DNA from: a bacterium | GTDB lineage: Bacteria; RBG-13-61-14; DATKZS01 | Direction of reading: 5' to 3' | Assembly (NCBI GenBank): GCA_963674965.2 | Contig: CAXXFL010000006.1 | Location: 1,152,001-1,216,000, forward strand | Length of the DNA stretch: 64,000 nucleotides | Shown: positions 1 through 64,000 of the stretch, piece after piece | How the letters are laid out: each line of letters opens with the position of its first letter | Position numbering within the stretch: the stretch's first letter is position 1 | The notes under the pieces: model-generated | Databases searched by the model: none | What the model was told of the DNA's origin: nothing | Seen by the model: the letters and a program-made list of their open reading frames with translations, nothing else | Translations under genes and position numbers: made by a program

Positions 1-912
1 TCACCGCTCGCTCCGGTCGCGAAAAATATCTATAAGGGAGATTCAAGGTTCGCGTCCATTATTCTAGGCGGCAAGGGAAATGAGCGGGGACGCGATGGGC
101 GGCCCGAGACGATCAGGATGTTTCGGGACAACGGCATTGCCGATCCCGGGCGGCTGACCCTCCAGGAAGTGAGGCTTTGGGAAAGGGACACCCTTAAGCC
201 GAACATTGCCCTGGCCTACGGGATAGAGTATTTCGGCGGCGTCAACGTGGCCCACGCCGCACGCTTCGACGACCTCATGAAGCGGGCGGTGGGCTTTTTC
301 GACCTGCCGGCTTACAACGTGAGGTTCGCCGCGGTTTCCGAGCGGCAACCTTTAGACCTGGATTCGAACGCTCGGGTGATCGAAAGCTACAGGGGAGTAA
401 AGCTTATCGAGTTCAAGCGATACCTGCCCAGGGCCTATTTTATTGGCCGGGCTAGGTCGGTGGAGGAGGAAGAGGAACTTTTCGCGCTGATGAGGAATTT
501 CCAGCCCGAGCGTTTCGTAATATTGGAAACGGGTCCCGGCCTGGAGCCGGTCAAGGAGTCGGCGCCCGGAGCGGAGCCTCTTTTAAGGGACGCCGAGGTA
601 ATTTCGCATGGCGCGAACCGGGTGGTGGTGGAGGTCGATTCTCCGTCCTCCGGCTGGCTGGTGCTTAACGACTCTTATTCTCCGGGCTGGAGCGCCCGGG
701 TCAACGGGGCCTCGGCTCCAATCTATCGCGCGAACGGCCTGGCCCGGGCCGTTCCCGTTCCCTCCGGCGAGGTCAGGGTCGAGTTCTCCTACTTTCCTCC
801 CGGCCTGGCGCTCGGCATGGCGATTACGTCTTTGGCGCTTATCGCGACGCTCGCCTGGTTCGGTCTGGCTGCTATAAGAAGCGGTCGCTTTTGGAAAAAG
901 CCAAGAGCATAA
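1..912 (+). CDS. YfhO-family membrane protein, C-terminal part (5' truncated by window edge)
   Basis: Frame is open from base 1; C-terminal motif GWLVLNDSYSPGWSARVNG..IYRANGLARAVPVPSG..VEFSYFP plus terminal TM helix is typical of YfhO-like proteins. Confidence 0.75.
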   Translation, partial: SPLAPVAKNIYKGDSRFASIILGGKGNERGRDGRPETIRMFRDNGIADPGRLTLQEVRLWERDTLKPNIALAYGIEYFGGVNVAHAARFDDLMKRAVGFFDLPAYNVRFAAVSERQPLDLDSNARVIESYRGVKLIEFKRYLPRAYFIGRARSVEEEEELFALMRNFQPERFVILETGPGLEPVKESAPGAEPLLRDAEVISHGANRVVVEVDSPSSGWLVLNDSYSPGWSARVNGASAPIYRANGLARAVPVPSGEVRVEFSYFPPGLALGMAITSLALIATLAWFGLAAIRSGRFWKKPRA

Positions 913-1075
913 GATTAATTTGACAAATAAAGTACAAGAAAAATTGATATTTGCGATTATTGTCTCCATTTTACAACAGGTATGCCAGCCTATCAGTACG
1001 AACAAACTTTTATTCCTCTAAAATCAACATAATTAATATAATAAATAAAAATAATTAAAATATTCAATTTCAAAC

Positions 1076-1103
1076 TTGACATTTAAGATTTTTGATGTAC
1101 ATT
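1076..1103 (+). promoter_or_regulatory. Candidate sigma70 promoter for the DUF2089 gene pair
   Basis: TTGACA 1076-1081, 16 nt spacer, TACATT 1098-1103, in an AT-rich intergenic region. Confidence 0.4.
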
Positions 1104-1166
1104 AATATTAACTGGCCGGGAAAAAGAATATCCATCCCGGCGCCTGACGGAACTGGAGAAGAAAAA

Positions 1167-1532
1167 ATGCTTGATTGGCAAGAACTTACAAGAATGACGG
1201 GCAATGAGGACATCTATATCGAGCGCGTTCGCGTTCCTTCCAAGGGTATTTCGGTGGAGGGTCAATTCGATCTTCCCCCCCTGGCCAGGCTGACCATGGA
1301 GGACCAGGTGTTCGTGGCGTCCTTTGTCAAATGCCACGGCTCGATCAAAAGGATGGAGAAGCTCTTCGATATCAGCTATCCGACGGTGAAAAACCGTCTG
1401 AACCGGATTGGTGAAAAACTGGATTTCATCGAGGTCGCTCCGGACGAGGAAGGCCCTGACGTCCTGGACCTCCTTGAAAAAGGAGAGCTTACCGCCAAAG
1501 AGGCGATAGAGCGACTGAAAAAAAGGACGTGA
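1167..1532 (+). CDS. DUF2089-family HTH protein
   Basis: FVKCHGSIKRMEKLFDISYPTVKNRL HTH and C-terminal SHOCT-like VLDLLEKGELTAKEAIERL; ATG 1167 follows GGAGA (track start 1092). Confidence 0.75.
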   Translation: MLDWQELTRMTGNEDIYIERVRVPSKGISVEGQFDLPPLARLTMEDQVFVASFVKCHGSIKRMEKLFDISYPTVKNRLNRIGEKLDFIEVAPDEEGPDVLDLLEKGELTAKEAIERLKKRT

Positions 1533-1569
1533 TTAAAATCCATTCAACCGCAAAAAGGAGGTATTGGTC

Positions 1570-2004
1570 ATGGGTGAGGAAAGAAAAAGAATATTGGCCA
1601 TGCTTGGCGAGGGCAAGATCAGCGTGGAAGAGGCGGACGAGCTTTTGAAGGCCCTCGAGGGAGAAACTTCTTCCCCAAGCGCTGACGCTGCGGGCACTTC
1701 ATCGGTCAAGCGCCTGAAACACTTGAAGATTCAGGTGGACCCCGTAAACGGCCACGGCCGTGGCAAAAAGGACCGGGTCAACGTCAAGGTCCCCCTGGCC
1801 CTGATCCGGGCGGGCGTGAAGTTCCATACTATCCTGCCCGATGAAGCCCGGGAGAAAATCGAAACGGTCCTCAGCGAGAAGGGCGTGGGCTTTCGGCTGG
1901 AGGACTTAAACCAGAGCAACGTGGAATCTATCATCGAGGCCCTGGGTGATTTGAGCGTGGACGTGGACACGGAGGACCATCGGGTAAAGATTTTCTGCGA
2001 ATGA
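1570..2004 (+). CDS. SHOCT-like domain protein, usual partner of DUF2089
   Basis: N-terminal EERKRILAMLGEGKISVEEADELLKAL; VNVKVPLALI; AAGGAGG RBS. Confidence 0.7.
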   Translation: MGEERKRILAMLGEGKISVEEADELLKALEGETSSPSADAAGTSSVKRLKHLKIQVDPVNGHGRGKKDRVNVKVPLALIRAGVKFHTILPDEAREKIETVLSEKGVGFRLEDLNQSNVESIIEALGDLSVDVDTEDHRVKIFCE

Positions 2005-2074
2005 AGTTAAGGAGGCGGCGGGGGCTGGAATATTATTAACAATTCGCGGGGGACCCGGCACGATTTCCAGCCGG

Positions 2075-3793
2075 CTAAAAGGACTCCCTCGAGAACTCTT
2101 CATCCTCGAGCACGCGCGCCTGGCCCTCGCCGCCTTGCCGTTCCTCCTCGCCATGTTCCCCGTACCTGTCTTCCATCTGGGTCTCGAGCAGGGCCATGAG
2201 CTTTCCGGCGGCCTGCTTGAGTGACTCCATGGACGTCTCGATTTTCTTGGCCCCGTTCTCGACCTCCCTGGCCTCCTGCTCGACCTCGCGCATGGACGCG
2301 ACCATCTGGTTGGTGGCCGACGACTGCTGACGCGTGATGATGCCGATCTCGGAGGAAGCCCTTCTCGAGGTGTCCACCGTGTCCAGGATGTGCTGGAAAT
2401 ACTCGCCCATGGCCATGACCGATCCCGCGCCTTCCTCGGCGGCCACCTGCTCCTGGTCGGCCAGGGAGACCATCGTGGTGGACGACTTCTGGATGGCCTC
2501 GACCATGGCCTTGATCGACTCGGTGGCCTCGAGGGTCCTTTTGGCCAGGTGCTGGACCTCCTCTGCCACCACGGTGAACCTCTTGCCGTACTCTCCCGCT
2601 CCGGCGGCCTCGATGGTGGCGTTGAGGGAAAGGAGGTTGGTCTGGTCGCTGATTTCCTCGATGATCCCGACCACGCCCCCAATCATCTGGGCCTGCCAGG
2701 CCAGGTCGAGTATCTGGGCCGTTCCCTTCTCGATCTTTTCCTTGATCAGGTTGATGCCGCCCACGGCGTCCTCCATCATATCCCGACCCTGGTTGGCCGC
2801 CTCGTAGGCCTTTTGTACCGCCTCGTTGACCGACGCGGCCGTGTCGGCTATGCGGTTGGCCGTGGAGGATATCTCCTCCGTGGTCGCCACCACCTCCTCG
2901 ACTATCACCGCCTGCTCGGTGGCCCCGGCCGACTGCTCCGTGGCCACCGCCACCAGCTGCTCGGCCGTCTCGGTGAGCATCATGATGGTCTCGGAAATAT
3001 TGTCGATCATCTCCTCGGAGCGCCTTCTCTGCTCCTTGATGCTGACCGCCATCTCGTTGAAGGCGCCGGCGAGTATGCCTATCTCGTCCTCCCTCTCGAC
3101 TCGCACCTCGACGTCGTACTCGCCCTCCCCAATTTTCCTGGCGGCCACGGCCAGCTTCAAGATGGGAGGAAGAATCTTGCGCAGGGTAAAAACCACTATG
3201 CCCGCGCCAAGAACCACCACCAAAAGGGTCATGGCGGCGCCGAGCCTTCGCGAGGTGTCTCGCTGGGCCACCAGATCATCCAGGGAGAAACCCACTCTTA
3301 TCCAGCCGCAAGTGGCCCCTCCCCCCAATACCGCCTTGACGTCCGAAACCATTTCAATGTATCTCGCGCCGCTCGGCGACATGGTATCCCTAGCCGCAAC
3401 GCCATCGTCGGGGAAAGTATCGGGCGGGGTCGGAAAGGACTCCTGGTCCTGGACCATCCGAGCGGAACGCCTGGATAACAATGACTTGCGCTCGTTGTCG
3501 TAAATCACGGCGTAACTTACGGTGGGGTCCTTGAAAAGATCGTCGAAATTCTGGCTGAGCGCCGCCGTGTCTCCGCTGCATACTCCAAATACTATGTCCT
3601 GGCTGAAACCTCCAACCAGCATGTCGCCGTGAATCTTGTAAAGCGACTTGGCCGAACGGAAATGAGACCGGCTGTAATAGCCGATGTAGAAGAACATCAG
3701 GACCCCGAAAACGGCCACAACCAGGAAAAGGGCCATCAGAATCTGATAGCCGAGTTTCCGCTTGAGCCCGTCTAGTATGCCTTGTTTTGCCAA
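2075..3793 (-). CDS. Methyl-accepting chemotaxis protein (2 TM, HAMP, MCP signal domain)
   Basis: HAMP ([15 protein letters not shown]) and hairpin tip [33 protein letters not shown]. Confidence 0.9.
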
Positions 3794-4423
3794 GAAACGT
3801 ACCCCGCTTGACGACGCCCCGCCGCCGTCCGCTTAACCCGTTTTAATCGCCGTTTTGAAAAACGATAAAAGGCGGTTGGAACGTCGGACGCCCGGACGCC
3901 CGGACGAAAGGTCCAAATTCGGCGTCGTTCGAATACATGAATGATAGTTAATCGCCCTTGCCAAGTCAAGAAAGGGTAAGGCGGACTTCCCCGTTTTTTC
4001 AAAACTTGGGATGCAAGGCTCGTGGCGGTCTGCAAACAAATCGCGGGCCAAGGCCCGAAGGGCTCTAATATCAGTAGCCGCAAGCGCCAGCCTACGGCTA
4101 CTCGAATTTTCCCCTACCTTCGGGGGGGGGGAGGCGACCGCGTCCGTTTCAGCGGCTTCGGCGACCGGACGCGTGAGGAGACGACGATTGATTTTCACTT
4201 CGCGCGGCGGACATCTTGCCGGATGGAAAAGAGCCAATAGTGAAACGGTTAAAATTGGGAGGAGTTCTGAGCGCGAAACATTGACATCCCTAGGCCTCTA
4301 AATTGTGTGGCCCAAAATTCTTGTTGTTTAATGGGCGCTGATTATGTATTCTTCTCTTGATGGACTCAGCGTAAAGCCTTCCACCTATGAGTCGGGGCTT
4401 TCAGCGGAATAATTTATCGTTTC

Positions 4424-7400
4424 ATGACTTCACCGCCGGCGAGGCGCCGAATGGCCGAGCACGATCAAAAGAGTAACCCCAATTCACCGGGGCGAAAGGG
4501 GACGAGCGGCTTGTCTTCCCCCTTGGGGGAAGGACCGTTTTCCTCGGCCCTGGTTATGGGCGATGAAAGGATAAGTCTCTTCGAGAAGTTTATCGAGAAC
4601 TCGGGGGAGGGCATGGGATGGGCCGACCTTGAGGGCAACATCCGCTACGCCAACGCGGCCCTTTGCCGGATGCTGGGGGAGGACGGCCCCGATTCGGCCC
4701 GGGGCAAGTCCGTGCTGGATTATTACGGGTCCGAGGACGCCGAGGTCCTCGCGAGCGAGATACTTCCCCTGGTGCTCCGCCACGGCTACTGGCAGGGAGA
4801 GTTGAGCCTCGTGTCCAGGACCGGCGAGTCCACGCCCACCAAGCACAGCCTCTTTCTTCTTCGCGACCCAAACGGAGAGCCTCACAGCTTTGCCAACGTT
4901 CTCACTGACCTTACGGAGCGTAAGCTGGCCGAGAGCGAGCTGGCCTCACGCGAGGAGCGCCTCGAGGAATTGGTGGAGGAGAGGGCAAAAAGCCTGAGGA
5001 TCGCCAACGACGAGCTTCGCCTGCAGATTGACGAGCGCGAGAAAGCGGACCGGGCGCGGATGAAGCTCGAGGAGATTCTGGACGCCACGACGGACTTCGT
5101 GGCCATGTCCACGGCCGACGGCAGGGTAACATATATTAACCGGGCGGGCAGGCGGATGCTGGGCCTTGGCGGCGAAGCCTCGGGCCGGACCTTGACCGTA
5201 GCTTCCACGCATCCCGAGTGGGCGGCCCGGACCGTGATCGAGAGGGCCCTGCCGGCGGCGGAGAAACACGGCGTCTGGAGGGGCATTACCGCCTTTCTCA
5301 ACGCCGAGGGCCATGAGATTCCCACCAGCCAGGTGATTATGGTCCATCGCGACGAGGAGGGACGGGTCGAGTTTTTCTCGACCATCGCCCGTGACCTGAC
5401 GGAGCAGAAGAGGTCGGAGGAAAAGCTTCAAAAGAGCGAGTCGACCTTGAAGAGCATCCTCCAGGCGGCTCCCATTGGCATCGGCCTGATGGAGGGCCGG
5501 ACCATGCTCTGGTCCAACGATCAGATGACGAAGTTTATCGGCTACGCCCGGGAAGAGTTCGAGGGCAAGGACACCAGGCTGTTGTATCCCGACGAGGAGG
5601 AATACCAGAGGATAGGAAAGGCCCTGTATTCGAGGATCGACGTCGATGGCGTGGGCCGGGCCGAGGGAAAGATGAGGAGGAAGGACGGGAAGATTTTCGA
5701 CGCCTCGATAAGCGTCACTCCCGTGGACCTGGGGGGCGAAGCCAAACACTTCATCGCCACGGTTATGGACATTACGGAGCGCAAGAACGCCGAGCGCCGC
5801 CTCCGTTTCAAGCGGGAGTTCGAGAAGCTGATCCTCGAGATATCCACCCGTTTCATCAACCTCAGCGTGGAGAAGATCGACGAGTGCATCGGGGAGTCCA
5901 TGGGCGATATCGGGGAGTTCCTGGGGGCCGACCGGGGCCACATGTTTTCCTTTTCCGAGGACGGCGAGGAATTCACTTTGATCTACATGTGGGACTCGGA
6001 GGGCAAGATCAAGATCGAGACTCCTTTCCTGGACATGAAAACGAAGGACCACCCCTGGTGGATAGGTAAACTTCTAAACCGCGAATACGTGGTGATATCC
6101 AGCCCGGATGACGTGCCGGAGGAGGCCGCGGCCGAGCGCGAGGTGGTGAAGGCCAGGGGAACGAGGGCGGCCGTTGACGTGCCCATTATCTACGAGGAAA
6201 AGGTCACCGGCTTTATGGGGTTTTCCTCGGTCACGGCCGATCGCAAATGGACGGGCGACGAGCTTCATCTTCTCACCATGGCGTCCCAGATTTTCGTGAA
6301 CGCCATGAAGAGGAAGGAGGCGGAGCGGGAAAAGCAGAGCATCCAGGCCCAGTTCCTGCAATCGCAGAAGATGGAGTCGATCGGACGCCTGGCTGGCGGC
6401 GTGGCCCATGACTTCAACAACCAGCTCCTGGTAATAAGGAGCGTGGCGGAGATGATTAAAAGGGCCCTGCCCGCCGAGGACCCTCTTCAGAAGAAGGTGG
6501 CCATGCTCGAGAAGGCCTCCCAACAATCGGCCAACCTGACCAAGCAGCTTCTGACTTTCAGCAGACGCCAGGTGATCGAGCCCCGGATACTCAAGCTGGG
6601 AGAGGTGCTGGAGCCGCTCGAGAAGATGCTCGACAGGCTGCTGGGAGACGACGTGAGCCTGGACATCCGGGTCGCGGACGACGAGGGATACGTCAAGGCC
6701 GACCCGACTCAGGTCGAGCAGGTGGTGGTCAACCTGGCGGTCAACGCCAAGGACGCCATGCCGGGCGGCGGCCAGATCGTGATCGAGACCATGAACGTCG
6801 AATTGAGCGGCGACTGGGCGAGGGGCCATCCCGACGCTTTTCCCGGCCCTAGGGTCATGCTGGCGGTGAGCGATAATGGAGAGGGCATCCCCCGTGAATA
6901 TTTGTCCCACATTTTCGAGCCCTTTTTCACCACCAAGGAGATGGGAAAAGGCACCGGACTTGGCCTGGCCACGGTTTACGGCATAGTGAAGCAGTTCGAG
7001 GGCGACGTGCAGGTCTACAGCGAGCCTGGCATAGGCACGACCTTCAAGATATACCTTCCCCGGGTGGACTCGGCCGGGCTCGAGCGCGACGACGCCAAGG
7101 CCGATGAGGCCCATCCTCTTGGTGGCTCGGAGACCGTCCTGGTGGTGGAGGACGAGCCCGCCGTGCGGGGAACGGTGGTGGACGTGCTCGAGATGAACGG
7201 CTACTCGGTCATTGCCGCGGAGAGCGGCGAGGAGGCCCTGCGGATATTCGGGGAGCGCCGTGGAGGTTTCGACATAATCGTCACGGACGTGGTCATGAAG
7301 GGAATGAGCGGCAAGGACCTGGCCACCAGGCTGACGGAGATAGACCCTAACCTTAAGATACTATACATGTCGGGCTATACGGACGACGTGATCGTGCATC

Positions 7401-7495
7401 ACGGCATCCTCGAGCCCGGCATCGAGTACATCCAGAAGCCCTTCCGGATAGCCTCTCTGCTGAAAAAGGTCCGGAACATATTGGACTCCGAGTAA
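4424..7495 (+). CDS. Hybrid sensor histidine kinase (3 PAS, GAF, HisKA, HATPase, receiver)
   Basis: H-box LAGGVAHDFNN, NLAVNAKDAM, FEPFFTTK..GKGTGLGL, receiver IIVTDVVMKGMSG. Confidence 0.93.
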   Translation: MTSPPARRRMAEHDQKSNPNSPGRKGTSGLSSPLGEGPFSSALVMGDERISLFEKFIENSGEGMGWADLEGNIRYANAALCRMLGEDGPDSARGKSVLDYYGSEDAEVLASEILPLVLRHGYWQGELSLVSRTGESTPTKHSLFLLRDPNGEPHSFANVLTDLTERKLAESELASREERLEELVEERAKSLRIANDELRLQIDEREKADRARMKLEEILDATTDFVAMSTADGRVTYINRAGRRMLGLGGEASGRTLTVASTHPEWAARTVIERALPAAEKHGVWRGITAFLNAEGHEIPTSQVIMVHRDEEGRVEFFSTIARDLTEQKRSEEKLQKSESTLKSILQAAPIGIGLMEGRTMLWSNDQMTKFIGYAREEFEGKDTRLLYPDEEEYQRIGKALYSRIDVDGVGRAEGKMRRKDGKIFDASISVTPVDLGGEAKHFIATVMDITERKNAERRLRFKREFEKLILEISTRFINLSVEKIDECIGESMGDIGEFLGADRGHMFSFSEDGEEFTLIYMWDSEGKIKIETPFLDMKTKDHPWWIGKLLNREYVVISSPDDVPEEAAAEREVVKARGTRAAVDVPIIYEEKVTGFMGFSSVTADRKWTGDELHLLTMASQIFVNAMKRKEAEREKQSIQAQFLQSQKMESIGRLAGGVAHDFNNQLLVIRSVAEMIKRALPAEDPLQKKVAMLEKASQQSANLTKQLLTFSRRQVIEPRILKLGEVLEPLEKMLDRLLGDDVSLDIRVADDEGYVKADPTQVEQVVVNLAVNAKDAMPGGGQIVIETMNVELSGDWARGHPDAFPGPRVMLAVSDNGEGIPREYLSHIFEPFFTTKEMGKGTGLGLATVYGIVKQFEGDVQVYSEPGIGTTFKIYLPRVDSAGLERDDAKADEAHPLGGSETVLVVEDEPAVRGTVVDVLEMNGYSVIAAESGEEALRIFGERRGGFDIIVTDVVMKGMSGKDLATRLTEIDPNLKILYMSGYTDDVIVHHGILEPGIEYIQKPFRIASLLKKVRNILDSE

Positions 7496-7502
7496 GCCCC
7501 TT

Positions 7503-8309
7503 TCAATCTATCCAGTCGATCTCCGGCTCGAGCGACCCAAGCCCCCATTCCCCGGCCATGCGCAGGTAGGGAACGTCCCCCGGCTTCTTGCCGGCCAGGC
7601 TCGGCTCGATCTCGCCCAGCATGGAAAGGCCGGCGGCGTCCAGGGCCGCGGCGTCCGTTCCCGCCAGCATGCATCCCAGCCTCGCGGGCCTGCCACCGTG
7701 CCTGACCTCGTTGGTCACGGTCATGGTCTCGATGGCGTCCATAATATAAAGGGCCGGCGGCGTAACCTGGAGGAGCGAGGCGATGGCCGCGTGGATGTCG
7801 CCGCGTCCGAAATGCAGCTTTCCCCGCTGTCCCCTGCCGAGCAGGCCGAAGTGGTTCTTGATGGCGCCGGTCATCATGCATATCTTGTGGGTTTTAAGGA
7901 CGGGAAGCGAGACCATGAAGTCGGCCTTTACCGCCTCGGCGCTTATGGTAAGCTCGACCCCGGAGGGGGCCTTGACCTTTCCCATGGCGCGGCCGTAAAG
8001 GTCTAGAAGGGGTAGCCCATGGCTCTGGCATACGCGGGCCAGGGCGTGGTCCCTGATAGCCTTGCCCGGCCGGATCAGGTCGGCCGCCGCCCCGTCCCCC
8101 ACCAGGAACTTCTTTCCGGCCAGAAGGTGGAGGACGGCGTCCAGCGTCTCGGGATGGGTCGTGGTCGGATAGGGCTCATGGGAGACCACGTTGGGCTTGA
8201 CCAGTATAGTCCCCTCCGGAAGGGAAGGCGCGAAACGCTCGAAAGCGGCCTTGACGAACCCGGCCCGGTCCAGGGACCTCGAGGCTATTATTTGACCCGC
8301 TTTTTCCAT
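7503..8309 (-). CDS. DUF362 domain protein
   Basis: ILVKPNVV, TTHPE, SLPVLKTH, TGAIKNHFG, DAAALDA motifs. Confidence 0.8.
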   Translation of the reverse strand: MEKAGQIIASRSLDRAGFVKAAFERFAPSLPEGTILVKPNVVSHEPYPTTTHPETLDAVLHLLAGKKFLVGDGAAADLIRPGKAIRDHALARVCQSHGLPLLDLYGRAMGKVKAPSGVELTISAEAVKADFMVSLPVLKTHKICMMTGAIKNHFGLLGRGQRGKLHFGRGDIHAAIASLLQVTPPALYIMDAIETMTVTNEVRHGGRPARLGCMLAGTDAAALDAAGLSMLGEIEPSLAGKKPGDVPYLRMAGEWGLGSLEPEIDWID

Positions 8310-8398
8310 GCATTAAGATTGTAGTGCGGGAACAAGACAATTTCATCCGGCGGCCCGACCCCGCGATGAGGAAGGGGCCGGAAAAGAGAGGACGGAAT

Positions 8399-9295
8399 AT
8401 GAAGGTATTCGTGACCGGTGGGACCGGCTTCGTGGGCGGCTTTATTCTGCGGCGTCTTCTGGATGACGGCCATGAGGTCGTCGCCCTGGCGCGGCCCGAC
8501 TCCGAGCGGGGAGTGGCTCATCTGCCCGATGGCGTCCAAACGGCCAGGGCCGACGTCCTGGGTCCCGATCTTTCGGACCAGATGGAGGGCGTGGACGCGG
8601 TCATCCACCTGGTGGGCATAATCAGGGAGTACCCGCGGCGGGGAGTGACCTTCCGGTCGTTGCACGTGGAGGCGACCCAAAACGTGGTCCGCGCCATGGA
8701 GAAGGCGGGCGTAAAAAGGCTCGTTCACATGTCCGCCCTGGGCGCCGGGCCGGAGGGGGCCACGGATTACTTCGCCACCAAGTGGGAGGCGGAAAAGGCC
8801 GTCAAGGAGTCGGGACTCGAGTGGACCGTGATGAAGCCGTCGGTGATCTTCGGGCCTGGGGACGAGTTCGTCAACATGCTGGCCGGACAGGTGAGACTGG
8901 CGCCCGTTGTCCCGGTCATGGGAGACGGCCGATACCAAATGCAGCCCGTCTCGGCGGCGGACGTGGCCGAGGGTTTCGTCAAGAGCCTGTCCATGCCCGA
9001 GAGCGCGGGAAAATCCTTCGAGGTGGGAGGTCCAGACCGGCTGACCTATCTCGAGATCATCGACGCCATCGGCGCGGCCCTGGGCAAGGGACCGAGGCCC
9101 AAGCTGCGTTTTCCCCTCTGGCTCATGGGGCCGATCATCAGGATGATGGGCGGGTTCGATTTCTTCCCCGTCACGGAGGGGCAGCTCAAGATGCTGCTAA
9201 TGAGCAACGTCTGCGATCCCGGCCCATATTTCGAGTTTTTCAATATCTCGCCCAAGCCCTTCCGGCAAGGCATCAGGGAATATCTGGCTCCCTAG
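8399..9295 (+). CDS. NAD-dependent epimerase/dehydratase (NDUFA9-like atypical SDR)
   Basis: MKVFVTGGTGFVG Rossmann motif, VIHLVGII, HMSALGA, YFATKWEAE; start moved to ATG 8399. Confidence 0.85.
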   Translation: MKVFVTGGTGFVGGFILRRLLDDGHEVVALARPDSERGVAHLPDGVQTARADVLGPDLSDQMEGVDAVIHLVGIIREYPRRGVTFRSLHVEATQNVVRAMEKAGVKRLVHMSALGAGPEGATDYFATKWEAEKAVKESGLEWTVMKPSVIFGPGDEFVNMLAGQVRLAPVVPVMGDGRYQMQPVSAADVAEGFVKSLSMPESAGKSFEVGGPDRLTYLEIIDAIGAALGKGPRPKLRFPLWLMGPIIRMMGGFDFFPVTEGQLKMLLMSNVCDPGPYFEFFNISPKPFRQGIREYLAP

Positions 9296-9670
9296 GCGCT
9301 GGACGTTTCGGCCATGGCGCGCAACTTTGATAACGCCCGGCCGACGCTGTCCTGGAGGGGATCCCGGTTTCCTCGTCCCCGCCAGTATTGGAAGTGGACC
9401 TTGCCGGACCGGTCTTTTTCAATCTTATCGGCCTTATGCCGTCCGCGGGTATCGGGTTCCACGACAAGTAACGCGCATGACCGTCCCGTGAGACGCCGCG
9501 GTAAAAAGGGCCTTGACTTACATCATTTGTTACATCCTCGTCGGAAAGGCACGCGCGCTAGTAATTATTGTTATCTTTTCGACTAATGCTGATATAAAGG
9601 GGAATCCAATGGTCGCAGCCTTGAGACGACGCGATTTTCCGCGACAAACTTTTTATTGGAGAGGTATTGC

Positions 9671-10213
9671 ATGGAAAAAATGATTATAAGGGAGGCGCTC
9701 GATACTGACCTCGAGAGCGTACTTTTCACGCATCGCCAGGCCTTTGGCCAGGAGGAGGAAGCCGGTCTGGTTCGGGACCTTCTCGATGACCCCAGCGCGG
9801 CGCCATTCCTCTCGCTCCTGGCTTGCATGGGCGGGCGGCCAATAGGACACGTGCTTTTTACCAGGGCCAGACTCGAGCCGATGGCTCCCCTGTCCGTCTC
9901 GATCCTCGCGCCTCTGGCCGTTATTCCCCAGTTCCAAAGGCAAGGGGTGGGCATAAAACTGACGGAGCATGGCCTGGCGATCCTGACCGAATCCGGAACC
10001 GACCTGGTCTTCGTCCTGGGTCATCCCGAGTACTACCCTCGTTTCGGCTTCGAGCCGGCCGGAAGGCTCGGGTTCGAGGCAACTTTCCCCATCCCCGACA
10101 AAAACGCCGCCGCCTGGATGGTCAAGGCGCTTGGACCCGGCGTCATCGGGAGTTATCAAGGAAGGGTAATCTGCGCCGACAAACTAAACGAGCCCGAGTT
10201 CTGGAAAGAATGA
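9671..10213 (+). CDS. GNAT N-acetyltransferase (YhbS-like)
   Basis: LAPLAVIPQFQRQGVG, VLGHPEYYPRFGF. Confidence 0.85.
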   Translation: MEKMIIREALDTDLESVLFTHRQAFGQEEEAGLVRDLLDDPSAAPFLSLLACMGGRPIGHVLFTRARLEPMAPLSVSILAPLAVIPQFQRQGVGIKLTEHGLAILTESGTDLVFVLGHPEYYPRFGFEPAGRLGFEATFPIPDKNAAAWMVKALGPGVIGSYQGRVICADKLNEPEFWKE

Positions 10214-10231
10214 CTCTCACTCGGTAGAAGG

Positions 10232-12247
10232 CTACTCCATTCGATCGTGGTTATCGATAATGCTTTTGGCCGCGAAGAGCTCGGCCGCTCGGGCCATCTT
10301 GTCGGGGGGGCCGGTGAGGATGGCTATGTCCTCGGCTTGCATGGGATCGAAGGCTCCGGGGTCCTGGATCATCGATTGGCCTCTCCTGATGGCGAGAAGC
10401 GTCACGCCGTGGACCTTCCTCAGGCTCAGGTCGGCGGGGGATTTCCCGGCCGCCTCGCTGCCCGGCTCGATCTTGAGCGCGGCCACCTCCAGGTCCGGAA
10501 TCAGGGCCCGCAGGTCGCATACCGCGGCCTTTTCCCGGGAGGGCGACCTGAACATGCCGTAGCCGCCGGACCGAAGCTCGGAGGTGTACCTCTTGATCTC
10601 GTCGGCCGGCACCAGGTACCTGGCCAGGACCCGCGTGAATATCTCGACCGAGGTCTCGAGCTCGGCGGGGATGACCTCGCTCGCGCCCAGCTCGTAAAGG
10701 GGATCGACCTCGCGGATGTAGGCCGTCCGGGCGATGATAAAGAGCCTGGGGTTCATCTTCCTGGCGATATGGACCACGCGGCGGGTGGCCGCGGGATCGG
10801 GCACGGCCACCACCAGCACCCGGGCCTTCACCACGCGCGCGTGCTCGAGGGTATGCTCCTGGGCGGCGTCCCCGTAGTAGATGGGCGTTCCCCTCTCCCT
10901 CTCGCGGCGCACGGTCGAGGGGTTAAGCTCGATCACGGCGAAGGGTATCCGCGAGGCCTCCGCCGCCCTGGCCAGGTTGCGGCCGTTGGGACCGAAGCCA
11001 ACTATGACCAGGTGGTCCTCCAGCTTAACCTCATCACCCCGCAGCTCGGCCCGGTGGCGGCCGTCACGGAGGAAAGCCGGCATGGGCAGGCGGTTGGCAA
11101 GGTTCGAGACCCGCTCGGAAGAAGAGATGATAAAAGGCGTGGCGATCATGGTCAGGACCGACACGCCCAGGAAAAACTGATAGGCCGGGGCGTCCATCAG
11201 GCCCTGGTCCACGCCGGCCCGGGCCAGGATAAAGGAGAACTCGCCCACCTGCGACACGGCCAGCCCCCCCAGCAGGGCCAGCCGGAAGGGAAGGCCGAGG
11301 ATGGCCGCGCTCGAGCCGGCCAGAAGGGTCTTAAGGAAATGTACCCCCAGGGCCAGGAGCACGATGAGGGCCGGATGGGTGAGGAAGAAGCCAATATCTA
11401 GGAGCATTCCCACCGAGACGAAGAACAGGGAGGTGAACACGTCGCGGAGGGGAAGAACGTCGGCCAGGACCTTAATCTGGTACTCGGACTCGGATATGAT
11501 CAGCCCCGCCAGAAAGGCGCCAAGGGCGAGGGACAGCCCGGCCGCCGAGGTCAGCCAGGCCACGCCCAGCCCGATCGAGACCACGGCCAGCATGAAGAGC
11601 TGGCTGTCCTGAAGCCGGGCCGCCTGATAAAGGACCCGGGGCACGAGCGTCCTGGCCAGGAAAAGAGCGGCCCCCACCACTAATAGGGCCTTGCCCAGGG
11701 TGATGGCGATCCGGGTCCCGTCCGCTCCTCCCTGGCCCGACAGGATGGGGATGAGGAGCATCATGGGAACGACGGCCACGTCCTGGAAGATCAAGGCGCC
11801 CACGATGAAGCCGCCGTGAGGGCTGTCCACCTCGGCCCTCTCCTGTACCAGCTTGAGCACGATGGCCGTCGAGGAAAGGGCCAGGAGACACCCGAAAAAT
11901 ATGGCCTGGTTCCAGGCCCGGCCGGTCAGCATGGTGATGGCCGCGCCCGCCGCCAGGGTGGCCGCCACTTGGAGGCCGCCTCCAATCAGCACCGTGGCCT
12001 TGATGCGCATGAGCCGCGCAAGGGAGAACTCGATCCCGATGGTGAAAAGGAGGAGCACCACGCCGATCTCGGCCAGGACCTCGACCTCGTGCTTGGCCTC
12101 GATGGCGCCCAGGCCGTGGGGACCCGCGATCACGCCCGTCAGCAAAAGCCCCACTACCACCGGCGCCTTCACCCTCCGGCTGACAAGGACAACGGCCAGG
12201 GCGAGCCCGAATATTATCAGCAGGTCTTTGATAAAGGGTATTTCCAT
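10232..12247 (-). CDS. CPA2/Kef-type K+/H+ antiporter with TrkA-N and TrkA-C domains
   Basis: About 12 TM helices, LAEIGVVLLLFTIGIEFS, SQVGEFSFIL, HLVIVGFGPNG, YYGDA. Confidence 0.9.
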   Translation of the reverse strand: MEIPFIKDLLIIFGLALAVVLVSRRVKAPVVVGLLLTGVIAGPHGLGAIEAKHEVEVLAEIGVVLLLFTIGIEFSLARLMRIKATVLIGGGLQVAATLAAGAAITMLTGRAWNQAIFFGCLLALSSTAIVLKLVQERAEVDSPHGGFIVGALIFQDVAVVPMMLLIPILSGQGGADGTRIAITLGKALLVVGAALFLARTLVPRVLYQAARLQDSQLFMLAVVSIGLGVAWLTSAAGLSLALGAFLAGLIISESEYQIKVLADVLPLRDVFTSLFFVSVGMLLDIGFFLTHPALIVLLALGVHFLKTLLAGSSAAILGLPFRLALLGGLAVSQVGEFSFILARAGVDQGLMDAPAYQFFLGVSVLTMIATPFIISSSERVSNLANRLPMPAFLRDGRHRAELRGDEVKLEDHLVIVGFGPNGRNLARAAEASRIPFAVIELNPSTVRRERERGTPIYYGDAAQEHTLEHARVVKARVLVVAVPDPAATRRVVHIARKMNPRLFIIARTAYIREVDPLYELGASEVIPAELETSVEIFTRVLARYLVPADEIKRYTSELRSGGYGMFRSPSREKAAVCDLRALIPDLEVAALKIEPGSEAAGKSPADLSLRKVHGVTLLAIRRGQSMIQDPGAFDPMQAEDIAILTGPPDKMARAAELFAAKSIIDNHDRME

Positions 12248-12457
12248 TAATAAACCTGTCCGCCCAACAACAAAAAAGACTTCCCCACCGCCAAATCTAT
12301 CGCGGCGGCGCGAGATATGTCAAGACCCGGGCGAAAGAGCCGGATTCCCATTTTACACGCTGAAAGAATAAACTTGAAACCTCCATTGCATTTCTTTAAT
12401 CTAACCGGTTAGAATCAAGCGTTAGCCTTTTTCAAAAACGCGTCCCTAAAGAGGAAA

Positions 12458-13627
12458 ATGAGGTACCAAGGTATGAATTGCCCTTCCCTGTCTCGAGCCA
12501 TGGACTTGCCGATGTTTTTAATTCTCGCCCTTCTCGCTTTTGCCCCCTCGGCGAGCGCGGAGGATGACCGGCTTCACTTCAAGCCGGAACTCTTCGAGAT
12601 GCTAAAGGACGAATGGGGCTGCGGGGAGCAGTGCAGGGAAATCATTACCTCCCATTGTAGCTACCCGGACTTCAAAGCCGACGAAGAACTGACCGACGCG
12701 TGTTATTTGAAATCCTTCCTATCGGAAAAATCGTGGAACACCAGGTGGATTATCAAATCGGATTGGATCGCGGAGGATAAAATCCTGACGCCTGAAATTG
12801 GGAAATTTTCAAAACTTTGCACAAGTTTCGTTATGGACGATTATAAAGTTTATGTTGTCGAAAGCTTCAGCATTATTTCGGTAGTAGTCATTGAACGCCA
12901 ATCAAAAGCATTACAAGTCAAAGAAAAGGACGTCTCCGAAATCGCTAAAAAGCTATTTGTAGATAAATTCAGATATACTTATTTAGCAGGAAATAAATAC
13001 AATGATTACTATGTTCCTGTAACTTTCGATTTTGTGCAGACGGGAGAGAAAGCCGCTATAAGATATGGATATCAACGCGCATACGCTGAAAAAATAAACA
13101 AAGAGCGAAGGGGAATCGAGGTTAAATGGAAGAGTACATGGTATAATGACATGCTATGGTGGGCGGATAAAAATAAAATCGGCTTTATGGCCACCAGCTT
13201 AGATGACACAATTTCCAGGAATTCAGATACATATATATGCAAAGATTGTGAAGGAGATAATGGTAGGTGGTTTTATAGTTATAAATATAAGTGGTCTAAA
13301 AATATTAATAAGGCGCCAGAATTAGTCGATTGCCTAAAAGAAAAAGGAGAAGGAACGGATGAGGCCAGGCGGGAAGGGCCGGCCCTTAAAGGGCCGGATA
13401 TGGTTACCGAAAAAGCCGGCGATAAAGCCGCCAGGCCGGCGGACGCGACCGATGACCCTATGCCAAAGGGCGGCCCGAACGCGCGGCCCTCGGAAGAGAC
13501 GACCCCCGAGGCGGAGGGCGGAGGAGATATCGGCCCTTCCAGCGCCTGGATTGCCGCTATAGCGGCATTGGCCGCCGCGATTCTATTACTTGTGTTCTTC
13601 CCGCGAGCGCGGGGCGGGCGGGTTTAA
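12458..13627 (+). CDS. Hypothetical exported protein with C-terminal membrane anchor
   Basis: Signal-peptide-like N-terminus (..LLAFAPSASA), AT-rich core, Pro/Ala/Glu linker, C-terminal TM plus basic tail. Confidence 0.6.
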   Translation: MRYQGMNCPSLSRAMDLPMFLILALLAFAPSASAEDDRLHFKPELFEMLKDEWGCGEQCREIITSHCSYPDFKADEELTDACYLKSFLSEKSWNTRWIIKSDWIAEDKILTPEIGKFSKLCTSFVMDDYKVYVVESFSIISVVVIERQSKALQVKEKDVSEIAKKLFVDKFRYTYLAGNKYNDYYVPVTFDFVQTGEKAAIRYGYQRAYAEKINKERRGIEVKWKSTWYNDMLWWADKNKIGFMATSLDDTISRNSDTYICKDCEGDNGRWFYSYKYKWSKNINKAPELVDCLKEKGEGTDEARREGPALKGPDMVTEKAGDKAARPADATDDPMPKGGPNARPSEETTPEAEGGGDIGPSSAWIAAIAALAAAILLLVFFPRARGGRV

Positions 13628-13649
13628 CCCGCGCCTCGTATAGGTTCAG

Positions 13650-18019
<4,370 letters not shown>

Positions 18020-18027
<8 letters not shown>

Positions 18028-18751
18028 CGAACTTGCCGGATAAAAGAGCGTTCCTGGCGGCTTCCTGCTCGGCCTCCTTTTTGCTCTTTCCCTTGCCCAG
18101 GCCGCAGGTTATGCCCTCGACTTTCACCTCGACCTCGAAGGTCTTCATGTGGTCCGGGCCCTGCTCCTCGATGACGCGATAAACGGGAGTGCTTTTATAA
18201 AGGGCCTGGACCCTCTCCTGGAAGGGCGTCTTATAATCGCCCAACAGATCGATGGGAGGAAGGGAATCGAGCAGGGGCTGGAAAAGACGCTCGATGACCT
18301 TGAAGGTCTCGTCGAACCCTCCGTCCAGGTAGATGGCGCCCATAAGCGACTCGAAGGCGTCCTCCAAGATCGAGGTCTTGTCCGCGCCGCCGGTCAGCTT
18401 CTCGCCCTTGCCCAGTCTTAAAGCGTTGCCCAGTCCGAGGTCCCTGGCCAGGTCCGCCAACCTGTCGCAGTTGACGAGCCCAGCCCGAATCCTCGAAAGC
18501 TCTCCCTCCGCCGCGCCGCTGAAACGGAGCATGAGCATATGGGAAACCACCAGCCCGAGGACCGCGTCTCCCAGGAACTCGAGCCGCTCGTAATGGATTT
18601 TTATCATCTCCCTCCCGTCGTCGAGCAGCGACTGGGTGACCTCGTGGGCGAATGACGAGTGCGTCATGGCCCTCTCGAACAGCGCCCCGTTTTTAAAGCG
18701 ATACCCGATCTTGTCCTGGATGACCTCCAGGGACTCGGTATTGTTTCCCAT
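18020..18751 (-). CDS. rnc: Ribonuclease III, C-terminal part of the 698-aa ORF with its own internal RBS and ATG
   Basis: AMTHSS, signature ERLEFLGDAVL, DAFESLMGAIYLDGG, dsRBD (GPDHMKTF..GKSKKEAEQEAA); GGAGA 7 nt before ATG 18751. Confidence 0.92.
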
Positions 18752-20116
18752 CCAATTGTCTCCATTCTCCGTGATATTGTATCCAACGCCCGACCGTATC
18801 TGTATCCGGCCGTTCGGCTCGATCTTGTCGCCCCAAAGGGCCGCGCCGTCATGGGAATATATTTCTACTCGATAAATATTGCCTACCATGTCCGCGCCGC
18901 CATTGCATCCGACCCTTAAGTAATTATCGCTCGTCCCGAATATTTTACCGTCCATCTCCGTTTCCCCGAGCGTCTCCAACTCGAAACCAACCTGTTCCTC
19001 CAGGAAAGCGGCCCTCTTCTTTTTGCCCAGCTTCCTGAGCTCGGCGGCGCGGGCCTTGATGGTCTCCGGGTCCAGATGGCCGGGCATGGCGTCGGCCGCC
19101 GTGCCGGTACGCCTGGAATAAGGAAATACGTGAAGATAGGTCACGGGAAGCTCGGTAATAAAATCAAGGCAGTTGGAATGCTCCCTTTCCGTCTCGCCGG
19201 GAAAGCCGGCTATCACGTCCATGCCAAGGCCGGCCCGGGGCATGGCCTCCTTAAGACGCCAGACGGCCCGCCTCACCGCGTCCACCTTATAGGGCCTGCC
19301 CATGCGGGTGAGGACCTCGTCGTCTCCGCTTTGCAGGGGAACGTGGAAATGAGAGCAGAACAATCCTGAATCGGCCGCGGCCTCGATCAGGTCATCGGTC
19401 AACTCCTGCGGCTCGATGGAGGACAGCCTGATCCTGGCGGGCATATCCCGGCTCCCGGCCAGCAGCTTGAGAAGGTCCGAGAGCTTTTTGCCCCATTCCT
19501 TGCCGTAAAGCCCAATATGCACGCCCGTGAGCACGGCCTCGCGAAACCCGGCCCGGGCCACGCCCCGGAGTTGGCGGACCACCTCGGCCATGGGCACGCT
19601 TCGGCTCGGTCCCCTCGCCACGGTGACGATGCAATAGGCGCAGTTGAAATCGCAGCCGTCCTGGATTTTCACCAGGGCCCTGCCCTTTCCCTTTTGCAGC
19701 CCGCCCTCGGGATGATAGAAAACGGGGGACCGGGGAAGGACTTTCCCCGTCAGTAGCTCGATCACCCTCTCCCGCTGGGAGGGCCCGACCGCCGCGTCGG
19801 CCCCCGCCTCGAGGAGCGCCGGGGCGGAAACCTCGGCCAGGCAGCCGGCGGCGATGATCTTCGCGGCGGGGCCGACCCTCCTGGCCCGCCTGATCATCTG
19901 CAGGCACTGCATCTCCCCCCGCCTGGTCACGGCGCAGGTGTTGACCACGTAGGCGGCCGCCTCGACTTCCTCGTCAACCGCTCCTCCCATGTCCACCGCC
20001 AGGAAAGAATCGGCCGGGACCATGGCCATCATGGCCGCGGTGTCGTAGCGGTTGGCCTTGCATCCCAGCGTGATAAAGGCCGCTATCGGGAGTCGCCTCG
20101 AGCCTTCGCTTCCCAT
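18020..20116 (-). CDS. mtaB: tRNA threonylcarbamoyladenosine methylthiotransferase MtaB, in frame with RNase III
   Basis: TLGCKANRYDT, VNTCAVT, AAGCLA, KIQDGCDFNCAYC (CxxxCxxC), RIRLSSIEP, HVFPYSRRTGT; no stop before the RNase III sequence. Confidence 0.88.
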
Positions 20117-20124
20117 GCTCTCGA

Positions 20125-21252
20125 TTACCCTCTTTCCCCTGGGACGGGTCGCCCGATGGACCCGCCTCCCAGCGCCTCGTCGCCGCGATAGATCACCGCC
20201 GTCTGGCCCGGAGTGATCGCCCGCTGGGGCTCGTCGAATATTATTTCCACTTCGTCCTCGCCGATAAGGCTGACCCTGGCGGCCGCGAGGGGCGCCCGGT
20301 AACGGATTTTCACCGCCACCTTTTCTTCTTCTCCGGGTGGGGAAGAAAGCCAGTTCATCTCCTGGACAACCGCCCTCTTATGGAACAGGTCTTCCCATTT
20401 TCCCACCACCACCCGACGCGCCTCGGGGTCGATGTCCACCACGTAGGAAGGATCGGGACCGGGAAGGGAGAGCCCTTTCCGCTGCCCTATGGTAAAGCCA
20501 TGCACGCCCATATGCGACCCGACCGACTTCCCCTCCAGGTCCACTATGTCTCCGGGAGGGGGGACCGAGCGGCCGAGCGCCTTCTCCACTATCTCCATGT
20601 ACCCGTCCTTGATAAAGCAGACGTCCTGGCTCTCCTCCTTGTCCGAGACGAATAACCCGGCCTCCCGGCAGGCGTCCCTTACCCGGTCTTTCTCGAACCA
20701 GCCCGCGGGCAAAGCCGCCCGGGCCAGTTGCTCGGGCCTTAGCCGGCTGAGGAAATAGGACTGGTCCTTTTTGCCGTCCAGCCCCCGGAGAAGGCGGGGT
20801 CTTCCCGCCGAGTCCCTTGTAACTCTCGCGTAATGCCCGGTGGCGACAAGGTCGGCCCCAATCCTTTGCGCCGTCTCTATCAGGGTCTTCCACTTTACCA
20901 TGGGGTTGCACGTGACGCAGGGGTTGGGCGTAAGACCCTGGGCGTATTTTTGGGCAAAGGGAGTGACAACTTCTCGATACAGCCTCTCCTCGATGGGCAC
21001 GGCCGTGAACTCGATCCCCAGGCATTTGGCCACCCGCTCTGCGTCCACGCGGTCCCGGTCCGGGGATTTTCCTTTGCCCGGCTTAAGTTCTCCCAGGTCG
21101 AAATGCACCGCCGCCAGGGGTACTCCGGTCCGTTTTATGGCCAGGGCCGCGAAGGCGCTGTCCACACCCCCGCTCAGGGCGACCAGGGCTTTGCGCGGCT
21201 TTTTGCCCTCGAGCCAGGGAGGGGACGGACCTATTTCATCGAGAATTCCCAT
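20125..21252 (-). CDS. mnmA: tRNA 2-thiouridylase MnmA
   Basis: ALSGGVDSA, TPNPCVTCN, ATGHYA, KDQSYFL, ESQDVCF, FTIGQRKGL, AITPGQ; start moved to ATG 21252. Confidence 0.93.
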   Translation of the reverse strand: MGILDEIGPSPPWLEGKKPRKALVALSGGVDSAFAALAIKRTGVPLAAVHFDLGELKPGKGKSPDRDRVDAERVAKCLGIEFTAVPIEERLYREVVTPFAQKYAQGLTPNPCVTCNPMVKWKTLIETAQRIGADLVATGHYARVTRDSAGRPRLLRGLDGKKDQSYFLSRLRPEQLARAALPAGWFEKDRVRDACREAGLFVSDKEESQDVCFIKDGYMEIVEKALGRSVPPPGDIVDLEGKSVGSHMGVHGFTIGQRKGLSLPGPDPSYVVDIDPEARRVVVGKWEDLFHKRAVVQEMNWLSSPPGEEEKVAVKIRYRAPLAAARVSLIGEDEVEIIFDEPQRAITPGQTAVIYRGDEALGGGSIGRPVPGERG

Positions 21253-21524
21253 GACCTCACGGGTGTTATTATGTCCCATCTTTACCGGGATTAGAAGCCC
21301 GGCCGGGGTTGCACGGATGCATATCCGCTCGCCGGGTCGGGCGTCACCGTAGAGTCCGGGTCGGATACCATGGCCTGACATTTTCGACAAAATGTAATTT
21401 TTTTCTATACATGAGAGTAAATTTGTGATAAATTGATAAGACCGAAATTCTGTCACCTCGGTATATCATGCCGGGGTTGCCTTGGAAGCTGCGTTGGAAT
21501 ATGCGCGTAAAGGAGTGCAAGCGG

Positions 21525-22532
21525 GTGGAAAACACGGGTGAAAAGACGGACGAGGTAAAAAAACACGTTCCCCGGAACAGGCTGCTCAAGGCCCCCATCC
21601 GGGTGAGGACCGAAGAAGGCGACCATGACGAGGAGTTCACCGAGTACATGATGGAGGTGGACAAGGACCGCATTTACATCCAGACGGATAATCCCTATAA
21701 AGAGGGCACGGTCCTGCATCTGGGTCTCGACCTTCCCGGGATCAACCGTACCATACACTTCAAGGGCGAGGTGGTAAGGATCAACCCCCACAAGCCCAAA
21801 ACGCCCGAGGACTTAGAGCCCGGCATGGGCATAGTCTTCGAGCGGGTCAGTTTCGACAACCGCAAGCTTATCGCCGACTACCTCGAGAAAATCCAGTCTG
21901 AGGACCGCTCGGAGGATTACTCGGTATTCCTTTCCTGGGTCTCGAAGATCAGCCGTCCCATGTCGCCCAAGGAAAAGGAGAAGATCAAAAAGGACCTCCT
22001 CAAGGTCCTCTATGGCGCCAACAAGGAACCCATCCCGGAGAAGCAAAAGAAAAAGACCCCCGAGGAACTGGAGATCATCGCCAGAATTCCCCTCTTCGAG
22101 GAACTTGACGAGATCGAGATCGAGGAGATGGCCCGCATAATGGCCAAGGAAAAATACCGCGCCGGCGACGGGATTTTCGACGAGGGCGACGTGGGCGACA
22201 AGATGTACCTCATCCTGAAGGGAGCGGTGGACATCATCAAGGACACGGGCAAGGGGCCGGGACAGATACTGGTCACCCTCAAGGCCGGAGACTACTTCGG
22301 CGAGATGTCCCTTATCGACGACGCGCCAAGGTCGGCCTCGGCCATGGCCGGGGAGGAAACCATCCTCCTCAGCATCAACAAGAAGCACCTCAACCTGCTC
22401 CTGGACAACTCGCCCACCATCGCCGCCAAAATCTACAAGTTCTTCGTCGCCGTTCTGAACGACAGGCTCAGGGAAACCAACGATAAAATCAGAAGCTTCG
22501 TCAGCATGGCCCAGGAGATGAGCCAGGCTTAA
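21525..22532 (+). CDS. PilZ-like domain plus cyclic-nucleotide-binding domain protein
   Basis: PilZ-like beta region (FKGEVVRIN..PGMGIVFE) and cNMP cassette GDYFGEMSLIDDAPRSASA; GTG 21525 after AGGAG (track start 21468). Confidence 0.8.
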   Translation: MENTGEKTDEVKKHVPRNRLLKAPIRVRTEEGDHDEEFTEYMMEVDKDRIYIQTDNPYKEGTVLHLGLDLPGINRTIHFKGEVVRINPHKPKTPEDLEPGMGIVFERVSFDNRKLIADYLEKIQSEDRSEDYSVFLSWVSKISRPMSPKEKEKIKKDLLKVLYGANKEPIPEKQKKKTPEELEIIARIPLFEELDEIEIEEMARIMAKEKYRAGDGIFDEGDVGDKMYLILKGAVDIIKDTGKGPGQILVTLKAGDYFGEMSLIDDAPRSASAMAGEETILLSINKKHLNLLLDNSPTIAAKIYKFFVAVLNDRLRETNDKIRSFVSMAQEMSQA

Positions 22533-22543
22533 TCCGCCAACGC

Positions 22544-22584
22544 CCCCGGCGCCCGCGGACCAGCACCCGGCGCCGGGGATTTTT
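22544..22584 (+). terminator. Intrinsic terminator after the PilZ-cNMP gene
   Basis: CCCCGGCGCC (22544-22553) pairs with GGCGCCGGGG (22569-22578), followed by ATTTTT. Confidence 0.65.
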
Positions 22585-22653
22585 ATGCCCTGTCATTTTC
22601 CAGGAAGCTTAAAGAGGCTGGAGATATTCTGAGAAAGTATTAATTATGGAAAA

Positions 22654-22684
22654 TTGACATCCCAGGGGGGGGGGGGGGTAGTAT
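22654..22684 (+). promoter_or_regulatory. Putative sigma70 promoter with a G14 homopolymer in the spacer (phase-variation candidate)
   Basis: TTGACA 22654-22659, TCCCA plus G14 (22665-22678), TAGTAT 22679-22684; spacer is 19 nt. Confidence 0.65.
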
Positions 22685-22750
22685 TGTAATTTACAGCATG
22701 GTAACATATGGATGAATTGTCTACAAATCTCGGAGAAGGGGGATTAAGTC

Positions 22751-24064
22751 ATGAGGGCTAAGATTGGAATGGCGTTGGTTGGAGTTTTGGTTATGGCCGT
22801 GGTGGTGGGGATTGCCTGGGCGCAGTCCGCTCCGCAGCTTATCAATTACCAGGGGCGGCTCACGAACGCGGCGGGGCAGCCGCTTGCGGACGGTACTACC
22901 GTTGATCTGACATTCGCTTTCTATGGAGTTGAAACGGGCGGGACCGCGTACCTCACGGTTTTCCAGGAGGACGTGGTGGTCAATGGCGGTATTTACAACG
23001 TGCTCATCGGCTCCGGTACGGTCACGCCCGGTTCCGAGCCCAACCTGGGCGCTGTCTTCCAGAACCACCAGGACGTGTGGATGGGGGTCGAGGTTGAAAG
23101 CGATGGCGAGATGTCGCCCCGGTCCAGGATCGCCAGCGTGCCTTATGCCTTGAAGGTAGAAGGAGGCTGGCTTACGGCCTTTTACAATAAGAGCGATTAC
23201 GACGGGGACGGTTACTCAAAGGTCGTTGACGGGGCCACGGCCACCACGGATTGCAACGATGTCGACGCCTCCATAAACCCCGGCGCGGCCGAAGTCTGTG
23301 ACGACGGTTTCGATAATGACTGCGACGGCAAGATCGACGGTGATGACCCTGACTGCCAGGGAGGAAGCACTGTCGGCCCAATGGCCCTTATCCCCTCCGG
23401 CTGTTTCAACATGGGCGACGCGTTCAGCGAGGGAAGCAGCGATGAACTTCCGGTGCATAACGTTTGCATCACCTCGGACTTCTACATGGACGTTCATGAG
23501 GTGACCAACTCGGAGTACGCGGCTTGCGTGAGCGGAGGGGGATGCACGGCGCCCGGCTATTCTTCAAGTTATTCTCGCGGCTCTTATTACGGTAATCCGA
23601 CCTATGACAATTTTCCTGTTATCTGGGTTGACTGGAATCAGGCCACGGCCTATTGCGCCTGGGCGGGCAAGAGACTGCCCACCGAGGCCGAGTGGGAGTA
23701 CGCTGCCCGTGGCGGCCTGTCCGGCAAACGCTATCCCTGGGGAGATACAGCTACAGCATGTGTTGACGCAAATTACGATTGGTGTATTGGAGATACCAGC
23801 GAGGTTGAAAGCTATCCTGCTAATGGTTACGGTCTTTATGATGTGGGGGGTAATGTTTATGAATGGGTCAACGACTGGTATCAGAGCGATTACTACAGTA
23901 CAAGTCCCACCAACGATCCTCCCGGTCCCGCGTCAGGTACGTCTCGCGTTTTGCGCGGCGGCTATTGGTTCGGCGCTACGCACGACCTGCGCGTGGCGAA
24001 CCGGGCCGGCACTACGCCTACTCTCCGGAGCTACGACATTGGCTTCCGTTGTGCTGGGGACTGA
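22751..24064 (+). CDS. Secreted protein with FGE-sulfatase/C-type-lectin-fold C-terminal domain; probable DGR target
   Basis: Signal peptide; QLINYQGRL..SVPYA N-terminal module; Cys/Asp-rich motif DCNDVDASINPGAAEVCDDGFDNDCDG; FGE motifs RLPTEAEWEYAARGG, NGYGLYDVGGNVYEWVND, RVLRGG..IGFRC. Confidence 0.88.
   Translation: MRAKIGMALVGVLVMAVVVGIAWAQSAPQLINYQGRLTNAAGQPLADGTTVDLTFAFYGVETGGTAYLTVFQEDVVVNGGIYNVLIGSGTVTPGSEPNLGAVFQNHQDVWMGVEVESDGEMSPRSRIASVPYALKVEGGWLTAFYNKSDYDGDGYSKVVDGATATTDCNDVDASINPGAAEVCDDGFDNDCDGKIDGDDPDCQGGSTVGPMALIPSGCFNMGDAFSEGSSDELPVHNVCITSDFYMDVHEVTNSEYAACVSGGGCTAPGYSSSYSRGSYYGNPTYDNFPVIWVDWNQATAYCAWAGKRLPTEAEWEYAARGGLSGKRYPWGDTATACVDANYDWCIGDTSEVESYPANGYGLYDVGGNVYEWVNDWYQSDYYSTSPTNDPPGPASGTSRVLRGGYWFGATHDLRVANRAGTTPTLRSYDIGFRCAGD
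23945..24056 (+). other. Candidate DGR variable region (VR) with 3' IMH end
   Basis: Within the RVLRGG..W....LRVA.R....P..R...IGFRC scaffold, non-scaffold codons are mostly NNC/NNT (tat, ttc, ggc, gct, cac, gac, gcc, ggc, act, ctc, agc, tac, gac), as expected from mutagenised AAY template codons. Confidence 0.7.
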
Positions 24065-24094
24065 TTACTCTTTTGTCCTTTTTAACTCTTACAC

Positions 24095-24122
24095 TTTAAT
24101 GGGGGCGTAAGCCCCCATTAAA
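24095..24122 (+). other. DGR-type target-recognition hairpin/cruciform
   Basis: Perfect 12-bp stem TTTAATGGGGGC / GCCCCCATTAAA with GTAA loop, 30 nt after the target stop, preceded by degenerate TACTCTT-like repeats. Confidence 0.75.
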
Positions 24123-24134
24123 AAATTTTTAAAA

Positions 24135-24320
24135 ATGAAGAAAGAACTTCCCGCTGTTCAAAAGGCGTATGATCTGTGCAAAGAGGTTTTGCCAAGGGTT
24201 TCAAAGCTTCCAAGAGACGTGAAGTTCACACTGGGAGACCGGATAGCCGACAATTGCCTTGCCGTGCTTGAGATATTGCTTCAGGCCGCCGGCGTTACGT
24301 TTTTCAAGAGGCCTCATTGA
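24135..24320 (+). pseudogene. avd: Truncated DGR accessory protein Avd (four-helix-bundle family)
   Basis: ELPAVQKAYDL..LPRVSKLPRDVKFTLGDRI..LEILLQA resembles the Avd N-half; similarity ends at about aa 52, where a MITE-end-like sequence begins. Confidence 0.72.
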
Positions 24321-24386
24321 TTATCCTCTCACCCCGGCTTACAATAATTTCATGTCAAAGAGGCCAATTAATTGGGGAGAATCTTC

Positions 24387-24635
24387 ATGAAAGACGAGGC
24401 TTTACTGGAGCACATCGTTTTAGACGCCACCGTGATGGCCGGAAAGCCGGTTATTCGCGGGACTCGGCTTACCGTTGATTTCATCCTGAACCTTTTGGCT
24501 CATGGCGCCACCGAGGAAGATATCCTGGCCGAATACAAAAGTCTTTCTAAAGAGGACCTCCGCGCCTGCATTCTGTTCGCGGCCGAGGCCATCAGGAACA
24601 CGGACTTTATGCCGCTGGCCGCTAAAACCGTCTGA
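24387..24635 (+). CDS. DUF433 antitoxin
   Basis: VMAGKPVIRGTRLTVDFILNLLAHGATEEDILAEYKSLSKEDLRAC. Confidence 0.85.
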   Translation: MKDEALLEHIVLDATVMAGKPVIRGTRLTVDFILNLLAHGATEEDILAEYKSLSKEDLRACILFAAEAIRNTDFMPLAAKTV

Positions 24636-24745
24636 TGAAATTCATGGTGGAAGAATGTACGGATCCAGCCGTAGCCTCCTGGCTACGATAGCAAAATCAC
24701 GAGGTATTTTCGGTTTTCGACCAGGCCAAGGGCGCGAATTGGTGA
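24635..24745 (+). pseudogene. DUF5615-type PIN toxin pseudogene
   Basis: TGATG coupling to DUF433; reads MKFMVEECTDPAVASWLR*QNHEVFSVFDQAKG with in-frame TAG at 24689-24691, then similarity is lost. Confidence 0.7.
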
Positions 24746-24917
24746 TTGAAAAGGGCGCTCGACCAGCTTCCCGCCGTTCAAGGGAAGTATCTATATAAAT
24801 CCTTGCGGTGTAAAAAGCGGACAAAGATTACGGTATCTCCTTCCAAAGTGAATCCCAACCTGTAATCTCCTATCCTGATCCTGTAATGCCCGCCGCTGGA
24901 CGTCAGCTTTTTCATTA

Positions 24918-25100
24918 GCCTCTTGAAAAAGTCCCGCTTTGGAGTGCGGCGGCTCGACGCCGCTTTTCTTCCGAGCGGCTTGACGCGAGGCTGGCCGTTT
25001 TATTGTAAGGCCTTGTCAAGCCAAGGCCATCGAAAGCGGTCTCAAGCGACCGCGCTCCAAAGCGGCTATGCCGCCAAGAAAAGGACTTTCGCAAAAAATT
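24918..25100. repeat. MITE-like element containing an inverted pair of REP-like palindromes
   Basis: Outer GCCTCTTGAAAAAGTCC / GGACTTTCGCAAAAA; inner CCGCTTTGGAGTGCGG (24934-24949) pairs with CCGCGCTCCAAAGCGG (25050-25065); each arm has its own hairpin. Confidence 0.65.
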
Positions 25101-25194
25101 CTCATATTACCGATTTGCGCGCTGTTTTCCGCTTGCTTGACAATATCGATGGTTTTACGCGCGCGCCCTTTGTAATCAACCTTCAAGCGGCGCC

Positions 25195-25392
25195 TCAGAG
25201 AGCTTTCAAGACTTCATCTTCCGAGACTGAATCGGTGTTTATTCCCTCTTCAATGGCATTGGCCATTGCAAAATCCTCGATTACTTCGGCCATCACCTCG
25301 TAAAACAAGTCCCGGCGTTCAGACGGGGCTTCCAGGACCGCCTCCTTTAGAAGCTCCTTGATTCTTTCCTCGCCAAACAATTGTTCAGCCAT
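25195..25392 (-). CDS. Small acidic antitoxin-like protein with no toxin downstream
   Basis: 65 aa, KELLKEAVLE..EVIEDFAMANAIEEG..VSEDEV; AAGGAGG RBS. Confidence 0.55.
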   Translation of the reverse strand: MAEQLFGEERIKELLKEAVLEAPSERRDLFYEVMAEVIEDFAMANAIEEGINTDSVSEDEVLKAL

Positions 25393-25449
25393 CTTTGTCC
25401 TCCTTCGTAAGCATTTTATCCAAGAATAACCATTTTGTAACTGTATTGG

Positions 25450-25477
25450 TTGACAATAGGCTAAAAATAACTATAAT
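25450..25477 (+). promoter_or_regulatory. Consensus sigma70 promoter of the Fic gene
   Basis: TTGACA 25450-25455, 16 nt spacer, TATAAT 25472-25477; GGAGGAG RBS before ATG 25511. Confidence 0.7.
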
Positions 25478-25510
25478 AACAAAAGTGTAATCGTTTTAGC
25501 GGAGGAGACG

Positions 25511-27043
25511 ATGGCTCAGGAAGACCCAAAAGAAGCTTTGCCAAGACCCGCAGGATACTCTGCGCTCGTTCAGCGGTACGATCTTGATGTGATCCAGAAC
25601 TGGCATGAGTCTTATATCGCGGCCAGTGGAATCCACCGGATCGATTCCACTGGCGATGTTACCGTTGAGACTTATCCTTCTCAATACTGGCCCGGGGATC
25701 GATTGGGCGACCATCTTGAATTCGCGCTCAAGTACGACGGCATCAACCTCGCAATCCTCGCCAGCCTTTTCCAGAAGGCCGACGAAAAAGAAGTCCTGGA
25801 ATACATTGAATCCAAACCGACAGGTAAATACGCGCGGCGGGTCTGGTTCCTCTACGAGTTCATGACGGGCGGGATTCTGCCGATTCCAGACTTGAAGCGA
25901 GGGAACTATATCGACTTGTTCGAGTCCGAATCGTACTACACGGTGAGCCAGGCTCGCAGAGTAAAGCGCCAACGGATCAACGACAATATGTTGGGAGACG
26001 GCAAATTCAGCCCCATCGTGCGCCGAACCGAAACCCTTCTGGCTTTTGAAAAGGCCCATCTGACCGAGCGATGCCGGGAAGTTGTGGCAAGCTATTCCCC
26101 GGAACTGTTGAAAAGGGCGCTGGGATACCTTTACTCCAAAGAGACGAAATCATCCTTCGAGATCGAACACATCAAACCAAGCTCAACGCGCATAGAGCGT
26201 TTCGCGGCGTTGCTCCGATTGGCGGAGCAAGAGGATTTCTGCCGGAAGGAGCGACTGATCGATCTTCAGAACAATATCGTAGATCCCAGGTTTCGGGATT
26301 CCGACTACAGAGCGAATCAAAACTACGTCGGTGAGACCGTGGCCTGGCAGAACGAAAAGATTCATTATGTGTCTCCGAAGCCTGCCGACTTGCCGGGCCT
26401 GATGGAAGGTCTGCTGGAAGCCCATACGCGGATGGAGACAGGCCAAACCCAAGCGGTGATCCACGCCGCCGTCATCGCCTACGGGTTCGTCTTCATGCAT
26501 CCCTTCGAGGACGGGAACGGCAGAATCCACCGTTTTCTGATCCATAACGTTCTCGCCCGAAGAGGGTTTACGCCCCCCGGAGTTATGTTTCCCGTCTCGG
26601 CTTCGATGCTGAAAAACCCGAGTGAGTATGACGCATCCCTCGAAGCGTATTCACGAAAACTGATGCCCTTGATTGAATACTCTCTCAACGAAGAGGGCAG
26701 CATGACGGTCCACGACGATACGGCCATTTGGTACCGCTACCTGGACATGACGGCTCAAGCAGAAGCGCTTTTTCATTTCATTGATCTGACCATCAATACC
26801 GAGCTCACGAGTGAACTGGCCTTCTTGGCCAATTACGACCAAGCCAAGAAAGCCCTGCAAGAGATCGTGGACTTGCCGGACAGACGGGTCGATCTTTTTA
26901 TCCGGTTCTGCCTGCAAAACAACGGGCGAATTTCCTCAAGAAAGCGCGCGAACCACTTTGACTTCTTGTCGGATGACGAAATCGCTCGGATGGAGCAAGC
27001 CGTCCATTCCGCTTATGGGGACATAAATTCCACGCCTAAATAA
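25511..27043 (+). CDS. Fic/DOC family protein (510 aa)
   Basis: Canonical Fic motif HPFEDGNGRIHR; ETKSSFEIE. Confidence 0.9.
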   Translation: MAQEDPKEALPRPAGYSALVQRYDLDVIQNWHESYIAASGIHRIDSTGDVTVETYPSQYWPGDRLGDHLEFALKYDGINLAILASLFQKADEKEVLEYIESKPTGKYARRVWFLYEFMTGGILPIPDLKRGNYIDLFESESYYTVSQARRVKRQRINDNMLGDGKFSPIVRRTETLLAFEKAHLTERCREVVASYSPELLKRALGYLYSKETKSSFEIEHIKPSSTRIERFAALLRLAEQEDFCRKERLIDLQNNIVDPRFRDSDYRANQNYVGETVAWQNEKIHYVSPKPADLPGLMEGLLEAHTRMETGQTQAVIHAAVIAYGFVFMHPFEDGNGRIHRFLIHNVLARRGFTPPGVMFPVSASMLKNPSEYDASLEAYSRKLMPLIEYSLNEEGSMTVHDDTAIWYRYLDMTAQAEALFHFIDLTINTELTSELAFLANYDQAKKALQEIVDLPDRRVDLFIRFCLQNNGRISSRKRANHFDFLSDDEIARMEQAVHSAYGDINSTPK

Positions 27044-27129
27044 ACACCGGCTCGGTCATCAGCGGCGCCAGGTGGACCGTCTCCTGGCCCCTCCCGTTCA
27101 CATTGCCCCGCTACCTCGTCGAACCCGCC

Positions 27130-27290
27130 GCTGGTGACCTTGCCGGCGGGAGCGCCTGATGGCTGGGGCCATGCGGCGCGTCCTCGGCGAGACCGGCCGG
27201 TCCTTTCACCTCGAACCTCCTCCGCCATTGGAGGACGGTGGGACGGGACGTTCCCAACTCCTTGGCGATGGCGTTGTTGGATATGCGGGA
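27130..27290 (-). pseudogene. IS630-family transposase N-terminal HTH remnant
   Basis: Minus strand translates RISNNAIAKELGTSRPTVLQWRRRFEVKGPAGLAEDAP; no start codon or DDE domain. Confidence 0.65.
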
Positions 27291-27337
27291 GGCCGACGTT
27301 TATCAATCCTCATCAGGGAAAACTAAATGACGCGATT

Positions 27338-27405
27338 CCCACCCAGGACGGCGGCCGCTTCGCGGCGCTTGCCCTGGGCTGTGATATCTTGCCCCCGCAG
27401 GGCGC
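27338..27405. repeat. REP-like palindrome
   Basis: CCCAGG (27342) and CCTGGG (to 27378) enclose the hairpin GCCGCTTCGCGGC, followed by a second small hairpin GCCCCCGCAGGGC. Confidence 0.5.
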
Positions 27406-27647
27406 GAAAAATCACTTGTAATAGGGGAACTTTGCGGGATATACTGACAACATGAAGCCAACACTGAGCCGGAAAATTTATTTGATTTTGCCGCCATTTT
27501 TTTTTATTATCATTTTATGTCTGGACCAGTACATTTCATTTATTTGGAACGCAAAAGCTTCAGACGCAAAATTCATCAATCTCGAGATTCAGCGATTTCA
27601 GGAGTGCCATCTCCAAAAATATGAAATATACTCCGAGGGTTTAGTTA

Positions 27648-29411
27648 GTTCCAGTTGCGTAACTAGAAAAAGCCAATAAAAACAATGTGCTGTAAGCATT
27701 TTTCGCTTCCCTTTTTGGTCTTGTTATGATACAATAACTCCTTGAAAAATCAAGGATTGACTTGCCGGGATGCTGTGAAGGGGGCGAAAAATGCGACCGA
27801 AAATTAAAATGCAAATGACCATTGAAGACCACGAATTTTTGAAAGCGGGCCATCTTTTCAAACAAGACACTGAGCTTGAGAAGATGAGCATAGCGCTCGA
27901 CGAGGCCAAGGAAATTCTGGAAGCTGTTGCCGATGATCTCCAAAGCGGACTCAAGGAGACCGGCGCCGAGGGGATGAGCGTCGAGCAGGTCCTTAGGAGC
28001 GCGGTCATCTATCAACTCAAGTGTTATTCCTACCGGGAACTCGGCGACCGCCTCGGTTCCGATTACAATTTCCGCAAGTTCACCAGGTTCTTCGGGCGGG
28101 ACATTCCCCATTTCAGCAGCCTGGAGCGGGCGATAAAACGCATCCGCCCCGAGACCTGGGAGCGGATCAACGAAATGCTCGTGGCCCTGGCCATTAAAAA
28201 AAAAGTAGAAGACGGCGAGGCGGTCCGCGCTGACACCGCGGTGGCCGAGGCCAACATCCACTATCCGACCGACGCTTCGCTTCTTTTTGACAGCATCCGT
28301 GTATTGGACCGGTTGATGAAAGGAGCGCGGAAGGAGCTGCCGGGTCTCGGGTTCGAATATCATGACCGGACTCGGCGGGCCAAGAAGCGCGCTTACCAGA
28401 TCGCCATGGGCAAAGGCAAAGGGATCGAGAAGAAACGGGCGGTCTGGTACCGGGACCTTCTCAAGGTTTCGGCGGAAATCTTGGCCATGGCCCGCTCGGC
28501 GCGGGAGGCGCTGGACGAGGCCCTTAAAGGCGGAGAGCTTTATTTCAGCGATGCGGGCCTGGCAACCATGATCAAGAGCGAACTCGATCATTACCTGCCG
28601 CTTTCTGAGCAGTGCGTCGAGCAGTGCGAGCGGCGGGTTATAAAAGGCGAGAAGGTTCCCGCGCAAGAGAAGGTGGTTTCCGTTTTCGAGCCGCACGTTG
28701 ATATCATCCGGAGAGGCAAGACCATGAGCCCGACCGAGTTCGGTCACAAGGTGATGGCGGCGACGGGAAGGTCGGGGATTGTGCTTCAATATAAAGTGTG
28801 CGAGGGCAACCCTTCCGACGCCGACCTTTTCGAGGACATTTTGCAAAAACACGTCCGCCTGTTCGGCAAGGCTCCACGCGAGTTTACCGGCGACCGCCGC
28901 TTCTATCATGAGGACAATGAGAAGCTTGCGACCGAAGGTCCTTATTATATCGAGCGCCTGGCCATTCCCAAGCCCGGCAAAAGGAGTTCGGAGCGGATCG
29001 AGCACGAGCGTCAGCGCTGGTTCAAGAAGCTTCTTCGCTTCCGGGCCGGGATCGAGGGCGGCCTTTCCGCCCTTCTTCGCGGCTTCGGTCTGAGCCGATG
29101 CCTGTGGAGAGGTTTCGAGAGCTTCAAGTCCTGGGTGGGTCTTTCGTTCTTTGCCTGGAACCTTCGAAAACTCGCGCTGCTGACTTAGCCGCCGCCGGGC
29201 GCGCCCCTGTGGGGGCAATGAAAAACGGAAATGAAAAACAGCAAAAGGAGAGGTGTTTTTTGAAAGGATAGAAAAGGGCCGGCTCAGGCATTCAACTCGC
29301 CTGAAAGCGTTAAAATCTTTTCCGTCCTTTATGGACGCCCTGAAAATCTGCATGTCCATATCCTCTCCGCACCGCATAATGAAAGCCATTAAGCAGTTGT
29401 GCAACAGAAAC
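27648..29411 (+). mobile_element. Complete insertion sequence (ISNCY/IS5-like)
   Basis: Imperfect 17-bp terminal IRs GTTCCAGTTGCGTAACT / AGTTGTGCAACAGAAAC (13/17 match); 6-bp duplication TAGTTA at 27642-27647 and 29412-29417. Confidence 0.85.
27791..29188 (+). CDS. DDE transposase (ISNCY/IS5-like)
   Basis: RADTAVAEANIHYPTD, VSVFEPHVDIIRRGK..TEFGHKV, GDRRF, RAGIEGGLS..RGFGLSRC. Confidence 0.9.
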   Translation: MRPKIKMQMTIEDHEFLKAGHLFKQDTELEKMSIALDEAKEILEAVADDLQSGLKETGAEGMSVEQVLRSAVIYQLKCYSYRELGDRLGSDYNFRKFTRFFGRDIPHFSSLERAIKRIRPETWERINEMLVALAIKKKVEDGEAVRADTAVAEANIHYPTDASLLFDSIRVLDRLMKGARKELPGLGFEYHDRTRRAKKRAYQIAMGKGKGIEKKRAVWYRDLLKVSAEILAMARSAREALDEALKGGELYFSDAGLATMIKSELDHYLPLSEQCVEQCERRVIKGEKVPAQEKVVSVFEPHVDIIRRGKTMSPTEFGHKVMAATGRSGIVLQYKVCEGNPSDADLFEDILQKHVRLFGKAPREFTGDRRFYHEDNEKLATEGPYYIERLAIPKPGKRSSERIEHERQRWFKKLLRFRAGIEGGLSALLRGFGLSRCLWRGFESFKSWVGLSFFAWNLRKLALLT

Positions 29412-29417
29412 TAGTTA

Positions 29418-30494
29418 ACGGGAAACATCGATATTTTATGCATTAACTGCGAAGGAGATCTTGTAGTCGTAGAGCTAAAGAAGAAAAAGACTCCAAGGGA
29501 GGTTGTAGCCCAGGCCCTTGATTATTGCGCCTGCATCAAGGATTGGCCGAACGAAAAAGTGTTGGACGTTGCATCGAATCTTTATCAAAATGAGGACGGA
29601 TTCATCAAGGCTTTCCGCTCTAAGTTCGAGACAGAAGGCATTCCAGAAGTTCTTAACAACCAACAGAAAATCTATATAATGGGAGCTGAGATCGACGCCA
29701 CAACTGAAAGGATCATCGAGTATCTATCAGATGTTTATGGCGTTGGAATAAACGCGGCAACATTCCAGATGTTCAAGGGAAAAGCTGGTGCTTTCATGAC
29801 AAGAATTTATACAAAGACGCCTGAAGAGGTTGATTATAGCGCCAAGACGAAACACAAAAGTAAAAAGACACCACCTCCAACTATAGAGATGTTCCAAGAG
29901 GCGGCAAAGAAGGCCGGCTTTGAGGAAGTCTATAATCACCTATTTGAATGGGCTAGTTATGAATTTGATACCATTCACAGAAGAAAAGCTAGTGTTGCTT
30001 TTAATCTCGAAAAAGCAGTTGTTTTTAACCTTTCGCCCTTTCCGGAATGGAGCGATCCAGAATACGGTCTTAATGCCGGTATTTACGTTGATAGGCTAGC
30101 AAAATATTGTGATGTTAAAAGCGAGGTAATAATGAAATATATTCCAAAAGAAATCGAGAAAGTGGAGTTGAATGAATATGAAGCCAATTTTTATGGGGCC
30201 TATTATCAGGTTTGGTTTAAGACAATGGATGAAGCGGAGAAGTTTACCAAAGGTATCACAAATCTTTTCAGAAAAGTGGAAGGGGGAGGCAATATTGTGA
30301 AATATAATCCAAATTGCGCAATAAATCAACGCTGCTTAACACTGTTAATTTGTCTACATTGCAACACTGCTGTCCAAAATAGGACGGACCTTTCCTTTGC
30401 CCCATTAAAAAACGGGGATTTAGATGGTCAAACTATGGGTTTTCAGGTTGAGGTTATCCCTTTTTTTTCCGCCGGGGCTGTCCAAGACCGCTGA
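29418..30494 (+). pseudogene. NucS-like PD-(D/E)xK endonuclease-domain gene lacking its N-terminus; the 3' end runs into the IS4 remnant
   Basis: Frame just after the IS reads GNIDILCINCEGDLVVVELKKKKTPREVVAQALDY, in frame with track ORF 29559-30494; low GC. Confidence 0.65.
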
Positions 30495-30772
30495 TGGGAA
30501 GATATAGTTGCTCGGGTTTGGGCACGATCGGCTCCACGCCGAAGGGATTGTGCAGCCATTCCGTCAAATCCCGATAAGTAAAGAGGTTCAGCCGCGGCAT
30601 GGAGGCCAGGTTCGAGAACGACCAGCCGGCCATGGATATGTAATGGAGCCACTTTAAAATAAGGATGGCGATCAAGGCTGTCCAAATCTGGATGAGCGGC
30701 GCGTTCTCGCTCGTGCCCACGAAGGACTTGATTTTGAGGTTTTGTTTCAGGGCCTTGAAGAATATCTCGATC
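30365..30772 (-). mobile_element. IS4-family transposase 3' remnant with its right end
   Basis: Minus strand IEIFFKALKQNLKIKSFVGTSENA..IQIWTALIA; terminal TTTTGGACAGCAGTG ending at 30365. Confidence 0.8.
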
Positions 30773-31221
30773 TTGGCGCCGGGGCCGTGAACGCCCGGCT
30801 CGACTCGGAGCCAGGCGGCGAGGACCAGGCGAAATTATCGAACGCCTCTATACTTCACCTGGCGGTTGGCCGCCGCGACAAGGACATAGCCCGGACCCTG
30901 ATCGAGCATGGGGCCGACCCTAACGCCGGAGATTGCCGCGCCGAGTTCATGGGTAATTCCCACGAGGATATAACGCCCCTTCAACTGGCCTTGCTTGCCG
31001 AGCGCGAAATATCCATCGACATGCTCGAGACCCTTCTAGAGGGGGGAGACGGCCTCGAGAAGACGGACTCCCTGGGCCGAACCGCTCTGATGTACGCCGC
31101 GTACGGAGGATCAAAGGACGCGATCGAGTTTCTCCTTGAAAGAGGCGCCGATCCCGACGCAAGGATAACGCGGGCAAATCCCCTCTCGACCTCGCTAGAG
31201 AACTCGGCAACCCCGGCCTGA
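30773..31221 (+). pseudogene. Ankyrin-repeat gene fragment
   Basis: ILHLAV..LIEHGADPNA, TPLQLA, GRTALMYAAYGG..LLERGADPD; 5' end abuts the IS4 remnant. Confidence 0.7.
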
Positions 31222-31326
31222 TTAGCGCTGGAGGAATCATGCGGGGAGAATGAATAAATTGATTTTAGAGCCGCGACGGCCGATCGGTTTTTTTACCTTC
31301 TCATTTTCGCGATAGCGCGATTGACG

Positions 31327-33591
31327 TCATTGCCTTTGCTCGGCCGTGACAGGCATGAATATGACCCTGTATTCCTCTATTTTACAATCCTTCGAATTCA
31401 CGGGAACGATCATGATTCCCTTGATGGACTCAATGGCTATCCAATCCGGATAATTGGCGACTGGAAGAATGATCTTCTTTTCTCCTTTTGCCGTGGAAAT
31501 GGGAAATTGCAGTTTATTGCGTTCATCATAATCGTCGGCGCTATTTTCCTTCCAATATATATATCCTTCAAGGTCTTTTGGATTACGGCATTCTATCTCC
31601 ATGTCTATTTCAATGGAATTGACGATGGAGGGAGTTATATCCATATTTGAAAGAGTGAAAAAAGGATCGTCCGCGGTGGTGACGCATCCGCTGATTGGAG
31701 ACGTTTCGCAATGATGTATTATTAAGCCGTTGCTGAAATTTACCTCGATCGCGGACAAGTCGGTCCCGCTTACAAGCTTTATAACCTGGTTCCTGTTTTC
31801 TACGGTTTTTCTTATACTCTCGGTAACGTCCTCGAATTCTCCCGAGATTTTGTTCCATTTTAGAAAAATGGAAAAATAATCAAGAAAGCACGGGTCTTTT
31901 GGAAGAGTGAAAGGAGACAAATCGAATTTCAGGCGTTTGGTGGACACTCTTTTAAAATCATAGAATTTTTCCACGTCTTTGAATGGTTCGATGGCTAAAT
32001 AGTCTCCAATGGAAACCGCGTTTCCTGGAAAAAGGGCTTGGATTAATTTGCGGGCCCCTGCCGGGTCTTCCCTCATGATCGTGTTCCAATCGGCAAGCGC
32101 GTTTTTCATGCTCGCGATTCTAAGATTAAAAAATCCCCTTGAAGCAAGGACGGTAAATCTTCTTGACTCAAGGCCTTCCCATCTGGTCAACAAATCTATC
32201 GCGTGTTTAATATTTAACTTTCGGTCTGAAAGCAGGGCGTATCTGAACGCGAAGACTATGTCCCATTGGGCCAGGTAATCATCTTTTATTCCTAACGCCT
32301 CATTCACTTCTTCATATGACGCCGGTAACGACGACGTCTTGTTTTGGGGAATAAGGTCGTTGGCGTCCAAGTATCTGATTAGCATTTCAGCTAACTCTTG
32401 TTGTCCATATAACGTTTGATGTACGTGGTCGGTAAAAAATTTATGCCCCAGGTATTCTTTTCCCTCCAGTTTTGATTTAATTAACGTCTCGGAATCCAAT
32501 AAATACGCGCCATCTCCCTTGACCGCTTTCCTCAGGGCCTCGTTGATGGAAGAAGGAGCTCTAACCGGAAGATCGTCAAGGTCGCGAGCAACCTGAAAGC
32601 TTGACCACGCCCGGCCCCATTCTCCTCTTTGCCTTTGCATGATCCCCTTTAAAAAATGAGCAAGAGCGAAATCGGGAGATTTTTCCAGGGCATTAATTAT
32701 TAACGGCTCCGCTTCTTGTATTTTCCCGCTAAATATCAGCCCGTCCGCCTTTTCCAGGTCCCTTAAGATTCTTTCTTTTTCATTGGGTCCGAGGCTGGAG
32801 TCGAAAACCGATTTAATCGGATAGTAGTCAGCCTCGTTTCCTATTACGGTCATGAAAACAACGGGAACGCCATGTTCATTGCAAATTGATATAATGTCCT
32901 TTATGTTTTTGGAAAAAGCTCGAAGTACTTTTTTTCTTTGTTTTGGTGGAAAAAATTCACGGCCATCGTCGGGGTAGTCGAAAAACAAGCCGGGGTCTCG
33001 CGTCACCTTTTGCACATATCTAAGGGCCAGCAGGGAATCGATAATGGAAACGGACCGGGTGTGCCCGGCCAGCCATTTCCAGGCTTCCCCCACTGGCGTG
33101 GGGCCGCTAATCCCCATGGACCGAAACCATCCCATTTCGTTGTGCCCCATATACACGACGCATAGATCGGGCTCATACCGCAAGGATTGCTTAATTACTT
33201 TTTCCACTACGTCACTATTCATGGCCTCCACGGCCAGGTTATAAGCTCTGATATCCTTGTCTCCCCGCCCCTGCAAGTTGAGGATCGTTTCCAGTCTTTT
33301 AGGCAGGGAAGATTTGTCGGCGTAATTGCTTCCGAACATGCTTGAAGCGCCGTAGCAGAAAATCCTGAATTCTCCGGAAGGCTTTGGCACGGAAAAAGAC
33401 GGCTTCAGGTAGGATGGCTCGAATGTAACCTGACGTGGATGCCCCTGGGGGCCGGCGCTGAACAAAGCGTCACTGGTTTTTTCGATGCCGGCAATATATA
33501 AAAGCAGCTCAAGAAGAAGGAAAAGAACAATCAGTGGAATAAAGCTGAAGGTGAGGCGTTTTATCTTCGTTAACTTGTTTTTCATTTTCAT
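31327..33591 (-). CDS. Membrane-anchored SGNH/GDSL-like protein with TPR region
   Basis: N-terminal TM, RIFCYGASSMFG, YEPDLCVVYMGHNE, FTDHVH; TPR-like helices; lower GC than flanks. Confidence 0.7.
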   Translation of the reverse strand: MKMKNKLTKIKRLTFSFIPLIVLFLLLELLLYIAGIEKTSDALFSAGPQGHPRQVTFEPSYLKPSFSVPKPSGEFRIFCYGASSMFGSNYADKSSLPKRLETILNLQGRGDKDIRAYNLAVEAMNSDVVEKVIKQSLRYEPDLCVVYMGHNEMGWFRSMGISGPTPVGEAWKWLAGHTRSVSIIDSLLALRYVQKVTRDPGLFFDYPDDGREFFPPKQRKKVLRAFSKNIKDIISICNEHGVPVVFMTVIGNEADYYPIKSVFDSSLGPNEKERILRDLEKADGLIFSGKIQEAEPLIINALEKSPDFALAHFLKGIMQRQRGEWGRAWSSFQVARDLDDLPVRAPSSINEALRKAVKGDGAYLLDSETLIKSKLEGKEYLGHKFFTDHVHQTLYGQQELAEMLIRYLDANDLIPQNKTSSLPASYEEVNEALGIKDDYLAQWDIVFAFRYALLSDRKLNIKHAIDLLTRWEGLESRRFTVLASRGFFNLRIASMKNALADWNTIMREDPAGARKLIQALFPGNAVSIGDYLAIEPFKDVEKFYDFKRVSTKRLKFDLSPFTLPKDPCFLDYFSIFLKWNKISGEFEDVTESIRKTVENRNQVIKLVSGTDLSAIEVNFSNGLIIHHCETSPISGCVTTADDPFFTLSNMDITPSIVNSIEIDMEIECRNPKDLEGYIYWKENSADDYDERNKLQFPISTAKGEKKIILPVANYPDWIAIESIKGIMIVPVNSKDCKIEEYRVIFMPVTAEQRQ

Positions 33592-33773
33592 TCACGTCGC
33601 GCCTTTTTGCTCGAGGCAACCCGTAAGATTCCGTCATGGAATAATTGCCTTAATTATATAGGTTTTTTCGGTTCCTGCAAGATATTAATCCGCTATTTAT
33701 GAGAAGCAAAGTTTACTCCTGACGTACCATGTGTAAAAATATTCAAATGATCGCGAAGGGAGGGATAATTTAA

Positions 33774-35813
33774 ATGAGGCGAAGGTTTGAGTTCGGATAT
33801 AAGACTTTGTTTTTTTGTCTGTTTTGTGTTTTTTTGTCTGGACCAAGCGCCCCCGCCGCCGGGGACGGCGCGGCAAGGTCGGTCGAGAAAATAAGCGCCG
33901 GGTGGGAGTTCGCCGAGTACGAGGACGGCAAGGCGGGCAAGTGGGAGAAGGTGGACGTGCCTCATACGTGGAACGCCCACGACACCATTGACGGCGACTT
34001 CACCTATCGCATGGGACAGGGCCTTTACAAAAAAGACCTTGAAATTGACCTCGATTCGGACCAGCGCTATTTCCTGCGCTTCGAGGGAGTGAACGAGAAG
34101 GCCCGGGTCTGGGTCAACAGCTCGGAGGTCGGTTCCCACAAGGGAGGCTACACGGCCTTTGCCTTCGAGATAACCGACCTTGTAAAGGACGGCTCGAACC
34201 ATATCGAGGTCCTGGCGGACAACTCCTTTGACCGCGAGATCATGCCCCTTTATTGCGACTTCAACTTCTACGGCGGCGTCTATCGCGACGTGCACCTGAT
34301 ATCGACGGGCCGCGACTTAATCGCGGTCACGGACCACGCCTCGCCGGGAGTATACGTCTCGCAAAAGGAGGTGTCCCGCGAAAGGGCCGACCTCGAGTTC
34401 ATGGCCCGCGTTTCCTCCGACTCCGGTGACTTGAAGCTCCGCTTCAGCGTCATCGACGGGGAGGGACGGACCCTCGATACGGCCGAGACGGACCTCGAGC
34501 GCGCGGGCGAGTGGCTCGAGGGGGTGGCCTCGTTGTCCATCAAGTCGCCCCGGCTCTGGAACGGCGTCTCCGATCCCTATCTTTACCTGGCGCGGGCCGA
34601 GCTTGTGTCCGGCGGGCAGGTGGTTGACGCGGTGGACCAGCCCCTGGGCCTTCGGTTTTTCCACGTGGACCCTGACCAAGGCTTTTTCTTGAACGGAGAG
34701 AAGTACCGCGTCAAGGGGGTGAACCGCCACCAGGACCGGGAGGGCAAAGGGAACGCCATCAGCCGGGAGGACCATGAGGAGGACTTCGCGCTGATACGCG
34801 AGATGGGCGCCAACGCCGTCAGGCTGGCCCATTATCCTCAGGCCGACTACGCCTACTCGATATGCGACCGGGAGGGCATCCTGGTATGGGCCGAGCTTCC
34901 CTTTATCGGGATGACCGGCGACGTGACCGGCGTGTTCCTCGACTCTCCCGCCTTTCGCGAAAACCTGAAAACGCAGCTGACCGAGTTGATCCGGCAAAAC
35001 TACAACCATCCCTCCATTCTTTTCTGGGGCCTTTTCAACGAGTTGTCTCCGCCGGGAGACCCCTACCAGCTTATTGGCGAACTGAACGGCCTGGCCCACG
35101 AGGAGGACCCCTACCGCCTCACCACGGCGGCGACCTTCAGGAAGGCCGCCTTCAACGACGTGACCGACCTCATCTGCTGGAACAAGTACTTCGGATGGTA
35201 TTACAACCGGCCCGGCAAGTTCGCCTCCTGGATCGACGAGGAGCGCGAAGAGCATCCCGACCGCCTCTTGTGCATGAGCGAGTACGGCGCGGGCGGCAGC
35301 GTAAAGCAGCACTCGGAGATGGATTATCCCGTTTTCGCCTTCGGTCCGTGGCACCCGGAGAACTGGCAGGCCAGGGTCCACGAGAGGCACTGGGAGATGA
35401 TATCCGAGCGCGAGTATCTGTGGGGTTCCTTTTTATGGAACATGTTCGACTTCAGCGTGGTATCGAGGCGGGAAGGCGACCGGCCCAACATCAACGACAA
35501 GGGCATGGTGACCTTCGACCGCAAGGAGAAAAAGGACGTCTTTTATTTTTACAAGGCCAACTGGAGCGACGAGCCGGTGGTGCATATCACGGACAAGCGC
35601 TTCAAGTATCGCGCTCCCTTCATCGAGGTCAAGGTGTACTCGAACCTTACCGACCTGACGCTCGAGATAAACGGGAAACCCGTCGAGATGGACTCGCGGG
35701 GATACGGGGTTTACATTGCTAAAAACGTCTGGCTGGCGCCGGGAACGAACCGGGTCGTGGCCTCGGGAAAGAAGGTGGACGGGCGGATAATGATCGACGA
35801 GTGCGAATGGTAG
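33774..35813 (+). CDS. Secreted GH2 glycoside hydrolase (beta-galactosidase/glucuronidase-like)
   Basis: VPHTWNA, HKGGYTAF, DFNFYGGVYRDV, GVNRHQD, RLAHYPQ, WGLFNE, SEYGAGG, INDKGMVT. Confidence 0.9.
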   Translation: MRRRFEFGYKTLFFCLFCVFLSGPSAPAAGDGAARSVEKISAGWEFAEYEDGKAGKWEKVDVPHTWNAHDTIDGDFTYRMGQGLYKKDLEIDLDSDQRYFLRFEGVNEKARVWVNSSEVGSHKGGYTAFAFEITDLVKDGSNHIEVLADNSFDREIMPLYCDFNFYGGVYRDVHLISTGRDLIAVTDHASPGVYVSQKEVSRERADLEFMARVSSDSGDLKLRFSVIDGEGRTLDTAETDLERAGEWLEGVASLSIKSPRLWNGVSDPYLYLARAELVSGGQVVDAVDQPLGLRFFHVDPDQGFFLNGEKYRVKGVNRHQDREGKGNAISREDHEEDFALIREMGANAVRLAHYPQADYAYSICDREGILVWAELPFIGMTGDVTGVFLDSPAFRENLKTQLTELIRQNYNHPSILFWGLFNELSPPGDPYQLIGELNGLAHEEDPYRLTTAATFRKAAFNDVTDLICWNKYFGWYYNRPGKFASWIDEEREEHPDRLLCMSEYGAGGSVKQHSEMDYPVFAFGPWHPENWQARVHERHWEMISEREYLWGSFLWNMFDFSVVSRREGDRPNINDKGMVTFDRKEKKDVFYFYKANWSDEPVVHITDKRFKYRAPFIEVKVYSNLTDLTLEINGKPVEMDSRGYGVYIAKNVWLAPGTNRVVASGKKVDGRIMIDECEW

Positions 35814-35834
35814 CGGAAACTTCCAGGCGGGGTC

Positions 35835-36599
35835 TCAATATGGCCTGATGATTACGCGGGTCCCTTCCTCGACGAACTCGAGGTTCAGCCACATGGCGTC
35901 GTCCTTGAAGAGGCGGACGCACCCGTGGGAGGCGTGGCGGCCGGGCAAGGGACCGCCGTGAAAGGCGAAGCCGTCGCCGAAATACATACAATAGGGCATG
36001 GGCGAGCAGCCCGAGCCGGTGCATCCGGCCGGGTACTTTCTCGACCGGCATCCGGCGCCGCGCTTGCCCACGATCCGGTACTCGCCGGCGGGGGTCTCGA
36101 GGCCCGGCCTGCCGCCCACCGCCGGTCCCCACTTAACCAGCCGTCCCTGCTCGTCATAGGCCGCGAAGGCGTAAAGCCTGGGGTCGAATATGACCACCTT
36201 CTCCCAGAAGGGTTTTACCCGGTCGGGAAAGGGCGAGAAGTCCATCAGGTCCTTGCCCTTCATCTCCACGGGCACCGCCACCCGATAACCCGACTGGAGC
36301 CTAACGTTCATGCGGTTGATCTTTTTAATCGTCTCCCGCTCCCGCTCCTCCGGGAAAAGGGACTCCCAGGTGGGAGGACCGAAGCTTTTTATTTGGCGCG
36401 TGCCCGACTTGGTCTCGATCTCGCTGGTAATGGTGGTAGTCCTCACCACGACGCACCGGAAGGCACGGTCGCGCTCGCAAAGCTCGGCCCCATACTGGCC
36501 CACGTAGCCGGCGGCGGCCAAGCCCCCCACCAGGAAAAGCGCCGCGGCGAGAAAAAGCGGAGTGAATTTGGATGGACGAAAAAAGGGTTTCCACGTCAT
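35835..36599 (-). CDS. L,D-transpeptidase (YkuD family)
   Basis: ETPAGEYRI, PMPYCMYF, AFHGG..HASHGCVRL catalytic motif. Confidence 0.85.
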   Translation of the reverse strand: MTWKPFFRPSKFTPLFLAAALFLVGGLAAAGYVGQYGAELCERDRAFRCVVVRTTTITSEIETKSGTRQIKSFGPPTWESLFPEERERETIKKINRMNVRLQSGYRVAVPVEMKGKDLMDFSPFPDRVKPFWEKVVIFDPRLYAFAAYDEQGRLVKWGPAVGGRPGLETPAGEYRIVGKRGAGCRSRKYPAGCTGSGCSPMPYCMYFGDGFAFHGGPLPGRHASHGCVRLFKDDAMWLNLEFVEEGTRVIIRPY

Positions 36600-36846
36600 C
36601 TTGCACCACCTTGCCGGAAAGCCCCGGCCGGATACGGTCAACTAAAAACCTTACCCTCTCAGTATTATTGTATTTGGACGAGAAGCGTCTGTCAAAGCGG
36701 GGCGTAATAACCGGGGCGCAAAAGCCGCGTCTTTTCTTCATTTTGCTTGACAGACATATTGGGATTGTATAGATAATAGAGGAGGCCGCGTTCGACCGAA
36801 CGGTAAAAATCAGCGGCGCCAGGGGACGCCGATCAAGGAGGAAAAC

Positions 36847-37761
36847 ATGGGCGTACTGGAAGGAAAGGTGGCGGTAATCACGGGAGCGGGAAGGGGCATC
36901 GGAAAGGAGATCGCCCTTCTCATGGCCCGCGAGGGGGCCTCCGTGGTGGTGAACGACCCCGGCGTTTCGGGCTCGGGCGAGGGCGGCGACGTCAAGATAG
37001 CCGACGAGGTGGCCGAGGAGATACGCGGCAAGGGCGGCAAGGCCGCTGCCAACCACGACTCGGTGGCCTCCTGGGAGGGCGGACAAAACATCGTGGCTAC
37101 CGCCATAAAGGAGTTCGGAAGGATAGACGCGGTCGTTAACAACGCGGGCATCCTCCGCGACAGGATTTTATTCAAGATGAGCGACGAGGAATGGGACCCC
37201 GTGATCAAGACCCACCTGTACGGCGCCTTCTACACGTCACGCGCCGCCTCGCCCCATTTCAGGGAACAAAAATCGGGACGGCTCATCCACTTTACTTCCA
37301 CGGCCGGGCTGATCGGAAACGTGGGACAGGCAAACTACGCCGCCGCCAAGCTGGGCATAGTGGGACTCTCCCGAATCTGCGCGCTCGACCTGGCGCGATA
37401 CAACGTCACCTCCAACTGCATCGCGCCCTTCGCCTTTACCCGCATGATCGCCTCCATACCCACGGACGACCCCGAGCAGGAGGCCAAGGTCGCCAAAATC
37501 AAAAAGATGTCGCCCGCCGACATAGCGCCCCTGGCCGTTTTCCTCGCCTCCGACGCGGCCCAAAACGTGACCAGCCAGGTCTTCGGCGTCCGGGGCAAGG
37601 AGATATTCCTCTTCTCCCAGCCCCGCATCCTGCGCTCGATCCATGACTCCCAGGGATGGACCGTGGAAAAATTAACCGAGACCCTCGAACAAACCATGTC
37701 CAGCCACTTCCACCCCCTGGACTACTCGGGCAAATACATTTCCTGGGACCCGCTGGTATAG
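36847..37761 (+). CDS. Short-chain dehydrogenase/reductase (3-hydroxyacyl-CoA dehydrogenase-like)
   Basis: TGAGRGIG, NNAGILRD, GQANYAAAK. Confidence 0.9.
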   Translation: MGVLEGKVAVITGAGRGIGKEIALLMAREGASVVVNDPGVSGSGEGGDVKIADEVAEEIRGKGGKAAANHDSVASWEGGQNIVATAIKEFGRIDAVVNNAGILRDRILFKMSDEEWDPVIKTHLYGAFYTSRAASPHFREQKSGRLIHFTSTAGLIGNVGQANYAAAKLGIVGLSRICALDLARYNVTSNCIAPFAFTRMIASIPTDDPEQEAKVAKIKKMSPADIAPLAVFLASDAAQNVTSQVFGVRGKEIFLFSQPRILRSIHDSQGWTVEKLTETLEQTMSSHFHPLDYSGKYISWDPLV

Positions 37762-37766
37762 CAATA

Positions 37767-38520
37767 GGGGCTGTTCCATTATTGACATACGCGGGTGGCG
37801 TGGATAGCTATCCGCCTATCCGCGCGGTGAAAGTCGTGGGATATTTATTTATGCTCCCGGTGGGCCTTCGCCCCCCTTTCCCGCGTCTTCGGCGCTCAGA
37901 TAGCTATCCGGGCCATCCTAGTTTTGGCGTCACGGGGTGACCCGGCCGGTTTTCTTAAAACCGCCCGGGGCCGGCGGAGCCCCGGATAAGTACATCGGTA
38001 CGATGGCCGAGAACGGTAAAAGACGCGGTAACGAGAAATACGCAGCCCCGTACCCATCCCGCTTCTCGGGACCCGCGCGGTTTCCACGAAACCGGACGGG
38101 TCACCCGGCGTCCCGCGGCTTTCACGCGATGACGGCATGGCGATCCATGTCAGGCCCCGGTGGCGTCGCGTCTTATATTTGGTTTGACGTTAACGGCATT
38201 CGAGGTTTATGGACTGGTATCTATCGAGGGCGATCTCGTCCGAGTCCGACGGGAGTTGGCATTTGCTTTTTCCCCCCAACTTGGGCGTAAGCCGCAGGCT
38301 ATGTTCCCCTCGCCATGGGGACTCCTCCCACTCAGCTTGCAGTCTCGATCTTCACGCCGGAACACATATCCAACTTCGCTGGGTGGCGCGTCGGTTTTGG
38401 AAAAACCGCCGCCTGGGGGGACGGATTAATACGCCGCCCGGCGGGCCAACTTTTTCGCTCTGAAAGAGCAAGATATCCCAGCCCGGGATCAGACCGCGAA
38501 GCGGGCCGCCACCCCGGGTT
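37767..38520. repeat. Cluster of nested palindromes (REP/MITE-like) in a non-coding region
   Basis: About 46-nt imperfect inverted pair 37926-37972 / 38069-38115, each with a CGGTTT..AAACCG core; third core near 38392-38408; GATAGCTATCC twice. Confidence 0.55.
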
Positions 38521-38627
38521 AGGAAGATTAGGATTTTTCAATCCCTGCAAGCGATGGAGGAATGGTGTATAGTGGTCGCCAAATGAGATATCTAATAAAT
38601 GAAGGATGCCGCGATCGGGCAACCCGA

Positions 38628-38688
38628 TCAGATAAGACAGGCCCTTAAGATCATCGAGAAATACAGCCTTGAGCTGGTGGAGGAATAA
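38628..38688 (+). pseudogene. HicA toxin C-terminal remnant
   Basis: QIRQALKIIEKYSLELVEE* ends with a TAATG overlap on the hicB start; HicA-like N-terminus absent. Confidence 0.55.
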
Positions 38689-38906
38689 TGAAGGACTACC
38701 ACATCAACATCTTTTACTCCAGCGAGGACAAGGGATACATCGCGGACATTCCCGACCTCGAGGCCCGCGGCGCTTTTGGCGAAACGCCTCAGGCCGCCTT
38801 GGCCGAGGTGGAAAAAGCCAGAAAGGCGTGGCTGGCGGCGGCTAAGAAATCGGACAAGCCCATCCCCAGGCCCAGATACAAAATCGTTATATACCAGGCC
38901 GCGTGA
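38688..38906 (+). CDS. hicB: HicB-family antitoxin
   Basis: YHINIFYSSEDKGYIADIPDL..AFGETPQAALAE..WLAAAK..PIPRP. Confidence 0.85.
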   Translation: MKDYHINIFYSSEDKGYIADIPDLEARGAFGETPQAALAEVEKARKAWLAAAKKSDKPIPRPRYKIVIYQAA

Positions 38907-39026
38907 AGAGGGCGGAAGTTCTTTTACGCCCAAGGTTAATGGGGGCGATGGCGGGGCGCATCGGTTATAGTATTGGATGGGCCCGACGGGAAGTATCGCG
39001 AAAAACCCTAAAAGGAGAAAATAATC

Positions 39027-39572
39027 ATGTACCATGAATTTTCCAAAAGAAGAAAACCCATCGGCGTTTTGATGATCGAGCACCGTCTTATCGAGCGGGC
39101 GCTAGCCGCCCTGAAGTCGAAAATTTCACCCGCCGGTGGTCCCGACGTACTTTCACTGGCGGAGTTGATCGATTTTTTCGGTACCTACGCGGACGCGACG
39201 CACCACGGCAAGGAGGAGGACATATTATTCGTGGCCGCCGATCAAATGAGCCTCTCCGACGAGCTCGAGAAAATCCTGGCCGAGCTCCGCGAGGACCACG
39301 TGAAATTTCGAGGGTTCCGGCGGGCCATGGCCGAGGCTAACCGGAGAATCGCGGATGGGGACGCCGGAGCGTTCCAGGATATAATCCTGACGGCCAGGGA
39401 GTTCATTCCCATGCTAAGGTCGCACATCCTCAAGGAGGACAAAATATTTTTCCCCGGTTTCGACGGACTGCAAAGCGCCGAGGACCGGGAGACCATGAAA
39501 AATAGCTTCATGGAGTTCGACATGGAGATGGTGCATGAGACCTATCAGTCCGTGGTGGACAGAAACGAGTAA
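39027..39572 (+). CDS. Hemerythrin/HHE cation-binding domain protein
   Basis: EHRLI, HHGKEEDILF, EDH, HILKEDKIFFP. Confidence 0.85.
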   Translation: MYHEFSKRRKPIGVLMIEHRLIERALAALKSKISPAGGPDVLSLAELIDFFGTYADATHHGKEEDILFVAADQMSLSDELEKILAELREDHVKFRGFRRAMAEANRRIADGDAGAFQDIILTAREFIPMLRSHILKEDKIFFPGFDGLQSAEDRETMKNSFMEFDMEMVHETYQSVVDRNE

Positions 39573-39707
39573 CGGCCAGGGGACCCTCCATCAAACAAAA
39601 TGGACTTGGCGGGCAAGGGAGTTTAAAATCTAATAAAGCCATTCGGCCTACGCGGGCAGCCTCGCGGGCCGTCCCGGCCGTCCATATGGACGCCGTCCGG
39701 AATATCC

Positions 39708-41633
39708 ATGGAAGAAGAAAAACAAAGCGGCGCCGCCTGGCCTCTTCACCTGGGCCTGGCCCTTTTGCTGGCGCTTCAACTGGCGCTTACGGCCCTGTCC
39801 TTTAACTCGATCGACGACCTTACGAATTCTGACCCCGTCCTCAACGTGGATTGGACCTCCCAGTACTACTGGGCCTTTGCCGCCAGAAAATTCAACGAGC
39901 TCGACTCGAGGATGTGGGGATACGACCCCAACTTCATGGCCGGGTATCCCTTGAGCTTCGTGTTCAACTCCGCCCTGCCCGTGCAGATGGCCGCGGTTTT
40001 TTTTGGGTCCTTCAACCTGGCCCGCGTGATCAAGGCCGTTTACGTGATCAGCTTCGCCCTGGTTCCCTTCACGCTTTACTTTTCCATACGACAGTTCGGG
40101 ATTGGCCGGGCGGCGTCGCTGGCGGCCTGCGCCCTGGGGGTGGTCTATTTCTGGGCGGCCGAGAACGCCTGGTTCGGGCACATGGGCATGATCTCCGGGG
40201 CCTTTATGCTTCACTTTTATCTCGTTCCTCTTTCATTGTTCATCAGGTTCCTCCGGTCTCGCGACAACCGGGGGTTCACGCTGTTGTTCTTCGCCTTCAT
40301 AATCGCGTTTACCATCCACAAGACGGCCTTTACTTTGGTCCTGCCCGTGGGCCTCGTCTGGTTCGTCTATTATTCGCCCACCCTGGCCAAGCGCGAATGG
40401 GGCATGATTTTAGCCCTCTTCCTCTTCGCGCTTCTTTTCAACATGCACTGGCTTTATCCGTTCTTCAAGTATCTTGGTCTCAAGGTCGAGGACCCGGCCA
40501 CCACCTTTTTCCAGAACACCGACCCTTTCAGGGTGATCGCGGACCTTCTGCCCATCCCTCCCTGGCAGCCCTTCCCCGGGGCCGCCGTCGCCAGGCTTCT
40601 TATCGTGGCCCTCGGGGCCCTGGGCCTGTGGAGGGCGCGCGAGGAGGGGACCATTCCCTTCTCGCCCCTGGTCTTCGCCCTCGCCATGCTCGGGGCTTTC
40701 TCCTATTTCGGGTCTTTGGCTCCGAGCCTGAGACACCTTCAGCCTTACAGGCACTCGGTCGCCTATTTTTATTTATGGCTTCCCGCCGCGGCGGTGGGCT
40801 TTTCCTTTTTACAAAAAAAGCTCGGGGGGCTTGATCGGTCATCCGTTCCAACTTGGCTCTCGCCGCTGACCCTCATCCCGGCGCCGGCCAGACTTGCCGC
40901 GCCCTTCGCCCTCATCCTGGGAGCCACGCTCTTTGTCATTCCCAACTTCACGCTCTTCGCCCGCGTGGCGCCGCTCACGACGAAAATGGACAAGGACTGC
41001 CGCGCCGCCCTGCAATGGATCGAGACGCGAACCGCGGACGACTCGAGGATACTGATCGAGGACATTAACGCCTGGCCCGGCGAGCGTGGAAAAACAATAT
41101 ACGGCGGGGCCCGTTTCGTACAGATTCTTCCCCTCCTGGCGGACAGGGAACTGATCGGCGGGCCCCTGCCCAACGCCTTTATCAAGCATCATCACGCGGG
41201 ATTTCACGACGGCCTTTTCCTCGGGCGCCGGATTTTCGAGTTCAGCGACGAGGAACTCGGGGCCACCCTCGACCTGTATAATATTGGATGGGTAATCTGC
41301 TGGACCGACGAGTCGAAAGAGCGTTTCGGATCATACGGCCCGGCTCAAAAAGAGGACGCCGGTTTCAGCTATCTTGAGGCCTTTAGGATCGAGCGCGAGC
41401 CGAGTTTCTTCCTCGAGGGATCGGGCAAGGTCGAGTCGAGGCTTGGCCGTATCGACCTTTCCGAGTTGATTACAAAGTCGGGCCGCGTGGTGGTATCCTA
41501 TCATTGGGTGGAGGGATTGGAGAGCGACCCACCCTCCCGGCTGGTCAAGGTCGACCTGGGCGGCGATCCCGTCGGCTTCATCGGAGTCGAGGACCCGCCG
41601 CCGAAATTGAGCGTCGGCCTTCTGGCCAGGTAG
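39708..41633 (+). CDS. Polytopic membrane protein, probable GT-C-type glycosyltransferase
   Basis: WGYDPNFMAGYP motif, about 11-12 TM helices, C-terminal soluble domain; precedes GT2/GT9 genes. Confidence 0.55.
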   Translation: MEEEKQSGAAWPLHLGLALLLALQLALTALSFNSIDDLTNSDPVLNVDWTSQYYWAFAARKFNELDSRMWGYDPNFMAGYPLSFVFNSALPVQMAAVFFGSFNLARVIKAVYVISFALVPFTLYFSIRQFGIGRAASLAACALGVVYFWAAENAWFGHMGMISGAFMLHFYLVPLSLFIRFLRSRDNRGFTLLFFAFIIAFTIHKTAFTLVLPVGLVWFVYYSPTLAKREWGMILALFLFALLFNMHWLYPFFKYLGLKVEDPATTFFQNTDPFRVIADLLPIPPWQPFPGAAVARLLIVALGALGLWRAREEGTIPFSPLVFALAMLGAFSYFGSLAPSLRHLQPYRHSVAYFYLWLPAAAVGFSFLQKKLGGLDRSSVPTWLSPLTLIPAPARLAAPFALILGATLFVIPNFTLFARVAPLTTKMDKDCRAALQWIETRTADDSRILIEDINAWPGERGKTIYGGARFVQILPLLADRELIGGPLPNAFIKHHHAGFHDGLFLGRRIFEFSDEELGATLDLYNIGWVICWTDESKERFGSYGPAQKEDAGFSYLEAFRIEREPSFFLEGSGKVESRLGRIDLSELITKSGRVVVSYHWVEGLESDPPSRLVKVDLGGDPVGFIGVEDPPPKLSVGLLAR

Positions 41634-41689
41634 GATTACATTATTTGAAAGGAACGCGGATATCTTCCGCGCATGGTGATAACGCTTAC

Positions 41690-42385
41690 ATGTCCGACAA
41701 CGGCGCAAGTGAAAAACTCAAGGTATCGGCGGTAATTCTGGCTCGGGAGGAGGAAGAGGTAATAGGCCGGGTGGTCTCGGCCTCGGTCCCCCTCGCGGAT
41801 GAGGTCCTGGTAGTGGACGGCCACTCGACGGACGACACGGTCAAGGTGGCCGAGGCGGCCGGGGCCAGGGTGGTCAAGGACAACGGCCGCGGCAAGGGCG
41901 ACGGCTACAAGGTGGCCATCCAGGAGGCCCGGGGCGACGTGCTGGTTTTTCTCGACGCCGACGGCTCCCACGACCCGGTGGACATTCCCCGCATGGCGGC
42001 CCCCATCTTGGAGGACAAGCTGGACATGGTCATCGGCTCGAGATGGCGCGGCGGCTCGGAGGACGTTCATCCCAACCTGGCCCACTTCATCCGGGACGCG
42101 GGCGGCAACTTTCTCTCCATGTGCATCTCCTATCGCTTCAAAGTCGAGGTGACCGACTGCCTTAACGGCTATCGGGCCATCCGCCGGACTTCGGCCCTTG
42201 GTCTCGGCCTCGAGGCCGACGACTTCGACGTCGAGCACGAGATGGTGATGAAGGCCCTGAAGAAGGGACTGCGGGTGGGAGAGATTCCCAGCCACGAGTA
42301 CGCCCGGGCCGGCGGCCACTCGAAGCTTCCCACTTTCAAGAAGGCCCATATCTTCTTCCTGCGCCTCTTCAAGGAGATGCTGTAA
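41690..42385 (+). CDS. GT2 glycosyltransferase (polyprenol-phosphate mannose synthase-like)
   Basis: VVDGHSTDDT, GRGKG, FLDADGSHDP, VIGSR; start moved to ATG 41690. Confidence 0.88.
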   Translation: MSDNGASEKLKVSAVILAREEEEVIGRVVSASVPLADEVLVVDGHSTDDTVKVAEAAGARVVKDNGRGKGDGYKVAIQEARGDVLVFLDADGSHDPVDIPRMAAPILEDKLDMVIGSRWRGGSEDVHPNLAHFIRDAGGNFLSMCISYRFKVEVTDCLNGYRAIRRTSALGLGLEADDFDVEHEMVMKALKKGLRVGEIPSHEYARAGGHSKLPTFKKAHIFFLRLFKEML

Positions 42386-43798
42386 ATGAAGGCCCATATG
42401 ATCAACCCTCCGGCCGCGCTGGGCGTGGACATGGTCAGGGAGGGAAGGTGCATGCAGCGGGCCGGGGCCTGGACCGCCATCTGGTCCCCCATTTCCCTGG
42501 CCACCATCGCGGCCGTGCTCGAGAGGGAGGGGATCGAGTGCCGCCTTGACGACTGCATCATCGAGGGCCTCGGAAAAGAGGACACCCTTAAGAGGGCGAA
42601 AGATTTCGAGCCCGACCTGTTCGTGATCAACACCTCGACCCCTTCGATCGAGCACGATATTAAGTTAGCCGCCGACCTGAAACGCCTTTTTCCCCGGGCC
42701 AAGACCCTGGCCATCGGCATCCACGTGACGGCCCTTCCCGAGGAAAGCATGGCCCTTTGCCCGGACCTTGACGCCATCGTGGCCGGCGAGCCGGAGCTGA
42801 CCGTCCGGGACGCGGCCCTGGCTATCAGGGACAACTCGCCGCTCGAGGGCATACCCGGCCTGATCGTCAGCGGCAAGGACGGCCTTATCCGGGGTCCCGA
42901 GCGGGAAAAGGCCAACCTTGACGAGCTTCCGATCCCGGCCTGGGGACTTATTAAGCGCGAGCTTTACACCATGCCCTTCTCGGGCAATCCGTTCCTGTTA
43001 ATAGGTACCTCGCGAGGATGTCCCCATCGATGCGAGTTCTGCGCCGATCCCGTTTATTACGGACACGCCCTGCGCGTGAAGTCGCCGGAACGGATCGTGG
43101 ACGAGCTTCGATACATAAAGGACGAGTACGGGATAAGGGAGTTCCTCTTCTGGTCCGAGTCCTTCACTCTCAAGCGCTCCTGGACCAAGGAGGTACTCGA
43201 GCGAATCATCGAGGCAAATTTGGGCCTGGCCTTCGTGGTCAACTCCCGGACCGACCACGTGGACCTCGAGCTTCTAAAGCTCATGAAAAAAGCCGGCTGC
43301 TGGATGATAGGGTACGGACTCGAGAGCGGGAGCCAGGAAATCCTCGACCGGATGAACAAGAAGACCACCCTCGAGCAGAACGCCAACGCCGTCAGGTGGA
43401 CCAAGGAGGCCGGGCTCCAGGCCACGGCCCATACCGTGCTGGGATACCCGGGAGAGACCGCCGAGACCATCAAGAAGACCATCGACTTCGTCTGCTCCTT
43501 GCCCCTCGATTTCGCCCAGTTCTACTGCGCCGTTCCCTTTCCCGGCTCGAAACTATACCAGGAAGCGATCGAAAAGGGATGGATCGTGGACGCGAGATGG
43601 GAGATGTTCGAGCAGAACTTCGCCATCATCAGCACTCCCGAGCTTCCGGCCGAGGAGATCGCCAAGTGGAGGAGCGTGGCTTACCGCAGGTTTTACTCCG
43701 ATCCCGGCCGGGTCTGGCGGGTGCTTAAAAACCAGGTGGGGATAAGGGGACTTCCCAAGTTCGCGAGGATGGCGCTGGATTTCAAGGGCTGGATTTGA
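42386..43798 (+). CDS. Cobalamin-binding radical SAM protein (HpnJ-like)
   Basis: B12-binding N-domain, SRGCPHRCEFC, GLESGSQEIL, GYPGET. Confidence 0.88.
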   Translation: MKAHMINPPAALGVDMVREGRCMQRAGAWTAIWSPISLATIAAVLEREGIECRLDDCIIEGLGKEDTLKRAKDFEPDLFVINTSTPSIEHDIKLAADLKRLFPRAKTLAIGIHVTALPEESMALCPDLDAIVAGEPELTVRDAALAIRDNSPLEGIPGLIVSGKDGLIRGPEREKANLDELPIPAWGLIKRELYTMPFSGNPFLLIGTSRGCPHRCEFCADPVYYGHALRVKSPERIVDELRYIKDEYGIREFLFWSESFTLKRSWTKEVLERIIEANLGLAFVVNSRTDHVDLELLKLMKKAGCWMIGYGLESGSQEILDRMNKKTTLEQNANAVRWTKEAGLQATAHTVLGYPGETAETIKKTIDFVCSLPLDFAQFYCAVPFPGSKLYQEAIEKGWIVDARWEMFEQNFAIISTPELPAEEIAKWRSVAYRRFYSDPGRVWRVLKNQVGIRGLPKFARMALDFKGWI

Positions 43799-45006
43799 TG
43801 GACATTCAGTGGATGAAGCGCGTGGACGGGTTGGCGGGAAAACCCATCTGCGGAGCGCTGGGCCTTTACGAGAAAAGCCTTGGCAAATCCCGGGGCAAGG
43901 CCATCCACGGGTATGACTCGCCTCCCGCGTCGCTCGCCGGCAAGCCGTCTCCCAGGATAGGCGTCATCAAGTTCTGGGGAATGGGGTCACTAATTCTGGC
44001 GGCCCCCATGTTCCACGCCCTGAGAGTCGGCTTTCCCCGCGCCGAGATACATCTCATCACCCTGGCCCAGAACAAGGGCATCCTCGATCTATTAGGCCTG
44101 GCGGATAAGACCCATTTCCTGACCCTTCCCGGAAGCGTTCCCGCCATCGGCTCGAACATCGTCTCGCTCTTTTCCCGGGTGGGAGAAATCGGGCTGGACG
44201 CGGTCATCGACCTCGAGTACCTGTCCCGCTTTTCCGCCATCGTCTGTTATATGACGGGCGCGCCGATCCGGGTGGGTTTCCATAGCTGGGACGTGAGAAG
44301 AGGAAACCTGCACACGGTCAGGCGGGCCTTCAATCCTTACTGGCACGTGACCGACAACTTCCTCAATCTCCAGGCCGCCCTTGGGGGGGAACAGGCGCCC
44401 GTCGAGCCGATCGGGATCGAGCCGGACCCCGAGGCCCGAGAGGGAGCCGAGAGGCTTCTTCGCGCCGCCGGGGTGGAGGATGGGGAAAGATTGATCGCCG
44501 TCAACCCCAACGCCAGCACCATGGCCCTGGCCCGTCGCTGGCCGGAGGATTACTTCGTGGATATGGCGGACGGGCTGATCGAAAAAAAACTGGGCCGGGT
44601 CGTGCTGCTCGGGGCCCCCGAGGAGGCGGCCTACGTGGAAAAGGTGGCACAAAGGATCGGGAAGAAAAGGGTCGTCAACGTGGCGGGCAAGTCGACCCTC
44701 TCCGACCTGGTCGGCCTGCTGGCCAGAACAAGCCTCCTCATTACCAACGACAGCGGACCTCTGCACCTGGCCAACGCCCTGGGCACGCCCACCGTGAGCT
44801 TCTTCGGGCCCGAGACCCCCGTGCTCTTCGGCCCCCGAGGCAAAAACAACGTCGTGCTCTACAAGGGCATCGATTGCAGTCCCTGCATCAACATCTACAA
44901 CGCCAAGACCGTGCGATGCACCCGTGAGAGGCCCGAGTGCCTGGCGAGCATCACCGCGGACGAGGCCCTGGTAGCGGCCCAGAGAAGCCTGGAGAGTAAC
45001 GGTTGA
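43795..45006 (+). CDS. GT9 glycosyltransferase (heptosyltransferase-like)
   Basis: RRWPEDYF, ITNDSGPLHLANALGTPTVSFFGP, CSPC. Confidence 0.88.
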   Translation: MMDIQWMKRVDGLAGKPICGALGLYEKSLGKSRGKAIHGYDSPPASLAGKPSPRIGVIKFWGMGSLILAAPMFHALRVGFPRAEIHLITLAQNKGILDLLGLADKTHFLTLPGSVPAIGSNIVSLFSRVGEIGLDAVIDLEYLSRFSAIVCYMTGAPIRVGFHSWDVRRGNLHTVRRAFNPYWHVTDNFLNLQAALGGEQAPVEPIGIEPDPEAREGAERLLRAAGVEDGERLIAVNPNASTMALARRWPEDYFVDMADGLIEKKLGRVVLLGAPEEAAYVEKVAQRIGKKRVVNVAGKSTLSDLVGLLARTSLLITNDSGPLHLANALGTPTVSFFGPETPVLFGPRGKNNVVLYKGIDCSPCINIYNAKTVRCTRERPECLASITADEALVAAQRSLESNG

Positions 45007-46379
45007 AGGTCCTGCTTCTCAACCCTCCCGCCGGCGGCGTGGTGATACGCGATTACTACTGTTCCAAGACCACCAAGTCCAACTACCTGTTTCAGCCCAT
45101 CGACCTCCTCATGCAAAGCGGCGTCCTGGCCCGGGACCACCAGGTATCGGCCATCGACGCGGTCGCCCGCCGGATGAGCGTCTCCCACTGCCTCGAGGCC
45201 GCGGCCCGCGAGAAACCCGACGCGGTGCTCGGGTTGTGGGGAGCGGTGACGGACGGACCGGACCACGAGTTCTACCGGGCCCTGGCCAAAGCCGTTCCCG
45301 CTCCGATATTCGTCACGGGCGAGGTCTTTCTTGCCGATCCCGGCGAGTGGCTTCTGGCCAGGCCTTTCATAAAAGGAGCGCTTCTTCGCTTCTCCTCCCC
45401 GGGGCTGCTCGATTATCTGAACGGAAATGGGCCGGGCAAGGGACTACTCGTCAATGAAAACGGCGAGATCAAGGGAGGACCGGACGCCAACCCCGCCCTC
45501 GAGTTCAGCCTGGGCAGGCCGCGGCACGAGCTGTTTGGACACGACGGCTACCGCTTCAGCTTCGCCGGTGGGAAAAAGTTCGCCACCGTGCTGACCGACT
45601 TTGGCTGCCCCTTTAAATGCGGGTTCTGCGTGATGGCGTCCCTTGGCTACTCGACCCGCCCGATCCATGAGGTGATGGAGGAACTCGAGTGGCTTTCTCG
45701 GGAAGGGACCCGCGAGCTTTTCGTGACCGACCAGTGCTTCGGCGCCCGCCGGAAAAGAAGCCTCGAGCTTTGCAAGGCCATGGCCGGGCTGGAGAAGGGC
45801 TTCGGCTTTACTACCTTTACCCGGGCCGACCTCCTGGACGAGGAGCTTTTATCAGCCATGAAAAGGGCCGGATGCCACACCCTGATAATGGGCGTCGAGA
45901 GCGCGGACCAGAAGACCCTCGAGACCTACGGCAAGGGACTCTCGCCGGAGAAGCTGAGGCAAGGCTTCGAGCTTTGCCGTTCCATGGGGATCAGGACGGT
46001 GGCCACCTTTATCATCGGACTGCCCGAGGACACCGAGGAATCGATCAGGGCCACCATGAAGCTGGCCCGGGACCTGGACCCGGACTTCGCCTCTTACAAC
46101 GTTGCCGTTCCCCGCTCCAACACGGCGCTCAAGGCCGCGGCGGACAAGGAGGGACTGGCGCGAAGCGGGGTCGACCCCGACCAGGGAGGGGAAAGGGCCT
46201 CCATGCGGACCAGGGCTCTTTCACCCGAGGAGGTCGAGAAGCTCAAAAGAGAAGCGGTGCGGGATTTTTATCTTCGTCCCGGCTACCTTCTAAAGAGGCT
46301 GGGCTCGGTCGGCTCGCCCCTCGCTCTCCTGGCCGAGGCCCGGGAAGGGGCGGCGCTTGTATGGAGAAACTTCAAATGA
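45003..46379 (+). CDS. Second cobalamin-binding-type radical SAM protein
   Basis: MKVLLLNPP, FGCPFKCGFC, GVESADQ, FIIGLPED. Confidence 0.85.
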   Translation: MKVLLLNPPAGGVVIRDYYCSKTTKSNYLFQPIDLLMQSGVLARDHQVSAIDAVARRMSVSHCLEAAAREKPDAVLGLWGAVTDGPDHEFYRALAKAVPAPIFVTGEVFLADPGEWLLARPFIKGALLRFSSPGLLDYLNGNGPGKGLLVNENGEIKGGPDANPALEFSLGRPRHELFGHDGYRFSFAGGKKFATVLTDFGCPFKCGFCVMASLGYSTRPIHEVMEELEWLSREGTRELFVTDQCFGARRKRSLELCKAMAGLEKGFGFTTFTRADLLDEELLSAMKRAGCHTLIMGVESADQKTLETYGKGLSPEKLRQGFELCRSMGIRTVATFIIGLPEDTEESIRATMKLARDLDPDFASYNVAVPRSNTALKAAADKEGLARSGVDPDQGGERASMRTRALSPEEVEKLKREAVRDFYLRPGYLLKRLGSVGSPLALLAEAREGAALVWRNFK

Positions 46380-47943
46380 CGCAAGCAAGGATTGTCGCGT
46401 GCGGGTGAAGATCGAAACCGGAAGCGGCTCTTTCATTATCGAGGCCGAGCCGGGCGCGAGGCTGGACGACCTTATCCTTTCGGCGGGAATACTTCTGGAC
46501 CGCCCCTGCGGCGGGAGAGGCAAATGCGGCAAATGCGCCGTGCGGGCGAAGGGCGCCTTGTCGCCCGTCTCGAGGGCCGAGCGAGACCTTCTGACCGATT
46601 CCCGAATCGAGTCGGGCTACCGTCTCGCTTGCCTGGCCTCGGCCGAGTCGGACTGCGAGGTCCAGGTCGAGGCGGGGACCGTGCTGACGGACAAGACTTT
46701 TCAGACCGGTGAGGACCCGGCGGCAGACCTCGGCCCTCTCGGCCTGGCCATCGACCTGGGGACCACCACGGTGGGCGTTTTTTTGGCGCGGGCCTCGGAC
46801 GGCAAGGTTTACGCCGGGGCCTCGACCTTAAACCGGCAGGCGCCCGTCGGCGCCGAGGTCATGAGCAGGCTGGCCGCGGCGGAGGAAGACCCGAGGTCCC
46901 TTATGGACATGGCCTGGGACGGCGTGATCGAGGCCGCTTCCCTTCTCGGACTCGATGAAAAGGCGCGCCTTATGGTGAGGACCGCCAACCTGGTTGGAAA
47001 CTCGGCCATGCACCATCTGGCCCTGGGCCTGCCCATCCAAAAGCTGGTCCGTTCCCCCTTCGAGCCTCACTCGGTTAAGGCCTCGGAGGTTGACGCGGGG
47101 GGATTGAAGGAAATGTTCCCGAGCCTCGAGCGCGTGTGCCTGCCGCCGCTGATAGGAGGGTTCGTCGGCTCGGACGCCCTCGCCTGCATCGTGTATTTCG
47201 GGCTGGGCAGGGGAAACGAGACGGCGCTGGTACTGGACCTCGGGACCAACGGCGAGGTCATGCTGGCCTCGGGCGGGGAGATCATGGTGGCCAGCACGGC
47301 CGCGGGCCCGGCCTTCGAGGGAGTCAACATCGAGAAGGGGGTAAGGGCCGTGCCCGGCGCGGTGACCGGGGTATCGATCAGCGAGGGAGCGCTGAGGCTC
47401 GACTCGATCGGAGGCCTCGAGCCGATGGGACTGACCGGCTCGGGGCTCATCTCCGCCGTTAAGGCCCTTCGCGACCTCGGCCTTATCGACGAGTCCGGCG
47501 CCTTGTGCCCGGACAACGGCGGGTCCGTATCCCTCGAGGAAAAGGAGGGCGTGAAAAGGGTCATGCTCTCCCGCGAGGTCTGGATATCGCAGCTCGACGT
47601 GAGAGAGCTGCAAAAGGCCAAGGGCGCGGTGAGGGCCGCCATCGAGATACTGCTGAACAAGTCGGACAAAAGGCCCGCCGACCTGGAGCGGGTGATCCTG
47701 ACGGGCAGCTTCGGCGGCAGGCTCGACCCGAGGGACGTGCTTTCCCTTGGCGTTCTTCCGGAGGTCCGCGCCGGCGTGATCAGGTCCATACCCAACGGCG
47801 CCGGCATGGGGGCGGCCATTATGCTCGAGCCGGAAAGGGCCAGGGAGGCGGAAATCACCGCGGCCCGCGCCCTTCACGTCGAGCTCAGCCTTGATCCTCT
47901 CTTCATGGACAGGTATGTTTCCAATATGCGTCTTAGCCCGTGA
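46357..47943 (+). CDS. ASKHA/DUF4445 protein with 2Fe-2S domain (RACo-like corrinoid activator)
   Basis: CGGRGKCGKC..RLAC, IDLGTTTV, DLGTNGE, AAGPAFEG, SQLDVRELQKAKGA; start may be GTG 46399. Confidence 0.88.
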   Translation: MYGETSNDASKDCRVRVKIETGSGSFIIEAEPGARLDDLILSAGILLDRPCGGRGKCGKCAVRAKGALSPVSRAERDLLTDSRIESGYRLACLASAESDCEVQVEAGTVLTDKTFQTGEDPAADLGPLGLAIDLGTTTVGVFLARASDGKVYAGASTLNRQAPVGAEVMSRLAAAEEDPRSLMDMAWDGVIEAASLLGLDEKARLMVRTANLVGNSAMHHLALGLPIQKLVRSPFEPHSVKASEVDAGGLKEMFPSLERVCLPPLIGGFVGSDALACIVYFGLGRGNETALVLDLGTNGEVMLASGGEIMVASTAAGPAFEGVNIEKGVRAVPGAVTGVSISEGALRLDSIGGLEPMGLTGSGLISAVKALRDLGLIDESGALCPDNGGSVSLEEKEGVKRVMLSREVWISQLDVRELQKAKGAVRAAIEILLNKSDKRPADLERVILTGSFGGRLDPRDVLSLGVLPEVRAGVIRSIPNGAGMGAAIMLEPERAREAEITAARALHVELSLDPLFMDRYVSNMRLSP

Positions 47944-47986
47944 GGGCCTTATAATAACAGGAAAGCTAAAAAAAGGAGGACGCTGT

Positions 47987-49483
47987 ATGAACCAGCTCAA
48001 GGTAATTTTAGGCAAGGGTGACATCAAGCGGGCCGAGTGCGACGCCCTTGGTCTCATGTTCGTGGAGGACGAGCTTAAGTTATCTCTTGCCGGACGAGCG
48101 GCCGACCAGGCCACGCGGGGCGCGGTGAGCAAGCTTCTCGACAAGGGCTTCACGGGCAAAAAAGGAGAAGTCGAGACCATACTCACCGGCAAGTCCTCTC
48201 CCTTTGACAAGGTGATCGTAATCGGGCTGGGGAAAAGAGACAAGCTCGACCTCGAGAGCTACCGCCGGGCGGGCGGAATGCTTATCGCTTCCCTTTCCAA
48301 GGGCCAGAAGCTCCGGTGCCACGTCGAGATGCGGGACCCCTTCAAGGCGGGCATGACCCTGGACGACATTACCCGGGCGGTGGTGGTGGGGGCCATCAAT
48401 AAAAACTACAGGTTCATAAGGTACAGGGGCAAGGACGCCAGGCCCGGTCCCGCCTCGGTGCTGGCCCTTTTCGGGGAATCGAGGGTGGTCTCGCGCGGCA
48501 TCTTGAAGGGCGTGGTCAGCGGGGAGGCCCAATGTTTCTCCCGCGACCTGGTCAACACTCCCTCGGCGGACCTTACTCCCGATCTCTTCGTCACCGAGGC
48601 CAGGGCCGTCGCCAGGCGCAACGGCTTCACCATCAAGGTCTGGAAGGAGGCCGAGCTTAAAAAGGCGAAAATGAACGCCATCCTGGCCGTGGGACAGGGC
48701 AGCCATAATCCTCCACGTCTGGTGGCCATGACCTATAACGGCGCCAGGCGCAAGACCCCCGACCTGGTGCTCGTGGGCAAGGGCATTACCTTCGACTCAG
48801 GCGGCATCTCGCTCAAGCCTTCGGCGAACATGGAGGAGATGAAGGGCGACATGACGGGCGCGGCCGACGTCATGGCGGCCCTCGAGGCCATGAACAAGCT
48901 CAAGATCAAGCTCAACGTGGTGGGAGTCCTGGCCCTGGCCGAGAACATGCCCGGAGGCGGGGCCCAGCGGCCCGGCGATATAATCCGCTCGGCCTCCGGC
49001 GTCACCATCGAGGTCAAGAACACCGACGCCGAGGGAAGGCTGGTGCTGGCCGACGCCCTCCATTTTGCCACCACCCTCAAGCCGAAGATAGGCATCATCG
49101 ACCTGGCGACCCTGACCGGGGCCTGCACTATCGCGCTGGGCAGCCAGGCCATCGGCCTCATGGGCAACGACGAGGACCTGCTCTCGAAGATCGGGGCCGC
49201 GGCCCTGGCCTCGGGAGAGCGCACCTGGCTCCTTCCCCTCTGGGACGAGTACGAGGAGCTCATCGAGGGCAAGGTGGGAGACATTATCAACACCTCGAAC
49301 AGAAGGGAGGCCGGGACCATCGTGGGCGGCATGTTCCTCAAGCACTTCGTTAAGGACTTCCCCTGGGCGCACCTCGATATCGCCTCGGTCATGTGGACGC
49401 CCAAAAACGGGTCCTACCTCGCCGCCGGGCCCTCGGGCAAGGGAGTAAGGCTTCTTATCAGGCTGGCCGAGAGTCTGCAATAG
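47987..49483 (+). CDS. pepA: Leucyl aminopeptidase (M17)
   Basis: VGKGITFDSGG, MKGDMTGAA, NTDAEGRLVLAD, DLATLTGA, WAHLDIA; ATG 47987 after AAGGAGG. Confidence 0.93.
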   Translation: MNQLKVILGKGDIKRAECDALGLMFVEDELKLSLAGRAADQATRGAVSKLLDKGFTGKKGEVETILTGKSSPFDKVIVIGLGKRDKLDLESYRRAGGMLIASLSKGQKLRCHVEMRDPFKAGMTLDDITRAVVVGAINKNYRFIRYRGKDARPGPASVLALFGESRVVSRGILKGVVSGEAQCFSRDLVNTPSADLTPDLFVTEARAVARRNGFTIKVWKEAELKKAKMNAILAVGQGSHNPPRLVAMTYNGARRKTPDLVLVGKGITFDSGGISLKPSANMEEMKGDMTGAADVMAALEAMNKLKIKLNVVGVLALAENMPGGGAQRPGDIIRSASGVTIEVKNTDAEGRLVLADALHFATTLKPKIGIIDLATLTGACTIALGSQAIGLMGNDEDLLSKIGAAALASGERTWLLPLWDEYEELIEGKVGDIINTSNRREAGTIVGGMFLKHFVKDFPWAHLDIASVMWTPKNGSYLAAGPSGKGVRLLIRLAESLQ

Positions 49484-49576
49484 TAAAGAAAATTATATTC
49501 GCGGCCCCGGCGGCCGTAAGGGCGTCCTTTGGCCCGCTCGCGACCGAGCGGGCCAATGAGCGTCAGGAGACAAAAA

Positions 49577-50755
49577 ATGACGACTAACGTGAAAAGGTAT
49601 TATCGGTTATTCTTGCTCGCCGGAGCGGCGGCTATTGGCCTTATCCTGATAAGCTCGGCCCGGGCCGGTGAGGACGCGGAAAAAAAATCCGAAGCGGCCG
49701 CCGAGGCCCCCGCCAAAGCCCCGGCAAAGGAAGAGACAAAGGAGGCAAAGAAGCCGCCCAAGCCGGTGGAGTGGAAAATACGGTATAACGTCCGGACCGG
49801 CAGCATGCCCAAGGGGGTCGAGCTGTCGCCCGACGGCAAGGAGGCCTGGGTCACCAATTTCGGGAACGACCGGGGCAAGAACATCTCGATCTTCAATCCC
49901 GCGGACGGCAAGGTCATTACGACCATGTCCTTTTCCGGCCGCGCCGTGGAGACGGCCTTCTCCAGCGACGGCAAGGTCGTCTACGTCTCCAATTTCGACA
50001 AGGGAACGCTCATGGAGATCGACGCGAAGGCCCGCAAGGTCTCGCGCGTGGTCAAGGTTGGGACCAACCCCAAGATCGTCACCATCTCTCCCGACGGGGG
50101 GACCATCTACGTGTCCAATTGGACGACCAACGACGTGTCCATCGTGGACGGGCCAAGCTTCAAGGAGACGGCCCGGGTGAGGGCGGGGCACAACCCGAGG
50201 GGAAGCGCCGTGGACGCCTCGGGCAAGTACCTTTTCGTGGCCAACTTTAACGGCCACGACATGTCCGTCATCGACTTGGCACAAAAGAAAAAAATCAAGA
50301 CCATCGCCATGCATAAGCACCCCCGCCACGTAACGGCCACGCCCGACGGCAAGTGGATACTCTGCTCGAACATGGGAAGCGCGTCATGCGAGATGGCGGC
50401 GATCGATCCCGTCTCGCTCGAGGTCAAGCACTGGGTGAAGGTGGGCAGGGGCCCCAAGGTGATCAAGGTCTCGCCCGACTCGCGTTTCGCTTTTATCGCG
50501 GATTACTACGGCCACGACGTGTCCATCGTGGACCTTACGAAGATGGAGCTTCTCGAGACTATTCCCGGCCTGGGCAAGGCATGCTGCGGCCTGGACCTTT
50601 CAAAGGACGGCAAGTCCCTCTTCGTCACCTCCTGGTACTCGAACCAGCTATGGGCCATCGACGTAATCTACAACCCGGTCAAAGATGAAGTGAAGAATCT
50701 AAAAGACGAGAAGGAAAACGGCGGCAAGCAAAGCGCGCCGGGGAAGAGTAATTGA
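49577..50755 (+). CDS. Exported YVTN/YncE-type beta-propeller protein
   Basis: Signal peptide; repeated SPDG..YVSN blades. Confidence 0.85.
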   Translation: MTTNVKRYYRLFLLAGAAAIGLILISSARAGEDAEKKSEAAAEAPAKAPAKEETKEAKKPPKPVEWKIRYNVRTGSMPKGVELSPDGKEAWVTNFGNDRGKNISIFNPADGKVITTMSFSGRAVETAFSSDGKVVYVSNFDKGTLMEIDAKARKVSRVVKVGTNPKIVTISPDGGTIYVSNWTTNDVSIVDGPSFKETARVRAGHNPRGSAVDASGKYLFVANFNGHDMSVIDLAQKKKIKTIAMHKHPRHVTATPDGKWILCSNMGSASCEMAAIDPVSLEVKHWVKVGRGPKVIKVSPDSRFAFIADYYGHDVSIVDLTKMELLETIPGLGKACCGLDLSKDGKSLFVTSWYSNQLWAIDVIYNPVKDEVKNLKDEKENGGKQSAPGKSN

Positions 50756-51618
50756 ACGAAAAGAAACCCGAGATAAAATTTCGGGACCTGGGCGACGCCG
50801 CGATCGAGTATCTTGATTACGGCGGGAACGGCCCGGCGGTGGTTTTGCTCCACGCCACCGGTTTCCTTCCCTGGACCTGGCACCCCATCGCTCGGGAACT
50901 GTCGGTGGACCATCGCGTGATCGTTCCATATTTTTGCGACCACCGCGAGGCCGAGCCGGACGAGGGACTGAGCTGGGTCGTCCTGGCCGACGACCTCGCC
51001 CGGTTCAGCGAGGGCCTGGGCCTGCGGAAGCCTTACCTGGTCGGCCATTCCATGGGCGCCACGGTGGCCACCATTTGCGCGGCAAGGAGCGGACTCTCGG
51101 TTTCGGGCATGGTGCTGATCGAGCCCATTTACCTGCCGTCTCCCGTTTACAGGATGGACATGAAGGTTGACGACCACCCCCTGGCCCGGCTGGCCATCAG
51201 GCGTCGCAACGGATGGAGCGGACCCGGGGAGGCCATGGATTACCTGCGCTCGAAAAAGCTGTTCGCGGGCTGGGACGAGGAAGCGCTCGAGCTATACCTC
51301 AGGCACGGCATGGTCGAGGAAGAGTCGGGAGGACTCACCCTTGCCTGCCATCCCCGCCGCGAGGCTTCCCTCTTTATGGGAAGTCGGGCCATGGACCCCT
51401 GGCCGCTGCTCGCGGACGTAAGCTGTCCCGTGCTGGTGGTGGAGGGCGAGGAAAGCGAGAACCGTCCTTTTATCGACCTTAAAAAGGCGGCCACGGATTT
51501 TCCCCTGGGCGAGCACCGCCTGGTCGAGGCCGCCGGCCACCTTGTCCCCATGGAGAGGCCCAAGGAGGTCCTTGCCCTCATCCGCCGTTTTATCCGGGAC
51601 AACCCTTCGAAGGATTAG
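50752..51618 (+). CDS. Alpha/beta hydrolase
   Basis: LLHATGF, GHSMG nucleophile elbow, GHLVPME. Confidence 0.88.
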   Translation: MNEKKPEIKFRDLGDAAIEYLDYGGNGPAVVLLHATGFLPWTWHPIARELSVDHRVIVPYFCDHREAEPDEGLSWVVLADDLARFSEGLGLRKPYLVGHSMGATVATICAARSGLSVSGMVLIEPIYLPSPVYRMDMKVDDHPLARLAIRRRNGWSGPGEAMDYLRSKKLFAGWDEEALELYLRHGMVEEESGGLTLACHPRREASLFMGSRAMDPWPLLADVSCPVLVVEGEESENRPFIDLKKAATDFPLGEHRLVEAAGHLVPMERPKEVLALIRRFIRDNPSKD

Positions 51619-51684
51619 GGCCCGGGCGTTTTTCGCGCCGCCGACGCGACGAGGCGCCTGCAGGCAGGCCGGCTTCGTTGCCCG

Positions 51685-54177
51685 TCAAAACTCGAGGCGC
51701 AAGGGACTTCCCTTGTATGTTACGGAGAGGTCGGGGAACTTCTCCGGCTCCACTCCGGCTCCGCTTCCGGGACGAACCATGACGACGTTTACGCGTCGTT
51801 CCTCTTTCATGCCCGGGAAATCTCCCCGGCGCGGCCAGATGGTCAGAACGTTTTCAGAATTGTTCCAGGAAAACTCGATGGTGGAGTAAGCGCCTTTTTC
51901 GTAATTGTAGTTGTCGTTTTCATCCTCATAGAGGGTAAAGGAGGCGTCGGCGCCTGGATAGACGCGGACCTCGATGGGGTCCGTTTCCTCCTCGGCGTAT
52001 TGGATATAGGGACCCATGGGAATGATGGACCCGGCCCTGACGAAAAGGGGAATGGTCGAAAGGGTGGACCGGGCTTCAACTCTTTGCCCGCCGTCCGATC
52101 TCTTGCCCGTCCAGAAGTCATACCAGCCCGCGCTCTCCGGCAGATAGACCGCGCGCCGGGAACTTCCCTTGTTCTTCATCGGCTCGGTCACGGGGCTGAC
52201 GAGAATGGCCGGCCCGAACATGAACTGGTCGCCGATGTCGTACGCCTTTGGGTCCCGCCGGAAGTCCATGGCCAAGGCGCGCATCATGGTGTAGCCCTCA
52301 TTGGTGACCATCCAGGCAACGGAGTAGATATAGGGCATAAGCCGGTAACGCAGGTTATCGGAATCGACCAGGGCGTCGTAGGAGGGGTCGCCGGGTTCGC
52401 CAAACCGCCAGACCTCGCGGGGCACGTGTTGTCCATGGCTCCTGAAAATGGGGCAGAAGGCGCCGTACTGGAACCATCTGACGTACAATTCCCTATATGC
52501 CGGCGTTATTTTCCCTTGCCCGTGAAGAAGGTCCCTCGGCGAAAGCCAGTAGCCCCCGATATCCGTGGTCCAATAGGGGATCCCGGCCATGCAAAAGTTC
52601 AATCCGGCCGGTATTTGTTTTTTAAAGACTTCCCAGGTAGCGGTTATGTCTCCCGACCAGGTTGAAGCCGCGTAGCGCTGCTGGCCCGCGAAGGCCGAGC
52701 GCGTGAGAATAAACACCCGCTTTTCCTCCTTCGTATCGCGCCAGCTCCGGTAGACGTTCATGGTATCCATCAGCGAGTAAGTATTCAGATACTTCGAGAT
52801 CGGACCGAGCGCGCAGGAGCGGGCCAGCTTGATCGTAAGCTCCGTCTCCAGTCTCGTGCCCGTGGTAATGAATTCGGGCTCCGTGCCGTCCATCCATAAG
52901 GCGTCCACGCCGCGGTCGAATATTCCCGCGCGGGCGTGACGCCAGTAAACCTCACGGGCCGCCTCGTCGTAAGCGTCGTGCATCACCGCGTTGGGGGTCG
53001 CCCGTATCAGCGCCGGATCGAGATCGAGTCCCTTTTCCACGAGTTCCCTTCCCACCGGGGTTTCCTTGCCCACCTTGGGCCAGATGGAAATCATCAACCG
53101 AGCGTTCATATCGTGGATTTCCCGGATTCTTTCCTCGGGATTCCCAAAACCCGCCTCTTCATCGAATAAAAAAGCGCTCCAGCCAAGGTCGCCCCAGTAT
53201 TTATAGTCAAGGACGACGGCGTCGAGCGGGACCCCACGATCGCGATACTCCCGAATCACCTCAATTATTTCATCCCAGCTTTGATAGCGGTTTTTCGACT
53301 GGAAATACCCGTACGCCCATTTGGGGTACATGGGAGCATGGCCGGTAAGGCCGCGATACGCGGAGATGACCCGATCCATTTCGGGACCGTAGATGAAATA
53401 ATAATCCAATCCTTCGCCGGCCTCGGAGCGAAAACTTCCCTCGGATGCGCCGTCGGGACCGGCCTTCGAGTCCTCGAAGACGGTCTTCGAGTAATTGTCC
53501 CACAGAACGCCGTAACCTTTGGTGGAAACCAGGAAAGGATTTACGGACGTCTTGTTGGCCTGGACCAGGGGGACTTTCTCGCCGCGCCAATTCATCCGCC
53601 CGCCCTGGAACTGGCCAAGCCCGTAAAGGGCCTCGCCCTTTTGAAAGTGGAAGGCCTGGCTGACCTTATAAGACATCTCTCCCATTATCCGGACGGGCTT
53701 GATCGTCCTTTTTCCCTCGGCCAGCAGGACCGATCCATCGCGATCTTCAAAGACAAGGGCGCCGCTATCGAGGTCCACCTTAACCGTCAGAAGTCTCGTC
53801 TTGATCAGGGCCGAGCCATCTCGTTCCTCCACGTCCCAATGCACCCCGGCGTGCTTGAGGGGAAGGACCACCAGGCTCTCGCGCTCGATGATACCGTCCG
53901 CCGCGGAAGTCACCCGGATGACGTCGTCCGCCACTATCTCGATTTTCAAACCGCCCGAGCGAGTTTTAACCAGCAGTCCGTCGCCCAGCTTTTCATAGCC
54001 GGCCGGATCGAGCGGTCGGCTCATTAAAATATCGGGCTTTACCAGCGCGAGGCCCAGGAGGACCGCCAGCAGGGCAACGCGCGCGATCGTCACGCGTTCG
54101 CTCCCACTCCCCCGCTTGTAAATACCGCGGCCGAAATATTCAGCGGCTTTTTTTATTGTTTTCACGCCCTCCTCCAT
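51685..54177 (-). CDS. GH31 glycoside hydrolase (alpha-xylosidase-like)
   Basis: WMDGTEPE, LTRSAFAGQQRY, WSGDI, WTTDIGG, RWFQYGAFCPIFRSHG. Confidence 0.9.
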   Translation of the reverse strand: MEEGVKTIKKAAEYFGRGIYKRGSGSERVTIARVALLAVLLGLALVKPDILMSRPLDPAGYEKLGDGLLVKTRSGGLKIEIVADDVIRVTSAADGIIERESLVVLPLKHAGVHWDVEERDGSALIKTRLLTVKVDLDSGALVFEDRDGSVLLAEGKRTIKPVRIMGEMSYKVSQAFHFQKGEALYGLGQFQGGRMNWRGEKVPLVQANKTSVNPFLVSTKGYGVLWDNYSKTVFEDSKAGPDGASEGSFRSEAGEGLDYYFIYGPEMDRVISAYRGLTGHAPMYPKWAYGYFQSKNRYQSWDEIIEVIREYRDRGVPLDAVVLDYKYWGDLGWSAFLFDEEAGFGNPEERIREIHDMNARLMISIWPKVGKETPVGRELVEKGLDLDPALIRATPNAVMHDAYDEAAREVYWRHARAGIFDRGVDALWMDGTEPEFITTGTRLETELTIKLARSCALGPISKYLNTYSLMDTMNVYRSWRDTKEEKRVFILTRSAFAGQQRYAASTWSGDITATWEVFKKQIPAGLNFCMAGIPYWTTDIGGYWLSPRDLLHGQGKITPAYRELYVRWFQYGAFCPIFRSHGQHVPREVWRFGEPGDPSYDALVDSDNLRYRLMPYIYSVAWMVTNEGYTMMRALAMDFRRDPKAYDIGDQFMFGPAILVSPVTEPMKNKGSSRRAVYLPESAGWYDFWTGKRSDGGQRVEARSTLSTIPLFVRAGSIIPMGPYIQYAEEETDPIEVRVYPGADASFTLYEDENDNYNYEKGAYSTIEFSWNNSENVLTIWPRRGDFPGMKEERRVNVVMVRPGSGAGVEPEKFPDLSVTYKGSPLRLEF

Positions 54178-54182
54178 TCGTG

Positions 54183-64000: not shown

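Follow-up and report, generated by a model that had tools for sequence, protein, structure and literature searches.

Is a gene that carries a DGR-type variable region (VR) also switched on and off by a homopolymer in its promoter, and is the DGR that wrote this region still at hand? The question is raised by a locus of an uncultivated environmental lineage, analyzed here in a stretch of 64 kb (hereafter the window), in which an ORF at 22751-24064 (+) encodes a signal-peptide protein of 437 aa. A first-pass annotation had described, in order, a terminator, a promoter with a poly-G spacer, this protein with an FGE/CLec C-terminus, a VR-like 3' end, a perfect GTAA-loop hairpin and an avd-like fragment, and had proposed a surface protein that is both hypermutated and phase variable. 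All six features were recovered where they had been placed when the sequence was read; the elements of the locus described below, from the terminator-like stem to the stub that follows the breakpoint, lie on the + strand.

DGR biology has been centred on the rewriting of variable regions, and the expression control of the diversified proteins is little explored; the word "promoter" does not occur in two DGR surveys (PMC5758913, PMC10907252). The first-pass annotation knew of no described case of such a combination, and a full-text literature search returned, among titles and abstract starts, no case of SSR control of a DGR target. We regard the chances as evenly balanced that we are dealing with a DGR target cassette, self-contained and either remote or recently orphaned, in which rewriting of the VR would be joined to switching by a G14 tract.

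The target gene encodes a predicted secreted protein with an FGE-type lectin domain

The target gene (22751..24064) was characterized using Pfam, NCBIfam, AlphaFold2, Foldseek and a PDB sequence search. The predicted domain order is a signal peptide (residues 1-24, MRAKIGMALVGVLVMAVVVGIAWA followed by QS, read from the sequence by eye), a MAT_N-like module (residues ~17-126), a flexible linker, a MopE/acidic disulfide motif (167-204) and an FGE-sulfatase domain (211-435). The protein is thereby predicted to be Sec-secreted. The C-terminal domain anticipated by the first-pass annotation was clearly identified by Pfam (FGE-sulfatase, PF03781, E 2.6e-60, residues 211-435), together with MopE (E 4.4e-11, residues 167-196). 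The best matches were FGEs, both by sequence in the PDB (E 7e-48) and by Foldseek (E 3e-24), and the Treponema denticola protein TvpA (2y3c) was matched at E 3.9e-26 by PDB sequence search and at E 8.9e-16 by structure (Foldseek, TM 0.69). The structural model, built by AlphaFold2 from a 121-sequence alignment, had a mean pLDDT of 87.8, with values of 95-99 within the FGE domain; a model from a 19-sequence alignment (pLDDT 40.8) was discarded. Alignment to 2afy, 2aft, 6muj and 2q17 indicated that the FGE cysteine pair (human C336/C341) is absent, the query having Thr410 opposite one of the two cysteines and a 3-residue gap opposite the other. According to their PDB titles, 2aft and 2afy are C336S and C341S mutants.

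The N-terminal module was matched by the NCBIfam profile NF053851 (Bdello_MAT_N) over residues 17-107 with E 2.3e-8 and 34 bits. Since the curated cut-off of this profile is 60 bits, the N-domain is a remote relative of the family and not a member of it. Relatives of this N-domain amount to 18,653 cluster representatives, and 18 out of 20 matched NF053851 at E<=1e-6, with 29-47 bits, all under the 60-bit cut-off. Among 150 listed relatives, the domain mostly occupies residues ~21-150 in proteins of 90-1542 aa. The C-terminal parts of 60 relatives were highly diverse in a Pfam scan, with MopE in 16, LVIVD in 8, SBBP in 3, Laminin_G and Kelch in 2 each, and FGE, LRR, Lectin_C and Peptidase_S74 in 1 each; no Pfam family was found in 32. 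These sequence comparisons place the N-module in a very large mosaic family that is remotely related to the cell-proximal N-domain of Bdellovibrio MAT fibres, and the earlier proposal of a surface adhesin or receptor gains support from this remote match. When Foldseek was run against viral models, FGE-domain phage proteins were returned; for the fold of the N-domain, the viral models gave tail-fibre and Ig-like matches of low quality only (T7 tail fibre, E 7.4e-6, TM 0.27/0.18, rmsd 9.5). An ESM Atlas search with residues 24-150 reached a best score of 0.83, under the level of meaning.

The variable region carries an adenine-mutagenesis signature

A DGR-type VR was delineated at 23939..24061 by comparison with the relative P0001, by codon statistics and by alignment to the TR of another locus (L074), with hypervariable codons at 23942-24040 (residues 398-430). 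P0001 is 94% identical to the target; 16 of 34 VR residues differ between the two proteins as against 10 of 403 elsewhere (Fisher p 1.2e-13), and there is no difference at all in residues 101-397. Such a massive difference in the VR next to 297 identical residues indicates that, on an evolutionary scale, the region was diversified very recently. The two proteins may be paralogues and not variants within one population; the best PepA match in the protein collection that contains P0001 reaches only 77% identity, and below about 64% the PepA hits bear names from many phyla.

The codons of the VR are of the NNC type. At 15 hypervariable codons in 8 VRs (120 codons), the third base was C in 99, T in 18, G in 3 and A in none. 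In the 67 of 120 homologues that fit an ungapped frame, residues outside the NNC set accounted for 43 of 1005 at the 15 hypervariable columns, and of the 67 residues at column 426, 26 were Q, 11 R, 4 L and 2 P, which is the CNG codon set. An alignment without gaps is also obtained between the window VR and the AAC-rich TR of L074, a paralogue in a related MAG with the same leader and signal peptide, whose TR lies 170 nt 3' of its VR. This TR and its own VR mismatch at 22 sites, every one of them among the 35 adenines of the TR; the 88 other sites are free of mismatches. Taken together, the P0001 comparison and the codon statistics strengthen what had been annotated as a VR-like 3' end, and in these alignments the VR carries the adenine-mutagenesis (NNC codon) signature of DGRs. 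We infer that its diversification may be ongoing. The L074 TR, the only related one that was read, was itself ruled out as the cognate template, since 18 of its 88 non-adenine sites differ from the window VR, and was likewise ruled out for the orphan VRs of the same MAG (L004, L005); over the L004, L005 and window VRs, non-adenine mismatches to this TR ranged from 17 to 25 of 88.

The VR is followed by a candidate recognition hairpin and a truncated avd

The stop codon and a pyrimidine-rich 3' flank (24062..24094; consensus TGATTACnCTTTnGTnCTTTTTCnCTTTTACnCTTTG in a six-locus alignment) lead to a perfect 12-bp hairpin with a GTAA loop at 24095..24122, supported by DNA folding (-13.5 kcal/mol, z = -4.8, none of 200 shuffles equal). 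The hairpin begins 30 nt after the stop codon, 6 of its 12 pairs are GC, and its loop is outside the GRNA consensus. It is a candidate DGR target-recognition hairpin; it also satisfies a terminator-like pattern. The 3' flank, the hairpin and the start of avd are conserved across 6 loci, and G-rich hairpins occupy the same place in L078, L003/L004, L074 and L001.

Next to the hairpin lies the 5' half of an avd gene (52 codons, 24135..24290), recognized by homology to full-length Avd proteins and by profiles. Its open frame runs on in unrelated sequence to a stop at 24318-24320. The resulting ORF (24135-24320), annotated at first as an avd-like fragment, was indeed called DGR Avd by three profile libraries: Pfam (bAvd, E 2.1e-4), PHROG ("Avd protein of DGR", phrog_3206, E 1.9e-8) and NCBIfam (DivGenRetAVD, NF033474), the last at E 2.1e-9 and 37.6 bits over positions 1-48 of a 104-position profile with a cut-off of 80 bits. 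The full-length relative P0121 scores 93.6 bits on the same profile. The stub is 71-92% identical to residues 1-52 of eight full-length Avds (108-126 aa), and the homology ends at 24290, at residue 52 of ~115. No 3' half of avd was found in the window with the eight full-length Avds as queries (best E 0.13). Avd stubs were also all that was present at the five closest target loci with readable downstream sequence.

Downstream are a DUF433 antitoxin-like gene (24387-24635; Pfam DUF433, E 9.9e-22) and, overlapping it, an 18-codon stub read from the sequence (24635-24688). This segment (24387..24688) replaces the rest of the DGR and marks a breakpoint; it stands outside the mechanism proposed below. 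It lies in a low-GC stretch (~24000-30500) that carries an ISNCY-family transposase.

The window lacks a TR and a reverse transcriptase

The first-pass annotation had assumed a working DGR, an assumption that did not hold for the window. No TR copy of the VR was present in the 64 kb, the best non-self blastn hit (word 7) having E 0.098 and no repeat family touching the VR. A reverse transcriptase (RT) family was recognized in none of the 60 distinct ORF translations of the window, nor in any of the 31 ORFs downstream of the targets at the loci of the closest relatives. The window is therefore without a cognate TR, a DGR-type RT and an intact avd, all three of which define a complete DGR, and current hypermutation of the VR would need an RT and a TR elsewhere in the genome. 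The reading as a DGR target is thus strong for the protein itself, with its fold, VR signature, hairpin and avd remnant, but a working DGR is not in the window. Because avd is cut at 24290 and neither TR nor RT is encoded in the 64 kb, we describe the locus as a remote or orphaned target cassette.

The promoter spacer contains an uninterrupted G14 tract

The gene upstream of the target, a cNMP-binding/PilZ gene (21468-22532), is ended by an intrinsic-terminator-like stem-loop with a U-run (22544..22586), found by RNA folding and sequence reading. It consists of a stem at 22544-22578 followed by AUUUUUAU, in agreement with the annotated terminator; fold support is modest (-26.1 kcal/mol, z = -1.5, 15 of 200 shuffles equal), and the stem was absent from a consensus scan because its loop exceeds 8 nt. 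This stem-loop isolates the target gene as its own transcription unit.

The promoter then comprises a -35 hexamer TTGACA (22654..22659) with an exact match to the consensus, a spacer at 22660-22678 made of tccca and an uninterrupted G14 tract (22665..22678, counted on the sequence), and a -10 hexamer TAGTAT (22679..22684) that agrees with TATAAT in 4 of its 6 bases, among them T1, A2 and T6. The promoter of the first-pass annotation is therefore present, with its spacer corrected to 19 nt, as against an optimum of 17 nt. A scan for promoters with spacers of 16-18 nt returned no promoter-like site in 22254-24225, so that no scanned promoter lies between the terminator and the start codon. The leader of ~60 nt (22685..22750) contains the motif GGATGAATTGTCT, an RBS (GGAGAAGGGGGA, 22732-22743) and GTC before the ATG. 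In an alignment of the window with L001, L074 and L078, the leader blocks ATGA.T.G and GTCATGAGG were invariant; no Rfam family (E<=1) was detected in 21000-30000, which indicates that the conserved leader is not a known RNA element.

Eight homopolymers of at least 8 bases occur in the window, of which only the G14 tract and one G10 (4122-4131) reach 10. If bases were independent, with the composition of the window, ~0.004 G/C14 tracts would be expected over the 64 kb. The tract is probably real, expanded and prone to slippage, and the sequenced allele, with its 19-nt spacer, is probably weak or off.

Homologous promoters share the hexamers and a G-rich spacer

TTGACA is kept upstream of three paralogous target genes in other genomes (L001:5420, L001:336 and L002:9755). 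Their spacers are tcaaaaa-G8 (15 nt), actgc-G7CGG (15 nt) and aatgca-GGGGCGGGAG (16 nt), as against 19 nt in the window, and -10 hexamers (TATTAT, TAAAAT and TAGAAT) directly follow the G-rich spacer. When 80 loci and the window were searched on both strands, the pattern TTGACA..G>=5..TAnnnT occurred 3 times in 1.15 Mb, each time directly upstream of an FGE-type target gene. The promoter with GGGGCGGGAG in its spacer, named above, is a fourth homologue. The hexamers TTGACA and TAnnAT are thus conserved in 4 of 4 homologous promoters, the window included, and the G runs across the paralogous promoters are 8, 7+2, 4+3 and 14.

The first-pass annotation had suggested looking for poly-G promoters and hairpins at paralogous FGE targets. 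At those of other genomes, hexamers, G-rich spacers and G-rich hairpins turned out to be shared, but an uninterrupted long poly-G was not. From the promoter anatomy, with G14 set between a conserved -35 and -10, we infer that the target gene may be phase variable; in its homologues, however, the G run of the promoter is shorter or interrupted, and switching is therefore not a conserved family trait.

Proposed mechanism and alternative explanations

In the mechanism that we propose, the binding tip would have been rewritten by mutagenic retrohoming in the recent past, and further rewriting would take place only if an RT and a cognate TR encoded elsewhere act in trans on the VR end and the hairpin. 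The G14 tract would gain or lose G by slipped-strand mispairing and so shift the -35/-10 spacing. A spacing of ~15-17 nt (G10-G12), which is the range of the homologous promoters and of the sigma-70 optimum, would correspond to "on", and a spacing of 18-19 nt or more to "low/off"; the "on" length is a guess, given that in the homologous promoters the G runs are shorter or broken and the spacers unusually short. The sequenced G14/19-nt allele would then be low or off, most cells being without adhesin display and a minority with it. Failing the 16-18-nt scan as it does, the G14 promoter could also simply be dead.

This last possibility belongs to a reading that we judge rather unlikely, although it deserves attention, according to which the locus is a relic: the DGR would have been destroyed (avd cut, and a toxin-antitoxin remnant, a Fic gene and an IS now in the place of TR and RT), the VR would be frozen, and G14 would be a neutral or degenerative expansion of a G-rich spacer, silencing a gene no longer selected for regulated expression. 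The cut avd and its missing 3' half, a window without TR and RT, the transposase in the low-GC stretch, the stubs at all five closest readable loci and the 19-nt spacer would all fit such decay, and remnant targets have been reported in T. denticola strains without a complete DGR (PMC4891356). A relic would hardly be expected, however, to keep a 437-codon frame, a hairpin paired at 12 of 12 bp and a conserved 3' flank intact, nor an avd stub still 92% identical to a full-length Avd, and the VR is massively different from that of a relative identical over the preceding 297 residues. It appears exceedingly improbable that the target gene encodes a catalytic formylglycine-generating enzyme, or an oxidase related to one, with a C-terminal variability due to ordinary divergence: FGEs are the best matches of the protein by sequence and by structure, but it lacks their cysteine pair, its gene shows the NNC codon signature together with DGR flanking elements, and a signal peptide and an adhesin-type N-module precede the domain.

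Two other explanations bear on the G tract. It is improbable, in our opinion, that this promoter family uses its G-rich spacer as a stable regulatory or structural element, such as a regulator site or a strength-setting spacer, in which extra G would tune strength with no biologically significant stochastic switching. G-richness is indeed found in 4 of 4 promoters while purity and length are not (G8, G7CGG, G4CG3AG and G14), and the interruption of two of the four tracts suggests that these are stabilised. Stability of an uninterrupted 14-G tract would nevertheless be exceptional. The tract is far longer than the 7-11 G that vary within T. pallidum isolates (PMC7864442). Very unlikely, finally, is an assembly or sequencing artefact that created the tract or its length, the true promoter having a shorter G run and an ordinary spacer. 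Homopolymer lengths are, as a matter of general knowledge, error-prone on all platforms, and in L046, at the end of a contig, runs of G14 and G11 adjoin adapter-like sequence, which shows that such assemblies do contain poly-G artefacts. The window tract, however, lies 22 kb inside the window between coherent genes, and runs of G7-G8 occupy the corresponding place of homologous promoters in assemblies made independently, which argues that the G run at 22665-22678 is real and that its exact length alone is uncertain.

Within the reading as a remote target cassette that may be phase variable, we also consider, as a speculation that we think unlikely to be right, that the locus is one unit of a set of dispersed MAT-like adhesin cassettes, each with its own G-tract promoter and DGR-writable lectin tip and hairpin, all served in trans by one RT/TR elsewhere. 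If this were true, a stochastic on/off choice of display would be combined with hypermutation of binding, amounting to a two-layer, receptor-repertoire-like recognition in an uncultivated, possibly predatory or epibiotic lineage.

Comparison with known systems

FGE-type targets form the largest class, with 71 of 372 DGRs (PMC5758913), and the DGR of T. denticola can have targets at a great distance from its RT (Wu et al. 2018, PMC5758913; PMC4891356). Like T. denticola TvpA (2y3c), the protein described here has an FGE-type C-type-lectin domain with the VR at its extreme C-terminus, is predicted to be secreted and has no FGE cysteine pair. It differs from TvpA by a MAT-like N-module and a MopE motif before the lectin domain, and its locus by the avd stub, the promoter G14 and the lack of RT or TR within 64 kb. 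Diversification in trans has been documented for incomplete DGR loci (PMC10907252; PMC5758913). In Thiohalocapsa PB-PSB1, components from other places in the genome diversify targets that have no RT and/or TR of their own (Dore et al. 2024, PMC10907252); the cognate TR was found there by a perfect non-adenine match and diversification was seen in metagenomic reads, whereas the window locus is known from one sequence.

The hairpins of the BPP-1 type reported by Guo et al. 2011 (PMC3240598) have GC-rich stems of 7-10 bp and a 4-nt GRNA loop and are separated from the VR by 4-34 bp. Like that of Bordetella phage BPP-1, the window hairpin is an inverted repeat, short and perfect, whose loop has 4 nt and which follows the VR within a few tens of bp; in contrast, its stem has 12 bp with 6 GC pairs, its loop is GTAA and not 5'-GRNA, and it could double as a terminator.

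In T. pallidum (tp0126) and N. meningitidis (porA), poly-G tracts between -35 and -10 control expression according to how near the spacing comes to the optimum of 17 nt (PMC7864442). The G tract described here has the same place in a sigma-70-type promoter, upstream of a predicted surface-protein gene; it is longer (14), belongs to a DGR-type variable protein of an uncultivated environmental lineage, and is known from sequence alone. If G14 switches the gene, contingency-locus phase variation and retroelement hypermutation would be joined on one gene, a logic that pathogens reach by phase variation and gene conversion and that would here be found in an environmental lineage.

In the mosaic adhesive trimer (MAT) fibres of Bdellovibrio, the N-domain adjoins the cell surface (Caulton et al. 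2024, PMC10769870). The target and its relatives share with these fibres a conserved N-module right behind the signal peptide, followed by diverse C-terminal tips, one relative having a Peptidase_S74 tip. This likeness is one of sequence, with matches of 29-47 bits under the 60-bit cut-off, and unlike a MAT fibre the target is short (437 aa) with no beta-helical shaft predicted. To our knowledge, MAT tips are not known to be DGR-diversified. Through the MAT-like N-module, lectin tips diversified by DGRs are connected with a huge mosaic family of surface fibres or adhesins, which suggests both an anchor and a purpose for such targets. The recurrent avd-stub cassettes offer a practical handle for finding remote DGR targets.

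A secreted FGE-type target with a MAT-like N-terminal module

The ORF at 22751-24064 encodes a protein of 437 aa, in which a signal peptide (MRAKIGMALVGVLVMAVVVGIAWA|QS) was recognized by direct reading of the sequence, without a predictor. Pfam placed a MopE motif at residues 167-196 (E 4.4e-11) and an FGE-sulfatase domain at residues 211-435 (E 2.6e-60). A sequence search of solved structures gave FGEs as the top match (E 7e-48) and also recovered TvpA, a target of a diversity-generating retroelement (DGR) in Treponema denticola (2y3c, E 3.9e-26). An AlphaFold2 model based on 19 close homologues had a pLDDT of 40.8 and was not used; the one based on 121 homologues reached 87.8 overall, the FGE domain scoring 95-99 and the N-terminal beta domain (residues 30-126) 87-92. 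Foldseek searches with the latter returned FGEs (E 3e-24) and TvpA (E 8.9e-16, TM 0.69). A catalytic FGE was rejected, since a three-residue gap and a threonine occupy the sites of the FGE cysteine pair; according to their titles, the FGE entries 2aft and 2afy are the C336S and C341S mutants.

Residues 17-107 match NF053851, the NCBIfam family for the N-domain of the mosaic adhesive trimer (MAT) fibres of Bdellovibrio (E 2.3e-8), with 34 bits against a family cut-off of 60. With residues 24-150 as query against 1.84 billion cluster representatives, E<=1e-3 was reached by 18,653 relatives and E<=1e-10 by 1,914; among the 150 matches listed, the module lies mostly at about residues 21-150 of proteins of 90-1542 aa. 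NF053851 was matched by 18 of 20 module relatives, at 29-47 bits. A Pfam scan of 60 of the 150 listed relatives (length at least 255 aa, module at the N-terminus) gave MopE in 16, LVIVD in 8, SBBP in 3, Laminin_G_3 and Kelch in 2 each, and FGE, LRR, Lectin_C and Peptidase_S74 in one each, with no Pfam family at E<=1e-10 in 32. According to Caulton et al. 2024 (PMC10769870), MAT fibres are displayed on the surface; their adhesive tips are diverse, and the N-domain, which adjoins the cell surface, is invariant. Measured against the curated cut-off, the target falls outside the Bdellovibrio family. Given this module and the architecture of the fibres, it may work like a short MAT-type adhesin carrying a DGR-type lectin domain as its tip.

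The variable region bears a signature of adenine mutagenesis

When 19 full-length relatives are aligned, conservation drops in the pattern RVLRGGxWxxxxxxLRVAxRxxxxPTxxxxxxGFRCA, within the variable region (VR, 23939-24061; hypervariable codons 23942-24040). Compared with its closest relative (P0001, 94% identical), the target differs at 16 of 34 VR residues and at 10 of 403 elsewhere (Fisher p = 1.2e-13), with no difference in residues 101-397. P0001 may be a paralogue or a transferred allele and not a strain variant, because the same protein collection holds no correspondingly close PepA (nearest match to PepA of the window, 77% identical); for either origin, the differences are concentrated in the VR.

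The amino-acid spectrum was counted in the 67 of 120 homologues fitting an ungapped frame. Only 43 of 1005 residues in 15 hypervariable columns fell outside the NNC-encoded set, and column 426 contained Q (26), R (11), L (4) and P (2), i.e. the CNG set. At the DNA level, in eight VRs (the window and seven loci), the third base of the 15 hypervariable codons was C in 99 cases, T in 18, G in 3 and A in none, all four bases were used at codon positions 1-2, and codon 426 was CGG or CAG. As judged from these sequences, the codon pattern is the one left by adenine-specific mutagenesis when the template codons are AAC (and CAG).

A VR/template repeat (TR) pair was found in a related MAG (L074:847-1290), where a paralogue with the same leader and signal-peptide start is followed, 170 nt after its VR, by an AAC-rich TR. 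VR and TR mismatch at 22 sites, every one of them among the 35 TR adenines; the other 88 positions agree throughout. This TR was rejected as the window template, 18 of its 88 non-adenine sites mismatching the window VR. The 10 kb downstream contain neither avd, the DGR accessory gene, nor reverse transcriptase (RT), and the contig begins 113 nt before the target gene, so that an upstream RT is possible. A HicB-like/HicA pair follows the TR. In another locus, a 1403-aa protein (L005:7613-11821) with two FGE-sulfatase domains and four MopE motifs constitutes a tandem-VR target, with one VR-like end per FGE-sulfatase domain (9468-9627 and 11682-11841).

A remote or orphaned target next to a truncated avd gene

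Past the stop codon lie a pyrimidine-rich flank, conserved in six loci, and then a hairpin with a perfect 12-bp stem and a GTAA loop (24095-24122; DNA fold -13.5 kcal/mol, z = -4.8, 0 of 200 shuffles folding as well). For the hairpins of DGR targets, Guo et al. 2011 (PMC3240598) give a distance of 4-34 bp from the VR, a GC-rich 7-10-bp stem and a 4-nt GRNA loop; position and loop size fit this description, whereas the loop consensus does not. The hairpin also fits the terminator-like pattern of the consensus scan. The ORF at 24135-24320 (plus strand) matches bAvd of Pfam (E 2.1e-4), DivGenRetAVD of NCBIfam (E 2.1e-9, profile positions 1-48 of 104) and the PHROG 'Avd protein of DGR' (E 1.9e-8). 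Its alignment to eight full-length Avd proteins (108-126 aa) covers exactly residues 1-52, at 71-92% identity, and the homology stops at 24290. By this alignment, a real avd gene is represented in the ORF by its 5' half; no match to the 3' half was detected elsewhere in the window with the same eight queries.

No second VR copy was found in the 64-kb window and no RT family in its 60 distinct ORF translations; the locus is therefore a remote or orphaned target and not a complete DGR. The first-pass annotation had proposed a secreted DGR target under phase-variable control, and all the elements it listed are present: terminator, promoter with G14, signal-peptide FGE protein, VR-like end, hairpin and avd fragment. 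Its DGR reading holds for the protein, by VR codon signature and FGE fold, but not for a complete local DGR, TR and RT being absent and avd cut.

The same anatomy, a target followed by a short avd stub, recurs in the closest loci, with no RT among the 31 ORFs 3' of these targets. L078 shows target, flank, hairpin and 22-23 avd codons, then HicB/HicA; L003 and L004 have ~13 avd codons, then HicB; L001 and L002 have ~10. Diversification in trans has been reported for remote targets and incomplete loci (PMC5758913, PMC10907252), and targets persisting as remnants are known from strains that lack a DGR (PMC4891356). Since both are documented, the window locus could be either a trans-diversified target or a remnant.

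Toxin-antitoxin modules directly follow the avd stub or TR in four independent loci (window 24291-24688; L078:1472-2007; L004:1638-1868, and L003; L074:1515-1996), the window carrying DUF433 with a stub and the other three HicB/HicA. With avd cut at a different codon per locus (52, ~22, ~13), such cassettes recurrently stand in place of the DGR core. In L078, a window-like target breaks off after 48 codons (49-192, 83% identical) and a different, lipoprotein-type FGE target (254-1345) follows, an arrangement which, on sequence grounds, speaks for recombination or a mosaic make-up of target genes. Genes for TPR-containing Ser/Thr protein kinases lie ~1-2 kb from orphan FGE-type targets in two MAGs (L001:7909-10395 and L004:2997-5465).

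Beyond 24290, a DUF433 antitoxin-like gene is followed by an 18-codon stub, a Fic-domain gene and an ISNCY-family transposase (27791-29185; NF033593, 404 bits). GC falls to 0.37-0.53 at ~24000-30500 (and 31200-32000), against ~0.6 in the flanks, and this stretch, which also holds an unassigned 311-aa ORF and an ankyrin-repeat gene beside the toxin-antitoxin remnant, is probably an acquired island adjoining the target gene. Within it, the Fic-domain gene (25511-27043, 510 aa) is preceded by a perfect sigma-70 consensus (25450-25477; TTGACA, 16 nt, TATAAT; 12/12). At 18020-20116 (minus strand), one 698-aa frame joins an MtaB/MiaB-like radical-SAM methylthiotransferase (residues 13-418) and, fused behind it at residues 466-690, a complete RNase III that includes a dsRBD.

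A poly-G tract in the promoter of the target gene

The cNMP-binding/PilZ gene 5' of the target promoter (21468-22532) is closed by a terminator-like GC-rich stem (22544-22578) followed by AUUUUUAU. Statistical support for this stem is modest (-26.1 kcal/mol, z = -1.5, 15 of 200 shuffles folding as well). On the plus strand, the promoter reads TTGACA (-35, 22654-22659), tccca, G14 (22665-22678) and, directly after, TAGTAT (-10, 22679-22684). Because this spacer is 19 nt long, a consensus scan with 16-18-nt spacers returned no promoter-like site between terminator and target start codon. Eight homopolymers of at least 8 bases occur in the window, and only G14 and a G10 (4122-4131) reach 10; ~0.004 G/C14 tracts are expected per 64 kb under an independent-base model with window composition (G 0.292, C 0.289).

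On both strands of 80 loci and the window (1.15 Mb in total), TTGACA followed by a run of at least five G and TAnnnT occurs three times, each time directly 5' of an FGE-type target gene. Besides that of the window, these are tcaaaaa-G8-TATTAT (L001:5420) and actgc-G7CGG-TAAAAT (L002:9755), both with a 15-nt spacer; a fourth promoter homologue (L001:336) reads aatgcaGGGGCGGGAG-TAGAAT, with 16 nt by hand count from the sequence. The leader motif GGATGAATTGTCT and the start context GTCATGAGG are common to the window, L001, L074 and L078. As far as sequence comparison goes, this cross-locus footprint speaks for TTGACA and TAnnAT being the true -35 and -10 and shows the G-rich spacer to be the ancestral state; the window G14 likewise appears as an uninterrupted expansion, its spacer being 3-4 nt longer than in the homologues. 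The exact tract length is uncertain, and in L046, an unrelated MAG, G14 and G11 runs at a contig end (4392-4420 and 4590-4660, minus strand view) adjoin Illumina adapter-like sequence, an assembly artefact which calls for caution with poly-G calls. However, G runs stand at the homologous promoter position in independent assemblies, and an assembly or sequencing origin of the window tract seems unlikely.

Poly-G between -35 and -10 is an established phase-variation device; tp0126 of T. pallidum and porA of N. meningitidis are best expressed at 17 nt spacing, and, within isolates of T. pallidum, tract length varies in the range of 7-11 G (PMC7864442). By the logic of tp0126 and porA, G10-G12 would produce a 15-17 nt spacer and be 'on', and the sequenced G14 allele (19 nt) would, from the 17-nt optimum, be weak or off. 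Phase variation of the target gene is a hypothesis with sound anatomical grounds and with backing from the homologous promoters. Judged on titles and abstract starts, no SSR-controlled DGR target was found described in the literature.

The G10 tract falls within 630 nt of intergenic DNA, with a methyl-accepting chemotaxis gene on one side (2075-3793, minus strand) and a PAS/GAF hybrid histidine kinase gene on the other (4424-7495, plus strand). It has no obvious promoter hexamers next to it, and a TTGACATCCC string at ~4281 is the same as the start of the target promoter.

Follow-up and report, generated by a model that had tools for sequence, protein, structure and literature searches.

The gene described here lies on the plus strand of a 64,000-nt stretch of bacterial DNA (GCA_963674965.2 CAXXFL010000006.1:1152001-1216000), hereafter called the window, in which positions are counted from the first letter. 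The end of the gene is a DGR-type variable region (VR). Downstream of the stop codon come a spacer, a hairpin, and a truncated avd (accessory variability determinant), and no template repeat (TR) or reverse transcriptase (RT) is present in the 64 kb. The features are, in order of position:

22751-24064, plus strand: DGR target gene, 437 aa, reading frame intact, stop codon TGA at 24062-24064
23942-24061, plus strand: VR, the last 40 codons (S398-D437), with limits set by analogy with the VR/TR pair of the related locus L074
24065-24094, plus strand: conserved T-rich spacer, which aligns with L078, L001, L004, L074, and L006
24095-24122, no strand assigned: perfect 12-bp inverted repeat, arms at 24095-24106 and 24111-24122, loop GTAA at 24107-24110
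24123-24134, plus strand: A/T-rich tract before the avd start codon, conserved in relatives, its T run invariant in the alignment
24135-24290, plus strand: avd stub, codons 1-52 of about 115, identified by Pfam, homologues, and tblastn
24291-24320, plus strand: breakpoint and junction tail, in which the frame continues for nine unrelated codons to a stop
24317-24635, plus strand: first unit of the apparent replacing DNA, a promoter-like site and then a DUF433 (antitoxin-like) gene at 24387-24635
24781-24915, minus strand: C-terminal fragment of a ParE toxin (Pfam E 2.6e-6, profile positions 55-89 of 89)

The target protein is probably a secreted or surface protein of the FGE-sulfatase/C-type-lectin fold. 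Its N terminus looks like a signal peptide, and we read the protein as secreted. The N-terminal domain belongs to no family that we recognised, and a MopE-type metal-binding motif (PF11617, E 4.4e-11) is also present. Residues 211-435 match the FGE-sulfatase domain PF03781 (E 2.6e-60), and the match ends at residue 435 of 437. In a sequence search of the PDB, the C-terminal domain matched the FGE structure 6muj (E 7.1e-48), and the protein also matched 2y3c, the variable protein of Treponema denticola (E 3.9e-26). The VR thus occupies the 3' end of an open reading frame that encodes a C-type-lectin/FGE-sulfatase fold, as in DGR targets. The longest homopolymer of the 64 kb, 14 consecutive G (22665-22678), lies about 70 nt upstream of the target ATG. 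The run sits between a perfect TTGACA (22654-22659) and -10-like hexamers (whole span 22654-22690). The spacing from TTGACA to TAGTAT is 19 nt, of which 14 are G, and would be 17 nt with two G fewer; a promoter scan called no site at 22654-22690. Slipped-strand changes in the run could switch the DGR target on and off, or the run may be a quirk of the assembly.

Variation within the protein family is concentrated at the C terminus. Of 8000 candidates scored in a protein search, 7899 were relatives. When the window protein is aligned with 13 of its closest relatives, the sequence is conserved as far as R-V-x-R-G-G and hypervariable columns follow, separated by the fixed blocks L-R-V-A, R, P-T, and G-F-R-C. 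The best protein relative, P0001, also has 437 residues and is 94% identical. The 26 residue differences between the two proteins are distributed very unevenly, with ten in residues 1-100, none in 101-397, and sixteen in 398-437 (Fisher p = 3e-12). A VR that differs at 16 of 40 residues beside an identical core indicates that diversification, or an exchange of the VR, was recent.

The same region stands apart at the DNA level. When eight DNA sequences, those of the window and of seven related loci, are compared in pairs, the last 40 codons differ by 0.415, 0.371, and 0.275 at codon positions 1, 2, and 3. The 60 codons upstream of the VR give the reverse, 0.31, 0.30, and 0.53, with L074 out of register in this block and inflating positions 1 and 2 there. 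The reversal inside the VR is the pattern expected from rewritten AAY template codons. The first-pass annotation of this DNA had set its reading against ordinary divergence of orthologues, without adenine bias, in this segment; in the eight sequences, positions 1 and 2 vary most. It had also stated that nearly all variable codons end in C or T, as from an AAC/AAT template. When hypervariable columns are defined from the seven related loci only, with the window excluded, 17 of the 18 window codons at these columns end in C or T, compared with 64.9% of the other 396 codons (binomial p = 0.0045), and the statement holds. The column of R426 (CGG in the window) contains only the codons CAG, CGG, and CGC in the eight DNA sequences, and only Q, R, L, or P in the 14 proteins, as expected if the template codon were CAG and its middle A mutable.

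Variation at positions of the template-adenine type (NNY codons from AAY) is therefore found at the level of the family, and at that level the C terminus reads as a DGR variable region. If the L074 pair is a guide, identity between VR and TR would extend to 24061, the last base ahead of the stop codon. The VR had previously been placed from 23945; the region itself stands, and its start moves one codon upstream to the TCT at 23942-23944.

The spacer downstream of the stop codon remains alignable with L078, L001, L004, L074, and L006, although the coding parts of these loci are only 57-71% identical. The hairpin that follows it was described correctly at the outset, in coordinates and in sequence, as a 12-bp stem with a GTAA loop located 30 nt past the stop. 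Six of the stem pairs are G-C and six are A-T. As DNA it folds at -15 kcal/mol (z = -4.58), none of 200 shuffled sequences folds equally well, and it also scores as terminator-like. The inverted repeat is a candidate DGR target-recognition hairpin or cruciform. Relatives keep a G/C hairpin at this position with loops that differ by locus, such as a 9-bp stem with a TTT loop in L001 and a 6-bp stem with a 6-nt loop in L078; in L002 the hairpin is lost.

Twelve bases past the hairpin begins an open reading frame of 61 aa (24135-24320) that the first-pass annotation had missed. Its match to the bAvd family PF22296 is weak (E 2.1e-4; 22.2 bits, under the 40-bit cut-off) and covers residues 8-52, aligned to positions 4-48 of a profile with 107. 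Over its first 52 residues, the stub is 71-92% identical to eight full-length homologues (108-126 aa), each with the bAvd domain; in the alignment, homology to full-length Avd ends after residue 51-52. Six full-length Avd proteins used as tblastn queries matched the window only at 24135-24290, with two matches that begin slightly before the ATG; for the second half of Avd, neither the 64 kb nor 80 related loci gave a match. A tblastn search of phages with the full-length Avd P0122 returned two records at 29% identity, which are uninformative. The gene that adjoins the hairpin is therefore an avd truncated after codon 52, and the earlier view that the cis elements look intact cannot be kept for all of them. 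No full avd (bAvd family, about 110-125 aa), such as a complete DGR has, is found in the window. To judge from the sequence, the cassette is cut at about 24291, and a cut inside avd makes the locus the stump of its own cassette rather than a target built for remote service.

The DNA past the junction differs in character from the target gene. The promoter scan called a site there with the hexamers TTGATT and TACAAT separated by a 17-nt spacer, and the DUF433 gene that follows is a strong Pfam match (E 1e-21). The interval 24635-25195 contains gene debris, including a short stop-interrupted open reading frame that resembles the partner of DUF433 and that we take to be of the DUF5615 type. A 33-nt inverted repeat, 82% complementary, is formed by 24934-24966 and 25033-25065. 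The whole belongs to a low-GC stretch of about 23.8-33.8 kb, where GC content drops from about 0.56-0.61 to mostly 0.39-0.56 (one 400-nt interval reaches 0.64); the surroundings of about 24300-33800 have about 0.58-0.65. By Pfam, this stretch carries a RelB-like antitoxin, a Fic protein of 510 aa, and a DDE (IS) transposase of 465 aa; it also holds a 311-aa open reading frame without a family, an ankyrin-repeat protein, and a TPR protein of 754 aa. An Rfam search over 21000-35000 with E up to 0.1 gave no matches, and BLASTN of 23700-24330 against plasmids found none.

A second copy of the VR and an RT gene had both been reported missing from the window, and renewed searches agree. Compared without gaps to the rest of the 64 kb, a 141-nt VR segment reaches at best 59 of 141 identities (background mean 36.8, sd 5.3). 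BLASTN at word size 7 returned only the VR itself and the hairpin's match to its own complement, and neither a repeat search nor a scan for AAC/AAT-rich VR-like stretches found anything in the 64 kb. A TR that differs from the VR only at template adenines, as in a complete DGR, is thus not present in the window. Pfam found RVT_1 in none of 133 translated window reading frames, which comprise all 131 of at least 120 aa (one scanned as the nested part of a longer frame) and 3 shorter ones; the RT gene of a complete DGR is likewise not found. With RT, TR, and full avd all lacking in the window, the element does not belong among complete DGRs. Its fold, the position of its VR, and the pattern of its variation make the gene a DGR target.

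Related loci carry the same module with different break points. A contig scan confirmed 158 relatives, of which 80 loci were kept, the best at 79% identity over part of the length and 71% over the full length. The closest loci share one layout: stop codon, T-rich spacer, G/C hairpin, A/T tract, avd start, and stub. At about 36 nt, the stubs of L001, L002, and L003/L004 are shorter than those of L078 (66 nt) and the window (156 nt). Further break points come from the protein database, where homology of the short Avd-like proteins P0129, P0130, and P0133-P0136 ends at other residues; some of the nine short Avd matches may be cut by contig ends. The L002 stub has an in-frame stop. L002 contains two copies of the avd-start module (10740-10775 and 11055-11090), about 315 nt apart and past a single target gene, with the in-frame stop in the first copy. 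The target of L078 (49-1345) is split over two frames (49-246 and 254-1345) and differs in its middle part; it is apparently a frameshifted or recombined copy.

What follows the stub is also similar among relatives. In several genomes, toxin-antitoxin cassettes with their own promoter-like sites adjoin the downstream end of the avd stub; in L074 it is the TR that they follow. At L078 1472-2007, Pfam identifies a HicB-like gene and HicA after the stub. At L074 1515-1996, HicA lies past the TR, where an RT would be expected, and the small open reading frame before it, without a Pfam match, is taken as HicB-like. Judged by their first residues, the reading frames after the stub in L001 (about 6830-7000) and in L003/L004 (about 1560-1700 in L004) are taken as HicB-like as well.

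L074 provides the clearest view of how the family varies. In this locus (MAG contig CAYQTK010000009.1; 870-1290), VR and TR differ at 22 of 33 adenines and at none of 84 other bases, a clean pair that identifies the family as one of true DGR targets. The TR lies directly past the hairpin, with essentially no avd between them. No RT is found in the 10 kb downstream; upstream, the contig holds only 113 nt before the target gene, and an RT on that side is possible. L074 and the window share the VR architecture and the downstream module of spacer and hairpin; they differ in that L074 keeps a TR after the hairpin and has essentially no avd. We considered the L074 TR as a template for the window VR and ruled it out, because 18 of 84 non-adenine positions mismatch.

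A Pfam scan of the seven closest loci (L001, L002, L004, L005, L006, L074, and L078), with flanks of up to 10 kb on each side, found RVT_1 in none of 108 reading frames of at least 220 aa. No RT near these loci, yet a clean A-only pair in L074, suggests that an RT may act at a distance in this clade. A more distant locus, L041, is a decaying DGR whose VR has a stop and whose RVT_1 fragment scores under the cut-off (E 5e-6). A regular-expression screen for DGR-RT motifs in the 80 loci gave no credible match; the screen was unvalidated and missed the L041 fragment, so the absence of RT rests on the Pfam scans.

The VRs of single relative genomes do not appear to come from one template. The L074 TR is the only TR seen in the MAG that also contains L004, and the L004 VR mismatches 16 of its 84 non-adenine positions. 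L001 and L078 lie in one MAG, and their VRs differ at synonymous positions of invariant codons. Without a common template backbone, each orphan VR of a genome would need its own TR.

It is very probable that a DGR made the VR and that the cassette it belonged to was later truncated. Within this frame, we favour, at a probability of about 0.5, that the locus is the stump of a truncated cassette whose target gene is now frozen. The original cassette would have had the order target gene-avd-TR-RT. Adenine-specific mutagenic retrohoming would have written the last 40 codons of the target, and we propose that the ligand-binding tip of the protein came in this way to differ from that of every relative. 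A later rearrangement would have cut the cassette inside avd, at about 24291, and everything past the cut (the remaining avd codons, TR, and RT) would have been replaced by DNA of lower GC content that carries an IS transposase, a Fic gene, and fragments of toxin-antitoxin systems. What is left would be a surface-protein gene that is intact, probably expressed, and fixed in a single VR version, together with its hairpin and a dead avd stub. Diversification would have ended with the truncation, and no matching TR would exist elsewhere in the genome. The destruction of the locus's own machinery and its replacement by mobile and toxin-antitoxin debris favour a frozen target, as do the independent truncations of the same module in relatives, the signs of decay among them (the in-frame stop and missing hairpin of L002, the split target of L078), and the orphan VRs that share no template backbone within one genome. 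Against it, the target reading frame, the codon structure of the VR, and the 12-bp hairpin are all undecayed, and the VR has changed recently relative to P0001 while the core of residues 101-397 is identical.

The main competitor, a serious possibility to which we nevertheless give less than an even chance, is that the target is still alive. Its own avd-TR-RT would be lost, and a DGR elsewhere in the genome with a matching TR would rewrite the VR in trans, recognising the target in cis by the module of stop, spacer, and hairpin. In favour of a live target, the VR, the spacer, and the hairpin are all intact, and RT-less surroundings are the rule among the closest relatives (none of the 108 reading frames), one of which, L074, has its A-only pair with no RT in the 10 kb downstream. 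The strong divergence of the VR from that of P0001, beside a core identical over 297 residues, fits recent rewriting; the same contrast could also result from gene conversion that stopped at the VR. No Avd, full or stub, from the 1,249,510-nt contig that carries P0001 appears among the 8 longer and 9 near-length matches of the two Avd searches; because these depend on gene calling and a word-based search, the absence is weak evidence. Remote rewriting has precedents as well, in that both trans action of avd-TR-brt and remote targets are documented in the survey of Wu et al. (PMC5758913). Against a live target, neither a TR nor an RT is found in the 64 kb, the orphan VRs of single relative genomes need different templates, and the hairpin may be kept simply as the terminator of the gene.

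Two further explanations would set aside a truncated DGR cassette altogether. DGR repeats often disturb metagenome assemblies, and the source, judged from its relatives, is apparently an uncultured organism; the join at about 24291 might then be chimeric, with a full cassette in the real genome. We consider this very improbable, because the break falls inside avd and not at the VR/TR repeat, independent assemblies show similar stubs with other break points, each followed by toxin-antitoxin genes, and a complete promoter and gene unit follows the junction. The other explanation holds that no DGR was involved and that the variable segment is the ordinary fast-evolving C terminus of a family of FGE-sulfatase paralogues, and the lack of a TR for the window locus agrees with it. 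This we find scarcely credible in view of variation that falls on the first two codon positions and leaves C or T at the third, the restriction of the R426 column to Q/R/L/P, the avd stub next to the target gene, and the true TR of L074 with its 0 of 84 non-adenine mismatches. The window VR itself mismatches the L074 TR at 22 of 33 adenines and at 18 of 84 other positions, an enrichment at adenines that also speaks for a DGR.

A different and rather unlikely idea concerns the conserved module as a whole. The stretch from the stop codon to about the eleventh avd codon, which takes in the spacer, the G/C hairpin, the A/T tract, and the avd start, could be a portable landing pad that is duplicated together with its targets. 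If so, many paralogues per genome could be rewritten in trans by distant sets of RT and TR, avd stubs would mark the duplicated unit and not decay, and the toxin-antitoxin cassettes would mark a recurrent site of insertion or stabilisation.

Whether frozen or still served, the window locus belongs to a familiar kind of system, as a DGR target that has been stranded. The survey of Wu et al. (PMC5758913) assigns 73 non-adjacent targets to 45 of 372 DGRs and counts 29 targets more than 100 kb away, belonging to 10 DGRs; membership required a TR match with only A-to-N differences. The window target resembles those remote targets in having no RT or TR nearby, and it shares the FGE-sulfatase/C-type-lectin fold and the C-terminal VR with examples such as the Treponema denticola DGR protein TvpA (2y3c). 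Unlike the TR-matched targets of that survey, the window locus has no known TR and carries half an avd. In the literature searched we found no description of avd stubs beside orphan targets, and subscription papers and full texts outside that search may hold one.

The DGR of Bordetella phage BPP-1 (mtd, avd, TR, brt) provides the reference for the hairpin. According to Guo et al. 2011 (PMC3240598), hairpins of the BPP-1 type have GC-rich stems of 7-10 bp and 4-nt GRNA loops, lie 4-34 bp from the VR, and depend critically on the loop sequence in BPP-1. The window resembles this arrangement in having an inverted repeat downstream of the VR, a 4-nt loop, and avd after the target; the distance of 30-33 nt from the VR and the loop size fit the description, and the stem core has 6 G-C pairs. 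Unlike the hairpins so described, the window stem has 12 bp, half of them A-T, and the GTAA loop lies off the GRNA consensus. A truncated avd, the absence of TR and RT, and a chromosomal setting free of neighbouring phage genes set the window locus further apart.

The avd stump and its recurrence at different break points in relatives are a modest new detail, and the rest is explained by the known system. Since DGR surveys find targets through their template, stranded targets are invisible to them, and a truncated avd stub offers a template-independent marker of a former DGR target. The recurrent stumps suggest that DGR cassettes in this clade of related uncultured bacteria are often duplicated and dismantled. 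Such dismantling would leave behind a family of lectin-fold proteins at the cell surface, every one of them locked into a binding tip of its own. Should some stumps still be diversified in trans, this clade would be well suited to defining the minimal cis signal of retrohoming.

Two observations elsewhere in the window deserve mention. On the minus strand, a reading frame of 698 aa (18020-20116) has a UPF0004 and radical-SAM (methylthiotransferase-like) N-terminal half and continues into a complete RNase III that includes a dsRNA-binding motif; it may be an unusual fusion, or else two genes joined by read-through. A second G homopolymer, of 10 G, lies at 4122-4131, upstream of a PAS/GAF histidine-kinase gene that starts at 4424.
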